A stretch of DNA of 64,000 bases from Felis catus. Taxonomy: Eukaryota. This document shows, in pieces, positions 1-64,000 of the stretch. The notes under the pieces are model-generated. The model saw nothing but the letters and a program-made list of their open reading frames with translations. It was not told the origin of the DNA and searched no databases. Numbering within the stretch: position 1 is the stretch's first letter; the number at the start of each line of letters is the position of its first letter. The translations under genes and the position numbers were made by a program. The stretch is from the NCBI RefSeq assembly GCF_018350175.1, contig NC_058368.1, forward strand, positions 84,446,001 through 84,510,000. The letters run 5' to 3'.

Positions 1-121
1 GACTATATGTGTGTGTGTATATATATATATATATATTTTTTCAAATATATATATTTATATATAGTCAAATATATATATTTATATATAGTCAAATTTATAT
101 ATATATATATAGTCAAATTGG

Positions 122-153
<32 letters not shown>

Positions 154-211
154 CTATAAGCCTTTTTCCAAAGGAAAAAAAAAAGTAGAGAAAAAAAGCC
201 TGATCCAAAGG

Positions 212-255
<44 letters not shown>

Positions 256-260
256 GAGAG
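1..260. repeat. (TA)n/(TG)n and (GA)n microsatellites
   Basis: TA-rich tract 4-155 with three internal tatatagtcaaat units; (GA)n at ~219-260. Confidence 0.9.
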
Positions 261-2061
261 AAAGGGAATGAAAACAAACGAAAACCTATAAGCCTGATCC
301 AAAGGGGGGGGCATAGTAAGACTAGTCCTATTTTCACCAGAATTGCAGGTAACATTTTGAAGTACTGTATGATAGTAGCCCTCCTCTGGAGTAGAGCCTC
401 TCCCTGCTGTGTCTATTGTCCTTTGTGCAGAAAACAGTCTCATGCCTATGCATTGCACAGAATCTGTGATGTAGCCCTGCAAAAAGCAGAAACCAGGTTA
501 TCTGGCTTCTGCACTTGCCTCTACCCTCTGCTGATGGAAGACCTTTTGCTGGCACCTGCAGGGTCTTTTGTCCTTGGAGAGGCATTATACCTTTTTCCAA
601 ATGGACTCAGGAAGGGCAATGTTCTCTCCTAGTGTGACCCAGGAGATCCCTATAGCATGCTATGCACTCCAGGGTCAGAGCCCCCCTTCTCCCCAGGAGT
701 GCACATCACATCTTTGCTGTGGAGAATGTTGCACACTTCAAAAACCTCAGATTTTGAGGTCTTCCCACTGTTTGCAGAAAACCTGGGACACCCAGTACAT
801 TTCACTCCCCAGTGCATGGTTCAGAGAGGTTTTCCTCCTGTGCTAACCTGATGCCACTCTCTGTCATCCCCCCTTTCTTTCTCTCTCTTTTGTCTCTGAA
901 CAGAAAGTGTTCCCTACCCTCTGTGGCACTGTAGATTTTTTCTCCTCTAATTCACTTCCACACTCCTTGCACCTGCCACCCTGCCTCCCTCCAACTGTGG
1001 AGATCCTCCTGCCACTCTGCAGATTGACTTCATGGGTATTCCAAGTGATCTGACCTCAATACAGCTGTGTTTGTGGGATGAGAAGGGAGCAGGTTTCCCC
1101 TACTTTTCTGCCATTTTAACTCTTATCCTTGACTGTTTGTTAAGAGAAGTTTGATAGAAAAAAATATTTAAAAAGATAACAAATTAAAAATACAAAAAAT
1201 AAAATATAAAAATTTGCTCCTCTTTGTCCAGGAAACAAACACACAAACAAGCAAAAAAAAAAAAGAAAAAAACAAAGGAAGATCAATTGTTTCCTCTAGA
1301 GCCAAAGATTTTCACCAATCTATGATTAGTAGACCTAGTACATGGAAAGTATTTGTGCTATTTATCTTGGTGGGCAGGGGGTGGGGGTTGCTGGTGCTCT
1401 GATTCTCAGGCCTTCTTGCCCTAGGGGAGATGTGCTTGGAGGATAAGAGGGGTGGAGCTTGGTGTAAGGGCTCTTGTACTCCCCTTGATGGCACTGTTTA
1501 GCTCACAGAGGTTGGTGTTGGTGGGCTAGGGATGGAAAACCTGCCTTCATCCTGTCTGTATCTGAGCTGTCTGCCAGTCAGGTTGTGCTGCCCTCCTGGG
1601 TTCTATCTCATGTTTCTAAAGCCCACACTTCAGACACCCCTGTAAGCCTGGACTCAAGCTGATCCTCTGGGAGAGGGTCTTGCTGCACTGTGGCAGGTAC
1701 TGATTTGTCCCAGAAAGCAATCGTGCAACTGCACAGTGGCAGTAGCTCAGAGTTTATGATAAATTGCAACACACAGCCAGTACCAGTGTTCGCTGCCCTC
1801 AGCCAGCGTCTTTGTTCCTATACTGGTGAACAGGACAGCACTATGGTGCCCACCATGTCTTATGCTTGTAGACAGGCCTTACCACCTCTACCAAATGTAC
1901 TCCAACAGGGGAACCGCTTCTCTTTGTGTGACCCAGAGGATCCTCAGAGCTTGCTGCCATTTTCGGGTTTCTACCCTGCTTCCTCACCAGAGCACTGCCA
2001 GATGCTGACCTCCAAAACTTTAGACTCTTCACTCTGCAGTTTATAAAAAACTGGTAGTACC

Positions 2062-2281
2062 GGGGCGCCTGGGTGGCACAGTCGGTTAAGCGTCCGACTT
2101 CAGCCAGGTCACGATCTCGCGGTCCGTGAGTTCGAGCCCCGCGTCGGGCTCTGGGCTGATGGCTCAGAGCCTGGAGCCTGTTTCCGATTCTGTGTCTCCC
2201 TCTCTCTCTGCCCCTTCCCCGTTCATGCTCTGTCTCTCTCTGTCCCAAAAATAAATAAACGTTGAAAAAAAAAATTAAAAA
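2062..2281 (+). mobile_element. Young felid Can-SINE (SINEC_Fc-like)
   Basis: GGGGCGCCTGGGTGGCACAGTCGG head, B-box GTTCGAGCCC, (CT)n, AATAAA and A tail, CpGs intact. Perfect 17-bp TSD aaaaaactggtagtacc at 2045-2061 and 2282-2298. Confidence 0.95.
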
Positions 2282-2979
2282 AAAAAACTGGTAGTACCAA
2301 AACCCTCTCCTTTTCCATGTCAATGGTTTTGATGAATAATTTTCTTGTGCAGTCCCCTGCGTGTGTTTTCACTCTTTTTTCTTCACTCTTAGCTCTTCTT
2401 CATGATCGGGGATCCCTTTCCACCCCAATGCCTACAGCTCTTTCTCCCCCAAATAAACTCTGCAGTTCCTACCTTCTATGGATAATTTTTTTTTTCTGTT
2501 TGTAGTTGTGCAGCTTTGCTAAGACTTCGGATTGATTTCTTGGGTGTTCACAATGATTTGATATTTATCTAGCTGTTTGCGGGAGGAGGAAAGCTAGGGT
2601 CACCCTACTCCTGTACCATCATAAATCTATTTTGAGCAAATCCCTGCCTGTGGTTTCCTCTACATCTTTATTTAAGGGAGAATTCTACCATCTGTCATTT
2701 TGTCTAGGTTTCTGTCTTTTGTGTGTTATGAAAACTTGTTATGTTTCTTGCTCCTGAGTGTAATGATATATTAAGAAAGGGTTATACACTGTCCAGAGCC
2801 TGGTGCTGCAGGAAGAGTTTCTGGTGTGTGCTATGTGCAACTCTGCTGCTGTGATTTGGCTGCTCTTTCCCCCAGTTCAGTCCTTTGCAGAGTTCCTTCT
2901 TGCTTACAGTGGGATGTTTAGACTTTTAACTAGTTTTTCTTTGATTTGCTTGTTAAAATAAGACTGATTTTTTAAATTT

Positions 2980-3290
2980 CTGGTCCAAAAAAAAGAGAGA
3001 GAAAAGGTAAAGGAACAACAACAACCCAACAAAAAACTTTAAGACAAAAAAAAGAAAGAAAGAAAGAAAGCAAAAAGAAGATAAATAAATAAATAAATAA
3101 ATAAATAAAGGAGGCTGATCCAAAAAAATCAGAAAAGGAAATAAAACAAGCAAAGAAAGAAAGAAAGAAAGAAAGAAAAGGAAAAGACAGGAAAGGAAAG
3201 GAAAGGAAAGGAAGGAAAAGAAAAGAAAAAAGAAAAGAAAAGAAAAAAGAAAAAAAGAAAAAAAAGAAAAGAAAAGAAAAAAGAAAGCCC
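2980..3290. repeat. Purine-rich microsatellite complex (GAAA, AAAT, GGAAA) inside an L1 5'UTR
   Basis: Directly visible tandem repeats. Confidence 0.9.
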
Positions 3291-4840
3291 GGTCCTATTT
3301 CCACCAGAATTGAAGCTGATGCTTTGGAGTACTCTGTGATAGTAGACTTGGCACATGCAGGGATGGGGTGGGGGGGGGCTGTGTTGGCCCTCAGAGGTAG
3401 AGGCCCACTGCACTGTCTTATAGTCAGACTTGCACCAGTGAAGATGTCCCTGCAGGGCACAGCAGGGTGGATTTGGTGTAGGTGGCTCCAGCCTCCCCTG
3501 GGGATGCTGTGTTGCTCATTGTACTGTGACTGTTCTCATGGGTGGGGGAGAAGGGAAAGATGGTGTCACCCCATTCTCTCTTCCCAGGGGAAGGTAGGTC
3601 TTGTCTGCCAATATTCAGGGGGGTCCTCACAGACCAGCGAACGATCTCCCCCTCCTGTGTTTCAGGCTTCCATCAGATCCCTGTCCTCAACCTCTGTGCC
3701 TAGGCCACCAATATGCGTGATGCCACACTTCTTTTGTGTTTGTTTTATCTCTGGTGTGCAGCCAGGATTCAAAACTTCAAATCTTAAAAACAAACAAACA
3801 AACAAACAAACAAAAAAACAGCAAAGCCTGGACCCTCTCCCTTTCTCTGGAGGAGAGCATCACAGTTCTGCTCCTGGTGTTGTTCTGTCCCAGAAAAGCA
3901 ATCGCATGCTGCACAGGTGCCTGGAGTTTATGGTGAAGCAAGGAGGCACGCTGAAACCAGGTATCCACCCTTTGCTTGTGCCTCTGTCCCCTGCTGTTGA
4001 AGCACCACTCAAAGGTACTAGCCTTTTTTTTTTTTTTTTTTTTTTATCTTCAGAGAGGCAATATAGCTTCTTCCAAATGCATTCCAGGAAGGGGAATGTT
4101 TTCTCCCAGTGTGACCCAGGGGATCCCCACACCACACTGTCCAGTGTGTGCTCTCAGGCCTCTGGCCTTCTTCTCCCCAGGAACACTGCTATCCCCTTGG
4201 TTCTACTTGGGAGAATGGTGCAAACTTTCAAAGCCTCCAAATTTTGGCTCAACTGTTTGCAAAAACTTGTGATAGTCAGTTCCTTCCGATTCCCCGGTGA
4301 ATGGTTTCGGGTAGTGCTTTTCTTGTGTGAACTCAATGCACTGCTCTCTCTTCCTCTCTTCTCCTCTCTTTGGAAAGGGCTCCCTCCCTTTTGTGGCTCC
4401 GTGGCTTTTCGCTTCCCCTTTTCATGTCCCCTCACCTGTACCTGCCACATTTTCTTCCTCAAGACATGAAGATTGTTCTCTTAATTCTCCAATTGATTTC
4501 CTAGGTGTTCAAATGATTTGGTGTTGATCTAGCTGTGTTTTAGGAGCAAGGCAAGTCCAGAGTCCCCCTAGTACTCTGCCATTTTAACTCCTTCCCAGTT
4601 ATAGCATTTTAAAATTTTGGCTTGACTAGTGTTTGTTTTTTTTTTAATCTGTCATAAGGGTTTCTCTAGTGTCTTCTGTGCTTTTCTCAAGCTCAGCTAG
4701 TTTACCTTATGATTATTGTTTTAACTTCTGGTTCAGATATCTTACTTATATCTGTGTTGATTAAACACCTGGAGATGACTTCTTCATATTCTTTCTTTTG
4801 GGGTGAATTTCCCTATCTTGTCATTTTGTCTGGATCACTG

Positions 4841-4876
<36 letters not shown>

Positions 4877-6229
4877 TTGTTAGGAAAGTCTGTTTGTGCC
4901 TTCTCCTGAAAATAAAAGCTATATTAAGAAGAGGCACAAAAAAAAAGGTAGCTAGATCTTATTTCCCCTATATCTGGGACTATGTAGCACTCTGATCAGT
5001 AGACTTTGTGGGTTTAGAGGGGTTTGTGCTGGGCTTCTGGGAGTGGAGCCTGCCGTGATTCTCAGGTGGACTCCCTCAAGTGGAGATGCACCTCCTTCAG
5101 GGGGCTGACATTCAGTGTAAGCAGCTCCAGCCTCCCCTTGGTGGTGCTGTTTTGGTCACTAAAGTTGGTCAGTGCTGATGGATGGGGGGGGGAGGGGAAA
5201 TGGCATTGCCCCACTCTTTGGTGCACAGAGCAGGGAGTTGACACTCTTTAGGAAGTTCTCACAGATGAACCAGCAATCACTTCTCTTATGTCCCCAGCTT
5301 CCACCAGATCCCTGTCTTCACCCTGCCTGTGTCCATTGTTCTGTCTGCCTACCAGGTAGCACAACACTCCTGTTTTATCTCAGACACATGGCTGGGTTTC
5401 AAAACTGCAAACTCCAAATTTTAGGGACCCAGACAACAGGGGCCCACAGTGATCCTCTGGGGGGAGAGTCTTGCTACGCTTACTCTGTTTGCCGGTTTGT
5501 CCTAGGAAAGTGATCACATGACTGTGGATCAGTTCAGAGTTTATGGTAAAGCACAGGACAAGCTAGCACCAGGTTTGCTGTCCTCAGCCAGTGTCTTTGT
5601 TCCTATGCCAGGGAACAGGACAGCCCAGTGGTGCTGCTGGTTCCTTTCGTCCCCAGAAAGATCATGCCGCCATTCCCAAATGCACTCCAAGGAGGGGAAA
5701 TTTTTCTCCCTGTGCGACCCAGGGGATCCTTAGATCACACTGCTTGCTTATGGATCTCTGCCCTCCTTCCCCATGAGAGCACCACTAAGCCTTCTGAAGC
5801 ATGATCTGGCCAAAAAAATGGACTACTAAAACTGCAAATTTTGTGCTCCCTGCTTATAATAACTTGTAATAGATCCCTCTCCTTTTCCTAGTCAATGGTT
5901 TTGGGGAAGAGTTTTTCTTATGCAGTCACCTGCATGTGCTTTCACTCTTTCTTCCTCTTTCTCTTTTGCTCCTCTCTCCATGATCAGGACTCCCTCCCCT
6001 CCACAGCACTTGCCCTTCTTTTCTCCACCAACTCAGCTCTCTGCAGCTCCTACCTTCCGTGATGTAGCTGTTTTCCTACCTCTAGATGTGCTGTTTGTTC
6101 TCTCAGACTTCAGATCAATTTCTTGGCCATTCAATATGGTTTGATATTTATCTGGCTGTATTCACAGGATGAAGCATGCATAGGGTTCCACTACTCCTTT
6201 ACCATATTAACTCCTTTAATCTAAAAATT

Positions 6230-6651
6230 TTTGCAAAGTATACATACAGATGGATACAGACACATGAAAAGATGCTCAATGTCACTGATTATCAGGGAAA
6301 TACAAATGAAAATCACAGTGAGATAACCACCTCATACCTCTCAGATTGGTTACAATTAATAACACAGAAAACAGCACATGTTGGCAAGGGTGTGGAAAAA
6401 GGGTAACCATCTTCCATTGTTGGTGTGAATACAAGCTAGTGAAGCAACTTTGGAACACAGTATGGAGGTTCCTCAAAAACTTAAAAATAGAAGTACCTTA
6501 CAACCCACTGATTGCACTACCAGGTATTTTCCCAAAGGATGCAAAAACACAGATTCAAAGGGGCACATGCACCCCAATGTTTATAGCAGCACTAACAATA
6601 ACCAAAGTAGGGAAAATGCGCAAATGTCCATTGACTGATGAATGGATGAAG

Positions 6652-6683
<32 letters not shown>

Positions 6684-7215
6684 TTATAATGCTAAATGAA
6701 GTAATTCAGTCAGAGAAGGGTAAATGCCATATGATTTCAGTCATGTGGAATTTAAGAAATGAAACAGATGAACTTAAGGAAAGAGAAAACAAGATGGAGA
6801 CAAACAATAAGAGACTCTTTGTTTATTTGAAAGAGAGAGAAAGAGAGAGTGGGGGAGAAGGAGAGAGAGACAATCCTAAGCAGATTCCATGCCCAGCGTG
6901 AAGCCTGATGTGGGGCTTGATCCCAAGACTCTGGGGTCATGACCTGAGATGAAATCAAGAGTCAATGCTCAATCAAATGAGCCATCCAGGTGTCCTGACT
7001 CAATTATGTAGAATAAACTGAGGGTTGCTGGAAGGGAGGTGGGTGGGGGATGGTCTAAATGGGTGATGAGTACTAAAGAGGGCTTTTGTTGAGATGAGCA
7101 GTGCGTATTATATGTAAGGGATGAAACACTAAATTCTATTCCTGAAACCAATATTACACTATATGCTCACTAACTACAACTTAAATAAAAACTTTTAAAA
7201 AAGAAAAAAAAAGAA
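6230..7215 (+). mobile_element. LINE-1 3' fragment (ORF2 C-terminus, 3'UTR, A tail) with an inserted - strand SINE at ~6818-6996
   Basis: ORF 6346-6699 shows CWQGC...HCWCEYKLVKQLW...[10 protein letters not shown], the ORF2p Cys-rich end. Confidence 0.88.
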
Positions 7216-7269
7216 AAATAAATAAAGCTACGTTTCATTGTCACTAAAAAAATAAGAAAGAAAAATTTA

Positions 7270-8805
7270 AAAAAATCAAACTAGAGTCATCACAATTCCA
7301 GACTTCAAGTCTTTTTTAGAAAGCTGCAGTGATCAAAACAGTATGGTACTGGCCTAAAAATATACGTGTAGATCAATGGAACAGAATAGAAAATGTAGAA
7401 ATAAATCCATAAATATATTGTCAATTAATCTTTGACAAAGCTGTAAAGAATATCCAATGGGAAAAAGGCAGTCTCTTCAACAAATTGTATTGGGAAACCG
7501 GGACAGCTACATGTGAAAGAATAAAACTGGACCACTTTTTTGTATCATACACAAAAATAAATTCATAATTGATGAACAACCAAAATGTGAGATCTGAAAC
7601 CAGAAAAATCCTAGAAGAGAACACAGACATTAACTTCTTTGACATCAGCCCTAGCAACTTGTTTCTAGATACATCTTCTGAGGTACAGGAAACAAAGGGG
7701 AAAATGAACTATTTGGATTTCATTCAAGATAAAAAGCTTCTGCATAACAAAGGGAAGGCTCAACAAAACCAAAAGGCAACAATCAGAATGAGAGAAGTTA
7801 TTTGTAAATAATATATCTGATAAAAGGTTAGTATCCAAAATATATAAAGAACTTATGAAACTCACTCAAAAAGCAAATGACCCAATTAACAAATGGATCA
7901 AAAGACATGAACAGATGTTTTTCCAAAGAAGACATCCAGATGGCCAATGGACACGTGGAAAGATGCTCCACATCACTCATCATCAGGGAAATACAAATCA
8001 AAACCACAATGAAATACCACCTCACAACCTGTTAGTATGGCTAAAATTACAACATAAGGAACAACAGGTGTTGGTGAGGATGTGGAGAGAGGGGAACCCT
8101 CTTTCACTTTTGTAGGGAATGCAAACTGGTTTGGCCACTACTGAAAATAGTATGCAGGTTCTTCAATAAGTTAAAAACAGAAGTATATGACAGATCATAG
8201 AAGCTCTATGATCCAGCATGTACACTACTATGTATTTACTCAAAGAATACAAAAATACTATTTCAAAGGGATACATGCACACAGAAATTTATAGCAGCAT
8301 TATCTACAATAGTCAAATTATGGAAACAGCCCATATGCCCATTGACTTTTGAATGGAGAAAGAGGATATGTTATACTTATTTATATTTATATATAATGGA
8401 ATATTACTCAGTTGTAGGAGGAATGAAGTCTTGCCATTTGCAATGACATGAATGGAGCTAGATAGAGATCATTATACTAGGTGAAATAATTCAGTCAGAG
8501 AAAGTCACATACCATATGATTTTACTCCTATGTGGAATTTAAGAAACAAAACAAATTAACAAAGTGAATAAAGAAAGAGAGAAGCAAGCCAAGAAAAAAG
8601 ACTCTTAACTAAAGATAACAAACTTTTGGTTACCAGAAGGGAGGCAAGGGGGGAGTGGGTTAAATAGGTTATTGGGATAAAGGAGAGCACTTGTGATGAG
8701 CACTGGATATTGTATGGTAGTGTGAAATTGCTATATTGTAAACCTGAAACAAATATTATACTGTATGTTAACTAGCTGGAATTTAACCAAAACTTAAAAA
8801 AAAAA
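7270..8805 (+). mobile_element. 5'-truncated LINE-1 (ORF2 C-terminal part and 3'UTR)
   Basis: Degenerate homology to 15550-16990; ends in an A tail near 8795-8806. Confidence 0.88.
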
Positions 8806-9109
8806 ACTTATGTGTAGAAAAAAGAAACATATATAAGTGTTGGTAAATGTTATCATAGTCGTTGTCACATGATTAACTTAGTAAAATATGGCACAAAACT
8901 TGTTTAAGAGAAGAAAGGAATAGAGTAAAATTTTAACCAAGGCTATAAAAATCTCCATTTGAAGTAAAAATAAGCTACAAAACTGACTTAAACCATTCTA
9001 AAACAGGATAACTAAAACCGCAATATGCTATGCCCTAAACTAAAATGATAGAACCATTTACTTTTATTTATTTATTTTTGGCCAGAATAGTAGGAGCAAT
9101 AATTTAAAA

Positions 9110-9395
9110 CTCAGAGGGAGGGTAACAGTGGATGTTTTTATAATAGAAAAGGAGAGAACATACAAAGACACAGTCAGAAAGCCATGTGAAGACAAAGGTA
9201 TAGATTGGCATAATGTACCAGAAGCCAAGGAAGGTAAGGACATCCATTACTGGTTAGGCCCCATCCTAAGCCAGGATGATCTCATCTCAAGATCTTTTTT
9301 AAATAACATCTGTGAAGACACTTACTCCAAATAATGTCAAATGTTGAGGTTCTGAGTGGATGTATGTTTTGAGGGAGCACCATGAATCACACTAA
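9110..9395. mobile_element. MaLR (MLT1-like) LTR fragments
   Basis: gccatgtgaagac...agattgg...gaagccaagga and ggatgatctcatctcaagatc...aataacatctg motifs recalled from MLT1. Confidence 0.55.
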
Positions 9396-10129
9396 GTGAT
9401 GATTAAGACATTCAATACTGCGAACAAAGCAAGAGTCTTTATATTAAAAAGAAAATTTCTCAATGCACTCTAAGGAGACATCTCAGAAAAGGAGATAAGA
9501 CCTGATCTACTAAATGGGTTCACCATCTGGAACCCACCACTCTATCATTCCCCTCTTCCCTCTCTTTACCTCAGTCCATCTTTCCATGACTATTTTTTCT
9601 CTCTCATTTTGATTTAAACCTATTTCTCCCTTTATCCTAGGATACCCCTACTCCATATCTCTATAATCCTTAGTAGACCACAGTAGGGATATGATGTTTC
9701 TGGTGGTTGGTAAGCTGATTTATTCTGGAAAAGTATTAGCCTGTCATTTTTTTCTTCTTCCATTCCCCATTTGAGCTCATTCATAAATGGAGTCACAGTC
9801 TCTAGGACATGTATTGCCATATGAATAATAAAGTTCTTCCTTATGCCCTTTCTATTATCTGAGAAGGAGAGAGGTAGGAAACCAGGGTGAAGGGAGAGGT
9901 CTTTGTGTAATACCTCCCCAGGTTAAATTCTGACTTAGCTAGAGGTTATGAATATTTCCATTTCCTGATTCTGAGTAGAACAATCTTGTCAACCAAGGAG
10001 GGTCTCAGATTTTCAACTGAACACTTACACAGGAGAAAATGGCTTAGCTAGAGATCCTACCTGTTAATTTGGAGAAAGGTTGGTTATGAACTAGATAGGT
10101 ATTTATCTCTTAGAAAAGATAAGTGTCAC

Positions 10130-10590
10130 CTACATTAACTTGCTAAGCAAGATATCTAATATGTCTAACACCAAAGTCCTGACCTCACATGAAACCCGTT
10201 CTTCTGTCATCCCTCCTTTCTCAGTTTATGTCAACACTGTTGTCCCGTGAAAGCCAACACTTTGAGTCTTCCTTGACTCCTTTCTCTCATCTTCTACACT
10301 GAATCTAGAAGGAAATCCTTTTGTCTCTACTTTGAAAGAATGTCCAGAGTAACCCTAATTCTCTCCCTCTTTATCATAAGCACCCTAGTCCATTGGCCTG
10401 TCCATTATGACTGATATGAACAAGTGTAGTAGCATCCCATCTGGCTTCTTGCTCTGCTTCACCTCATAGGGCACTTCTAAAATCTACATTAGACTGCATT
10501 CTTCCTCCGCTTTAACATTGAGTGAACACTGAAGCTGGCAATGGCCTATAAGACCCCACACATCAGGCACATTATTTATTACCCCTCTGA
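10130..10590 (+). mobile_element. Ancient L2 LINE, left half
   Basis: L2-like motifs (ccttgactcctttctctc, atggcctataagacc). The element resumes after the L1 nest at 18537. Confidence 0.6.
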
Positions 10591-12030
10591 CTTCATTTCT
10601 TTTTTTTTAAATTTCCTTTTTTTCTCACTATAATTCTTAATTTTAATTTTTAAAAATTTGCATCCAAATTTCTTAGCATATAGTGAAACAATGATTTCAG
10701 GAGTAGATTCCTTAGTGCCCCTTACCCATTTAGCCCATTCCCCCTCCCACAACCCTTCCAGTAACCCTGTTTGTTCTCCATATTTATGAGTCTCTTATGT
10801 TTTGTCCCCTTCCCTGTTTTTATATTATTTTTGTTTCCCTTCCCTTATGTTCATCTGCTTTGTCTCTTAAAGTCCTCATATGAGTGAAGTCATATATTTG
10901 TCTTTCTCTAATTTCACTCAGCATAATACCCTCCGGTTCCACCCACATACTTGTAAATGACAAGATTTCATTCTTTTTGATGCCGAGTAATACTCCATTG
11001 TATCTATATACCACATCTTTTCTAGCCATTCACCCATCAATGGACATTTGGGCTCTTTCCATACTTTGACTATTGTTGATACTGCTGCTATAAACATTGG
11101 GGTGCGGACTTTCAGGGAAGATGGCGGCGTAGGACGCTGGGCTCACTGCGCGTCCTGCTGATCACTTAGATTCCAACTACACCTGCCTAACTAACCCAGA
11201 AAACCACCAAAAGACTAGCAGAATGGAGTATCTGGAGCCCAGAGCAGACAAGAGGCCCACGGAAGAGGGTAGGAAGGGCGGAGAGGCGGTGCGCGCTGCA
11301 CGGACTGGCGGGAGGGAGCCGGGGTGGAAGGGCAGCCTGCCGGCCAAGCAGAGCCCTGAGTCTGGCTTGCAAAATCGGAGGGGACTGACGGAGTGTGTTC
11401 CGACAGCAAGCGCAACTTAGCATCTGGGAGGTCATAAGTGAACAGCTCTGCTCAGAAATCGGGGAGGCTGGAGGACGAAGGGAGGGAGAGTTGCTGAGCC
11501 CCAAGACGACGGAGCTCAGTTTGGCGGGGAACAAAGGCACTCGCCAGCGCCATCTCCCTCGCCCATCCCCCAGCCAAAATCCCAAAGGGAACCAGTTCCT
11601 GCCAGGGAACTTGCTCGCTCTGCGCAAACACCCAACGCTCTGCTTCTGAGGAGCCACCCCTCTGGCAGCAGGTCTGACTCCATCCCGCTGCCACAGGGCC
11701 CCTCCTGAAGTGGATCACCTAAGGAGAAGCGAGCTAAGCCTGCCTCTCCTGCCCCCGTGCACCTTGCCTACCCACCCCAGCTAATACGCCAGATCCCCAG
11801 CACCACAAGCCTGGCAGTGTGCAAGTAGCCCAGACGGGCCACGCCACCCCACAGTGAATCCCGCCCTAGGAGAGGGGAAGAGAAGGCACACACCAGTCTG
11901 ACTATGGCCCCAGCGGTGGGCTGGGGGCAGACATCAGGTCTGACTGCGGCTCCGCCCACCAGCTCCAGTTATACACCACAGCATAGGGGAAGTGCCCTGC
12001 AGGTCCGCACCACCCCAGGGACTATCCAAA

Positions 12031-12920
12031 ATGACCAAACGGAAGAATTCCCCTCAGAAGAATCTCCAGGAAATAACAACAGCTAATGAACTGATCAAAA
12101 AGGATTTAAATAATATAACAGAAAGTGAATTTAGAATAATAGTCATAAAATTAATCACTGGGATTGAAAACAGTATAGAGGACAGCAGAGAATCTCTTGC
12201 TAAAGAGATCAAGGGACTAAGGAGCAGTCACGAGGAGCTGAAAAGTGCTTTAAAAGAAATGCAAAACAAAATGGAAACCACGATGGCTCGGATTGAAGAG
12301 GCAGAGGAGAGAATAGGTGAACTAGAAGATAAAGTTATGGAAAAAGAGGAAGCTGAGAAAAAGATAAAAAAATCCAGGAGTATGAGGGGAAAATTAGAGA
12401 ACTAAGTGATACACTAAAAAGAAATAATATATGCATAATTGGTATCCCAGAGGAGGAAGAGAGAGGGAAAGGTGCTGAAGGGGTACTTGAAGAAATCATA
12501 GCTGAGAACTTCCCTGAACTGGGGAAGGAAAAAGGCATTGAAATCCAAGAGGCACAGAGAACTCCCTTCAGACATAACTTGAATCGATCTTCTGCACAAC
12601 ATATCATAGTGAAACTGGCAAAATACAAGGATAAAGAGAAAATTCTGAAAGCAGCAAGGGGTAAACGTGCCCTCACATATAAAGGGAGACCTATAAGACT
12701 CGTGGCTGATCTCTCTTTTGAAACTTGGCAGGCCAGAAAGGATTGGCACGAGATCTTTAATTTGCTGAACAGGAAAAATACGCAGCTGACAATCCTTTAT
12801 CCAGCAAGTCTGTCACTTAGAATAGAAGGAGAGATAAAGGTCTTCCCAAACAAACAAAAACTGAAGGAATTTGTCACCACTAAACCAGCCCTACAAGAGA
12901 TCCTAAGAGGGATCCTGTGA
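12031..12920 (+). pseudogene. L1 ORF1p, frameshifted near 12365
   Basis: MTKRKNSPQKNLQE coiled-coil part and C-terminal part (...TTKPALQEILRGIL) lie in different frames. Confidence 0.92.
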
Positions 12921-12970
12921 GACAAAGTACCAGAGACATCACTACAAGCATAAATCATACAGACATCACA

Positions 12971-15900
12971 ATGACTCTAAACCCGTATCTTTCTACAATA
13001 ACACTGGATGTAAATGGATTAAATGCACCAACCAAAACACATAGGGTATCAGAATGGATAAAAAAACAAGACCCATCTATTTGCTGTCCACAAGAGACAT
13101 GTTTTAGATCTGAGGACACCTTTACATTGAGAACTATTTATCATGCTACTGGAAGCCAAAAGAAAGCTGGAGTAGCCATATTTATATCAGACTAACTAGA
13201 CTTTAAATTAAAGGCTGTAACAAGAGATGAAGAAGGGCATTATATAATAATTACAGGGTCTATCCACCAGGAAGAGCTAACAATTATAAATTATGCACCG
13301 AATACCGGAGCCCCCAAATATATAAAACAATTACTCATAAACATAAGCAACCTTATTGATAAGAATGTGGTAATTGCAGGGGACTTTAACACTCCACTTA
13401 CATAAATGGATAGATCATCTAGACACATGGTCAATAAAGAAACAAGGGCCCTGAATGAGACATTGGATCAGATGGACTTGACAGATATATTTAGAACTCT
13501 GCATCCCAAAGCAACAGAATATACTTTCTTCTCGAGTGCACATGGAACATTCTCCAAGATAGATCATATACTGGGTCACAAAACAGCCCTTCATAAGTAT
13601 ACAAGAATTGAAATTATATCATGCATACTTTCAGACCACACTGCTATGAAACTTGAAATCAACCACAGGAAAAATTCTGGAAAACCTCCAAAAGCATGGA
13701 GGTTAAAGAACACCCTACTAAAGAATGAGTGCATCAACCAGGCAATTAGAGAAGAGATTAAAAAATATATGGAAACAAACGAAAATGAAAATACAACAAT
13801 CCAAACGCTTTGGGATGCCGCGAAGGCAGTCCTGAGAGGAAAATACATTGCAATCCAGGCCTATCTCAAGAAACAAGAAAAATCCCAAATACAAATCTAA
13901 CAGCACACCTAAAGGAAATAGAAGCAGAACAGCAAAGGCAGCCTAAACCCAGCAGAAGAAGAGAAATAAGAAAGATCAGAGCAGAAATAAACAATATAGA
14001 ATCTAAAAAAACTGTAGAGCAGATCAATGAAACCAAGAGTTGGTTTTTTGAAAAAATAAACAAAATTGACAAACCTCTAGCCAGGCTTCTCAAAAAGAAA
14101 AGGGAGATGACCCAAATAGATAAAATCATGAATTAAAATGGAATTATTACAACCAATCCCTCAGAGATACAAACAATTATCAGGGAATACTATGAAAAAT
14201 TATATGCCAACAAATTGGACAACCTGGAAGAAATGGACAAATTCCTAAACACCCATACTCTTCCAAAACTCAATCAGGAGGAAATAGGAAGCTTGAACAG
14301 ACCCATAACCAGTGAAGAAACTGAATCAGTTATCAAAAATCTCCCAACAAATAAGAGTCCAGGACCAGACGGCTTCCCAGGGGAGTTCTACCAGATGTTT
14401 AAAGCAGAGATAATACCTATCCTTCTCAAGCTATTCCAAGAAATAGAAAGGGAAGGAAAACTTCCAGACTCATTCTATGAAGCCAGTATTACTTTGATTC
14501 CTAAACCAGACAGAGATCCAGTAAAAAAAGAGAACTACAGGCCAATATCCCTGATAAATATGGATGCAAAAATTCTCAATAAGATACTAGCAAATCGAAT
14601 TCAACAGCATATAAAAAGAATTATTCACCATGATCAAGTGGGATTCATTCCTGGGATGCAGGGCTGGTTCAACATTCGCAAATCAATCAACGTGATACAT
14701 CACATTAATAAAAGAAAAGGTAAGAACCATATGGTCCTGTGAATCGATGCAGAAAAGGCCTTTGACAAAATCCAGCACCCTTTCTTAATAAAAACCCTTG
14801 AGAAAGTCGGGATAGAAGGAGGATACTTAAACATCATAAAAGCCATTTATGAAAAGCCTACAGCTAACATCATCCTCAATGGGGAAAAACTGAGAGCTTT
14901 TTCCCTGAGATCAGGAACACGACAAGGATGCCCACTCTCACCGCTGTTGTTTAACATAGTGTTGGAAGTTCTAGCACCAGCAATCAGACAACAAAAGGAA
15001 ATCAAAGGCATCAAAATTGGCAAAGATGAAGTCAAGCTTTCGCTTTTTGCAGATGACATGATATTATACATGGAAAATCTGATAGACTCCACCCAAAGTC
15101 TGCTAGAACTGATGCATGAATTCAGCAAAGTTGCAGGATACAAAATCAATGTTCAGAAATCAGTTGCATTCTTATACACTAACAATGAAGCAACAGAAAG
15201 ACAAAGAAACTGATCCCATTCACAATTGCACCAAGAAGCATAAAATACCTAGGGATAAATCTAACCAAAGATGTATAAGATCTGTATGCTGAAAACTATA
15301 GAAAGCTTAAGAAGGAAATTGAAGAAGATATAAAGAAATGGAAAGACATTCCCTGCTCATGCATTGGAAGAATAAATATTGTCAAAATGTCAATACTACC
15401 CAAAGCTATCGACACATTCAATGCAATCCCAATCAAAATTGCACCAGCATTCTTATCGAAACTAGAACAAGCAATTCTAAAATTCATATGGAACCACAAA
15501 AGGCCCCAAATAGCCAAAGTAATCTTGAAGAAGAAGACCAAAGCAGGAGGCATCACAATCCCAGACTTTAGCCTCTACTACAAAGCTGTCATCATCAAGA
15601 CAGCATGGTATTGGCACAAAAACAGACACATAGACCAATGGAATAGAATAGAAACCCCAGAACTAGACCCACAAACATATGGCCAAGTAATCTTTGACAA
15701 AGCAGGAAAGAACATCCAATGGAAAAAAGACAGTCTCTTCAACAAATGGTGCTGGGAGAACTGGACAGCAACATGCAGAAGGTTGAAACTAGACCCCTTT
15801 CTCACACCATTCACAAAAATAAACTCAAAATGGATAAAGGACCTAAATGTGAGACAGGAAACCATCAAAACCCTAGAGGAGAAAGCAGGAAAAAACCTCT

Positions 15901-16772
15901 CTGACCTCAGCCGTAGCAATCTCTTACTCGACACATCCCCAAAGGCAAGGGAATTAAAAGCAAAAATGAATTACTGGGACCTTATGAAGATAAAAAGCTT
16001 CTGCACAGCAAAGGAAACAACCAACAAAACTAAAAGGCAACCAATGGAATAGGAAAAGATATTTGCAAATGACATATTGGACAGAGGGCTAGTATCCAAA
16101 ATCTATAAAGAGCTCACCAAACTCCACACCCGAAAAACAAATAACCCAGTGAAGAAATGGGCAGAAAACATGAATAGACACTTCTCTAAAGAAGACATCC
16201 GGATGGCCAACAGGCACATGAAAAGTTGCTCAACGTTGCTCCTCATCAGGGAAATACAAATCAAAACCACACTCAGATATCACCTCATGCCAGTCAGAGT
16301 GGCCAAAATGAACAAATCAGGAGACTATAGATGCTGGCGAGGATGTGGAGAAATGGGAACCCTCTTGCACTGTTGTTGGGAATGCAAATTGGTGCAGCCA
16401 CTCTGGAAAGCAGTGTGGAGGTTCCTCAGAAAATTAAAAATAGACCTACCCTATGACCCAGCAATAGCACTGCTACGAATTTATCCAAGGGATACAGGAG
16501 TACTGATGCATAGGGGCACTTGTACCCCAATGTTTATAGCAGCACTCTCAACAATAGCCAAATTATGGAAAGAGCCTAAATGTCCATCAACTGATGAATG
16601 GATAAAGAAATTGTGGTTTATATACACAATGGAGTACTATGTGGCAATGAGAAAGAATGAAATATGGCCCTTTGTAGCAACGTGGATGGAACTGGAGAGT
16701 GTGATGCTAAGTGAAATAAGCCATACAGAGAAAGACAGATACCATATAGTTTCACTCTTATGTGGATCCTGA
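12971..16772 (+). pseudogene. L1 ORF2p (endonuclease, reverse transcriptase, Cys domain), disrupted
   Basis: Motifs FSKIDHILG/SDH (EN), [23 protein letters not shown] (RT) and HCCWECKL. Broken into many track ORFs by stops (e.g. 14134, 14740, 16050) and frameshifts. Confidence 0.94.
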
Positions 16773-18536
16773 GAAACTTAACAGAAACCCATGGAGGAGG
16801 GGAAGGAAAAAAAAAAAAGAGGTTAGTGAGGGAGAGAGCCAAAGCATAAGAGACTCTTAAAAACTGAGAACAAACTGAGGGTTGATGGGGGGTGGGAGGG
16901 AGGGGAGGGTGGGTGATGGGTATTGAGGAGGGCACCTTCTGGGATGAGCACTGGGTGTTGTATGGAAACCAATTTGACAATAAATTTCACATACTGAAAA
17001 AATAAAAATAAAAATAAATAAATAAACATTGGGGTGCACGTGTCCCTTCGAAATAGCATACCTGTATCCCTTGCATAAATGTCTAGTAGTGAAATTTCTG
17101 GGTCATAGAGTAGTTCTATTTTTAGTTTTGTGAGGAATCTCCATACTATTGTCCAGAGTGGCTGCACCAGCTTGCATTCCCACCAACAATGCAAGAGATC
17201 CTCTTTCTCTGCATCCTCTCCAACATCTGTTGTTGCCTGAGTTGTTAACATTAGCCATTCTGACAGGGGCAAGGTGGTATCTCATTGTAGTTTTGATTTT
17301 TATTTCCCTGATGATGAGTGAAGTTCAGCATTTTTTCATGTGTTGGTTGGCCATCTGGATGTCTTCTTTGGAGAAGTGTCTATTCGTGTCTTTTGCCCAT
17401 TTCTTCACTGGTTTATTTGTTTTTAGGGTGTTGAGGTTGATAAGTTCTTTATAGATTTTTGATACCAACCTTTTATCTGATATGTGGTTTGCAAATATCT
17501 TCTCCCATTCTGTCGGTTGCCTTTTAGTTTTGCTGATTGTTTCCTTTGCTGTGCAGAAGCTTTTTATTTTGATGAGGTCCCAGTAGTTGATTTTTGCTTT
17601 TGTTTCCCTTGCCTCCATAGACGTGTTGAGTAAGAAGTTGCTGCGGCCAAGATCCAAGAGGTTTTTGCCTGCTTTCCCCTTGAGGATTTTGATGGCTTTC
17701 TGTCTTACATTGAGGTCTTTCATCCATTTTGAGTTTATTTTTGTGTATGGTATAAGAAAGTGGTTCAGGTTCATTCTTGTGCATGTCACTGTCCAGTTTT
17801 CCCAGCACCACTTGGTGAAGAGAATGTCTTTATTCCATTGGATATTCCTTCTTGCTTTGTCAAAGATTAGTTGGCCGTACGTTTGTGGGTCCATTTCTGT
17901 GTTCTCTATTCTGTTCTACTGATCTGAGTGTCTGTTTTTGTGCCAGTACATACTGTCTTGATGATTACAGTCTGTGGTATAGCTTGAAGTCCAGGATTGT
18001 GATGCGTCCTGCTTTGGTTTTCTTTTTCAAGATTGCTTTGGCTATTCAGGGTCTTTTCTGGTTCCATAAAAATTTTAGGATTGTTTGTTCTAGCGCTGTG
18101 AAGAATGCTCATGTTATTTTGATAGGTATTACACTCAATATGTAGATTGCTTTTGGTAGTATTGACATTTTAAAAATATTTGTTCTTCCAATCCAGGAGC
18201 ATGGAATATTTTTCCATTTTTTTGTGTCTTCTTTAATTTCTTTCTTAAGCTTTCTATAGTTTTCAGTGTATAGATTTTTTCACCTTTTTGGTTAGATTTA
18301 TTCCTAGGTGTTTTATGGTTTTTGGTGTAATTGTCAATGGGATCGATTCCGTGATTTCTCTTTGCATAGGAATGCAACCAATTTCTGTGTGTTGATTTTA
18401 TATCCTGCAACTTTGCTGAATTCATGAATCAGTTGTAGCAGTTTTTTTTGTGGAATCTTTTGGGTTTTACATATAGAGTATCCTGTTGTCTTCAAAGAGT
18501 GAACTTTGACCTCCTCCTGGCTGACTTCATTTCTTT

Positions 18537-18960
18537 GACTCTCCTTATTCACTCAGCTTGTCATGCTGTTCCTCAAACTTGCTAAGCATGCTTTCACTCC
18601 AGGGCTTTTGAACATGCCATTCTTTTTGCCTAAATTATTTTTCCTATTGAATTCTGAATGGTTTGTTCTTCATATCTCTTGGCTTTTCACTCAGATATAG
18701 TTTTCACAGTGAGGTCTTCCCTGACCACACTATGTAAAACTGGATTTGCTATTCCCTTTCCCACTTTATTTTTTTCCATAGCAGTCTCTAACATATATTT
18801 TACTTGTTTGTTTATTGTTTTTCTCACTGGAATGTAAGTACCATGAAGAAAAGGTGTGGTTTTTTTTTTTCCTCACTGTTTTAACTACAGTGCTTAGAGG
18901 AGAAGAATGAGTGTCACAGAGTGCTATTCATTAGACATTTGTTGAATGAAGGAACAAATG
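18537..18960 (+). mobile_element. Ancient L2 LINE, 3' end
   Basis: gctgttcctcaaac...gaggtcttccctgaccac...catttgttgaatgaa, a typical L2a terminus. Confidence 0.7.
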
Positions 18961-20461
18961 ACACACAGGTTCTGGGGAGTAAAGTAATCTGAGAAACACT
19001 ACCTTTACATTACCTAAAATAGCACCCCACCCTTATAGCGATCATTCTTTATCCTCTTGCTAAATAAAGCAATACCACAAAAATGTGTTAAATAAACCAC
19101 ATTTTGACACATTACATACTACTTGTTTCTTGAGTGCCTCCTCTATTAGAAAGTGAGTCCATGAGAACAAGCACATTTTGTTCTCTGTTGTATCTGGTGT
19201 CCATGGCCTCACTGCATATAAGTGAAATGAACAATGACAAACTTGAGTGTAACATTGGCTGAGGATGTCACAAATTGTCATAACTTATATTTCTTATGTA
19301 TATATTTCTTATATATAACTTATATTTTGTAACACACTTTACAATGTTAAATAACAAAAATTCAACCAAGTAAATTTTAGAGACCTGTTTAGCTTTATAA
19401 ATTTATTCATGGATCAGGCAGCTCCACATATAGCAAGTAGATGTGATGCCCAAAAAGCTATAGAAAAAGTTTTTAAAAGTAGAAAAAAGAAAATTATTAG
19501 CAAAGAATTTATTGTTGTAGGCAAGGTTGCCCTCCTGAGGGGAACAGAGAGTGTCTATCATTAAATTTCCTAAAACTGACTAACAAATCTCCCTGGTGAC
19601 TGGTTAAAGGCTACATATCTGAGGGAGTTGAAACTGTATTCAAGTCCTCCAAGCATGCATTGTATATTTGCTTTGTAAATGAGTATTCTAAAGGAAAACT
19701 ATCTTGTCTTTAAAGACAATGCTTCTTATCCCTGCATTCCTTGATGTTACTACTTGTGATTCCTGCCTATATGTTAGTCTATAATATTTGAGTTCTTACA
19801 AGATGTAAAAAGTATATAACCCTGTAAAAACATCATTTTCCAGAGCACTCCCTTCTTTGGGAAGATGGTGTTTCTTGGGCAGCTGTCTCAACTCTGGTTC
19901 AAATGAAACTTTCTTTTAGAGATTCTAAAAGGTTTGTTCATTTTGCAACTCACTTTCCTCTTCTGCCCTATTTGGGGGCCCCCAATCTGATGGTTACCAA
20001 GCCAAATTCCTCAGGACACAAGACATGCTTAGTAAGATTTTGTTGTTTTTGCTAAGTATCTGCAACTTTCAGGACTATAGTTCTTGGACATAAAATAAAT
20101 TGGTATGCTGGAAGGTGTCATGCTTGAATCTAGAACTTAAGGATCCATTAGCTAAGCCTTTGGGTTTCTCAGACTTGAACTACTACCTAAAAGGGATGTG
20201 CCACTGGATGGAGGATTGTGCATGTTTTACAATATATCTTGTTGCATGGAGATTTTCTTGCAGTTGGCGGGCAAACTAGTGTAAACCTAATTCATTCCAT
20301 GACCAACTTATCCTAACATAAGAGTCTTCTTGAAGTAGCAAATGATCTAATAGACTTTCAGTCCTAAACTCACACCCCCCAATTTTGCAGCTTTTTGGTC
20401 TCGGAAATGCCCGTTAGCAATAGCCCTTATCTACATAAAACAAGATGAACATCTGCACCTT

Positions 20462-20678
20462 TTTAATCTTTTTTTAACCTTTATTTATTTTTGAGACAGA
20501 GAGAGACAGAGCATGAACAGGGGAGGGTCAGAGAGAGAGGGAGACATAGAATCTGAAACAGGCTCCAGGCTCTGAGCTGTCAGCACAGAGCCCAACGTGG
20601 GGCTCGAACCCACAGACCGGAAGACCATGACCTGAGCTGAAGACAGACGCTTAACTGACTGAGCCACCCAGGCGCCCC
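20462..20678 (-). mobile_element. Can-SINE
   Basis: Reverse complement of the SINE head ends ...cacccaggcgcccc; tgcacctt on both flanks. Confidence 0.92.
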
Positions 20679-21309
20679 ACGTGTGCACCTTAATGTATTG
20701 ACAGTAACCACAAAATGTTAGTGCCTCCTGGTCACAAGAATGCCTTGTGTGCACACTATCACCAATTCCCATGGAAACTGTTGAGGTTTTCTACCCAGGC
20801 AATTGTGGTCTGAAAGGTCAGAGTTTGGCCCTGGGAACATCCTCTGCCAGCTCAGTTGGGCACCAGACAAACATGGCAGATCGACTGGATTCCATATTTA
20901 TGGAAGCTCAGTTGCCTCTGGGAATATCTCCTGGCAGCTCAAGTTGATGTGCCTTGTAAAAGAATGCCAATTAGATTTGAAAGTTTGAATGCAGAAAGTG
21001 TGGAAGTCAGAACTGAGAAGAACTTACTTATAGCCCTTGGAAATGTGAGAAGGACAGAGACTTCAAAGGATTCATGGAGAGCATGCTTATTTATTTATTT
21101 ATTTATTTTTTTGCATTGTCCCTGAATGTTGCCAAAAGTTTGCTTCGAATGACACTGCTGATACCAAATCTGTTAAATAACAAGAACTCAACAGAATAAA
21201 TTTAAAAATCTAATTGGCTTTATATATTGATTCATGAATCACACAGCATCCTGTCTGGAAAGTAGAGGGGAGTTCCAAAGGTCTACAGAAAAGGGAAGAA
21301 AAATTAAAC

Positions 21310-21496
21310 GTTTTTTTAATTTATTTTTGAGAGAGAGAGAAAGCATGCATGAGTGGGGTAGGGGCGGGGGGTGGGGGCAGAAGATCCAAGGTGGGCTCTG
21401 CGCTGATGTGGGCTTGAGGTCAGGAACTGAACTAAACCATGAGATCATAACCTGAGCTGAAGTCAGATGCTAACCAACTGAGCCACCCAGGCACCC
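21310..21496 (-). mobile_element. Can-SINE inserted in LTR
   Basis: Degenerate SINE body with T tail and head ...ccacccaggcaccc. Confidence 0.85.
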
Positions 21497-21960
21497 TGGG
21501 AAAGGTTTTTAAAGATAGAAAGGAATTGACAAAAAGGAAATTATTGTCCATGAACCCATTGTTTTAGACAAGGTTGTCCTCCTAAGGGGTACTGACGGGG
21601 TCTCTCAGTAAATTTCCTAGTGCTGACCAGGAAATCTCCATGTTGACTGATTAAAGTTTACATTTCTGCAGAGTTGAAATTGCAGTTAGGTTAGGTAATA
21701 ATTGTTGGTTTACTGACTTCAGGCCTTAACTTAAGTGACACCATTTTGATTTTATTTTTACAAACAGTGACAAAACCAACCAAACAAAAAATATCTTCTG
21801 GAGAATTGCCAGGGTAGACAAGCAAATGCAAAACCTTTGCTACTTGACTCTCTTGGATGTTTAACATAGGTTGTTCCCAAGAATATTTGTGTTTAGACAG
21901 AGCCTTTGAGGCCAAGTCACCCTTTTCTGTGAAGTACGCTGTCCCATGTATCTCATAAAG

Positions 21961-23182
21961 CAGTAATTCTCAAGCTGTGAAGGTACAGGTGGGTTGGAGT
22001 AGAGGAAGAATTTTGCCTCCTTGGTGTTAAAAAGGAAACCACAGGCTCAAAATGTGTCACTTACATTGTGTTCCTACATTGGGGATTAATACCAATCTAA
22101 TTGCAGATTTGGGGTGCCTGGATGACTTCGTCAGTAGAGCATGCAACTCTTGATCTCAGGGTTATGAGTTTGAGCCCCACATTGGGTGCGGAGATTTCTT
22201 AAAGAAAGAAAATAGGGGCACCTGGGTGGCTCAGTTAGTTGAGCGTCCAACTTCAGCTCGGGTCATGCATGGTCTTGCAGTTCTGAGTTCGAGCCCTGCA
22301 TCGAGCACCGCATCAGGCTCTGGGCTAACAAACAGCTCAGAACCTGGAGCCTGCTTCAGATTCTGTATCTCTCTCTCTCTCTCTCTCCCTCCCCCTCCCC
22401 TGGTCATGCTCTGCCTCCGTCTCTCAAAAATAAATAAATGTTAAAAAATTTTAAAAAAGAAAAAAGAAAATAAATTGTAAACAAAAAAAATTTAAAAATT
22501 GCAATTTCAACCTCCCCCAGAAATGTAGTGTTTGTTTACTGGTAAGTCAGGAATTTTTTTGATCAGTGCCAGTTTTCCATAATAGGCCCTCTCCATCCCC
22601 CAAAGGCAGATGAGGTCAATTCCACAATAAAATCCCTTGCCTTTACCCACAAGGAAAGTGGTCTTTCTAGGAACAATCCTTTTCCTTTGCTAGTAATTTT
22701 CTTGCCCCACCTTTCTTCTATAAAAAACTTCAATTTTGTAATAACTCCTCAGAACTTTCCTCCATTTGCTAGAGGGAATGCTCCCCAATTTGTGAATGAT
22801 TTAATAAAACAACTTAGATCTTTAAATTTAGTCAAATGAATTTTTTATTTAACAATGAGCATACTGGAGACATTTTTAGTGGTCATAACTGGAGGGGCAA
22901 GGGTGTGGTGTGCTACTGGCACCTAACAGGTAGAGGCCAGGGATGTTCAAATATCCTATAATCAGAATTTTCAGATTTAGCAAATAAAAATACATGTAGG
23001 GTAGTGTCTCTAAATAAAATACAGGACTCTCAGTTAAATTTGAATCTTAAATTAACACTGTTGTTTAGTTGAAAATCAAATTTAACTGGTCACCTTGTAT
23101 TTTATGGTGACTCTACCCATAAAGCACAGGACAGAAGAATTATACAGGCCAAAATGTCCAGAATGGAGGTTGAGAAAACTTG
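21961..23182. mobile_element. MER20-like hAT DNA transposon split by the LTR and by a MER53-like palindromic MITE (~22963-23116)
   Basis: cagt..ttctcaa start; ctggagacattttt..tggtcataactgg...tgctactggca...gtagaggccagggatg; gaggttgagaaa end. MITE cagatttagcaaataaaaataca...cagttaaatttgaat with inverted aaatcaaatttaactgg. Confidence 0.6.
22025..22854 (+). mobile_element. Solo LTR related to the 19345-21762 family, opposite orientation, holding two SINEs (22111-22214 short tRNA-like; 22215-22460)
   Basis: Starts tgttaaaaag...caaaatgtgtcactta, AATAAA at 22803, ends ttttttatttaaca (reverse complement of the 21171 end). Confidence 0.65.
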
Positions 23183-23190
23183 TCACAGAC

Positions 23191-23928
23191 CAGTGGTTTT
23201 CAAAACCTACTTTGTATCAGGATCACCTCAAGGGATGTTGGGCCTGCCCTCAGTTTCTGATTCAGTAGGTTTGGGGTGGAACTCCAGGATTTGCTTTTTT
23301 ACTAAGTTTCCAGATGAAGCAGCTATTGGTCTGGAAAACTGTTACCCAAAACTAAGTTCACCTCTTGGTGGATGTGGAGCCAAAATACACAACGAACCCA
23401 AAGAATAGGAAGAGTAAGAGTTTTACTTGCAACAGGTAAAGGGTGGTCTTTCCCAAGAGAGTCTCCTTGAACAACAAAATTGGGTAAATTTTAAGCTAAG
23501 GGAGCATGCATACTCCTGAAAGGCTTGCACAATGGGGAAGACAACAAGGAATTAGGGTAAAAGTCATCTTAAGTTGACTGTCTCCAGGTTGAACTCACAA
23601 GGTCCAACCAGGTGAACATTATTGGTTCAATGGCTCCAGAAGGTCTTGTACCTGAGTGCTCAAAGTGGTTTAGATTCTGTAAAGTTAACTCAAGTATGTG
23701 TGTCAGGTCAGTCTTCACTTTTGAGTCAGCACTGGGAGTTTTAGCACTGATTATATTGTCCCTTACGTGACTAGGGTATCTTCTGGCTTGATAGCGGCTA
23801 TTTGCTTTTAAATTCTTTCACAAGATGGTCAGGGTCTTAAAATGACTTTTCTTATGTAGAGAAAGCGAAGTTTGTACTTTTCCAGAGGCCCCCCTAACTC
23901 ATTCTGTTTACAGAACCACCATCCTAGA
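23191..23928. mobile_element. MER5A-like hAT element interrupted by an LTR-like element (~23340-23912)
   Basis: cagtggttttcaaa...gtttctgattcagtaggt.tggggtgg...; the terminus agaaccac...ctag resumes near 23912. The insert has TGT...ACA termini. Confidence 0.55.
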
Positions 23929-23999
23929 TAGAAAAAAGCCTCCTGCTTTTGTGACCAGGGGCGAGAAAAGTGCCGAGACTAGCACGGGAGAGGGCAGTG

Positions 24000-24780
24000 T
24001 GAGCGGAGCAATCAGGAGATTCTGCGAACACTTGTGCAGCTCAGACCGGCTCGCGGAGGTACTTCCAAGGTCCCTCTAGGCTCTGCGGAGGCCCTGGCCT
24101 CTCTGTGGTTGCTAGGGTCGGGGCGTGGTCGGGGGCGTGGTCGGGGGCGTGACTGGGGCGGGACACAGAAGGCAAGCCCAGGCGCTCAGAGCGCTCTGGT
24201 GCCGGACGTTGCGCGGCCGCGACGCCCGAGGCGGGCGCGGCCCGCCGCTTTGGGGTTCTCTGCCACGCGCTGTGTCCAGCGCAGCTCAGCGAGACTTCAG
24301 CCCGCACGGCGCGCAGGTAGGCGTCGGCCCGCTCGCGTTGCGGACCGCCCAGGTTTGGGTTCGGGAGCGGTGGGGCCTGGCGTTGCGTTTTCTCAACGGC
24401 ATCCCAGGCTTTGGCCCTCAGCGCCGCTCGCGGATAGTGGTTACGAGGGACTGGTATGGGGACAATGGGCTTCTGGGCTCCTAAGGCCGAACAGCGGCAC
24501 TCCCGCTGTAGGGCGGGAGGCGGGCTGAGGGCGGTGCGGACTCAGCCGAGAGAACCTAGAACCTTTGGGCTGGGCGGGAATGCGCTGAAGCAGGATGTAC
24601 GGGAGTTGAGTGGTCGCCACCTGTGGGCGGAGTCCCGGCTGCGGAGAGACCTGGTAGGGGGCGAGGCTCGGGCCGCGCTCCCTCAGGGGAGGGAGCATCC
24701 TCAGGGAGGGGTGACCCTGAGCGGGGACTTGCTGGGTGCTTCTGCCGGCCTCTGCGATCGCGGAGTGCCTTTTGTTTTCC
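24000..24780 (+). promoter_or_regulatory. PGBD2: CpG island, probable PGBD2 promoter and non-coding exon 1
   Basis: Only non-repeat CpG-dense GC-rich segment in the window. GC boxes at 24116-24162. Candidate donor CAG|GTAGGC after 24316, alternative CAG|GTTTGG after 24352. The transcription start cannot be fixed from sequence. Confidence 0.8.
24116..24162 (+). promoter_or_regulatory. Tandem SP/KLF GC boxes
   Basis: Three repeats of GGTCGGGG(G)CGT containing GGGGCGTG, followed by GGGGCGGG. Confidence 0.7.
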
Positions 24781-27700
24781 TATTCTCCGTTTGATTTTGT
24801 AATGGGGAAGAGGAGGGGAGGGGGCTGGTGTCTCACAAAGGCTTTTCCCTAGACGTTTTGCACGTGGCTCAACTTTGAGGCATTTGCATTTGTAAAATGT
24901 CTTATTAAAGAAATATTTTCGAAATAATTTCAGAATTAAGTAAAAGTTTAGAAACTAGTACAAAGAATTCTCATTCTATTCACTTGGACTCCCCAAATGT
25001 TAACATCTAATTTAACAGAACCGCAAAACTAGGACACTAACATCTACAGGTTCTATTCAGATCAGTCTGTTTGTCTAGCCCATTTCTTTTCTGTGGTATA
25101 GGATCCAAGTCAGTATTTAGTTGCATTTAGTTGTCTTATTGGACAAATTTACATTTTAACCAGTAGAGGCTCTCTCCCCTTCAGAGTGGCATTGGAAGCA
25201 CCAGATCTCAAATCAGAGGGTCTTTTCTTCCTCCCTGCCAGGCCCAATAGAGAGTGGCAGCTTTGGTCATCCTCTGTGCCTTGACCCATCCTGGTCCTAG
25301 CCAGCCTCTCTTGATTCTCCTTCTACTTATCAGGGCTATCTCCTTTTGTCCTCAAATCTCTGAAGATGCCCTCCTTGGCCATCTTCTCTTTCAGTCTGGG
25401 CATCTTCCCTGGGTGATCTCTTGTGGCTTTAAGGATTGTTGTGGTTCTGAGCAAACCCAGGTCCAGCCCAGGTCATTTCTCTGTCCCAGACTTGCTTAGC
25501 CTGTGGCCTGCATGATACGTTTCTGGGTTATCTCAAAAGCGTTTCTGTCTCAATATGAGCATAAGGCACCTTGAGCTTACTCACATCTGGTCCTCTTCTA
25601 GTGCCCCCAATTTCTGTGAATGACATCACCTTACCCTAGCCACCCAGACACCCCTGGGGAAGGCATCCCTTGTCAGCTCTTCCCCCAGCTCTAGCCTGCA
25701 GTCAATACAGATTTGGTTACCTTTTTGAATTCTCCCTGGGCTGGCCCACTTTTCTCTATGGGAACCACCATCCTGCCTTTTGTCTACCTGTACTTGCTTT
25801 GGTGCCCTCAGTTGGCTGCACCACAGTCAGAATAAGCTTGTTAAAATGTCCAAGTGATTGTGTCGTATTCTGCCTATAATCTTTAAAGATATTCCTTTGC
25901 TAAAAAAAAAAAAAAAAATAGAGGGCTTATTTCTCACAGTTTCAGAGAATCTTTATAAGTATATTTTGGCAAGAGTCAATCATATATCAAGAGTTCCTAG
26001 TTCTGTTCTGAATAAGTGACTGAAAGTCAAAAGGTGAAGATGAAAATGAAGGTCTGATAAGGTGGATTAGGTTCCCTGAACTATGGCCATTTGCTCATTT
26101 GTTCAGTTCGGCAAGTATTTATTGGATGCATACTGCATGCCAGGAGTTGTGTTGGCTTCTGGGGATATAAAGGTGAATAAATTTACCAGGCAACTGCCTG
26201 GCCATGGGGGCACTTTGTGAGGTCAACATGCAGTAACACTTGGCTTAGATGAGAACATTGCAGGACATAGGGTGGCCTGAGCCTAGGCAGGGGCTCGGTA
26301 GGGGAAGGCTTAGGACCAGGCTGTTTAGTGGCCTTGATCTAATACCAAGGCCTGTGCAGTTGTGATCTGGGAAGGTTCTTGGCAGATTGTGAGGATGGGC
26401 CAGTGTCAGAATGACTGATTGGGGGCTGTCACTGAATGTCAGTGAGTGGAAGAGGACCGCCTAGGGCACAACAGAGAAAAAGGTAATGAGCTGAGCTGCT
26501 GAGGGTTAGCATGACTGTGAAATGGTAACCAGGTCACATTCATTATCTGACCCCAAACTGGCCAGACGTGTTTGGATTTTATCAAAGTCATACTAAAGCA
26601 CCCCTAATCAAACACAGGATTTCTGCAGCAAAATGTATGGATACCTACAGTTAGAAATAGAGATTGCAGAGAGCCTCACATCATTTTAGATTTTGCTGCC
26701 AGAGTTTGTTGGTACATTTTGAAGAATTGTTCAGTTTTCACAGCATTTTTGACTTCTGAGAATTGTGGGGGAGGGATTGTGGATCTCAAATGATAGCTAA
26801 CACTTTTAGAGCCAGGCCCCTTGTATGTGCTTCACATGCCTTGACTCTTATCTTCACAGTGACCCCACTAGGATTGGTACCATGAAGATATCATTTTATA
26901 GGTGAGGACATGTGGGCACAGACAAGGTTAGCGACTTACCCATTGTTACAGAGCTTGCCACTGGTGGCTCCATGGTCTACATTCTTACCAGGCTGCAGAT
27001 TTGTGAATGGGAGGTGGGGAGAGGGGTTGAAGGACCAAGGTCTTTCTCCTACTGTTTAGACACCTAGCATCTATAGCCAGCCTGCCTGAGTGCTGAGGAA
27101 GGTCAGAGGAGAAGGGAGGTGGGAGGCCCATAGAGGTTATAGTCACATACTCAGATACACTAAGGGCTTGTGGGACTTGTTTCTGTGATGCCTGCATCTT
27201 GTGTGGTTGGGCTGTAGGGGAATTTATATGCAGTGTCAAGTAGACCAGAGGAAGAGGTGAGGTGGTCAGAGACGCTGTGTGGACAAGCTGGGATGTGGGC
27301 TGGCTGGGCTTTGAGAAATAAGGATTCTGTAAAGAGACTCTTCATGAGACTATAGAGTGGGTAGATAACTGTTTTCTAATTTTCTTCCTCTAGTTGTGCA
27401 AGATACATGTGTTCTGGAACACCACAGAATACCTTCTGCCTGCCACTCCTTCATCACCGCAGACAGCAGTCTTCCTGAGGGGCACAGAGTGGATCAACTC
27501 GCTAGTATTTGCTCACAGGTGTGCAAATATCCTTGTGCCTTTGTGTGTGTCTGTGTGAGTGTGCAAAAAATATATAAAATGCATGTGAACAAAAATAATG
27601 AAACAATGTTCAATATCCTGCTCAGTTTAAGAAATGGAACCTTATCCAAACCTTAGAAGTCATTTATCTGTCTGCTCCAGTTCATCTTTTCTCTTCAGAG

Positions 27701-28629
27701 GTAACCACTGTCCTGAAGTATCTTTTAATCATTTCCTTGCATTTCTTTATGGTTTTACCATGTGTATGTGTGTATTTCCAGATAATACATACTTTAGTTT
27801 TGTTTACCTTTTTGGTCCTTATAAAATGAATGCATGTAATGAAGTATGTGGGTTTTTTTTGCTAATGAATTTTTTTGCAATTCATTCAGTGGTGTGTGTG
27901 GCTGAAGTTCTTCATTCACTTTTTTTGTTGTATTTTATTATACAACAAAAAAAGGGAGATCCTTTTTTGTTGTCATAACTGGAAAGTGAGGTGCTACTGT
28001 CTCTAATGGGTAGAGGTCATGCATGCTGCTAAACATTCTGTAATGCACAGGACAGCCTCCCCATCTCCAGCCCTCCCACACACTGAAGAATTGTTTAGTC
28101 CCCAGTGTCATTGCTGAGGCTGAGAACTCTTGCCCTAGGGTAAATACTTGGGGTGGATTGCTGGGTGTGGGTTTGGGCATAGATACTAATGCACCTTTTA
28201 CACTCCTTCCAGCACTGAGGCCTCTTGTATGACTCATGGTCCTCTCCAATACTTGATAATGTCTGCCTGTAAAATTTTTGCCAACCTAGTGAAGTGATGT
28301 GTGAAATGATACCTCAATCGTGATTGAAATTTTTATTTCCCTAATAGTAATGAGATTGACTGTCTTTTCATGTTTGCATGCTGTTTGTATTTCCTTTGAG
28401 AAGTACCTGCTGATATCCTTTTACCCATTTTCCTGTTGTGTTATTTGTGTTTTTCTTAATTGTTCCTCTGATTTCTTTGTATATCTTAGATTCTTTGGAT
28501 CTCCTAGATACTAATCCCTTATATTTGTTACAGATAACTTTTTCTATTTATGAGTTTCTTCTGATGAACTAAGAAGTTCTTAATTTAAATGTGGTGTAAT
28601 TTATCATTTTCTTTATGGTTAATACTTTC

Positions 28630-29343
28630 TGCGGAAAGATGTGGTTCTTGCTGGTCCCCAGGTGGATGTGACTGCCTTTGGGACCACATTCAGTCAAGGC
28701 TGCAGCTGAACCACAGGACTGCTTCAGGGACCACAGCTGGGACTAAGATTAGCTGGTCTGCCACTGGGGGATTGGATCGGTATGTCTCCCACTGGTTCCC
28801 TGGACCTACCCTAGACTGTGGCAGAGAGAGGCTGAAACCATGTCTCAGGGCTGCTTCTGGGTCCACAGCTGACACTGAGGTCAGCAGGCCTCATACTAGA
28901 AGAATGGATGGGTGCTGCTGGGTCCCTGGGTGAGAAGGACTAAGGGCAGACTAGAGCCTGGACACAGGGGTGCTTTGGGATCCGTAGTCTGGTCCAAGGC
29001 TGGGGGACCTATTATTGGTGTGTGGACACTGTGGCTCTTCCCAAGTTCCTTGGCACATGGGATTGGTTGCAGGACTATGGCCAGGCAGGCCTGGAGCTCA
29101 GTCCCTTGGGTGTTGAGGCTGCCTTTGGTTTGTAGACCACGCTGCATTTGGTGAACTTACCACCAGAGTGCTGGCCTTTTTTTCAAAGAAGCTTTCCTTA
29201 GTCTTGGTTCACCCCAGTTTAGAAGCCTCCTACCTGGATCCCAAAGCACCTGCAAAGGCACTTTTCTGTGGTTGGCTGCCAAATCATTGTGTAGGGAGAC
29301 ACAAGATAGGGACTTTCTGTTCTTCCATCTTGCTGACATCACT
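28630..29343 (-). mobile_element. Older LINE-1 5' end fragment
   Basis: Ends in ccatcttgctgacatcac (rc gtgatgtcagcaagatgg), recalled as an old L1M-type 5' terminus. Confidence 0.5.
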
Positions 29344-29999
29344 GCTGTTTAGGATAGACCAAACGTTGTCAGTTTTGCTGTTCAGGTCTCAGTAATTTTG
29401 TCTGCTTGATCATTAATCACTGAAAGAGGTGTATTGAATCTCTCACTACTGTGATGGGTTTGTCAGCTTCTGCAGTTAATTTTTACTTTATTTTGAGGTT
29501 GTTATTAAGTGCATAAAATTTAAAATTATTATATCCTTCTAGCAAGTAGGAGATTTTTTCTCTAGAAGTTACCTTCTTTTTCTCTGATAATTGTAAAAAT
29601 TAACATAAAATAAAATTTGCCATATTAACTGCTTTTCACTAGTGTTAATATACTCAAATTGTTGTACAGCCAATCTTGAGAACACTTTTATCTTGCAACA
29701 TTGAAACTCTATACCCATTAAGCATCATCTCCCCATTTCCCCCTCCACCCTCCACTGGTGTTAGCAACCACCCTTCTACTTTCTGTTTCTATGAATTGGA
29801 GTAATTTAGATACCTCATATAAATGGAATCCTACAGTGTTTGTCTTTTTGTGATTGGTTTATTTAGCATGATATCCTTAAGTTTCATCCATGCTACAACA
29901 TGTAACAAGATTTTATTCCTTTTTGAGACTGAATAATACTCCATTGTAAGTATGTACCACATTTTCTTTATCTAGCCATATATATATATATATATATTT

Positions 30000-30394
30000 A
30001 ATTTTTATTTAAGTACAAGTTAACATACAGTGCAATATTGGTTTCAGAAGTAGAATAAAATGATCCATCACTTACATACAACATCCAGTGCTCATCATCA
30101 CAAGTGCCCTCCTTATTACTCAACACCCATTTAGCCCATCCCCACCCACCACTCCATCAACCTTGTTTGTTCTCCATCATTGAGAGTCTCTTATGGTTTC
30201 CTTCCCTCTCTTTTTTTTTTCCTCTTCCATATGTTCATCTGTTTTGTTTCTTAAGTTGCATATTTGAGTAAAATTATGTGGTTATTTGTTTTTTCTTGAA
30301 TGAATTATTTCACTTAGCATAAAATACTGTAGCTCCATCCACCTCTTTGCAAATGGCAAGATTTCATTCTTTTTGAAGGCTGAGTGATAATGTT

Positions 30395-30439
<45 letters not shown>

Positions 30440-33400
30440 ATGTGTCCATTCTTTATCCATTCATCAGTTGATGGACGTTTGGGCTCTTTCTATAGTTTGG
30501 CTATTGTTAATAAGGCTGTGATAAACGTTGGGGTGCGTTGACCCCTTTGAATCTGTATTTTTGTATCCTTTGGGTAAATATCTAATAGCGCAATTGCTGG
30601 ATGATAACGTAGTTCTATTTTTAACTTTTTGAGGAACCTCCGTACTGTTCTCCAGAGTGGCTGTACCAGTTTGCATTCCCACCAGCAGGGCCAAAGGGTT
30701 TCCCTTTCTCCACAATCACGCCAATGCCTGTTGTTTCTTGTGTTGTTAATTTTAGCCATTCTGACAGGTGTGAGGTGGTATGTCATTGTGATTTTGATTC
30801 ATATTTCCCTGATGATGAGTGATGGTGAGCATCTTTTCATGTGTCCATTAGCCATCTGGATGTCTTCTTTGGAAAAGTTTCTGTTCATGTCCTCTCCCAT
30901 TTCTTTACTGGATTATTTGTTTTTGGGTGCTGAATTTGGTAAGTTCTTTATAGATTTTGGATACTAACCCTTTATCAGTCAGATATATCATTTGGAAATA
31001 TCTTCTCCTGTTCCCTAGGTTGTTTTTCAGTTTTGTTGATAGTTACTTCACTGTGCAGGATCTTTTTATATTCATCAAGGTCCAATAGCCCATTTTTGCT
31101 TTTGTTTCTGTGCCTCCGGTGATGTATCTAGTAAGAAGTTGCTGTGGCCAAGGTCAAAGAGGTTGCTGCCTGTAATACAGCAAAATTCCTCTAGAATTTT
31201 GATGGTTCTCTGTCTCACATTTAGGTCTTTCATCCATTTTGAATTTATTTTTGTGTATGTTATAAGAAAGTGGTCTACTTTCATTCTTCTGCATGTTGCT
31301 GTCCAGTTTTCCCAGCACCATTTTTTAAAGAGACTTTTTTCTATTTGATACTCTTTCTTGCTTTGTTGAAGATTAATGGACCATATAATTGTGGTTCCAT
31401 TCCTGCATTTTCTATCTGTTTCATTGATCTGTGTGTCTGTTTTTGTGCCAGTACCATAGTGTCTTGATGATTACAGCTTTGTAATAGAGCTTGATATCTG
31501 GAATCGTGATGCCTCCAGCTTTTCTTTTCTTTTTCAGGATTGCTTGGCTATCTGGGGTCTTTTCTGGTTCCATACAAATTTTAGGATTCTTTGTTGTAGC
31601 TCTGTGAAAAATGCTGGTGGTATGGGGGCAGGGTATTGACAGGGATTACATTAAATGTGTAGATTGCATTGTGTAAAATGTAGACATTTTAACAATGTTC
31701 TTCCAATCCATGAACATGGAATGGTTTTCCATTTCTTTGTGTCCTCTTCAATTTCTTTCATAAGTGTTCTATGGTTTTCAGAGTACAGATCTCTTACCTC
31801 TTTGGTTAGGTTTATTTCTAGGTATCTTACGGTTTTTGGTGCAATTGTAAATGGGATTGATTCCTTGATTTCTGCTGTGTCGTTGTTGTTGTTTAATGCA
31901 ATACATTTCTGTACATTGAAATTGTATGCTCCAAATTTGCTGGATTCATTTATCAGTTCTAGCAGTTTTTGGGTGAAGTCTTTTGGGATTTCTAAATAGA
32001 GTAACATGTCTTCTGCAAATAGTGAAAGTTTGACTTCTTCCTTGGTGATTTGAATACTTTTTGTTTCTTTTTGCTGTCTGATTGCTGAGGCTAAGACTTA
32101 CAATACTATGTTAAATAGTATGGTGAGAGTGGACAACCCTGTCTTCTTCCTGACCATAGAGGAAAGGCTCTCAGTTTTTCCCCATTGAGGATTGTATGAG
32201 CTGTGTAGTCTTTCAGATACGGACTTTATTATGTTGAGGTATGTTTCATCTATCCCTATTTTGCTGAGGGCTTTTTTTTCAAGAATGTATGCCATACTTT
32301 GTCAAATACGTTTTCTGCATTTATTGAGAGGATCGTATGGTTCATGGTTTTTTTTTTTTTTTTTTTTTAATGTGTATCATATTGATTGATTTGTGAACAG
32401 TGAACTACCCCTGAATCCAAGGAATAAATACTGCTGATCGTGGGCAATAAATCTTTTAAGTCCTGTTGGATACAATTTGCTAGTGTCTTGTTGAGGATTT
32501 TAGTATCCATGATCATTGGGAATATTGGCCTGTTCTCTATTTTAGTGGGTTCTTTTTCTCATTTTTGGATTAAGGTAATGCTGGCCTTGTAGAATGAGAC
32601 TGGAAGTTTTCCTTCTATTTCTGTTTTTTGGAACAATTTGAGCAGGGTATATATTAACTTTTCTTTAAATGTCTGGTAGAATTCCCCTGGCAAGTTGTCT
32701 GGCCTTGGACTTTTGTTTGTTGGGAGATTTTTGATAACATTCAATTTCTTGGCTAGTTACGGGTCAATTCAAATTTTCTATTTCTTCATGTTTTAGTTTT
32801 GGTAGTTTGTATTTTTCTAGAAATTTGTCCATTTCTTCTAGATTGCCCAGTTTGTTGGCATATAATTTTTCTTAATATTCTCTTAGAGTTGTTTGTATTT
32901 CTAAAGTGTTGGTTGTGATGTCTCCTCTTTCATTTGTGATTTTATTTATTTGGATCCTTTGTCTTTTCTTTTTGATAAGTCTGGCTAGGGGTTTATCAAT
33001 TTTATTAATTCTCTCAAAGAACCAGCTCCTCATTTTGTTGATCTTTTTTAATTTCTATACCATTTATTTGTGCTCTAATCCTTATTATTTACCTTCTTCT
33101 GCTGGCTTCAGACTTTATTTGCTTTTCCTTTTCTATCTTCATTAGGTATAAGGTTATTGTGTAACCTTGTGTATTGAGACTTTTCTTCCTTTTTGAGGTA
33201 GGCCTATATTGTGATCTATTTCCCTCTTAGGTCCGCCTTTGCTACATCCCAAAGGGTTTGGACTGTCGTGTTTTCATTTTCATTTGCTTCCATATACATT
33301 TTAAATTCTTTAATTTCCTGGTTAATCCTTTTCATTCTTCAGTAGGATGTTCTTTAACCTCCAAGGGCTTTCCATATTTTTTCTTGTGGTTGACTTCAAG

Positions 33401-36400
33401 TTTCATAGCATTGTGATAGGGCATTATGAAGGGCATGATCTCGATATTTCTGTACCTGTTGAGGACTGATATGTGACCTAATGTGATCTGTTCTGGGGAA
33501 TGTTCCATGTACACTTGAGATGAATATGTATTCTGTTGCTTTAGGATGAAATGTTCTGAATATGTCTGTTAAGTCTCTCTGCTCCAGTGTGTCATTCAAA
33601 GCCATTATTTCCTTGTGGATTTTCTGCTTAGGTGATCTGTCCATTACTGTCAGTTGGGTGTTAAAGTTCTCTATCAATGAGTTTCTTTATGTTTGTTATT
33701 AATTGATTCTTATATTTGGGAACTCTCAATTGGACCCTAAGTATTTAAAATTGTTAGATCTTTTGTTTTTAATTTTTTAAATGTTTATTCATTTTTGAGA
33801 GAAAGAGAGACAGAGAGAGAGAGAGAAAGAGCATGAGTAGGGGAGGGTCAGAGAGAGAGAGGGAGACATAGAATCTGAAGGAGGCTCCAGGCTCTGAGCT
33901 GTCAACACAGACTGCAACACGGGGCTCAAACCCACCAACCATGAGATCATGACCTGAGCTGAAGTCGGACACTTAACCTCCCCAAATTGTTAGATCTTCT
34001 TGATGGATAGACCGCTTAACTGTGATGTAATGCACTTCTTCATCTCCTGTTACAGTCTTTGGTTTATTTTTTATTTATTTTTTTGCTTTATGTTTTTTAA
34101 TTTTTTTTTAATTTATTTTTTATTTAAATTCAAGTTAGTTAAAATATATTGTAAAAATGATTTCAGGAGTAGAATTTAGTGATTAATTACTTACATATAA
34201 CACCCAGTACTCATCCCAACCAGTGCGCTCCTTAATGCCCATCACCCATTTAGCGCATCCCCCCATGCAGTATCCCTTCAGCAACCATCAGTTCCCTGTA
34301 TATAAGAGTCTCTTATGGTTTGCTTCCCTCTCTGGTTTTGTCTTATTTTTCCTTCCCTTCCTCTATGTTCATCTGTTGAGTTTCTCAAATTCCACATATG
34401 AGTGAAATCATGATTGTCTTTCTCTGACTATTTTGTTTCACATATACACTCTAATTCCATCCGTGTTGTTGCAAATGGCAAGATTTTATTCTTTTTGATC
34501 ACCAATTAGTATTCCATTGTACATATACACCACATATTTTTTTTTAATATTTTTAAAAAATTTTTAATTTATTTTTGAGAGAGAGACAGAGTATGAGTGG
34601 GGGATGGGCAGAGAGAGAGGGAGACACAGAATCCAAAGCAGGCTCCAGCACAGAGCCTGACACGGGGCTTGAACAAATGACCTGAGCCGAAGATCCGATG
34701 CGAGATCATGACCTGAGCCGAAGTCGGACACTTAACCAACTGAGCCACCCAGGCGCCCTGATATATACCACATCTTCTTTATCCATTCATCAGTTGATGG
34801 ACATTTGGGCTCTTTCCGTAATTTGGCTGTTGTCGATAGTGCTGCTATCAACATTGTGGAGCATGTGCTCCTTTGAATCAGCATTTTTGTATACTTGGAT
34901 AAATACCTAGTGCAATTGCTGGGTCATAGGGTAGTTCTGTTTTTAATTGTTTGAGGCACCTCCATACTGTTTTCCAGAGTTTGCATTTCCACCAAGAGTG
35001 CAAAAGGGTTCCCCTTTCACAGCATCCTCACCAACATCTTGTTACTGTCTTTGATTTAAAATGTAATTTGTATGATCTAAGTATGGGTACTGTGGCTTTC
35101 TTTTGACAGCCATTAGCATGATAGATGATTCTCCATCCCCTCACTTTGAATCTGCAGTTGTCTTTAGGTTAAAATGACTCTCTTATAGGCAGCATATTGA
35201 TGGGGTCTTGGTTTTTTTTTTGTTGTTGTTGTTTTTAATCTGTTCTGACATCCTGTGTCTTTTGATTAGAATATTTAGTCCATTTACATTCAGAATGGTT
35301 ATTGAAAGATATGAATTTAGTGCCATTTTGTTACATGTAAAGTTGGTGTTTCTGGTGATGTTCTCTTTTCCCTTCTATCCTTGTTGATTTTGTTTTTTTT
35401 TTTTTTTTCCCCACTCAAAGAGTCCCTGTTACTATTTCTTGCAGGGCTGGTTTAGTGGTCATGAACTCCTTTAGTTTTTGCTGGTCTGAGAAACTCTTTA
35501 TCTCTCCTTCTATTCTGAATAACATCCTTTCTGAATAAAGTATTCTTGGTTGCATATGATTCCTATTCAGCACGTTGAATATATCATGCTATTCCCTTCT
35601 CTCCTGTCAAGTTTCTGTGGACAGATCTGTTGTGAACCTGATATGTTTTCCCTTATAGGTGAAGGACTTTTTTGCTCTGTGCTTTCAGGATTTTTTCCTT
35701 GTGTGTATTATTTTGTGTATTTGACTATGATGTGTCTTCATGGTGGCTAACTTTTGTTGAATTTAATGGGAGTTCTCTGTGCTTCTTGGGATTGTGATGT
35801 CAGTTTTATTCCCCAGATTAGGGAAGTTTTCAGCTATAATTTACTCAGATAACCCTCTACCTTTTTCTCTGCATCTTCTGGGACTCTTATGTTTTGAATG
35901 TTATAACAGTTCAAGGAGTCACTGAGTTCCTAAAGTCTACATTTGTGATCTGAAACCTTTCTTTTCCTCTTCTTTTCAGCTTCATTGCTTTCCATAATTT
36001 TAGATTCAGTATCACTGATTCTTACCTCTGTGTCCTCTCTGTCATGGCATCCATTCAGGTTTGTATCTCGGTTATAGCATTATTTAATTTTGGCCTGACT
36101 AGTTTTTAGTTCTTTTGTCTTTGTAGTAATGGATTCCTTAGTGTCTTCTATGCTTTTTTCAATATCAGCTAGTACCCTTAAAATTGTTGTTTCAAATTCT
36201 AGTTCAGACATCTTATATCTGTGTTGATTAAATCTCTGGCCATGAATTTTTCCATTTTTTTCTTTTGGGATGGGATGAATTTCTACTTGTCACTTTGGAG
36301 GTCAAAAAAAAAATGAGGGAGAAAGAGAGATAGAGAAGAAAACAGACTAGATCTTCAATGTGTTTTGGTCTCCTTGTTAAGAGACACTTGATCCAAAATA

Positions 36401-38030
36401 AAAAAGAAAAAGAAAACAAATAGAATAAAATAATAATTTAAAAAATAAAATAGCGTGTGGGTGGCTTAGCCAGTTAAGTGTCTGACTTTTGATTTTGGCT
36501 CAGGTCATGATCTCACAGTTTGTGAGATCAAACCTCACATTGGGCTCTGTGTTAACATTGCAGAGCCTGCTTGGGATTCTCTCCCTCTCTGTCAGTCCCT
36601 CCCCTACTCACTCGTGCACATTTTGTCTCTCTTTCATAATAAATGAATAATAAAAATAAATAGAAAAAGAATAAACAAAAATTCCTTTCTCTGTATTTGT
36701 ATATACATATGTATATATACATATGTGTATATATGTGTGTGTATATACACACACATATATACACATACATATATATAAATCCAAAGGAGGCTAGATCCTG
36801 TTTCCCCTAGAGCTGAAGCTTTGTAGCACTTTATTATCAGTAGACTTGGTGCATGTGAGGGATTTGTGCTGATATTCTGGGGTAGGAGCTGATTGCTCTG
36901 ATTCTCAGGAGGACTTGCCCTAGTCAAGTTGTACTTGCAGAGCACAGTGGGGTGAGGCTTGCAGTAAGCGGCTCCAGCTTCCACTTGGTGATGCTGTTTT
37001 GTTCCCTGAAGTCGGTCAGAGTTGAAGGGTGAGGGAAGAATGGTTTTTCCCTGCTTTCTTTTCTCTGGATCAGGGATCTCATGCATACTGCTCCTCAGGA
37101 AGCCCTCACAGATGATCAAAGAGTCACCCCTCCTTTGTTCCAAGCTTCTGTCAGATACCCGTCATCATCCTTTGTATGAACTGTCTGCCTACCAGGAGGC
37201 ACAGCACTTCTGTGTTTTATCTGTGGCATGACTGAGTTTCAAAACTCACCCTGAGGTGCAGACTTCTGCTGATCCTCTGGGGGAGGGTCTTGCTGTGTGC
37301 TGTGGCCAGTGCTGGCAGTCCCAGAAAACAGACATGCGGCTGCACAGCAGTTTGGAGTTTATGGTAAATCACAGCACAAAGCCAGCGCCAAGGTTTGCTG
37401 TCCTCAGCCAGTATCTTTGTTCCTTTGCTGATGAACAGGGTAGTTCAATGGCTCCTGCAGGATCTTTTGCCCCCAGAGAGACCATATCACCTCTACCAAT
37501 GCACCCCAGACAGGGGAACTCTTTCTTCCTGTCTGATCCAGGGGATCTGCCTGCTCCTGGGTGTCTGCCGTCCTTCCCCACCAGAACACTGCTAATGCTG
37601 CCAGGCATGACCACGGTGATGGCACTGATCTCTGAAACTTTAGACTCTGCACTCTGCTGTTTATAAAACCTCCAATATTAAAACCCTTTCCTTTTGTCAC
37701 TCAGTGGTTTTGGGGAAGAGTTTTCTTGTGCAATCCCCTGCACATTTTCACTCTTTTTCTCACTCTTTCTCTCATTCTCTTTAACTCTTCTTTGTCCACA
37801 TTCAGGGATCCATGTCCTTTGCAGCACCTGCAGCACTTTTCTTTCTTAAATCAGTTCTTTGCACCTCATACCTTCCTCAAGGTGGTCTTTTTTCTGCTTG
37901 TCGATGTGCAACTTTGTTCTCTCAGTCCTGATTGGTTTCTTGGGTGTTCATAATGATTTGATATTTATCTAGTTGTGGTCGAGGAAGGAGACAAACTTAG
38001 GGTCACCCTACTCCTCTGCATTTGTAACCT
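30000..38030 (-). mobile_element. Near full-length degenerate carnivore LINE-1 in PGBD2 intron 1, with nested insertions
   Basis: 3' end ~30000, ORF2 remnants 30300-35330, ORF1 remnants 35415-36292, 5'UTR to ~38030. SINE 33763-33983 has TSD aaattgttagatctt. Nested L1 3' piece 34067-35039. SINE ~36453-36670 on +. Confidence 0.9.
34067..35039 (-). mobile_element. 5'-truncated L1 nested in the EN region of the host L1, itself holding a SINE (34540-34758)
   Basis: Imperfect TSD tgttacagtctttggttta (34048-34066) versus tgttactgtctttgattta (35040-35058). Confidence 0.82.
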
Positions 38031-38264
38031 GGGGCCCAAGATTTTGTTCTTTTTATGGGTGAATAATATTCTATTGTATCACATATTTTTAATCCATTCA
38101 TCTATTCTTTTTATAGTTCCTAAGATATGAAGTTTTTTTTTGATCTTTCTATTTATTTAATGTATGTGTTTATAACTATAAACTTCTCTCCTAGAAATCA
38201 TTTGCTGCATCCTATATGTTTTGATATATTGTGTTTCTTTTTTATTTGTTTCAAGATACTTTTT

Positions 38265-38690
38265 ATTTTTTTTTAATATTTTATTTATTTTTGAGAGAGT
38301 GCAAGTGGGGAGGGGTGGAAGGAGAGAGGGACAGAGGATCTGAAGCGGGCTCTGCACTGACAGTAGCGAGCCTGATGTGGGGCTTGAACTCACGAACTGC
38401 GAGATCATGGCCTGAGCTGAAGTTGGATGCTCAACCCACTGAGGCACCCAGGTGCCCCTTAATTTTTTTTAATGTTTATTTACTTATTTTTGAGAGAGAG
38501 ATAGAGCACATGTGCAAGCGTGCAAGCATGAGCAGGGGAGGGGTAGAGAGAGAGGGAGAGAAAGAATCCCAAGCAGGCTCTGTGTTGACAGCGCAGACTC
38601 CCAGACCCCGATGCAGGGTTTGATCTCATGAACCATAAGGTCATGACCTGAGCTGAAACCACTTAACCAACTTAGCCACCCATGCACTCC
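38265..38690 (-). mobile_element. Two tandem Can-SINEs (38265-38458, 38462-38690)
   Basis: Two consecutive T-tail / (GA)n / head units. Confidence 0.88.
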
Positions 38691-38769
38691 AACAAGATAT
38701 ATTTAAATTTTCTTTTTAATTTCTTCTTTAATTCATTGGTTGTTAAGGAGAATCTTGTTTCATAGTCAG

Positions 38770-39222
38770 TTCTTTACATATCTAGGACTTCACTGTCAAA
38801 TGCACTGGCCGCTGGCTAGGCATATATGACTATCTACATTAAAATTAATTGAAATCACATAAAATTAAAAATTCACTTTCTCAGTCACAAGCCATATATC
38901 AGATGTTTAATAATCACAGGTGGCTCATGGCTACCATATTAGGTACCAATGATACAAAACATTTCCACTATTATAATAACTTTCATTGGCAATCCTGATA
39001 TAGAATAGTTGTTCACCAGGAGCAATTTTTACCCTATGGGACACTTGACAATATCTGGAAACATTTTTGATTTCTACAAATAAGGGATGGGCATTCTGGT
39101 TTCTATTGGATAGAGGGCTGGAGAGCTATTAAACATCCCATAATACACAGGACAGCCCCCCCCACAGCAAAGACTCATTCAGCCAACATGACAATAATTC
39201 TGATGGTGGGAAACTCTGCCCT
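38770..39222. mobile_element. MER33-like and MER20-like DNA transposon fossils just upstream of exon 2
   Basis: aaaattaaaaattca.tttcctcagtcaca...ggctaccatatt (MER33-like); ggacacttgacaatatctggaaacattttt...catcccataatacacaggacagcccc (MER20-like). Confidence 0.6.
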
Positions 39223-39505
39223 ACGATGTATTTTGATGTGAAGTGTGAGGTGGAGATCTTGTTGTTTTTCCCTCTGCTTAACCAGTTGGCTAGACACCAT
39301 CCCTGTCCCTGTATACTCAGTCCATTTACTCTGCTGGTGAACCTTAAGCTAGAGATGCTTTTTGTTTTTGTTTTTGTTTTCCTTAAATGGTCTAGAAAGT
39401 CCTGTTGCCTTTCTCCTTAAGATACGATTTTTAAAAATCAATTTTTGTTGCCTTACAGATTCTTTGACTTTGCACATAAAGACCACTCTGTGTTCCCAGT
39501 ATATC

Positions 39506-39522
39506 ATGGCTTCAACTTCAAG
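39506..39522 (+). CDS. PGBD2: PGBD2 first coding segment in exon 2 (exon 39459-39522), encodes MASTS plus 2 nt of a split Ser codon
   Basis: Acceptor tttttgttgccttacAG (ends 39458), strong Kozak atcATGG at 39506, ATG GCT TCA ACT TCA AG then consensus donor GTAAGT at 39523. AG plus C(58533) gives AGC, in frame with exon 3. The product is MASTSSNPTVGRDASSKLKSMKLLEV..., 592 aa, colinear with the recalled human N-terminus MASTSRDVIAGRGIHSKVKSAKLLEV. Confidence 0.92.
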
Positions 39523-39772
39523 GTAAGTCCTGTTTGATGAAAGACTTTATGCAAGTGATTAATTCTCTTTGAAATGCCCAAGCCCATGACATTTTTAGCC
39601 CTTAGTCTTACTGACCTCACTAAGCATTTGGTCTCTAGAAGGAAAAAGTAGGAAGAGAGAGGAGACTGGGAGGATGGAGAAAAGGTGAGGCAGACAAGGT
39701 CGGGTGTGTGGGATAGGCGTGGCCCTGTAGTTCCAGTGTCTATACTTGATCTAAAAATGTGATTTACTTTCT

Positions 39773-39923
39773 GGGGTGCCTGGGTGTCTCAGTCGATTAA
39801 GTGTCTGACTTCAGCTCAGCTCATAATCTCATGGTTTGTTGGTTTGAGCCCTGCGTCGGGTTCTGTGCTGACAGCTCAGAGCCTGGAGCCTGCTTCAGAT
39901 CCTGTGTCTCCTTCTCTCTCTGC

Positions 39924-39971
<48 letters not shown>

Positions 39972-39997
39972 AAAATGAATAAGCATTAAAAAAAATT
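39773..39997 (+). mobile_element. Can-SINE
   Basis: 20-bp TSD taaaaatgtgatttactttc at 39752-39771 and 39998-40017; long (CT)n. Confidence 0.94.
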
Positions 39998-40093
39998 TAA
40001 AAATGTGATTTACTTTCCTCATCTTTTAATGCACAAGATGGTTGCTACTGGGGCTGCTTCAGTCCCTGCAAGCCTTCCCACTCCAGGAGTCTT

Positions 40094-40498
40094 TTTGTTT
40101 GTTTGTTTCAAATTTTATTTAAATTCTAGTTAGTTAACATATAGTGCAATATCGGTTTCAGTAGTAGGATTTAGTGATTCATCACTCACAGATAACACCT
40201 AGTGCTCATCACAAGTGTCCTCCTTAATGCCCACCACCCAGTTAGCCCATCTCCCCACCCACCTCCAACCCTCCAGCAACCCTCAGTTTGTTCTTTATAG
40301 TTAAGAGTCTCTTATGGATTGCATCTCTCCTTTTGTTTTATTCCTTCTTCTATGTGCATCTCTTTTTTTTTTCTAATTCCACATATGAGTGAAATCATAA
40401 GGTATTTATCTAACTGAATTATTTCACTTAACACACTCTACCTCCATCTACGAATTTGCAAATGACAAGATTTCATTCTTTTTAATAACTAATATTCC

Positions 40499-40536
<38 letters not shown>

Positions 40537-42023
40537 CACGACATCTTTATCCATTTATCAATTGATGGGCATTTGGTCTCCTTCTATAATTTGGCTATTA
40601 TTGATAATGTTACTATAAATATGAGGTGCACATGCCCCTTAGAATCTGTGTTTTTGTATTCTTTGCATAAATACCTAGTAGTACAACTGCTGGATCATAG
40701 GGTAATTCTATTTTTAACTTTTGAGGAACCTTCATCTCTTTTAGAGTGGCTGCACCAATTTGCATTCCAACCATCAGTGAAAGAGAGCTCCCCTTTCTCT
40801 GCATCTTCTCCTATATCCGTTGTTTTCTTGTGTTAATTTTAGCCATTCTGACAGGTGTGAGGTGGTATCTCATTGTAGTTTTGATTTGTATTTCCTTGAT
40901 GAGTGGTTTTGAACATCTTTTCATGTTTCTGTTAGCCATTGGGATGTCTTCATTGGAGAAGATTCTATTCATGTCCTCTGCCAGTTTTTTAACTGGATTA
41001 TTTTTTTGGGAGTATTGCAGTTTATAAGTTCTTTATAGATTTGGATACTAACCCTTTATCAATCAGATATGTCATTTGGAAATATCTTCTCCCATACCCT
41101 AGGTTGCCTTTTAGTTTTGTTGATAGTTACCTTTGCTGTGCAGGACCTATTTATCTTCTTCAAGTCCCAGTAGTTCATTTTCACTTTTGTTTCTGTGCTT
41201 CCAGTGATGTATCTAGTAAGAAGTGGCTATGGCCAGCGTCAAAGAGGTTGCTGCCTGTATTCTCCTCTAGGATTTTGATGGTTTCCTGTCTCACATTTAG
41301 GTCTTTCATCCATTTTTAATTTATTTTTGTGTATGGTACAAGAAAGTGGTCCAGGTGTGTTCTTCTGCATGTTGCTGTCCAGTTTTCCTAACACCATTTG
41401 TTGAAGAGTCTGTCTCTTCATTGGATGTTCTTTCCTGCTTTATCAAAGATTAGTTTTACATACATCTATGGGTCTCTTTCTGGGTTCTCTGTTTCACTGA
41501 TCTTTTTGTCTGTTTTTATGCTAGTACCATACTGTATTGATGACTACAGCTTTGTAATACAGCTTCATGAAATCAGAAATTGTGATGCCTCCAGCTTTGG
41601 TTTTCATTTTCAATATTACTTTGGCTATCTGGGGTCTTTTTTGGTTCCGTACAAATTTTGAAATTGTTCTAGGCCTGTGAAATATGCTAGAGTTATTTTG
41701 ATACAGATTGCATTCAATGTAAAGATTGCTTTGGATAGTATAGACATTTTTACAGTATTTGTTCTTCCAGTCCATGAGCATGGAATGTTTCTCCATTTCT
41801 TCAGTTTTCTTCAATTTCTTGCATAAACATTCTGTAGTTTTCAGTGGACAGATCTTTTGCTTCTTTGGTTGGGTTTATTCCTACGTATTTTATGGTTTTG
41901 CTATAATTGTAAATGGGATTGAGCCCTTCATTTTCTTCTGCTTCATTATCGGTGTATAGAAATTCAATCGATTTCTTTATGTTAATTTTATTTTACTAAA
42001 AAAAATTTTTAATGCTTATTATT

Positions 42024-42059
<36 letters not shown>

Positions 42060-45000
42060 CAAGCAGGGAAGGGGCAGAGAGAGAGAGACACAGAATTGGC
42101 AGCAGGCTTCAGGCTCTGAGTTGTCAGCACAGAGCCGAATGTGGGGCTCGAACTCACAGACCACAAGATCATGACCTGAGCTGTAGTCGGCCGCCCAACT
42201 GACCGAGTCACCCAAGCGCCCCTACATTGATTTTATATCCTGTGACTTTGCCAAATTCATGTATCGGTTCTAGCAGTATTTTGGTGGAGTTTTTTGAGTT
42301 TTCCACATAGAGAGCGTATCATGTCATCTGCAAAGAGTGAAAGTTTGACTTCTTTCTTGCCATTTTGGATGCCTTTCATTTGTGTTGTCTGATTGCTGAG
42401 GCTAGGACTTCCATTACTATGTTGAACAACAGTGGTGAGAGTGTACATCCCTCTCATGTTCCTGACCTTAGGGGAAAAGCTGTCAGTTTTTCCCCATTGA
42501 GATTGATACTAGCTGTGGGTCTTTCATATGTGGCCTTTATTATGTTGCATTATGTTCCTTCTATCCCTACTCTCTGGAGGATTTTTATCAAGAAAGGATG
42601 CTGTATTTTGTCAAATGCTTTTTCTGCATCAATTGAGAGGATCTTATGGTTCTTATCCTTTATTAATGTGGTGTTATGATGTTGATTTGCGAATATTGAA
42701 CCAGCCCTGCAGCCCAGGAATATATCCCACTTGATAATGGTGAATAATTCTTTCAATGCATTGTTGGATTCAACTTGCTAGTATCTTGTTCAGAATTTTT
42801 GCATCCATGTTCATCAAGGAGATTGGTCTTTAACTTTTACAGACACCCTTTTTAGTGGGAACTTTGTCTGGTTTTGGAATCAAAGTAATACTGGCTTCAT
42901 AGAATGAGTTTGGAAGTTTTCCTTCCATTTGTATTTTTTGGAACAGGTCCAGAATAATAGGTATTATCTCTTCTTTAAATGTTTAGTAGAATTCCCTTGG
43001 GAATCCATCCACCCTTAGACCCTTGTTTGTTGGGAGATTTTTGATTACTGATTGAATGTCTTTGCTGTTTGAATTTTCTATTTCTTCCTGTTTCATTTTT
43101 GGTAGTTTGTGAGTTCCTAGGAAATTGGTCCATCTTCCAGATTGCCCTGTTTGTTGGCATATAATTTTCATAGTATTCTCTTATTATAGTTTTCATTTCT
43201 GTGAGTCGGTTGTGATCTCTCCTCTTTCATTCGTGATTTTATTTACTTGGTCCTATTCCTTTTTCTTTTTAATAAATATGGCAAGGAGTTTATCAATTTT
43301 GTTAATTCTTTCAAAGAACCGGCTCCTGGTTTCATTGATCTGTTCTGTTTTTGTTTTGTTTTGTTTTGTTGATATCATTGATTTCTGCCCTAATCTTTAT
43401 TATTTTCCTCTTCTTCTGGTTTTGGACTTTATTTGCTGTTGTTTTTCCAATTTCTTTAGGTATAAGGTTAGGTTATGTATCTAAGAATTTACTTCCTTAT
43501 TTAGGAATGTCTGGATTGCTATATACTTTCCTCTTATGACTGCCTTTGTTGAATCCCAAAGGTTTTGGACAATAGTGTTTTCCCATGTGTTTTCCCACAT
43601 GGCTCCCATGTGTTTTTAAATTTCTTTTTTACTTTCTTCGTTAACCCATTCATTCTTTAGTAGGATTTATTTTTTTTTAATGTCCAAATATTTGTGGTCT
43701 TTCCAAACATTTTTTCTTGTGGTTGATTTCAAGTTTCATAGTGTTTTTGTCTAAAAATATGCATGGTATGATGTAAATCTTTTTGTACTTGCTGAGTGCT
43801 GATTTGTGACCCAATATGTGATCTTTTCTGGAGAATGTTACATGTGCACTGGAAAAGAATGTGTGTTCTGCTACTTTAGGATGAAATGTTCTGAATATAA
43901 TTGTTAAGTCCATCTGGTGCATTGTATCAGTCAAAGCGATTATTTTCTTTCTTGTTGATTTTCTGTTTACATGATCTGTCCATTGTTGTAATTTGGGTGT
44001 TAAAGTCCCCTACTACTATGGTATTTTTATCAATGGGTTTCTTTCTGTTTGTGATTGATTTATAATTTGGTTGTTCCCAACTTGGCAGCATAGATATTTA
44101 CAACTGTTAGATCTTTTTTGTAGATAGACCCTTAATTATTATATAATGCCCTTCCTCATCTCTTGTTACAGTCTTTGTTTTAACATCTAGTTTGTCTGAT
44201 ATAGGTATGTTTATTCTGGCTTTCTTTTAATGTCCATTGCCACGATAGATGGTTTTCCATCGCTTTACATTCAATCTGCATATGTCTTTAGGTTTAAAAT
44301 GAGTCTCTTGTAATTAGCATATAAATGGGTGGGTTTTTTTTTTTTTTAAATCAATTCTGATACCCTATGTCTTTTGATTGGAGCATTCAGTCCTTTTACA
44401 TTTAGAGTGATTATTGGAAGATATTAATTTAGTGCCATTGTGTGTCCTGTAGAGTTGGTGTTTCTGTTGATGTTCTCTCTGGCCCATTCTAATCTTTGTT
44501 GCCTTTGGTCTGATTTTTGTTTGTTTGTTTTGTTTTTTCTCCACTCAAAAGTCCTCCTTATGATTTCTTGCAGGGCTGGTTTTGTTTGGGGAACTATTTA
44601 TCTCTTTTTCTATTCTGAATGACAGCCTTTCTAGATAAAGAATTCTTGGCTGCATATTTTTCCTATAAGCACGTTGAATATATACTGCCACTCCTTTCTG
44701 GTCTGCCATGTATCTGTGGAATATCCACTGCAAGCTTGATCTGTCTTCCCTTGTGGGTTAAGGACTTTTTTCCTTGCTGCTTTCAGGGTTCTTTCCTTGT
44801 CTGTGTTTTGTGAATTTGACTATGATATGCCGTAGTGATGTTGGTTTTTGTTAAATCTAATGGGAATTCTCTGTGCTTCTTGAATTTTGATATCTGTATC
44901 TTTACCCAGATTAGGAAAGTTTCAGCTATAATTTGCTAACATAAACCTTCTGCCCCCTTTTCTCTTTCCTTATTTTCTGTGATTCCTATGATACAAATGG

Positions 45001-48000
45001 TATTCCTCTTTAATAATTTATATTCTCTCAGTCTTGTATCATAGTCTTTTGCCTTTGTTTCCTTCTTTTTTTCTGTTTCCTTATTTTCCATAATTTTATC
45101 TTCTGTATTATTGATTCTCTTCTCTGCTTTGTCTATCTTTGCCAACAAGGTGTCCATTCAAGATTACATCTTGGTTGTAGCATTTTTAATTTTGGCCTGA
45201 CTGTATTTTAATTCTTTTATCTCTGCAGAAAGGGATTCTCTGGCATCTTCTGTGCTTTTTTCAACTCCAACTAATATTATTATACTTGTGGTTTGAAATT
45301 CTAATTCACTCATGATTCTTATATCTGTGTTGATTAAATCCCTGGCCATCATTTTTTCATGTTCTTTCTTTTGGGGTGAATTCCTCTGTCTTGTCATTTT
45401 GGAGGCAAAAAAATAAAATAAAATAAAAAATTAAAATTAAAAAATTACAAACAAGATAATACAATACAAATCAAATAATGGAAGCTAGATACTAGGTGTG
45501 TTTTTTTTTTAATTTTTTTTAATGTTTATTTATTTTTGGAGAGACAGAGCATGAGCAGGGGAGGGGCAGAAGAGGGAGTCACAGAACTTGAAGCAGGCTC
45601 CAGGCTCTGAGCTGTCAGCACAGAGCCTAATTCAGGGCTCGAACTCACGAGCTGTGAGATCATGACCTCAGCTGAAGTCAGACACTTAACCAACTGAGCC
45701 ACCCAGGTGCCCCTAGGTGTGTTTCTTTCTTCTTGTTGAGAGGTTGATAGAAAAGAGAGAAAAAAAAGGAAAAAAAAAAAACTATAAACAAAATTAAAAA
45801 AAAATTTTAATGTTTATTTATTTTTGTGAGAGAGACAGAGCATGACTGGGGGAGGAGCAGAGAGAGAGGGAGACACAGACTCGGAAGCAGGCTCCAGGCT
45901 CTGACCTGTCAGCATGGAGCCTGACATGGGGCTCGAACTCACAAACCGTGAGATCATGACCTGAGCCAAAGCCGGATGCTCAACTGACTGAGCCACCCAG
46001 GCGCCCCCATAAACAAAATTTTAAATTGAAAAATACTGTTCTTAAGTAATAGAATAAAATAAGGAAAATAAAAAAAAATAAAAAATTGCTTTTTCTGTAT
46101 CCAAGAAAGAGAAAAGAATGAAGGAAAAAAAAAGATAAGCAAAAACAGAAGGAAAGAAAACGAACAAACAAATGAAGAAGCAAACAGAATGAAACCTGAA
46201 TGAAGTACATTCATTTTCCCCTAGGATGAAATCTTCGTAAGACACTATAATTCATAGACTAAGTAGGTGGAAGGATTTGTCCTGGTCTTCTGGGGCATGT
46301 GCCTAGAGGGCACAGCTGGGTGGGGCGTGGGGTAACTGTTTCTGTTCTCCATTTGGTGGCACTGCTTAGCTTATGGGTGTCGATCAAGGAGTGCATCCAT
46401 GCATGTATGCTTGTTAGTGGTGAGAATGACTTCACAGAGCTCTCTAGTGTCTGATGTGGGAATTTTTGCCCTTGTGGACATGCATTCAAGTGCCTCTCCT
46501 TGGTCTCAGGCCTCTATCTGCTCCCTGCCTTCACCCTGTCTGTGTCCAAGCTGTGTCCCTTCCAGGTGGCACCTCCCTCCCGAGTTTTATCTCACACAGA
46601 GCTGTGTTTCAAAACCCCTCACTTCAGAGATCCCTGTGGCTTGGACCCATGCTAATGCTTTGGGGAAGGGTGTCCACAGAAAACATTTGCACGATCCCAC
46701 AGCAGCAGAGGCTCAGAGTTTATGGTGAATCACAGCACATATCCTGTACAGGTCATGGTGCACTCTGGCATCTTTGTTTCAGTACTACAGCTACATGGTA
46801 GCTCTCTGGGATATGCCAGGAATTTTGCCCATGGGGAAGCCTATGGCCTCTACCAAGTACACTCCAATCAGGAGAACCACTTTTCCCCAGGTGGCACATG
46901 GACCCCTCAAACCATGCTTCCTGCTCCTGGGGATTCACCTGACTTACTCACCAGAGCACCGCCAAGCACTGAGCTCCAAAACTTCAGATTCTGTCCTATT
47001 ATAGAATATAGCTATATATAGAATCCTGGTGGTATTGAAATCCCCTCCTTTCTTCCATCAGTGGTTTTTGTGAACAGATTTCTTGTCTAGTCCCATGCGA
47101 GTGTTTTCACTCTTTCTTTCTTTCTCTCCAGCTACTTTTGGGGGGAGTGCTTTTCTTGCATGATCCTGATGTGCTGCCTTCTCCCCAGTCCTCTCTCTGC
47201 AAAAATGAGTTCCTACCCTCTACGGCTCCTCAGCTTTTCTCCCCCCAGTCCACCTCTCCACACCATGTACCTGCTAAGTTCTCTGATTCAAATTATGCAG
47301 ATTGTTGCAATAATTCTCAGATCAATTTCCTAAGTGTTCAAAATGGTTTGATGCTGATCTAGCTGTGTTTCAGGGACAAGACAAGCTCAGAGTCCCCTTA
47401 CTGCTCTGCCATCTTAACTCCTACCTGTCTGGGAAACTCTTTATCTCTCCTTCTATTCTAAATGGCAGCATTGCTGGATAAAGTATTCTTGGCTGCGTAT
47501 TTTCCCCATTTACTTTGAATATATCATGCCACTCCCTGCTAGTCTGCCAAGTTTCTGCTGATAAGTATGCTAACCTTATTTGTCTTCCCTTATGACTTAG
47601 GGATTTCTTTTTCCTTGCTGCTCTCAGGATTTTTTCCTTAACTCTGTATTTTGCAAATTTTTCTACAATATGTCTTGGTGTTGCCCTGCTTTTGTTGATT
47701 ATGGTGGGAGTTCTCTGTGTGTCCTTGACTTGAATGTTTGTTTCCTTCCCCAGATTAGGGACATTTTCCACAATAATTTGCTCATATAAGTTTCTGCCCC
47801 TGTTTTCCTCTCTTCTTCTGGCACTCCTGTGATACAAATGTTATTACGTCTTATGGAGTTGCTGAGTTCCCTGTGTCTACATTCTGATCTAATGTTTTCT
47901 TTCCCTATTCTTCTCAGCTTTATTATCTTCCATAATTTTATCTTACATTATCACTTACTCATTCCTCTGCTTCTTCCATTCTCATGGTCATTTCTTAGAG

Positions 48001-49988
48001 TCGGTTTCACATCTCAGTTATAGCATTTTTTATTACTGTCTGACTAGTTTTTAGATTTTTTTTTTTAATTTTTTTTTTCAACGTTTATTTATTTTGGGGA
48101 CAGAGAGAGACAGAGCATGAACGGGGGAGGGGCAGAGAGAGAGGGAGACACAGAATCGGAAACAGGCTCCAGGCTCCGAGCCATCAGCCCAGAGCCCGAC
48201 GCGGGGCTCGAACTCCCGGACCGCGAGATCGTGACCTGGCTGAAGTCGGACGCTTAACCGACTGTGCCACCCAGGCGCCCCTAGATCTTTTATCTCTGTG
48301 TTAAGAGACTCCTTGGTGTCTTCTATGCTTTTCTCAAGCCCAGCTATATCCTTATGATTGTTGTTTTAAATCCTGGTACAGGCATATTACTTATATCTAT
48401 TTTGATTAGATCTCTGGCTATGACCTTTTCTTATTTTTTGTTTTGTGATCCATTTCTCCATCTTGGCACTTTGCTTTCGTCTCTGTTTTCTCTGTGTTAG
48501 GAAAGCCTGTTATATTTCCTGCTTCTGAGAGTAAAGGCTATATTAAGAAGATGCTATACACTGACCCCGGCGTGGCGCTCCAGGAAGTGTTTCTGGTGTG
48601 CAGTTTGTATACTCTGCTTTTGTGTTTTAACTGCTCTTTCCCTCACGTCAGTCCTCTGCAGTTTCGCCTTGTCTGTACTGGGTTGTGTTTGGGCCTTGCC
48701 CAGTGTGTGGTGAGTTTTAACTCGGTGTGTTTTGGTCTGCTTGTTCAAAAGGCCAGATCCATTTTCCACTAGAGCTGAAGTTTTGCATCACTCCATTGTC
48801 AGTAGACTTGGTAGGTGCAAGGGGTTTGTGCTCGTCTTCTAGCAGAGGGACCTGCTTCTGCTCTGGCTCTCAGGCACAATTGCACTCATGAAAAAGCACC
48901 TGCAGAGCCTACAGGGGCGGGTCTTGAGTAAGTGGCTCAGGCCTTGTGTGTGCTGTGTTGCTCACTTAAGTCTGTCTGTGCTGATAGGTGAGGAATTAAT
49001 ATAGTTTCAGCCCACTGTCTTCCTGCAGAGGCGTTTGCGCCCACTGATGTTCAGGAAACCCTCACTGAAGATCGAACAATCTCCCCTCCTGTGTCCCAGG
49101 AATCCCTCAGATCTCTCTGCCTTCACCCATTCTGTGTCTGAGCCTTTTGCCCACCCAGCATCATGGTCCTGTGCTAGACACAACCTGTGCTGAGTTTCAG
49201 AACTCCAAAGGGACCTGGCATGGTTGGCCCTGCACTAATCATCTGGGGTGGGGTCTCACTACACTGTGGCTGGTGCCTGCTTGTCTCAGAAGGGCAGTCA
49301 CAGAATGTGCGGCCACTTGGAGTATGGTAAAGCACAGCGAAAGGCTGATTTTCAGGTTACCTGGTCTCAGCAGGTGTCTCTGCTCCTATTGGAATGAATA
49401 GGGTAGCTCAGTGGCACCCGCTGCCAGTGCCACCTCTCTCAAATGCACTGTAAGGAGGAGATCTGTCTGTCCCAGTGTGGCCCAGGGTATCTGCAGACCA
49501 TCTGTCTTCTCCCAGGCCGCTGCCCTCCCTCTCAACAGAAGCACATCTGTGCTGGTCAGGTTCTGTCTCTGGTCATGGCATGGACTTCTAAAACTTCTGA
49601 CTTTGAGTTCCACTGCTTGGAAAAACTTGGCAATAGTCAGCCCCAATTGTTTTGCTTCTCAGTGGTTTTGGGGAAGTGTTTTTCTTGTGCAGTGCCCTGC
49701 ATGCACATGCTTTCTCACATGTGCTCTCTGTCTCTGAATCTCTTTCCTGTGTGATCAGGGCTCCTTACCCCCCACAGCACCCATGATTCTTTTCTCGGTA
49801 ATCACTTCTCTGCACCTCCTCCCTTCCACAGTGTGGCCTCTTTTATCCCTGTAGTTGTGCAGTTTGTTCTCTCAGTCCTCAGATTCATTTCTTGGGTGTT
49901 GGAATGGATTTGATATTAGACTAGCTATGTTTGATGGACAAAGTAAGTATAGGGTCCCCCTACTACTCTGACATCTAAATCCTGTCCT
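40094..49988 (-). mobile_element. Composite two-headed LINE-1 in PGBD2 intron 2: 5'UTR-A, truncated ORF1-A, 5'UTR-B, ORF1-B, ORF2, 3'UTR
   Basis: 14-bp TSD actccaggagtctt at 40080-40093 and 49989-50002. Head B ends at 47422, ORF1-B starts at 45397, ORF1-A remnant spans 47423-48470. SINEs at ~42005-42222, 45505-45713, 45806-46008 and 48057-48281. Confidence 0.88.
48057..48281 (-). mobile_element. Young felid Can-SINE
   Basis: Nearly identical to the 2062-2281 copy, CpGs intact; tagat.tttt on both flanks. Confidence 0.94.
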
Positions 49989-50559
49989 ACTCCAGGAGTC
50001 TTAACAACTATGTACAGAAAGTTTTTGGAGGCATGGGGGCACACAGGAGCTTAGTGAGAGTGGTGGAAACCCTGACTCTATAGGCCTGGATCTGCTGCTC
50101 GAAAATAGGAGAGGCTGAGAAGATGGCAAGTTGTCTACTGACCCCTGAGAACCTCTCAGTCTGAGGTCCATGGGAAGTGCTTCAGATTTCCTATCCCTGA
50201 AAGCTGGGTTCCCTTTCTGGCATAGCATGAGAAATACCTTGCCTTCCCTGAGGTCAGATCTCCTGTGCCCTAGTAGACTCTAGCACAGAGGCTGATGGAG
50301 TCCATGTTCACCAAATGAGGTTGTAGTGAATCTCTAAGGCAGTGAACTCCCAAGTCCAAGGGTAGGTCTGTAGAGAAATAACCTTTTCGGTAAAGCTTGT
50401 GTCTTTCCTCTGGTTTGAGATTCTTCTCATGTGGAGGTTGGGCCAGAGTGACACAGGGCAGCAGTAGAGCCCACCTTCCTTGCCCGTCCATTCTCATAGC
50501 CAGTGATGTGCGTCACTGCCCCTTCTGCATCCTACTAGAGGGCTTCCTGTGACAGCTGA

Positions 50560-51020
50560 ACACTACTGAAAGTCCTCATTATGGCCGATAGAGCCCTGTG
50601 GGTCCTGGTCCTGGCAGCCTGTGCTCTGCTCTCCTCCCTTTACTACATCTGAAGTCTCACTGACCTCCTTGCTGTTCACAGTTATCAAGTCCCTTCAGGC
50701 TCAGGGCCTTGTGCCTACAATTCTTTTTCTCTGCCTGGGACACCCTGTTTCTAGCTGTCTGTAAGGCCCCCTCCCTCTTTTTTCAGGCCACCTGCCTGGG
50801 AGCCTTCACTTATCATCCATCTAAAATAGTAACCCCAGTCCTACTCCTTTGCTACATTCTCTGCCCATTGTCCAGGATGGCCCCCATCTTGCATAGCTAC
50901 TTGTGTGCTGAACTGTCATCTTTCACCTCCAGGTAGACAAGTGCTGTGCAGGTCAGGAGCGGAGTGTGTCCATTGCCAGTTACTGGGAAGTGCCTGCTCG
51001 TGGTTGGTGCTCATTAAATA
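50560..51020 (+). mobile_element. L2 LINE remnant
   Basis: ctccttgctgttc...ctcagggccttgtgc...ctctgcctggga...tggtgctcattaaata. Confidence 0.55.
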
Positions 51021-51496
51021 TAGGTATCTCTTGTCATCCATTTAGATCCTAGTGCACAGGGAGAGTTAGGATAGACGGGGTTTCCATGTTTTCTAAATCT
51101 GTTTGGCTTCTGAATTGCAACTAGTGTATAGTAAGATGTCTGATACTGAGGAAACCATCTGAAAATTTGTCTGAATCTGTTCAGGTCCTGATATTGGGTA
51201 GTAAGAGGTCAAGTAGGGAGAGCTTGGGAATTTGGGAGAGAGGAACCTTATATTTGCCAAATTAATAAGGGAAAGGGAAGACAAAGGTAAGACTGAAGCA
51301 TGAAAGTAGAGCTGCTGGGGCCAATGAATCAGAAGACATCAGTGGATGTCACTTCAGCAGCCTAGGCTTCCTTTTTGGTGGTTACTGTCATTTGGGTAAT
51401 GACAGTGGCACCTGTCATTTATCAGTAAAGAGAATTCTGTATTCAAGACACATTAAGAAGGAAGGAGGTATGTAACATTTCTTTGTTGTTGTTACC

Positions 51497-54400
51497 TACT
51501 TTTTATTTAAATATAGTTAGTTAATATACAGTGCAATATTGGTTTCAGAACTAGAATTCAGTGATTTACAAAGTTGGCATTTTTTTCCCTAAAATTTTAT
51601 TTAAATTTAAGTTAGTTAACGTATATGTGTATCAGAAGTAGAATTTAGTGTTTTATCACTTACATATAACACCCAGTGCTCATCACAAGTGCCCTCCTTA
51701 ATACCCAACACCAATTTAGCCTATGTCCCACCATCAGCCCTGTTTGTTCTCTGTTGTTAAGTCTCTTGTGGTTTCTTTTCTTCTCCTTCTTCCCTCCATT
51801 CCCATATGTTCATCTGTTTTGTTTCATACATTCCACATATAAGTGGAATCATATGATGTTTGTTTTCTCTGATTGACTTATTTCTTTTAGCAAAATATAT
51901 TCTAGCTCCATCCACGTCATTGGAAATGGCAAGATTTCATTCCTTTTGATGCTAATATTCCATTGTATGTATGTATGTATATATATATGTATACATATAC
52001 ACCACATCTTCTTTTTTTAATTTATTTTATTTTTTTAATTTACATTCAAATTAGTTAGCATATAGTGCAACAATAATTTCAGGAGTAGATTCCTTAATGC
52101 CCCTTGCCCATTTAGCCCATCCCCCCTCCCAACCCCTCCAATAACCCTCAGTTTGTTCTCCATATTTCAGAGTCTTTTATGTTTTGTCCCCCTCCCTGTT
52201 TTTATATGATATTTGCTTCCTTCCCTTGTGTCCATCTGTTCTGTGTCTTAAAGTCCTCATATGAGTGAAGACATATGATATTTGTCTTTCTCTGACTAAT
52301 TTTGCTTAGCATAATACCCTCTAGTTCCATCCATGTAGATGCAAATGGCAAGATTTCATTCCTTTTGATTGCCTAGTAATATTCCATTGTGTATATATAC
52401 GTATACCACATCTTCTTTATCCATTCATCCGTGTGTGGACATTTGGGCTCTTTCCATTCTTTGGCTATTGTTGATAGTACTGCTATAAACATGGGGTGCA
52501 TGTGTCTCTTTGAAACAGCATACCTGTATCCCTTGCATAAATACCTAGTAGTGCAATTGCTGGGTCATAGGGTAGTTCTATTTTTAATTTTTTGAGGAAT
52601 CTCCACACTTTTCCAGAGTGGCTGCACCAGCTTGCATTCCTACCAGCAGTGGAAAGAGATCCTCTTTTTCCACATCCTTGCCAACATCTGTTGTTGCCTG
52701 AGTTGTTAATGTCAGCCATTCTGACAGGGGTGAGGTGGTACCTCATGGTGGTTTTGATTTCTATTTCCCTGATGATGAGTGACGTTAAGCATTTTTTCAT
52801 GTTTTGGTTGGCCATCTGGATGTCTTCTTTGGAGAAATGTCTATTAATATCTTTTGCCCATTTCTTCACTGAATTATTTGGTTTTTTGGGTGTTGTTGAT
52901 AAGTTCTTTAGAGATTTTGACAACTAACCCTTTATCTGATATGTCGTTTGCAAATATCTTCTCCCATTCTTTCGGTTGCCTTTTAGTTTTGCTGATTGTT
53001 TCCTTCGCTATGCAGAAGATTGTTATTTTGATGAGGTCCCAGTAGTTGATTTTTGCTTTTGTTTCCCTTACCTCCAGAGACGTGTTGAGTAAGAAGTTGC
53101 TGCCCCCAAGATCAAAGAGGTTTTTGCCTGCTTTCTCCTCAAGAACTTTGATGGCTTCCTGTCTTACATTGAGGTCTTTCATCTATTTTGAATTTATTTT
53201 TGTGTATGGTGTAAGAAAATGGTCCAGGTTCATTCTTCTGTATGTCGCTGTCCAGTTTTTCCAGCACCACTTGCTGAAGAGACTGTCTTTATTCCATTGG
53301 ATAGTCTTTCCTGCTTTGTCCAACATTAGTTGGCCATACGTTTGTGGGTCCATTTCTGGGTTCTCTATTCTGTTGCATTGATCTGAGTGTCTGTTCTTGT
53401 GCCAGTACCATACTGTCTTGATGATTACAGCTTTATAGTATAGCTTGAAGTCTGGGATTGTGATGCATCCTGCTTTGGTTTTCTTTTTCAAGATTGCTTT
53501 GGCTATTCGGGGTCTTTCCTGGTTCCATACAAATTTTAGGATGATTTGTTCTAGCTCTGTGAAGAATGCTGGTGTTATTTTGATAGGGATTGCATTGACT
53601 GTGTAGATTACTTTGGGTAATACGGACATTTTAACAATATTTGTTCTTACTATCCAGGAGCATGAAATCTTTTTCCATTTTTTTTGTGTCATCTTCAATT
53701 TCTTTCATAATCTTTCTATAGTTTTCAGTGTATAGATTTCTCACCTCTTTGGTTAGATTTATTCCTAGGTATTTTATGTTTTTTGGTGCAACTGTAAATG
53801 GGATCGATTCCTTGATTACTCTTTCTGTTGCTTCATTGTTGGTGTATAGGAATGCACCCGATTTCTGTGCATTGATTTTATATCCTGCAACTTTGCTGAA
53901 TTCATGAATTAATTCTAGCATTTTTTTGGTGGAATCTTTTGGGTTTTTCATATAGAGTATCATGTCATCTGCAAAGAGTGAAAGTTTGACCTCCTCCTGG
54001 CTGATTTAGATGCGTTTTATTTCTTTGTGTTGTCTGATTGCAGAGGGTAAGATTTCCAATAGTGTGTTGAATAACAGTGGCAAGAGTGGACATCCCTGTC
54101 TTGTTCCTGACCTTAGGGGGAAAGCTCTCAGTTTTTCCCCATTGAGAATATTACCATTATCATTCATATATGACATTTATGATCTCGAGATAAGCTCCTT
54201 CTATCCCTAATTTCTTGAGGGTTTTTATAAAGAAAGGATGCTGTATTTTGTCAAATGCCTTCTCTGCATCTATTGAAAGGATCATATGGTTCTTTCCTTT
54301 CTTTAATTGATGTGATGAATCACGTTCATTGTTTTGCAGATATTGAACCAGCCCTGCATCCCAGGTATAAATCCCACTTGGTCATGGTGAATAATTTGTT

Positions 54401-57400
54401 TAATGTATTGTTTGATCTGGTTGGCTAATATCTTGTTGAGGATTTTTGCATCCATGTTCATCAGAGAAATTGGTCTATAGTTAGTTCTCCTTTTTAGTGG
54501 GACCTCTGTCTCATTTTGGAATCAAGGTAATGCTGGCTTCATAGAAAGAATTTGGAAGTTTTCCTTCCATTCCTATTTTTTGGAACAGGTTCGAAAGAAT
54601 AGGTGTTAACTCTTCCTTAAATGTTTGGTAGAATTTCCCTGGAAGCCATCTGGCCCTGGACTCTTGTTTTTTAGGAGATTTTTGATTACTCATTCGATTT
54701 CCTTATTGGTTATAGGTCTGTTCAAATTTTCTGTTTCTTCCTGTTTCAGTTTTGGTCGTGTATATGTTTCTAGGAATTTGTCCATTTCTTCCAGATTGCC
54801 CATTATATTGGCATATAATTTCTCATAATATTCTCTTAGTATTGTTTTTATTTCTGCTGTGTTGGTTGTGATCGCTCCTCTTTCATTTTTGATTGTATTT
54901 ATTTGGGTCCTTTCCTTTTTCTTTTTGATCAAACTGGCTAGTGGTTTATCAATTTTGTTAATTCTTTCAAAGAACCAGCTTCTGGTTTCATTGTTCTGTT
55001 TTACTGTTTTTTTGGTTTCCATAGCATTGATTTCTGCTCTAATCTTTGTTATTTCCTGTCTTCAGCTCGTTTTGGGTTTTATTTGCTGTTGTTTTTCTAG
55101 CTCTTTAAGGCGTAAAGTTAGGTTTTGTATCTGAGATCTTTCTTCCTTCTTTAGGAAGGCCTGGATTGCTATATACTTTCCTCTTATGACCACCTTTGCT
55201 GAGTCCCAGAGGTTCTGGGTTGTGGTGTTATCATTTTCATTGGCTTCCGTGAACTTTTTAATTTTCTCTTTAACTTCTTAGTTAGCCCATTCATTCTTTA
55301 GTAGGATGTTATTTAGTCTCCAAGTATTTGTTACCTTTCCAAATTTTTTCTTGTGGTTGATTTCAAGTTTCATAGCATTATGGTCTGAAAATATGCATGG
55401 TATGATCTCAATACTTTTGTATTTGTTGAGGGCTGATTTGTGTCCCAGTATGTGGTCTATTCTGGAGAAACGTTCCATGTGCACTGGAGATGAATGTATA
55501 TTCTGCTGCTTTAGGATGAAATGTTCTGAATATATCTATTAAGTCCATCTGGTCCAGTGTGTGATTCAAAGCCATTGTTTCCTTGTTGATGTTTTGATTA
55601 GATGATCTGTCCATTGCTGTGAGTGGGGTGTTGAAGTCCCCTACTATTATGGTATTACTATCAATGAGTTTCTTTATGTTTGTAATCAATTGATTTATAT
55701 ATGTGGGTGCTTTCACATTTGGAGCATAAATGTTTACAATGGTTAGGTCTTCTTGGTGGATAGACCCCTTAATTATGATATAATACCCTTCTTCATCTCT
55801 TGATACAGCCTTTAGTTTAAAGTCTAGATTGTCTGATATAAGTATGGCTACTCCGGCTTTCTTTTGTGGACCATTAACATGATAGATGGTTCTCCATCTG
55901 CTTACTTTCAATCTGAAGGTGTCTTTAAGTCTAAAGTAGGTCTCTTGTAAACAGAATATACATGGATCTTGTTTTCTTATACATTCTGTTACCCTGTGTC
56001 TTTTGATTGGAGCACTGAGTCCATTGACATTTAGAGTGATAACTGAAAGGTATGAACTTATTGCCATTATGTTGGTTGCAGAGTTGGAGTTTCTGGTGGC
56101 GTTCTCTGGTCCTTTCTAGTCTTTGTTGCCTTTTTTTTTGTTTGTTTATTATTTCATCTTTTCTCCCCTCAGAGAATCCCCCTTAAAATTTCTTCCAGGG
56201 CTGGTTTAGTGCTCACAAACTCCTTTAATTTTCTTTTGTCTGGGAAACTTTTTATCTCTCCTTCTATTTTGAATGACAGCCTTGCTGGATAAAGAATTCT
56301 TGGCTGCATATTTTTCTGAATCAGCACATTGAACATATCCTGCCACTCCTTTTTGGCCTGCCAAGTTTCTTTGGATAGGTCTGCAAACCTGATCCATCTT
56401 CCCTTGTAATTTAGGGACTTTTTTTCCCTTGCTGCTTTCATAATTCTTTCCTTGCCTGAGTATTTTGTGAATTTGACTATGGTATGCCTTATTGATAGTC
56501 AGTTTTTGTTGAATCTAATGGGGGCCCTCTGTGATTCCTGGATTTTGATGTCTGTATCTTTCCCCAGGTTAGGAAAGTTTTCTGCTATGATTTGCTCAAA
56601 ACCCCATCTAGTTCCATCCATGTAGTTGCAAATGACAAGATTTCATTCTTTTTGATTGCCGAGTAATACTCCACATCTTCTTTATCCATTCATCCATAGA
56701 GCTCCTCCTTTCTTACAGTGGAGAGTGTTTGGACCTTTAGCTGGGTTTGCTTTGATTTGTTCATTAAAATAAGCCTGGAAAAACAAACAAACAAACAAAA
56801 CAAACAATAAAAAACCTGATCCTGTAAAAGAAGAAAGGGAAAAGGAACAAAAAACACCAATCAAAAAACTATAAGCTGAATTCAAAGAGAAAGAAAGCTA
56901 AAAAAATAAAAGACAAATAAAAGAAAAAAGAAGCTTGACCCTCCCAAAAAGGAGAAAGGAAATGAAAATAGCAAACTAACAAACATATAAAACAGTATGA
57001 GCCTGATTCTAGAAGAAAAAAAAAAAGAAAGAAAAACAAATAAACAAATGTGGGGGGGGGGCTGTGGTAGAAAAAAAGTAAACCTGGTCCTGTTTCCACC
57101 AGAACTACATGTGTCATCTTGAAGCATTCAATTTTCAGTACAGTTGGTACATGCAGGGTGCTGCCTATGGTGGTCTTCTGCGTGAGAGACTGACTGAAAT
57201 GGCTCAGAGTCAGTCTTACTCCAGTAAATAAGCAGTTACCAGGCACTTTGAGTCAGGTTGTGGTGTAACCGGGTACCACCTCTGCTGGGGGCTGCTGTGT
57301 TGGTCTCAGAAGTCCCAGTGTGTTGGTATTGGGGGAAAATGACACCACCCCAATCTTTGTCCCCAGAAAGAATCTCACATCCCCCACCATTCAGGCAGTC

Positions 57401-58291
57401 CTCACAGATAGTAAGGGCAGTCAACTTGCCCTGCACCACAGCTTTCTTGAGTTTTTCCTTGGTGTGCAGCTGGAATACAAAACTTGAAAACTTAATGGGC
57501 ACAGCACTACATGGACCTGCTTCCCTCCTCGGGAGTAGAGCCTCTGCATGCTGTGCCAGATGGTTTTTGTCCCAGAAGAATAGTTCCTCGCCAGCATGTT
57601 GTGTGGAGTGTATAGTGTAGCACCACTGAAAGCAGCAACAAGGTCATATGCTATCTGCTGTACCTCTGTCCCCTGCAGATGAAACGCCATTAGCTGGAAC
57701 CTATAGGTTCTTTTGTCCTTGGAGAGGCAATAAACCTCTTCCAAAAGTACTCCAGGAAGGGGAGTGTTCTCTCCCAGTGTGCCTTGAAGGTCCCTACACC
57801 AGGCTATGCACTCTGGGGCCAGCTCCTTCCTTCCCCCCATGACCACACACTACAGCTCTCTGCTAGAGAGTCACACACTTCCAAAACTTCAGGGTTGAGC
57901 TGCACACGCTGTTTGCAAACCACAAAACATAACAAAAACCTGTAACGCTCAGTACTTCTTGCACCCCAGTCTGTGGTCTAGAGAGATTTTCCTCTTGTGT
58001 GAACCCAGTGCGATATATACTCTCTCAACACCTCTCTCTTTCCTTCCCTTCTTTTCTCTTACCAGAAAGGGTTTCCTCCCCCTCTGCAGCACTGCCATTT
58101 TTCTATCCACCAATTCATATCCATGTACCTCACACCTGCCACCCTGTCTCCCTCTAACCATGCAGGTCCTTCTGCCACTCTGCAGATCGATTTCCTGGGT
58201 GTTCCAAGTGATGTGACCTCGGTAGAGCTGTGTTTGGGGGGTGAGAAAGCTCAGGGTTCCCCTATTTCTCCTCTATCTTACCTCCTCCCCC
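51497..58291 (-). mobile_element. Nested L1 complex: older internally deleted L1 (3' end ~51590-52014, 56684-56696, 5'UTR 56697-58291) hosting a younger L1 (52015-56670)
   Basis: TSD ccacatcttcttt at 52002-52014 and 56671-56683. Minus-strand ORF2 peptides from 56067 (MAISSYLSVITLNVNGL...) to ~52260; ORF1 C-terminal half 56169-56600. Confidence 0.85.
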
Positions 58292-58532
58292 TGGAACTTC
58301 TCTTTAGAATGCCTCCTATCATTAAAATACTTTTGCACTTGAAAGAGTAACCTATGTTTGGAAAATTCCCTTAACTGGCACTGTGCCTGGTGGTACTGGT
58401 TCCAAAATGCGGTTCAAGCTCAGCTGGTCTGCAGTGGGAGCACCCTCCTCTCAGGTGATGCTTTAACAGAGTTTTCTGCTGAAACACTGTCTCCTGTGTG
58501 ACCTCGCTTTATTTCGTTTCCTGTCATTGCAG

Positions 58533-60294
58533 CAATCCCACTGTTGGGAGAGATGCCAGTTCAAAGCTCAAGTCCATGAAGCTACTTGAGGTTCTGAATG
58601 CATTGGAGGAGGAGGGTCCTAGCCACCGCAGGGAAGAGATCTTCATTGCGCCACCTGACAATGCCTCAGGGGATTTCACTGATGAGGACTCAGGTGATGA
58701 AGATGGCCAGCGAGGCTCCCATGTGCCCGGTAGTGTGCTGCATGCCTCTGTTGTACCTGAGGACTCTGGCACTGAAGAGGAGGATGACGACCTGCAGCCA
58801 CCACCAGCCATGAAGAGGCAGAAGGCAGTAGTGGAACCTCAGCGTGTTTGGATCAAAAGAGATATCCAACCCAACTTCCGCAGCTGGACTCCATCAGATC
58901 CCCATATAGAGGATCTCAAAAGCCAGGAACTGAGTCCTGTAGGCCTATTTGAGTTGTTTTTTGATGAAGGAACTATTAATTTTATTGTTAATGAAACCAA
59001 TCGTTATGCTTGGCAAAAAAATGTCAACCTTGGGCTCACAGCCCAGGAATTAAAGTGTGTTTTGGGAATTTTGATTTTAAGTGGGTATATATCCTATCCA
59101 AGGAGAAGGATGTTTTGGGAAACATCTCCTGATTCACATCATCATCTTGTGGCTGATGCAATTAGAAGGGACAGATTTGAACTGATCTTTTCATACCTGC
59201 ATTTTGCAGATAATAATGAGCTGGATGAAAGCGATAGGTTTGCCAAGGTCAGGCCTCTCATTGTCCGAATGAATTGCAATTTCCAGAAGCACGCACCCTT
59301 GGAAGAGTTCTACAGCTTTGGTGAGTCCATGTGTGAATACTTTGGACACCGGGGATCCAAGCAGCTGCCAGCAGGGAAACCCATGCGTCTGGGCTACAAG
59401 ATCTGGTGTGGGACAACCAGCAGGGGCTATCTGGTGTGGTTTGAGCCCTCACAGGGCACACTGTTCACCAAGTCAGACAGGGGCTTAGACTTAGGAGGTA
59501 GTATGGTGGTAAAATTTGTGGATGCTCTTCAGGAGCGTGGCTGTTTGCCATACCACATATTTTTTGACAAGGTTTTTACAAGTGTCAAACTCATGTCCAT
59601 TTTGAGGAAAAAGGGGGTGAAGGCCACAGGAACTGTTCGTGAATACAGGACTGAGCGATGTCCCCTCAAAGATCCCAAAGAACTTAAGAAAATGAAGAGG
59701 GGTTCATTTGATTATAAAGTTGATGAGAGTGAGGAGATTATCGTGTGCCGCTGGCATGATAGCAGTGTGGTTAACATCTGCTCTAATGCTGTGGGCATAG
59801 AGCCAGTGGAGCTGACCAGCCATCATTCAGGAATAGCCAAAACACGGACCCAAGTCCATCAACCATCCCTGGTGAAGCTGTACCAGGAGAAAGTGGGGGG
59901 TGTCAGCCGGATGGACCAGAATATTGCCAAATACAAGGTAAAGATCCGGGGCATGAAGTGGTACTCAAGCTTCATTGGCTATGTCATTGATGCTGCCCTC
60001 AATAATGCTTGGCAACTACACAGGATCTGCAGCCATGATGCCCAGGTAGACCTCCTGGCCTTCCGGAGATATGTGGCCTGTGTGTACCTAGAGAGCAATG
60101 CTGACATGTCCTCCCAAGGGAGGCGAAGCAGACGGCTGGAAACTGAGAGCCGCTTTGACATGATTGGTCACTGGATCGTCCACCAGGACAAAAGGACTCG
60201 GTGTGCCCTTTGCCACTCGCAGACCAACACCCGCTGCGAGAAATGCCAGAAGGGTGTCCATGCCAAGTGTTTCAGGGAGTACCACATTCGGTGA
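58533..60294 (+). CDS. PGBD2: PGBD2 main coding exon (exon 3): piggyBac transposable element-derived protein 2
   Basis: Uninterrupted frame (track ORF 58498-60294) with piggyBac-family motifs (SPVGLFELFF, RFAKVRPL, KPMRLGYKIW, HIFFDKVFTS, GGVSRMDQ, KWY) and a C-terminal Cys/His domain. It matches my recollection of mammalian PGBD2 nearly throughout. A polypyrimidine tract and tgcAG acceptor lie at 58505-58532, so the track's GTG start at 58498 is intronic. Confidence 0.96.
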
Positions 60295-61000
60295 TGCAGA
60301 ATGGACAGAGGGAGCCCTGTGGATGTTTGGTTTATAATGAAATGTTTACAGCAAATTTCATAAAGCAGATAGAGCACTTGTGTTCTATTTGTGTTGGAAA
60401 AACAACACCTGAATCGCTAATGATTTGGTCTTGTATTTTCTACCCACCTCCATTACAGTTATCTTTTTATTGTCTTCTGTGATACCTACATGTAACATAA
60501 ATTAATATTTATATTGGTAATTATAGATGTTTGTAAATCTATAGATTATACTGTTACTTATTTCAAATAATGGGCCCCTGTGGGTGATTCCTGTGGGTGA
60601 TAGATGAGTCCTAGTTAGGAAAATCAAATAGAACCAAAAACTTTAGAGAAACTTTCATGAATAGTAAAAAGATTTTATAATTGCATACTATTGGTTTTAA
60701 CATAAGATGAGACAATAGTATGTAAGTATGGTATCAATATTGATGAAGGAGATTTTAATCATAGTTATTTCACTTTAACACTAGCAAGCTGTTTAGGAAT
60801 AGATAATCAGCTTTGTGTTTATCCAGAGGGCTAGATTTGTAGACTTTGTATTTCCTTGATAAAAATATTTTCCTAATACAAGTATATCCTTATGGAATTC
60901 ATTTTTATAACTAGTGTAAGATAGGTATCTGGGTTTTCCCCCTTAAGCAATGGTTTGCATCATTTATTAAAATATTTATATTTTCCCATTGATTTAAATT
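60295..61000 (+). other. PGBD2: PGBD2 3'UTR region, AT-rich, end uncertain
   Basis: Unique sequence after the TGA. No AATAAA seen; variant signals are CATAAA (60359, 60496) and ATTAAA (60966-60971). Confidence 0.5.
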
Positions 61001-61013
61001 CTAATTTTATAAA

Positions 61014-63665
61014 GGGGGAGGAGTTAAGATGGTGGTGTAGTAAGGGGAACCTGGGCTAGTCTCAGTCCCTCAAACACAGCTCAATCAACATCAAATCATT
61101 TTAAACACCTAGGAAATTGACCTGAGGATTAAAAGAACGGTCTGCATAATTTGAGGGAGAGAACATGGCAGGTGTGGAGAGGAGATTTGGGGGAGAGAAA
61201 AGCCATGGTGCTGCAGAAGGGATGGGAGTCCTACTTGCAGAGAGGAGAAAGGGAAGTGGGGAGAGAGTAGTGTGTCAGATTCGCATAAGGAAAGCAATCC
61301 CCCAAAACCATTGATGGGGGAATTGTGAGGAACTGAATATCCCAAGGTTTTGCAAACAGTGGAGGTGAAATTCTGAGTTTCTGGAAGTCTGTGCTGTTTG
61401 CTGTAATAGATCTGGATGGGCAGCAGTGCTCCTGGGGAGAAGGAGAGGAAGCCCAAGAGCAGACAGTAGACAGTGTGGTGCAAAGATTCCTTTGGTCTCA
61501 CTGGGAGAGAAAGTTCTCCTTCCCTAAGTGTATTTGGAAGAGACTATAATGCCTTTCCAAGGACAAAAGACCCAGCTGGCACCTTTGAACATGTATTCAA
61601 CAGCAAGGGACAGGGGCACATGCAGAGGGTGGATGAAGTGGTCGTAGCTTTTCGTTGTGCTTCACCATAAACTCTAGGCACCAGGATGGCCATAGGACTG
61701 CTTTTCTGGGACAGAATAGTACCAGATGCAGTGCTGTGAAGCTCTCCTCTGCAGTGGGGGAGCGGGTCTGTGCCTTGCCTGGTCCTTTAAAATTTGAGAG
61801 TTGGGAATCCCAGTTGTATGCCATAGATAAAACACTGGAGAGCTGTGGCACGAGGCAAGTTGATGGCCCAGGCACAAAAGGGTAAAGGGAAGAATCTGAT
61901 GAACCATGGGTCACAGGAGAGGAGATTGGTTGCTTGTCTGTGAGGGCTACCTGAACAGCTGCAGGTTCCATCTTTTCTGCCTGGGGAAAAGAGAGTGGTA
62001 TGGTACCGTCTACCCCCACCCACCAGCCCATCACACCAGCCCATCATACACAGCACTCCTAATTGAGGCTACAGCTACTTATAGCAAAGCCTGGCCCCCT
62101 GGCCCCTACAATGGTTATCTTACAGGGGCAGGTCTGATTGTGAGCCAGTGCACTGGGCTTTTCCCCCAGAGGAACAACACAGGCTCCCCCACATGCACGA
62201 AGTCTAATGATCATAGAGTGTTCCAAAGCATCAGCATCAGTTATGCTGGAAACAAGAAGAGGCCTTTTTTTTTTTTTTTTTTTTTTTTATCAGGCCTATA
62301 GTTTTTTTGTTTCCTTTTCTCATGTTTTGAAACTGACTTCTTTTTCTTTTTTTTATTCTTGAATTCAGCTTACAGTATTTTGTGTATTTGGGTTTTTTGT
62401 TTTTGTTTTTGATTGCTATACCTTTTTTTTGGATAAGGCCTTTTTGTTTTCGTTAATTTGTATTGTTTTTTAAATCGGGCTTATTTTAATAAGTCAAAAG
62501 CACACCTGGTTAAAGGTCGAAACACTCCCCGTTACAGGTAAGGAGGAACTCTACAGAGGACTGACCTGGGGGAAAGAGCAGCCAAATCACAACAGGAGAT
62601 GTATAGTGCATATACCATACACCAGAAACACTTCCTGAAGTACAAGGCCCTGGAGAGTGTATAACGCTTCTTAATATAGTATTATATCCAGGAACAGGAA
62701 GCCTAACAAACTTTCATAACACACCAAAAACAGAAACCTAGACAGAATGACAAGATGATTCTTCCACAAAGAAAGATCAAGAAGAAACCACAGGCATGGA
62801 TTTGTTCAAAACAGATATAAGTAGTATATCTGAAGGAGAATTTGGAACGACAGTCATAACTAGCTGGACTTAAAACAAAACAAAACAAAACAAAACAAAA
62901 CAAAACAAAACAAAACAAAACATAGAAGGCTCCAGAGAAACCATGGCTGTAGAGGTAAAAGCTAAAAACTAGTCAGTCTGAAATGAATAATGCTGTGACT
63001 GAGATCAAAACTGACTGGGTGTAATTACAACGAGGATGAAAGAAGAGGAGGATTGAATAGGTGATACAGAAGGTAAAATTATAGAAAATAATGAGCCAGA
63101 AAAGGAGAGGGGAATAAAACTATTAGATCACAAATATAAACTTAGGGAACTCAGTGATTCTACAAAGTGCAATAATATCCATCTCATAAGAGTCAAAGAA
63201 TAGCAGGGAAAAGTGAAAGAAGATTTATTTGAATAAGTTATAGCTGAGAAATTCCTTGATATTCAGAAAGGAACAGGCATTCAAATCCAAGAGTCACAGA
63301 GAACTCCCCTCAAAATCAACAAAAACAGGTCAAAACCACGACATATAATGAAACTTGCAAAATGCAAAGATAAAGAGAATTCTGAAAGCAGCTAAAGACA
63401 AAAGGTCCTTAACCTACAAGGGTAGACACATGAGGTTAGAAGCAGACAAGTCAACAGTATCTTGGAAGGCCAGAAGGGAGTGATATGATATATTTAATGT
63501 GCTAAATGTGAAAAATATGCAACCAACAATACTTCCTCCGGCAAGACTATCATTCAGAACAGAAGGATATCTGAAGAGATTCTAAGAATCTGTAGATTCT
63601 TAGCAAAACTCCTTAGCAAAAGCTATAGGAGTTTGTGAACAATAAAACAGTTATGGAAGAATTAC
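61014..63665 (+). mobile_element. LINE-1 5' portion (5'UTR and degenerate ORF1) downstream of PGBD2
   Basis: Starts gggggaggagttaagatgg; T-rich tract 62265-62480; ORF1 remnant from atgacaaga (~62747); (CAAAA)n at 62872-62920. Confidence 0.85.
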
Positions 63666-63669
63666 TTTA

Positions 63670-64000
63670 AACTTTATTTAAATTCAAGTTAGTTAACCTA
63701 CAGTGTAGTGTTGGTTTCAGGAGAGCCCGGTGATTGATCACTTACATATAGCATCCAGTGCTCCTCCCAATAGGTGTCCTCCTTAATGCCTATCACACAT
63801 TTTTTTTAAGTTTATTTATTTTGAGAGAGAGAAAGAGGGCAACATTGGCAGGGGAAGGACAGAGGGGGTGGGGGGAGGAATCCCAAGCAGGTTCCATACT
63901 GTCAGTACCCAGAGCCCAACATGGGGCTTGATCTCATGAATCATGAGATCATGACCTGAGCCAAAATCAAGTGTTGGACACTTAACCAATTGAGCCACCC
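63670..64000 (-). mobile_element. L1 3' terminus (63670-63800) followed by a Can-SINE running off the window
   Basis: tttatttaaattcaagttagttaac L1 tail, then a T tail and SINE body ending gagccaccc. Confidence 0.85.

Follow-up and report, generated by a model that had tools for sequence, protein, structure and literature searches.

A head-to-tail stack of four diverged L1 5' ends in the genome of Felis catus

How L1 elements acquire new promoters is an open question, for which three routes have been proposed (PMC3600994). A stretch of 64,000 nucleotides of the Felis catus genome, here called the window, raises a related question: by which route do several L1 promoters come to lie directly one behind another? 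No description of stacked L1 promoters was found in the literature searched, which included few subscription papers and no Repbase or Dfam notes. An earlier note, made from the sequence alone, had described four diverged L1 5' ends arranged head to tail on the minus strand. These units (A to D) and their three junctions were recovered within a few bases of the positions given there (Table 1). The ~75 ORF1 codons claimed for unit A proved to be 76 (4824-4597), the ~23 codons of unit B about 24 (2698 to ~2625), and the break of unit C in its T-rich tract was located at the distal end of that tract, at 1129. The four-unit L1 stack is real.

Table 1. Features of the stack and of the related composite at 47426 (positions within the window)
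Feature	Position	Strand	Evidence
Unit A: carnivore-type old L1 5'UTR and first ~76 ORF1 codons, cut	4597..6217	-	UTR and ORF1 identity, translation
Unit B: second promoter type, full 5'UTR with T-rich tract and ~24 ORF1 codons, cut	2625..4596	-	70% to 61014 copy
Unit C: A-type 5'UTR, cut at end of T-rich tract	1129..2628	-	69% to 38030 copy
Unit D: B-related 5'UTR, then T-tract, then TA microsatellite, running off the window	1..1128	-	72% to 58291 copy
SINE of young carnivore type, later insertion into unit C, 10-bp duplication	2062..2287	+	98% identical to SINE 48056-48281
Stack host: piece of L1 ORF2 3' region, antisense to its sense copies	6222..6656	+	74-78% identity to L1 3' regions 30450-30880, 52407-52843, 16175-16608
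A/B junction: perfect TT|AAAA endonuclease motif 14 nt before the end of A	4597..4612	-	1-2% of background
X, upstream piece: L1 5'UTR and ORF1 cut about 80 nt short of its end	47426..49988	-	
Y, downstream piece: complete L1 starting at exact 5' terminus	40094..47425	-	
Left copy of single 14-bp TSD around X+Y, TT before it	49989..50002	-	
Right copy of X+Y TSD, directly after A-tail of Y	40080..40093	-	

The ORF1 starts of A and B align with ORF1 of full L1s in the window, as expected of mammalian L1 5' ends. These full L1s align with a young element whose ORF1 matches the Pfam families Transposase_22 and Tnp_22_dsRBD; the 70-aa N-terminal ORF1 piece alone gave no family match. The named subfamily of these 5' ends may be L1_Carn or a similar one. 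Unit A begins at ~6217-6214, its ORF1 part contains stops and a frameshift and matches the beginning of ORF1 in the elements at 45401 and 36297 at 75-76% identity, and its 5'UTR is 69% identical to the copy at 38030. Unit B begins at 4596, its ORF1 ends at ~2629-2625, and its alignment to ORF1 of the 61014 copy stops at the B/C junction. The terminus of unit C (2628-2624) overlaps the last bases of B in a short homeologous patch, and unit D begins at 1128. Internal deletions are present in A (in the T-rich part), C (near 1540) and D (~500 nt at ~379). The L1 piece hosting the stack is broken at the 5' end of A and its other half is absent from the window. ORF1 past codon ~76, ORF2 and 3'UTR were not found in 1-1165 or 1260-6222, where the remaining matches are SINEs.

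Several independent post-insertion deletions outside L1 biology, or a misassembly, could be thought to produce such a picture: old L1s are dense here, the internal deletions are joined by one more in an element at 58291, and the junctions are those given by the assembly. Four random breakpoints would not, however, all fall within a few bases of an L1 5' terminus, and assemblers do not collapse units that differ by 34-48%. Moreover, 0.88-0.95 of 645 31-mers sampled from 300-6300 were present in 20 of 24 listed runs, from nine studies (the other four runs were not indexed, and one holder is possibly the source sample); this shows that the sequence exists, while such words do not prove contiguity across junctions. 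Rearrangement or misassembly is therefore very improbable.

Along the stack two promoter types alternate, A and C being of one type and B and D of the other. This alternation would be accounted for if one promoter unit, or A and B as a pair, had been tandemly duplicated in place. The earlier note had regarded the units as clearly diverged and named near-identity as the mark of duplication; pairwise UTR identities among A-D are in fact 51.5-65.8%. A and C (65.8%) and B and D (65.4%) are less alike than each unit is to its closest copy elsewhere in the window (69-72%), and the cut points differ. Duplication was rejected on these grounds and its probability is practically negligible. That units of different types each lie nearest a distant copy supports instead the nesting of one L1 in another.

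We propose that the stack probably arose as full-length L1s were inserted one after another, each on the same strand and into the A-rich zone that follows the promoter of its predecessor, the host bodies being off the window or deleted by recombination. Unit A would have been inserted into an older L1, unit B, full-length and on the same strand, into ORF1 of A, unit C into ORF1 of B, and unit D into the late UTR of C. The GC-rich promoter front offers almost no endonuclease sites and the A-rich sense strand behind it many. TTAAAA occurs only 0-1 times per 1.3 kb in UTR fronts, and its sense to antisense ratio is 12:1 and 7:1 in two old L1 coding regions. Given this observed distribution, each host would keep its promoter and the guests would share their orientation. 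The 3' remainders of the hosts may lie left of the window, or may have been removed by recombination between long same-direction bodies, a process resembling solo-LTR formation; deletion during insertion is the alternative. Insertion behind the promoter followed by recombinational loss would thus yield the same picture without template jumps or promoter capture. L1s inserted into other L1s of the human genome show a 2.18-fold bias towards the sense orientation (PMC2836564). Among deletions caused by recombination, nested Alus occur more often than expected (PMC2517846), and deletions of this kind have also been described for L1 (PMC3543922). The window itself holds nested insertions with both halves and a TSD at 11106-17025 and, by eye, at 35040-34070, and the 58291 element has lost its body at a homeologous patch, as expected from nesting with recombinational loss.

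At all four junctions, those of the stack and X/Y at 47426, the host is cut at the 5' end of the guest, as nesting demands. The spacing of the A/B endonuclease motif is that of the left TSD copy of B, and an equal score is reached at 1-2% of 4894 background positions. TSD length peaks at 14-16 bp for full-length L1s (PMC2912911), so that a motif 14 nt before the cut supports nesting; same-strand insertion predicts just this signature. Other observations argue against it. Only one of the four junctions, A/B, has a significant motif: scores at C/D (14-25% of background) and X/Y (34-55%) lie within background, and that at B/C corresponds to 8% or ~90% depending on the cut point within the overlap, a cut at 2629 giving no motif and one at 2625, chosen after the sequence was seen, a motif at 9 nt. 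ORF2 offers the larger target, yet all four junctions lie before it, and B/C shows microhomeology, which is not typical at 5' junctions of full-length L1s (PMC2912911). At local density, the chance of one such guest per given element is 5-27%, which favours nesting; three guests in a row have a chance of 1e-4 to 2e-2 per starting element, lower still at a density of 1 per 50 kb, which does not. Insertion of a 3'-truncated L1 at the target site of the previous element was also considered and rejected, since the bases before each terminus continue the host sequence.

The earlier note had likened the joining within the stack to that at 47423, and the anatomy is the same. There, Y consists of a mosaic 5'UTR, ORF1, ORF2, 3'UTR and A-tail, and the two TSD copies agree at 14/14 positions, a length reached by 1 of 2984 random window pairs. 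One TSD, after TT, thus encloses both X and Y, as expected of a single-event chimera. The tail of Y is followed neither by a remainder of X, no L1 body being detected in 38850-40078, nor by a host remainder with a TSD of the guest, so that plain nesting fails at this site. With its one TSD and without any remaining host body, X/Y is more than ordinary nesting. The host remainder has been lost here; recombination may be the cause. A change-point test at 631 sites, of low power, detected no crossover in the body of Y (permutation p 0.27), and X-type and Y-type ends could not be told apart in the 3'UTR alignment.

A first rival to nesting is joining in one event: reverse transcriptase would copy a full-length L1 RNA to its cap and jump to another L1 RNA in the same particle, landing on a 3'-cut end or an internal point, or the RNAs would be ligated first; repeats of this would build the stack, and it may hold for only some junctions. 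Besides the TSD around X+Y, the exact 5' terminus at every join and the B/C microhomeology fit such an event. So does decay, which is indistinguishable between X (0.14) and Y (0.13); with values of 0.16, 0.14, 0.21 and 0.19 for A to D, and errors of 0.03-0.04, the overlapping estimates do not order A to D, or X and Y, by age, which also speaks against nesting, and the ORF1 tree gave no well-supported order. ORF2p forms template-jump concatemers in vitro (PMC10830420). In human chimeras a single TSD encloses transcript 5' pieces joined to near full-length L1s; where the L1 begins within its first 10 bp, some of these chimeras lack splice sites (PMC13174262). Yet a single event leaves the A/B motif without a reason and would require co-expression of three promoter types, ~12 kb of copying and three jumps; only 17 mRNA/lncRNA chimeras are reported for the human genome (PMC13174262), against four junctions in one window. 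Inspection by eye showed no GT splice donor at the start of the host continuations, and splicing was therefore rejected as the way in which the pieces were joined. We consider one-event joining unlikely.

In a third route, transcription of a guest nested in the 5' part of an older L1 would start, at the source locus, from the promoter of that older L1, and both would then be retrotransposed together as a 5' transduction, perhaps in several rounds. It would account jointly for the one TSD, the missing host remainder, the promoter-near junctions and the retained endonuclease motif, and has precedents in RAP1GDS1 promoter co-option (PMC13174262) and in a horse L1 family that carries ~1200 bp of additional sequence upstream (PMC5872511). 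Repeated junctions would then be predicted, whereas the four all differ and none recurs within the 64-kb window, and RNAs of 8-12 kb would have to be copied in full. Nor was a paralogue found, in collections with essentially no carnivore DNA: among these metagenome, viral and prokaryote sets, a degenerate 22-base 5'-terminus motif gave two loci, chance matches without similarity to the window, in metagenome contigs and none in viral contigs, and an ORF1 query on prokaryote genomes left 1 of 186 candidates confirmed, a 490-bp contig with an ORF1 fragment without flanks. Such promoter capture is distinctly unlikely.

Serial nesting, the reading we prefer, finds its closest relatives in same-strand nested L1-in-L1 insertions (PMC2836564, PMC2517846), which are alike in orientation, in the host cut inside, in the guest starting at its 5' end and in endonuclease-site logic. 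The stack differs in being three levels deep with all guests 5'-complete, and X/Y in lacking a host remainder and a right TSD of the guest's own. Same-type sense self-insertions were ignored in PMC2836564, as stated there. Chimeric L1s with 5' transductions (Law and Burns 2026, PMC13174262) resemble X/Y in a sense transcript 5' piece, a near full-length L1, one TSD and an endonuclease motif; here the 5' piece is an L1 promoter with ORF1 of 1.5-2.5 kb, whereas upstream segments in that study were limited to <1000 bp and an L1/L1 class is absent from the sections covered, and the parts joined here may have arrived at different times. U6/L1 and other template-switch chimeras (PMC4476161) are likewise sense fusions under one TSD, with tripartite cases explained by double switching or two independent insertions, but they join a small RNA to an L1 that has in most cases lost its 5' end. 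Families with recruited 5'UTRs (PMC3600994, PMC5872511, PMC5381506) share the coexisting promoter types and a mosaic promoter, as in Y; recruitment replaces the promoter of a propagating family, whereas the stack shows serial addition with no evidence of propagation. L1s without a 3' part also arise through recombination-associated and insertion-mediated deletions (PMC3543922) and through endonuclease-independent insertions (PMC1920257), the latter without TSDs and clustered in the L1 3' half, in contrast to the 5' pieces, and the TSD of X, found here.

Published pipelines for nested or chimeric insertions overlook an L1 promoter piece joined to a whole L1 inside one TSD, and a census of such composites would tell DNA-level collapse from RNA-level joining. 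If serial nesting holds, the stack is a remarkable but neutral accumulation, and nested L1s may collapse much as LTR elements do when they leave solo LTRs; loss of the host's back half at X/Y hints at how L1 may swap promoters. The recurrent promoter stacking that the earlier note suggested for this L1 lineage may or may not have occurred. A bolder and doubtful idea is that in early carnivore L1s finished full-length cDNA was often joined, end to end, to a 5' piece of a second L1 RNA, or that outer promoters repeatedly carried nested guests. Promoter stacks in one TSD, invisible to pipelines, would then occur genome-wide as fossil intermediates of 5'UTR swapping between coexisting families.

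Two further candidates in the window were discarded: the 61014 element is not 3'-truncated, its ORF1 continuing to ~63670 before being interrupted, and a putative older 5' end within the ORF2 fragment at ~29345 scored no better than shuffled sequence. The observed/expected CpG ratio is 0-0.14 in A, B, D, X and Y versus 0.46 in a young L1. Promoters so depleted of CpG are expected to have no present function; all units are dead fossils.

The L1 5' ends at the left end of the window, which the earlier note had described as a four-unit head-to-tail stack, are confirmed as such, and alignment has located their units (A to D) and junctions. At the junctions A|B, B|C and C|D, the upstream, cut element (host) aligns with the continuation of its intact relatives as far as the cut, and the element that starts there (guest) aligns from its conserved 5' terminus. 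Later L1 parts were looked for in 1-1165 and 1260-6222 and not found. A fraction of 0.88-0.95 of 645 words sampled from 300-6300 was present in 20 of 24 listed sequencing runs (9 studies), supporting the existence of the stack sequence, not the contiguity of its junctions. Random deletion or misassembly is a very improbable source of the arrangement. The 5'UTR of unit D lacks about 500 nt near 379 (- strand); by eye, the gap ends close to a candidate GT and AG of unit B, and unit D may be a spliced copy.

Coordinates of the stack units and of the two-part analogue X|Y
Unit	Extent	Strand	Description
A	~6217 to 4597	-	cut after ~76 ORF1 codons
B	4596 to ~2625	-	cut after ~24 ORF1 codons
C	~2628 to 1129	-	cut at far end of T-rich tract
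D	from 1128	-	exits window within TA microsatellite
X	49988 to junction 47426	-	L1 5'UTR and nearly all of ORF1
Y	junction to 40094	-	complete L1; X joined to its first base

The nine old 5'UTRs of the window were compared. Those of A-D are mutually 51.5-65.8% identical, which bears out their supposed clear divergence, and their nearest neighbours lie outside the stack: the copy at 38030 for both A and C (69.3% each), that at 61014 for B (69.9%) and that at 58291 for D (71.8%). Tandem duplication of stack units was therefore rejected and is almost certainly not their origin. B, D, 58291 and 61014 split from the other five with support of 100/100. Promoter types alternate along the stack, so that under any model two promoter groups would have overlapped in time. 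The decay estimates of all units overlap (0.14-0.21 in the UTRs; ORF1 0.142 in X and 0.125 in Y; errors 0.03-0.04), which makes age order unreadable. Measurement of five old UTRs, those of A, B, D, X and Y, showed CpG depletion in each, the mark of long-dead copies. The 5'UTR of Y (46200-47425, -) is itself mosaic, its first ~230 nt being of B/61014 type (77.5%) and the remainder of A/C/38030 type; it may belong to a recombinant family or be a chimera formed locally.

X|Y, an upstream L1 piece joined to a complete L1, is flanked as a whole by an exact 14-bp repeat, at 50002-49989 (preceded by TT) and 40093-40080 (immediately past the tail of Y), a length attained by 1 of 2984 random window pairs. 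Beyond Y, neither an L1 body (38850-40078) nor the right-hand partner of a TSD specific to Y turned up. Simple nesting that retained both halves thus fails here, unlike at a control with a 16-bp TSD, the young full-length L1 at 11106-17025 (+). This element lies antisense inside an older L1; its promoter is GC-rich and unrelated, and its ORF1 is frameshifted. The proposal of a joining beyond ordinary nesting consequently finds its strongest support at X|Y, with one TSD and no host body; as to mechanism, X|Y is compatible with joint arrival of X and Y or with later deletion of the remainder of X. Capture of an upstream promoter accounts for every X|Y feature and has precedents (excerpts of PMC13174262 and PMC5872511), but it should produce repeated junctions and none recurs within 64 kb; scans of outside collections with essentially no carnivore DNA gave two chance hits and one 490-bp ORF1 fragment. 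Overall, this capture is quite improbable.

The best reading, somewhat likelier than not, is that full-length L1s inserted serially, each on the same strand inside the previous element and directly behind its promoter. A guest close to the host 5' end would create ~4.5-kb direct repeats, whose recombination would leave a promoter piece, the whole guest and the host TSD, as at X|Y. Excerpted reports describe a 2.18-fold sense bias of human L1-in-L1 insertions (PMC2836564), a 14-16 bp peak of TSD lengths for full-length L1s (PMC2912911) and over-representation of nested Alus in recombination deletions (PMC2517846). The element at 58291 (51470-58291, -) shows body loss in this region: a homeologous patch of ~20 nt near 56700 is where its late UTR meets the 3' end of an L1, and both ORFs are gone. 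Within that 3' end lies a less decayed 5'-truncated L1 (56600-52010), followed by another short 3' end; a possible TSD (11/14) is seen near 51484.

Two old coding regions carry TTAAAA with a sense bias of 12:1 and 7:1, whereas UTR fronts have almost none. At A|B a perfect motif lies 14 nt ahead of the cut, equalled by 1-2% of 4894 background positions, a figure that weakens to about 4-8% once four junctions are allowed for; at the remaining three the endonuclease motif does not stand out from background, nor do established insertions of this window reach better scores. The A|B motif is not predicted by template jumping or RNA joining, and three jumps in a single event would be a lot; this origin is unlikely, although it agrees with the microhomeology at B|C, with the in vitro concatemers of ORF2p (PMC10830420, excerpt) and with 17 human one-TSD chimeras fusing transcript 5' pieces to near full-length L1s (PMC13174262, excerpt). 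Against serial insertion, all four junctions lie before ORF2, and under a rough model at local density each starting element has a probability of 1e-4 to 2e-2 of taking up three guests in series: rare, yet reachable when a scan selects striking windows. Nor did Y yield a significant crossover signal (p 0.27, low power). Mixed histories of the junctions are possible.

The stack and X|Y work in the same way as nested L1 insertion, and X|Y resembles a 5'-transduction chimera in appearance; the stack is assignable to neither class, as its deciding 3' side lies beyond the window. We came across no description of L1 promoters stacked in series, in literature thinly covered for subscription papers and repeat-database notes. 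As excerpted, one nesting pipeline left out same-type sense self-insertions (PMC2836564), and a chimera pipeline accepted only upstream segments <1000 bp and shows no L1/L1 class (PMC13174262); both are blind to an L1 piece joined to a whole L1. The interpretation in the earlier note is thus partly supported, and a recurring promoter-stacking route linked to L1 5'UTR swapping is conceivable but doubtful.

The window is carnivore DNA rich in L1, with SINEs that we take to be felid-type. An intact piggyBac-derived ORF of 583 aa (58543-60294, +) matches Pfam DDE_Tnp_1_7 and presumably resembles PGBD2; a CpG island lies 34 kb upstream (23950-24800). Every large old L1 between the two lies on the other strand, the pattern that an intron inflated by L1 should show. 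An old full 5'UTR with its ORF1 occupies 61014-63670 (+); close to where ORF1 ends, the element is interrupted by the 3' end of an antisense L1 and by a SINE at the edge of the window. A supposed older L1 5' end after an ORF2 endonuclease-domain fragment (29150-29560, -), picked by eye, aligned no better than shuffles and was rejected. Two diverged direct repeats (19345-19645 and 21171-21691; 72-76%), ~1.5 kb apart, have an inverted third relative at 22672-22857 in an LTR-like layout. Elsewhere, a 490-bp low-coverage contig of a Streptococcus assembly (L003, 1-490) codes for a piece of mammalian L1 ORF1 (54% identity) and is probably host contamination.
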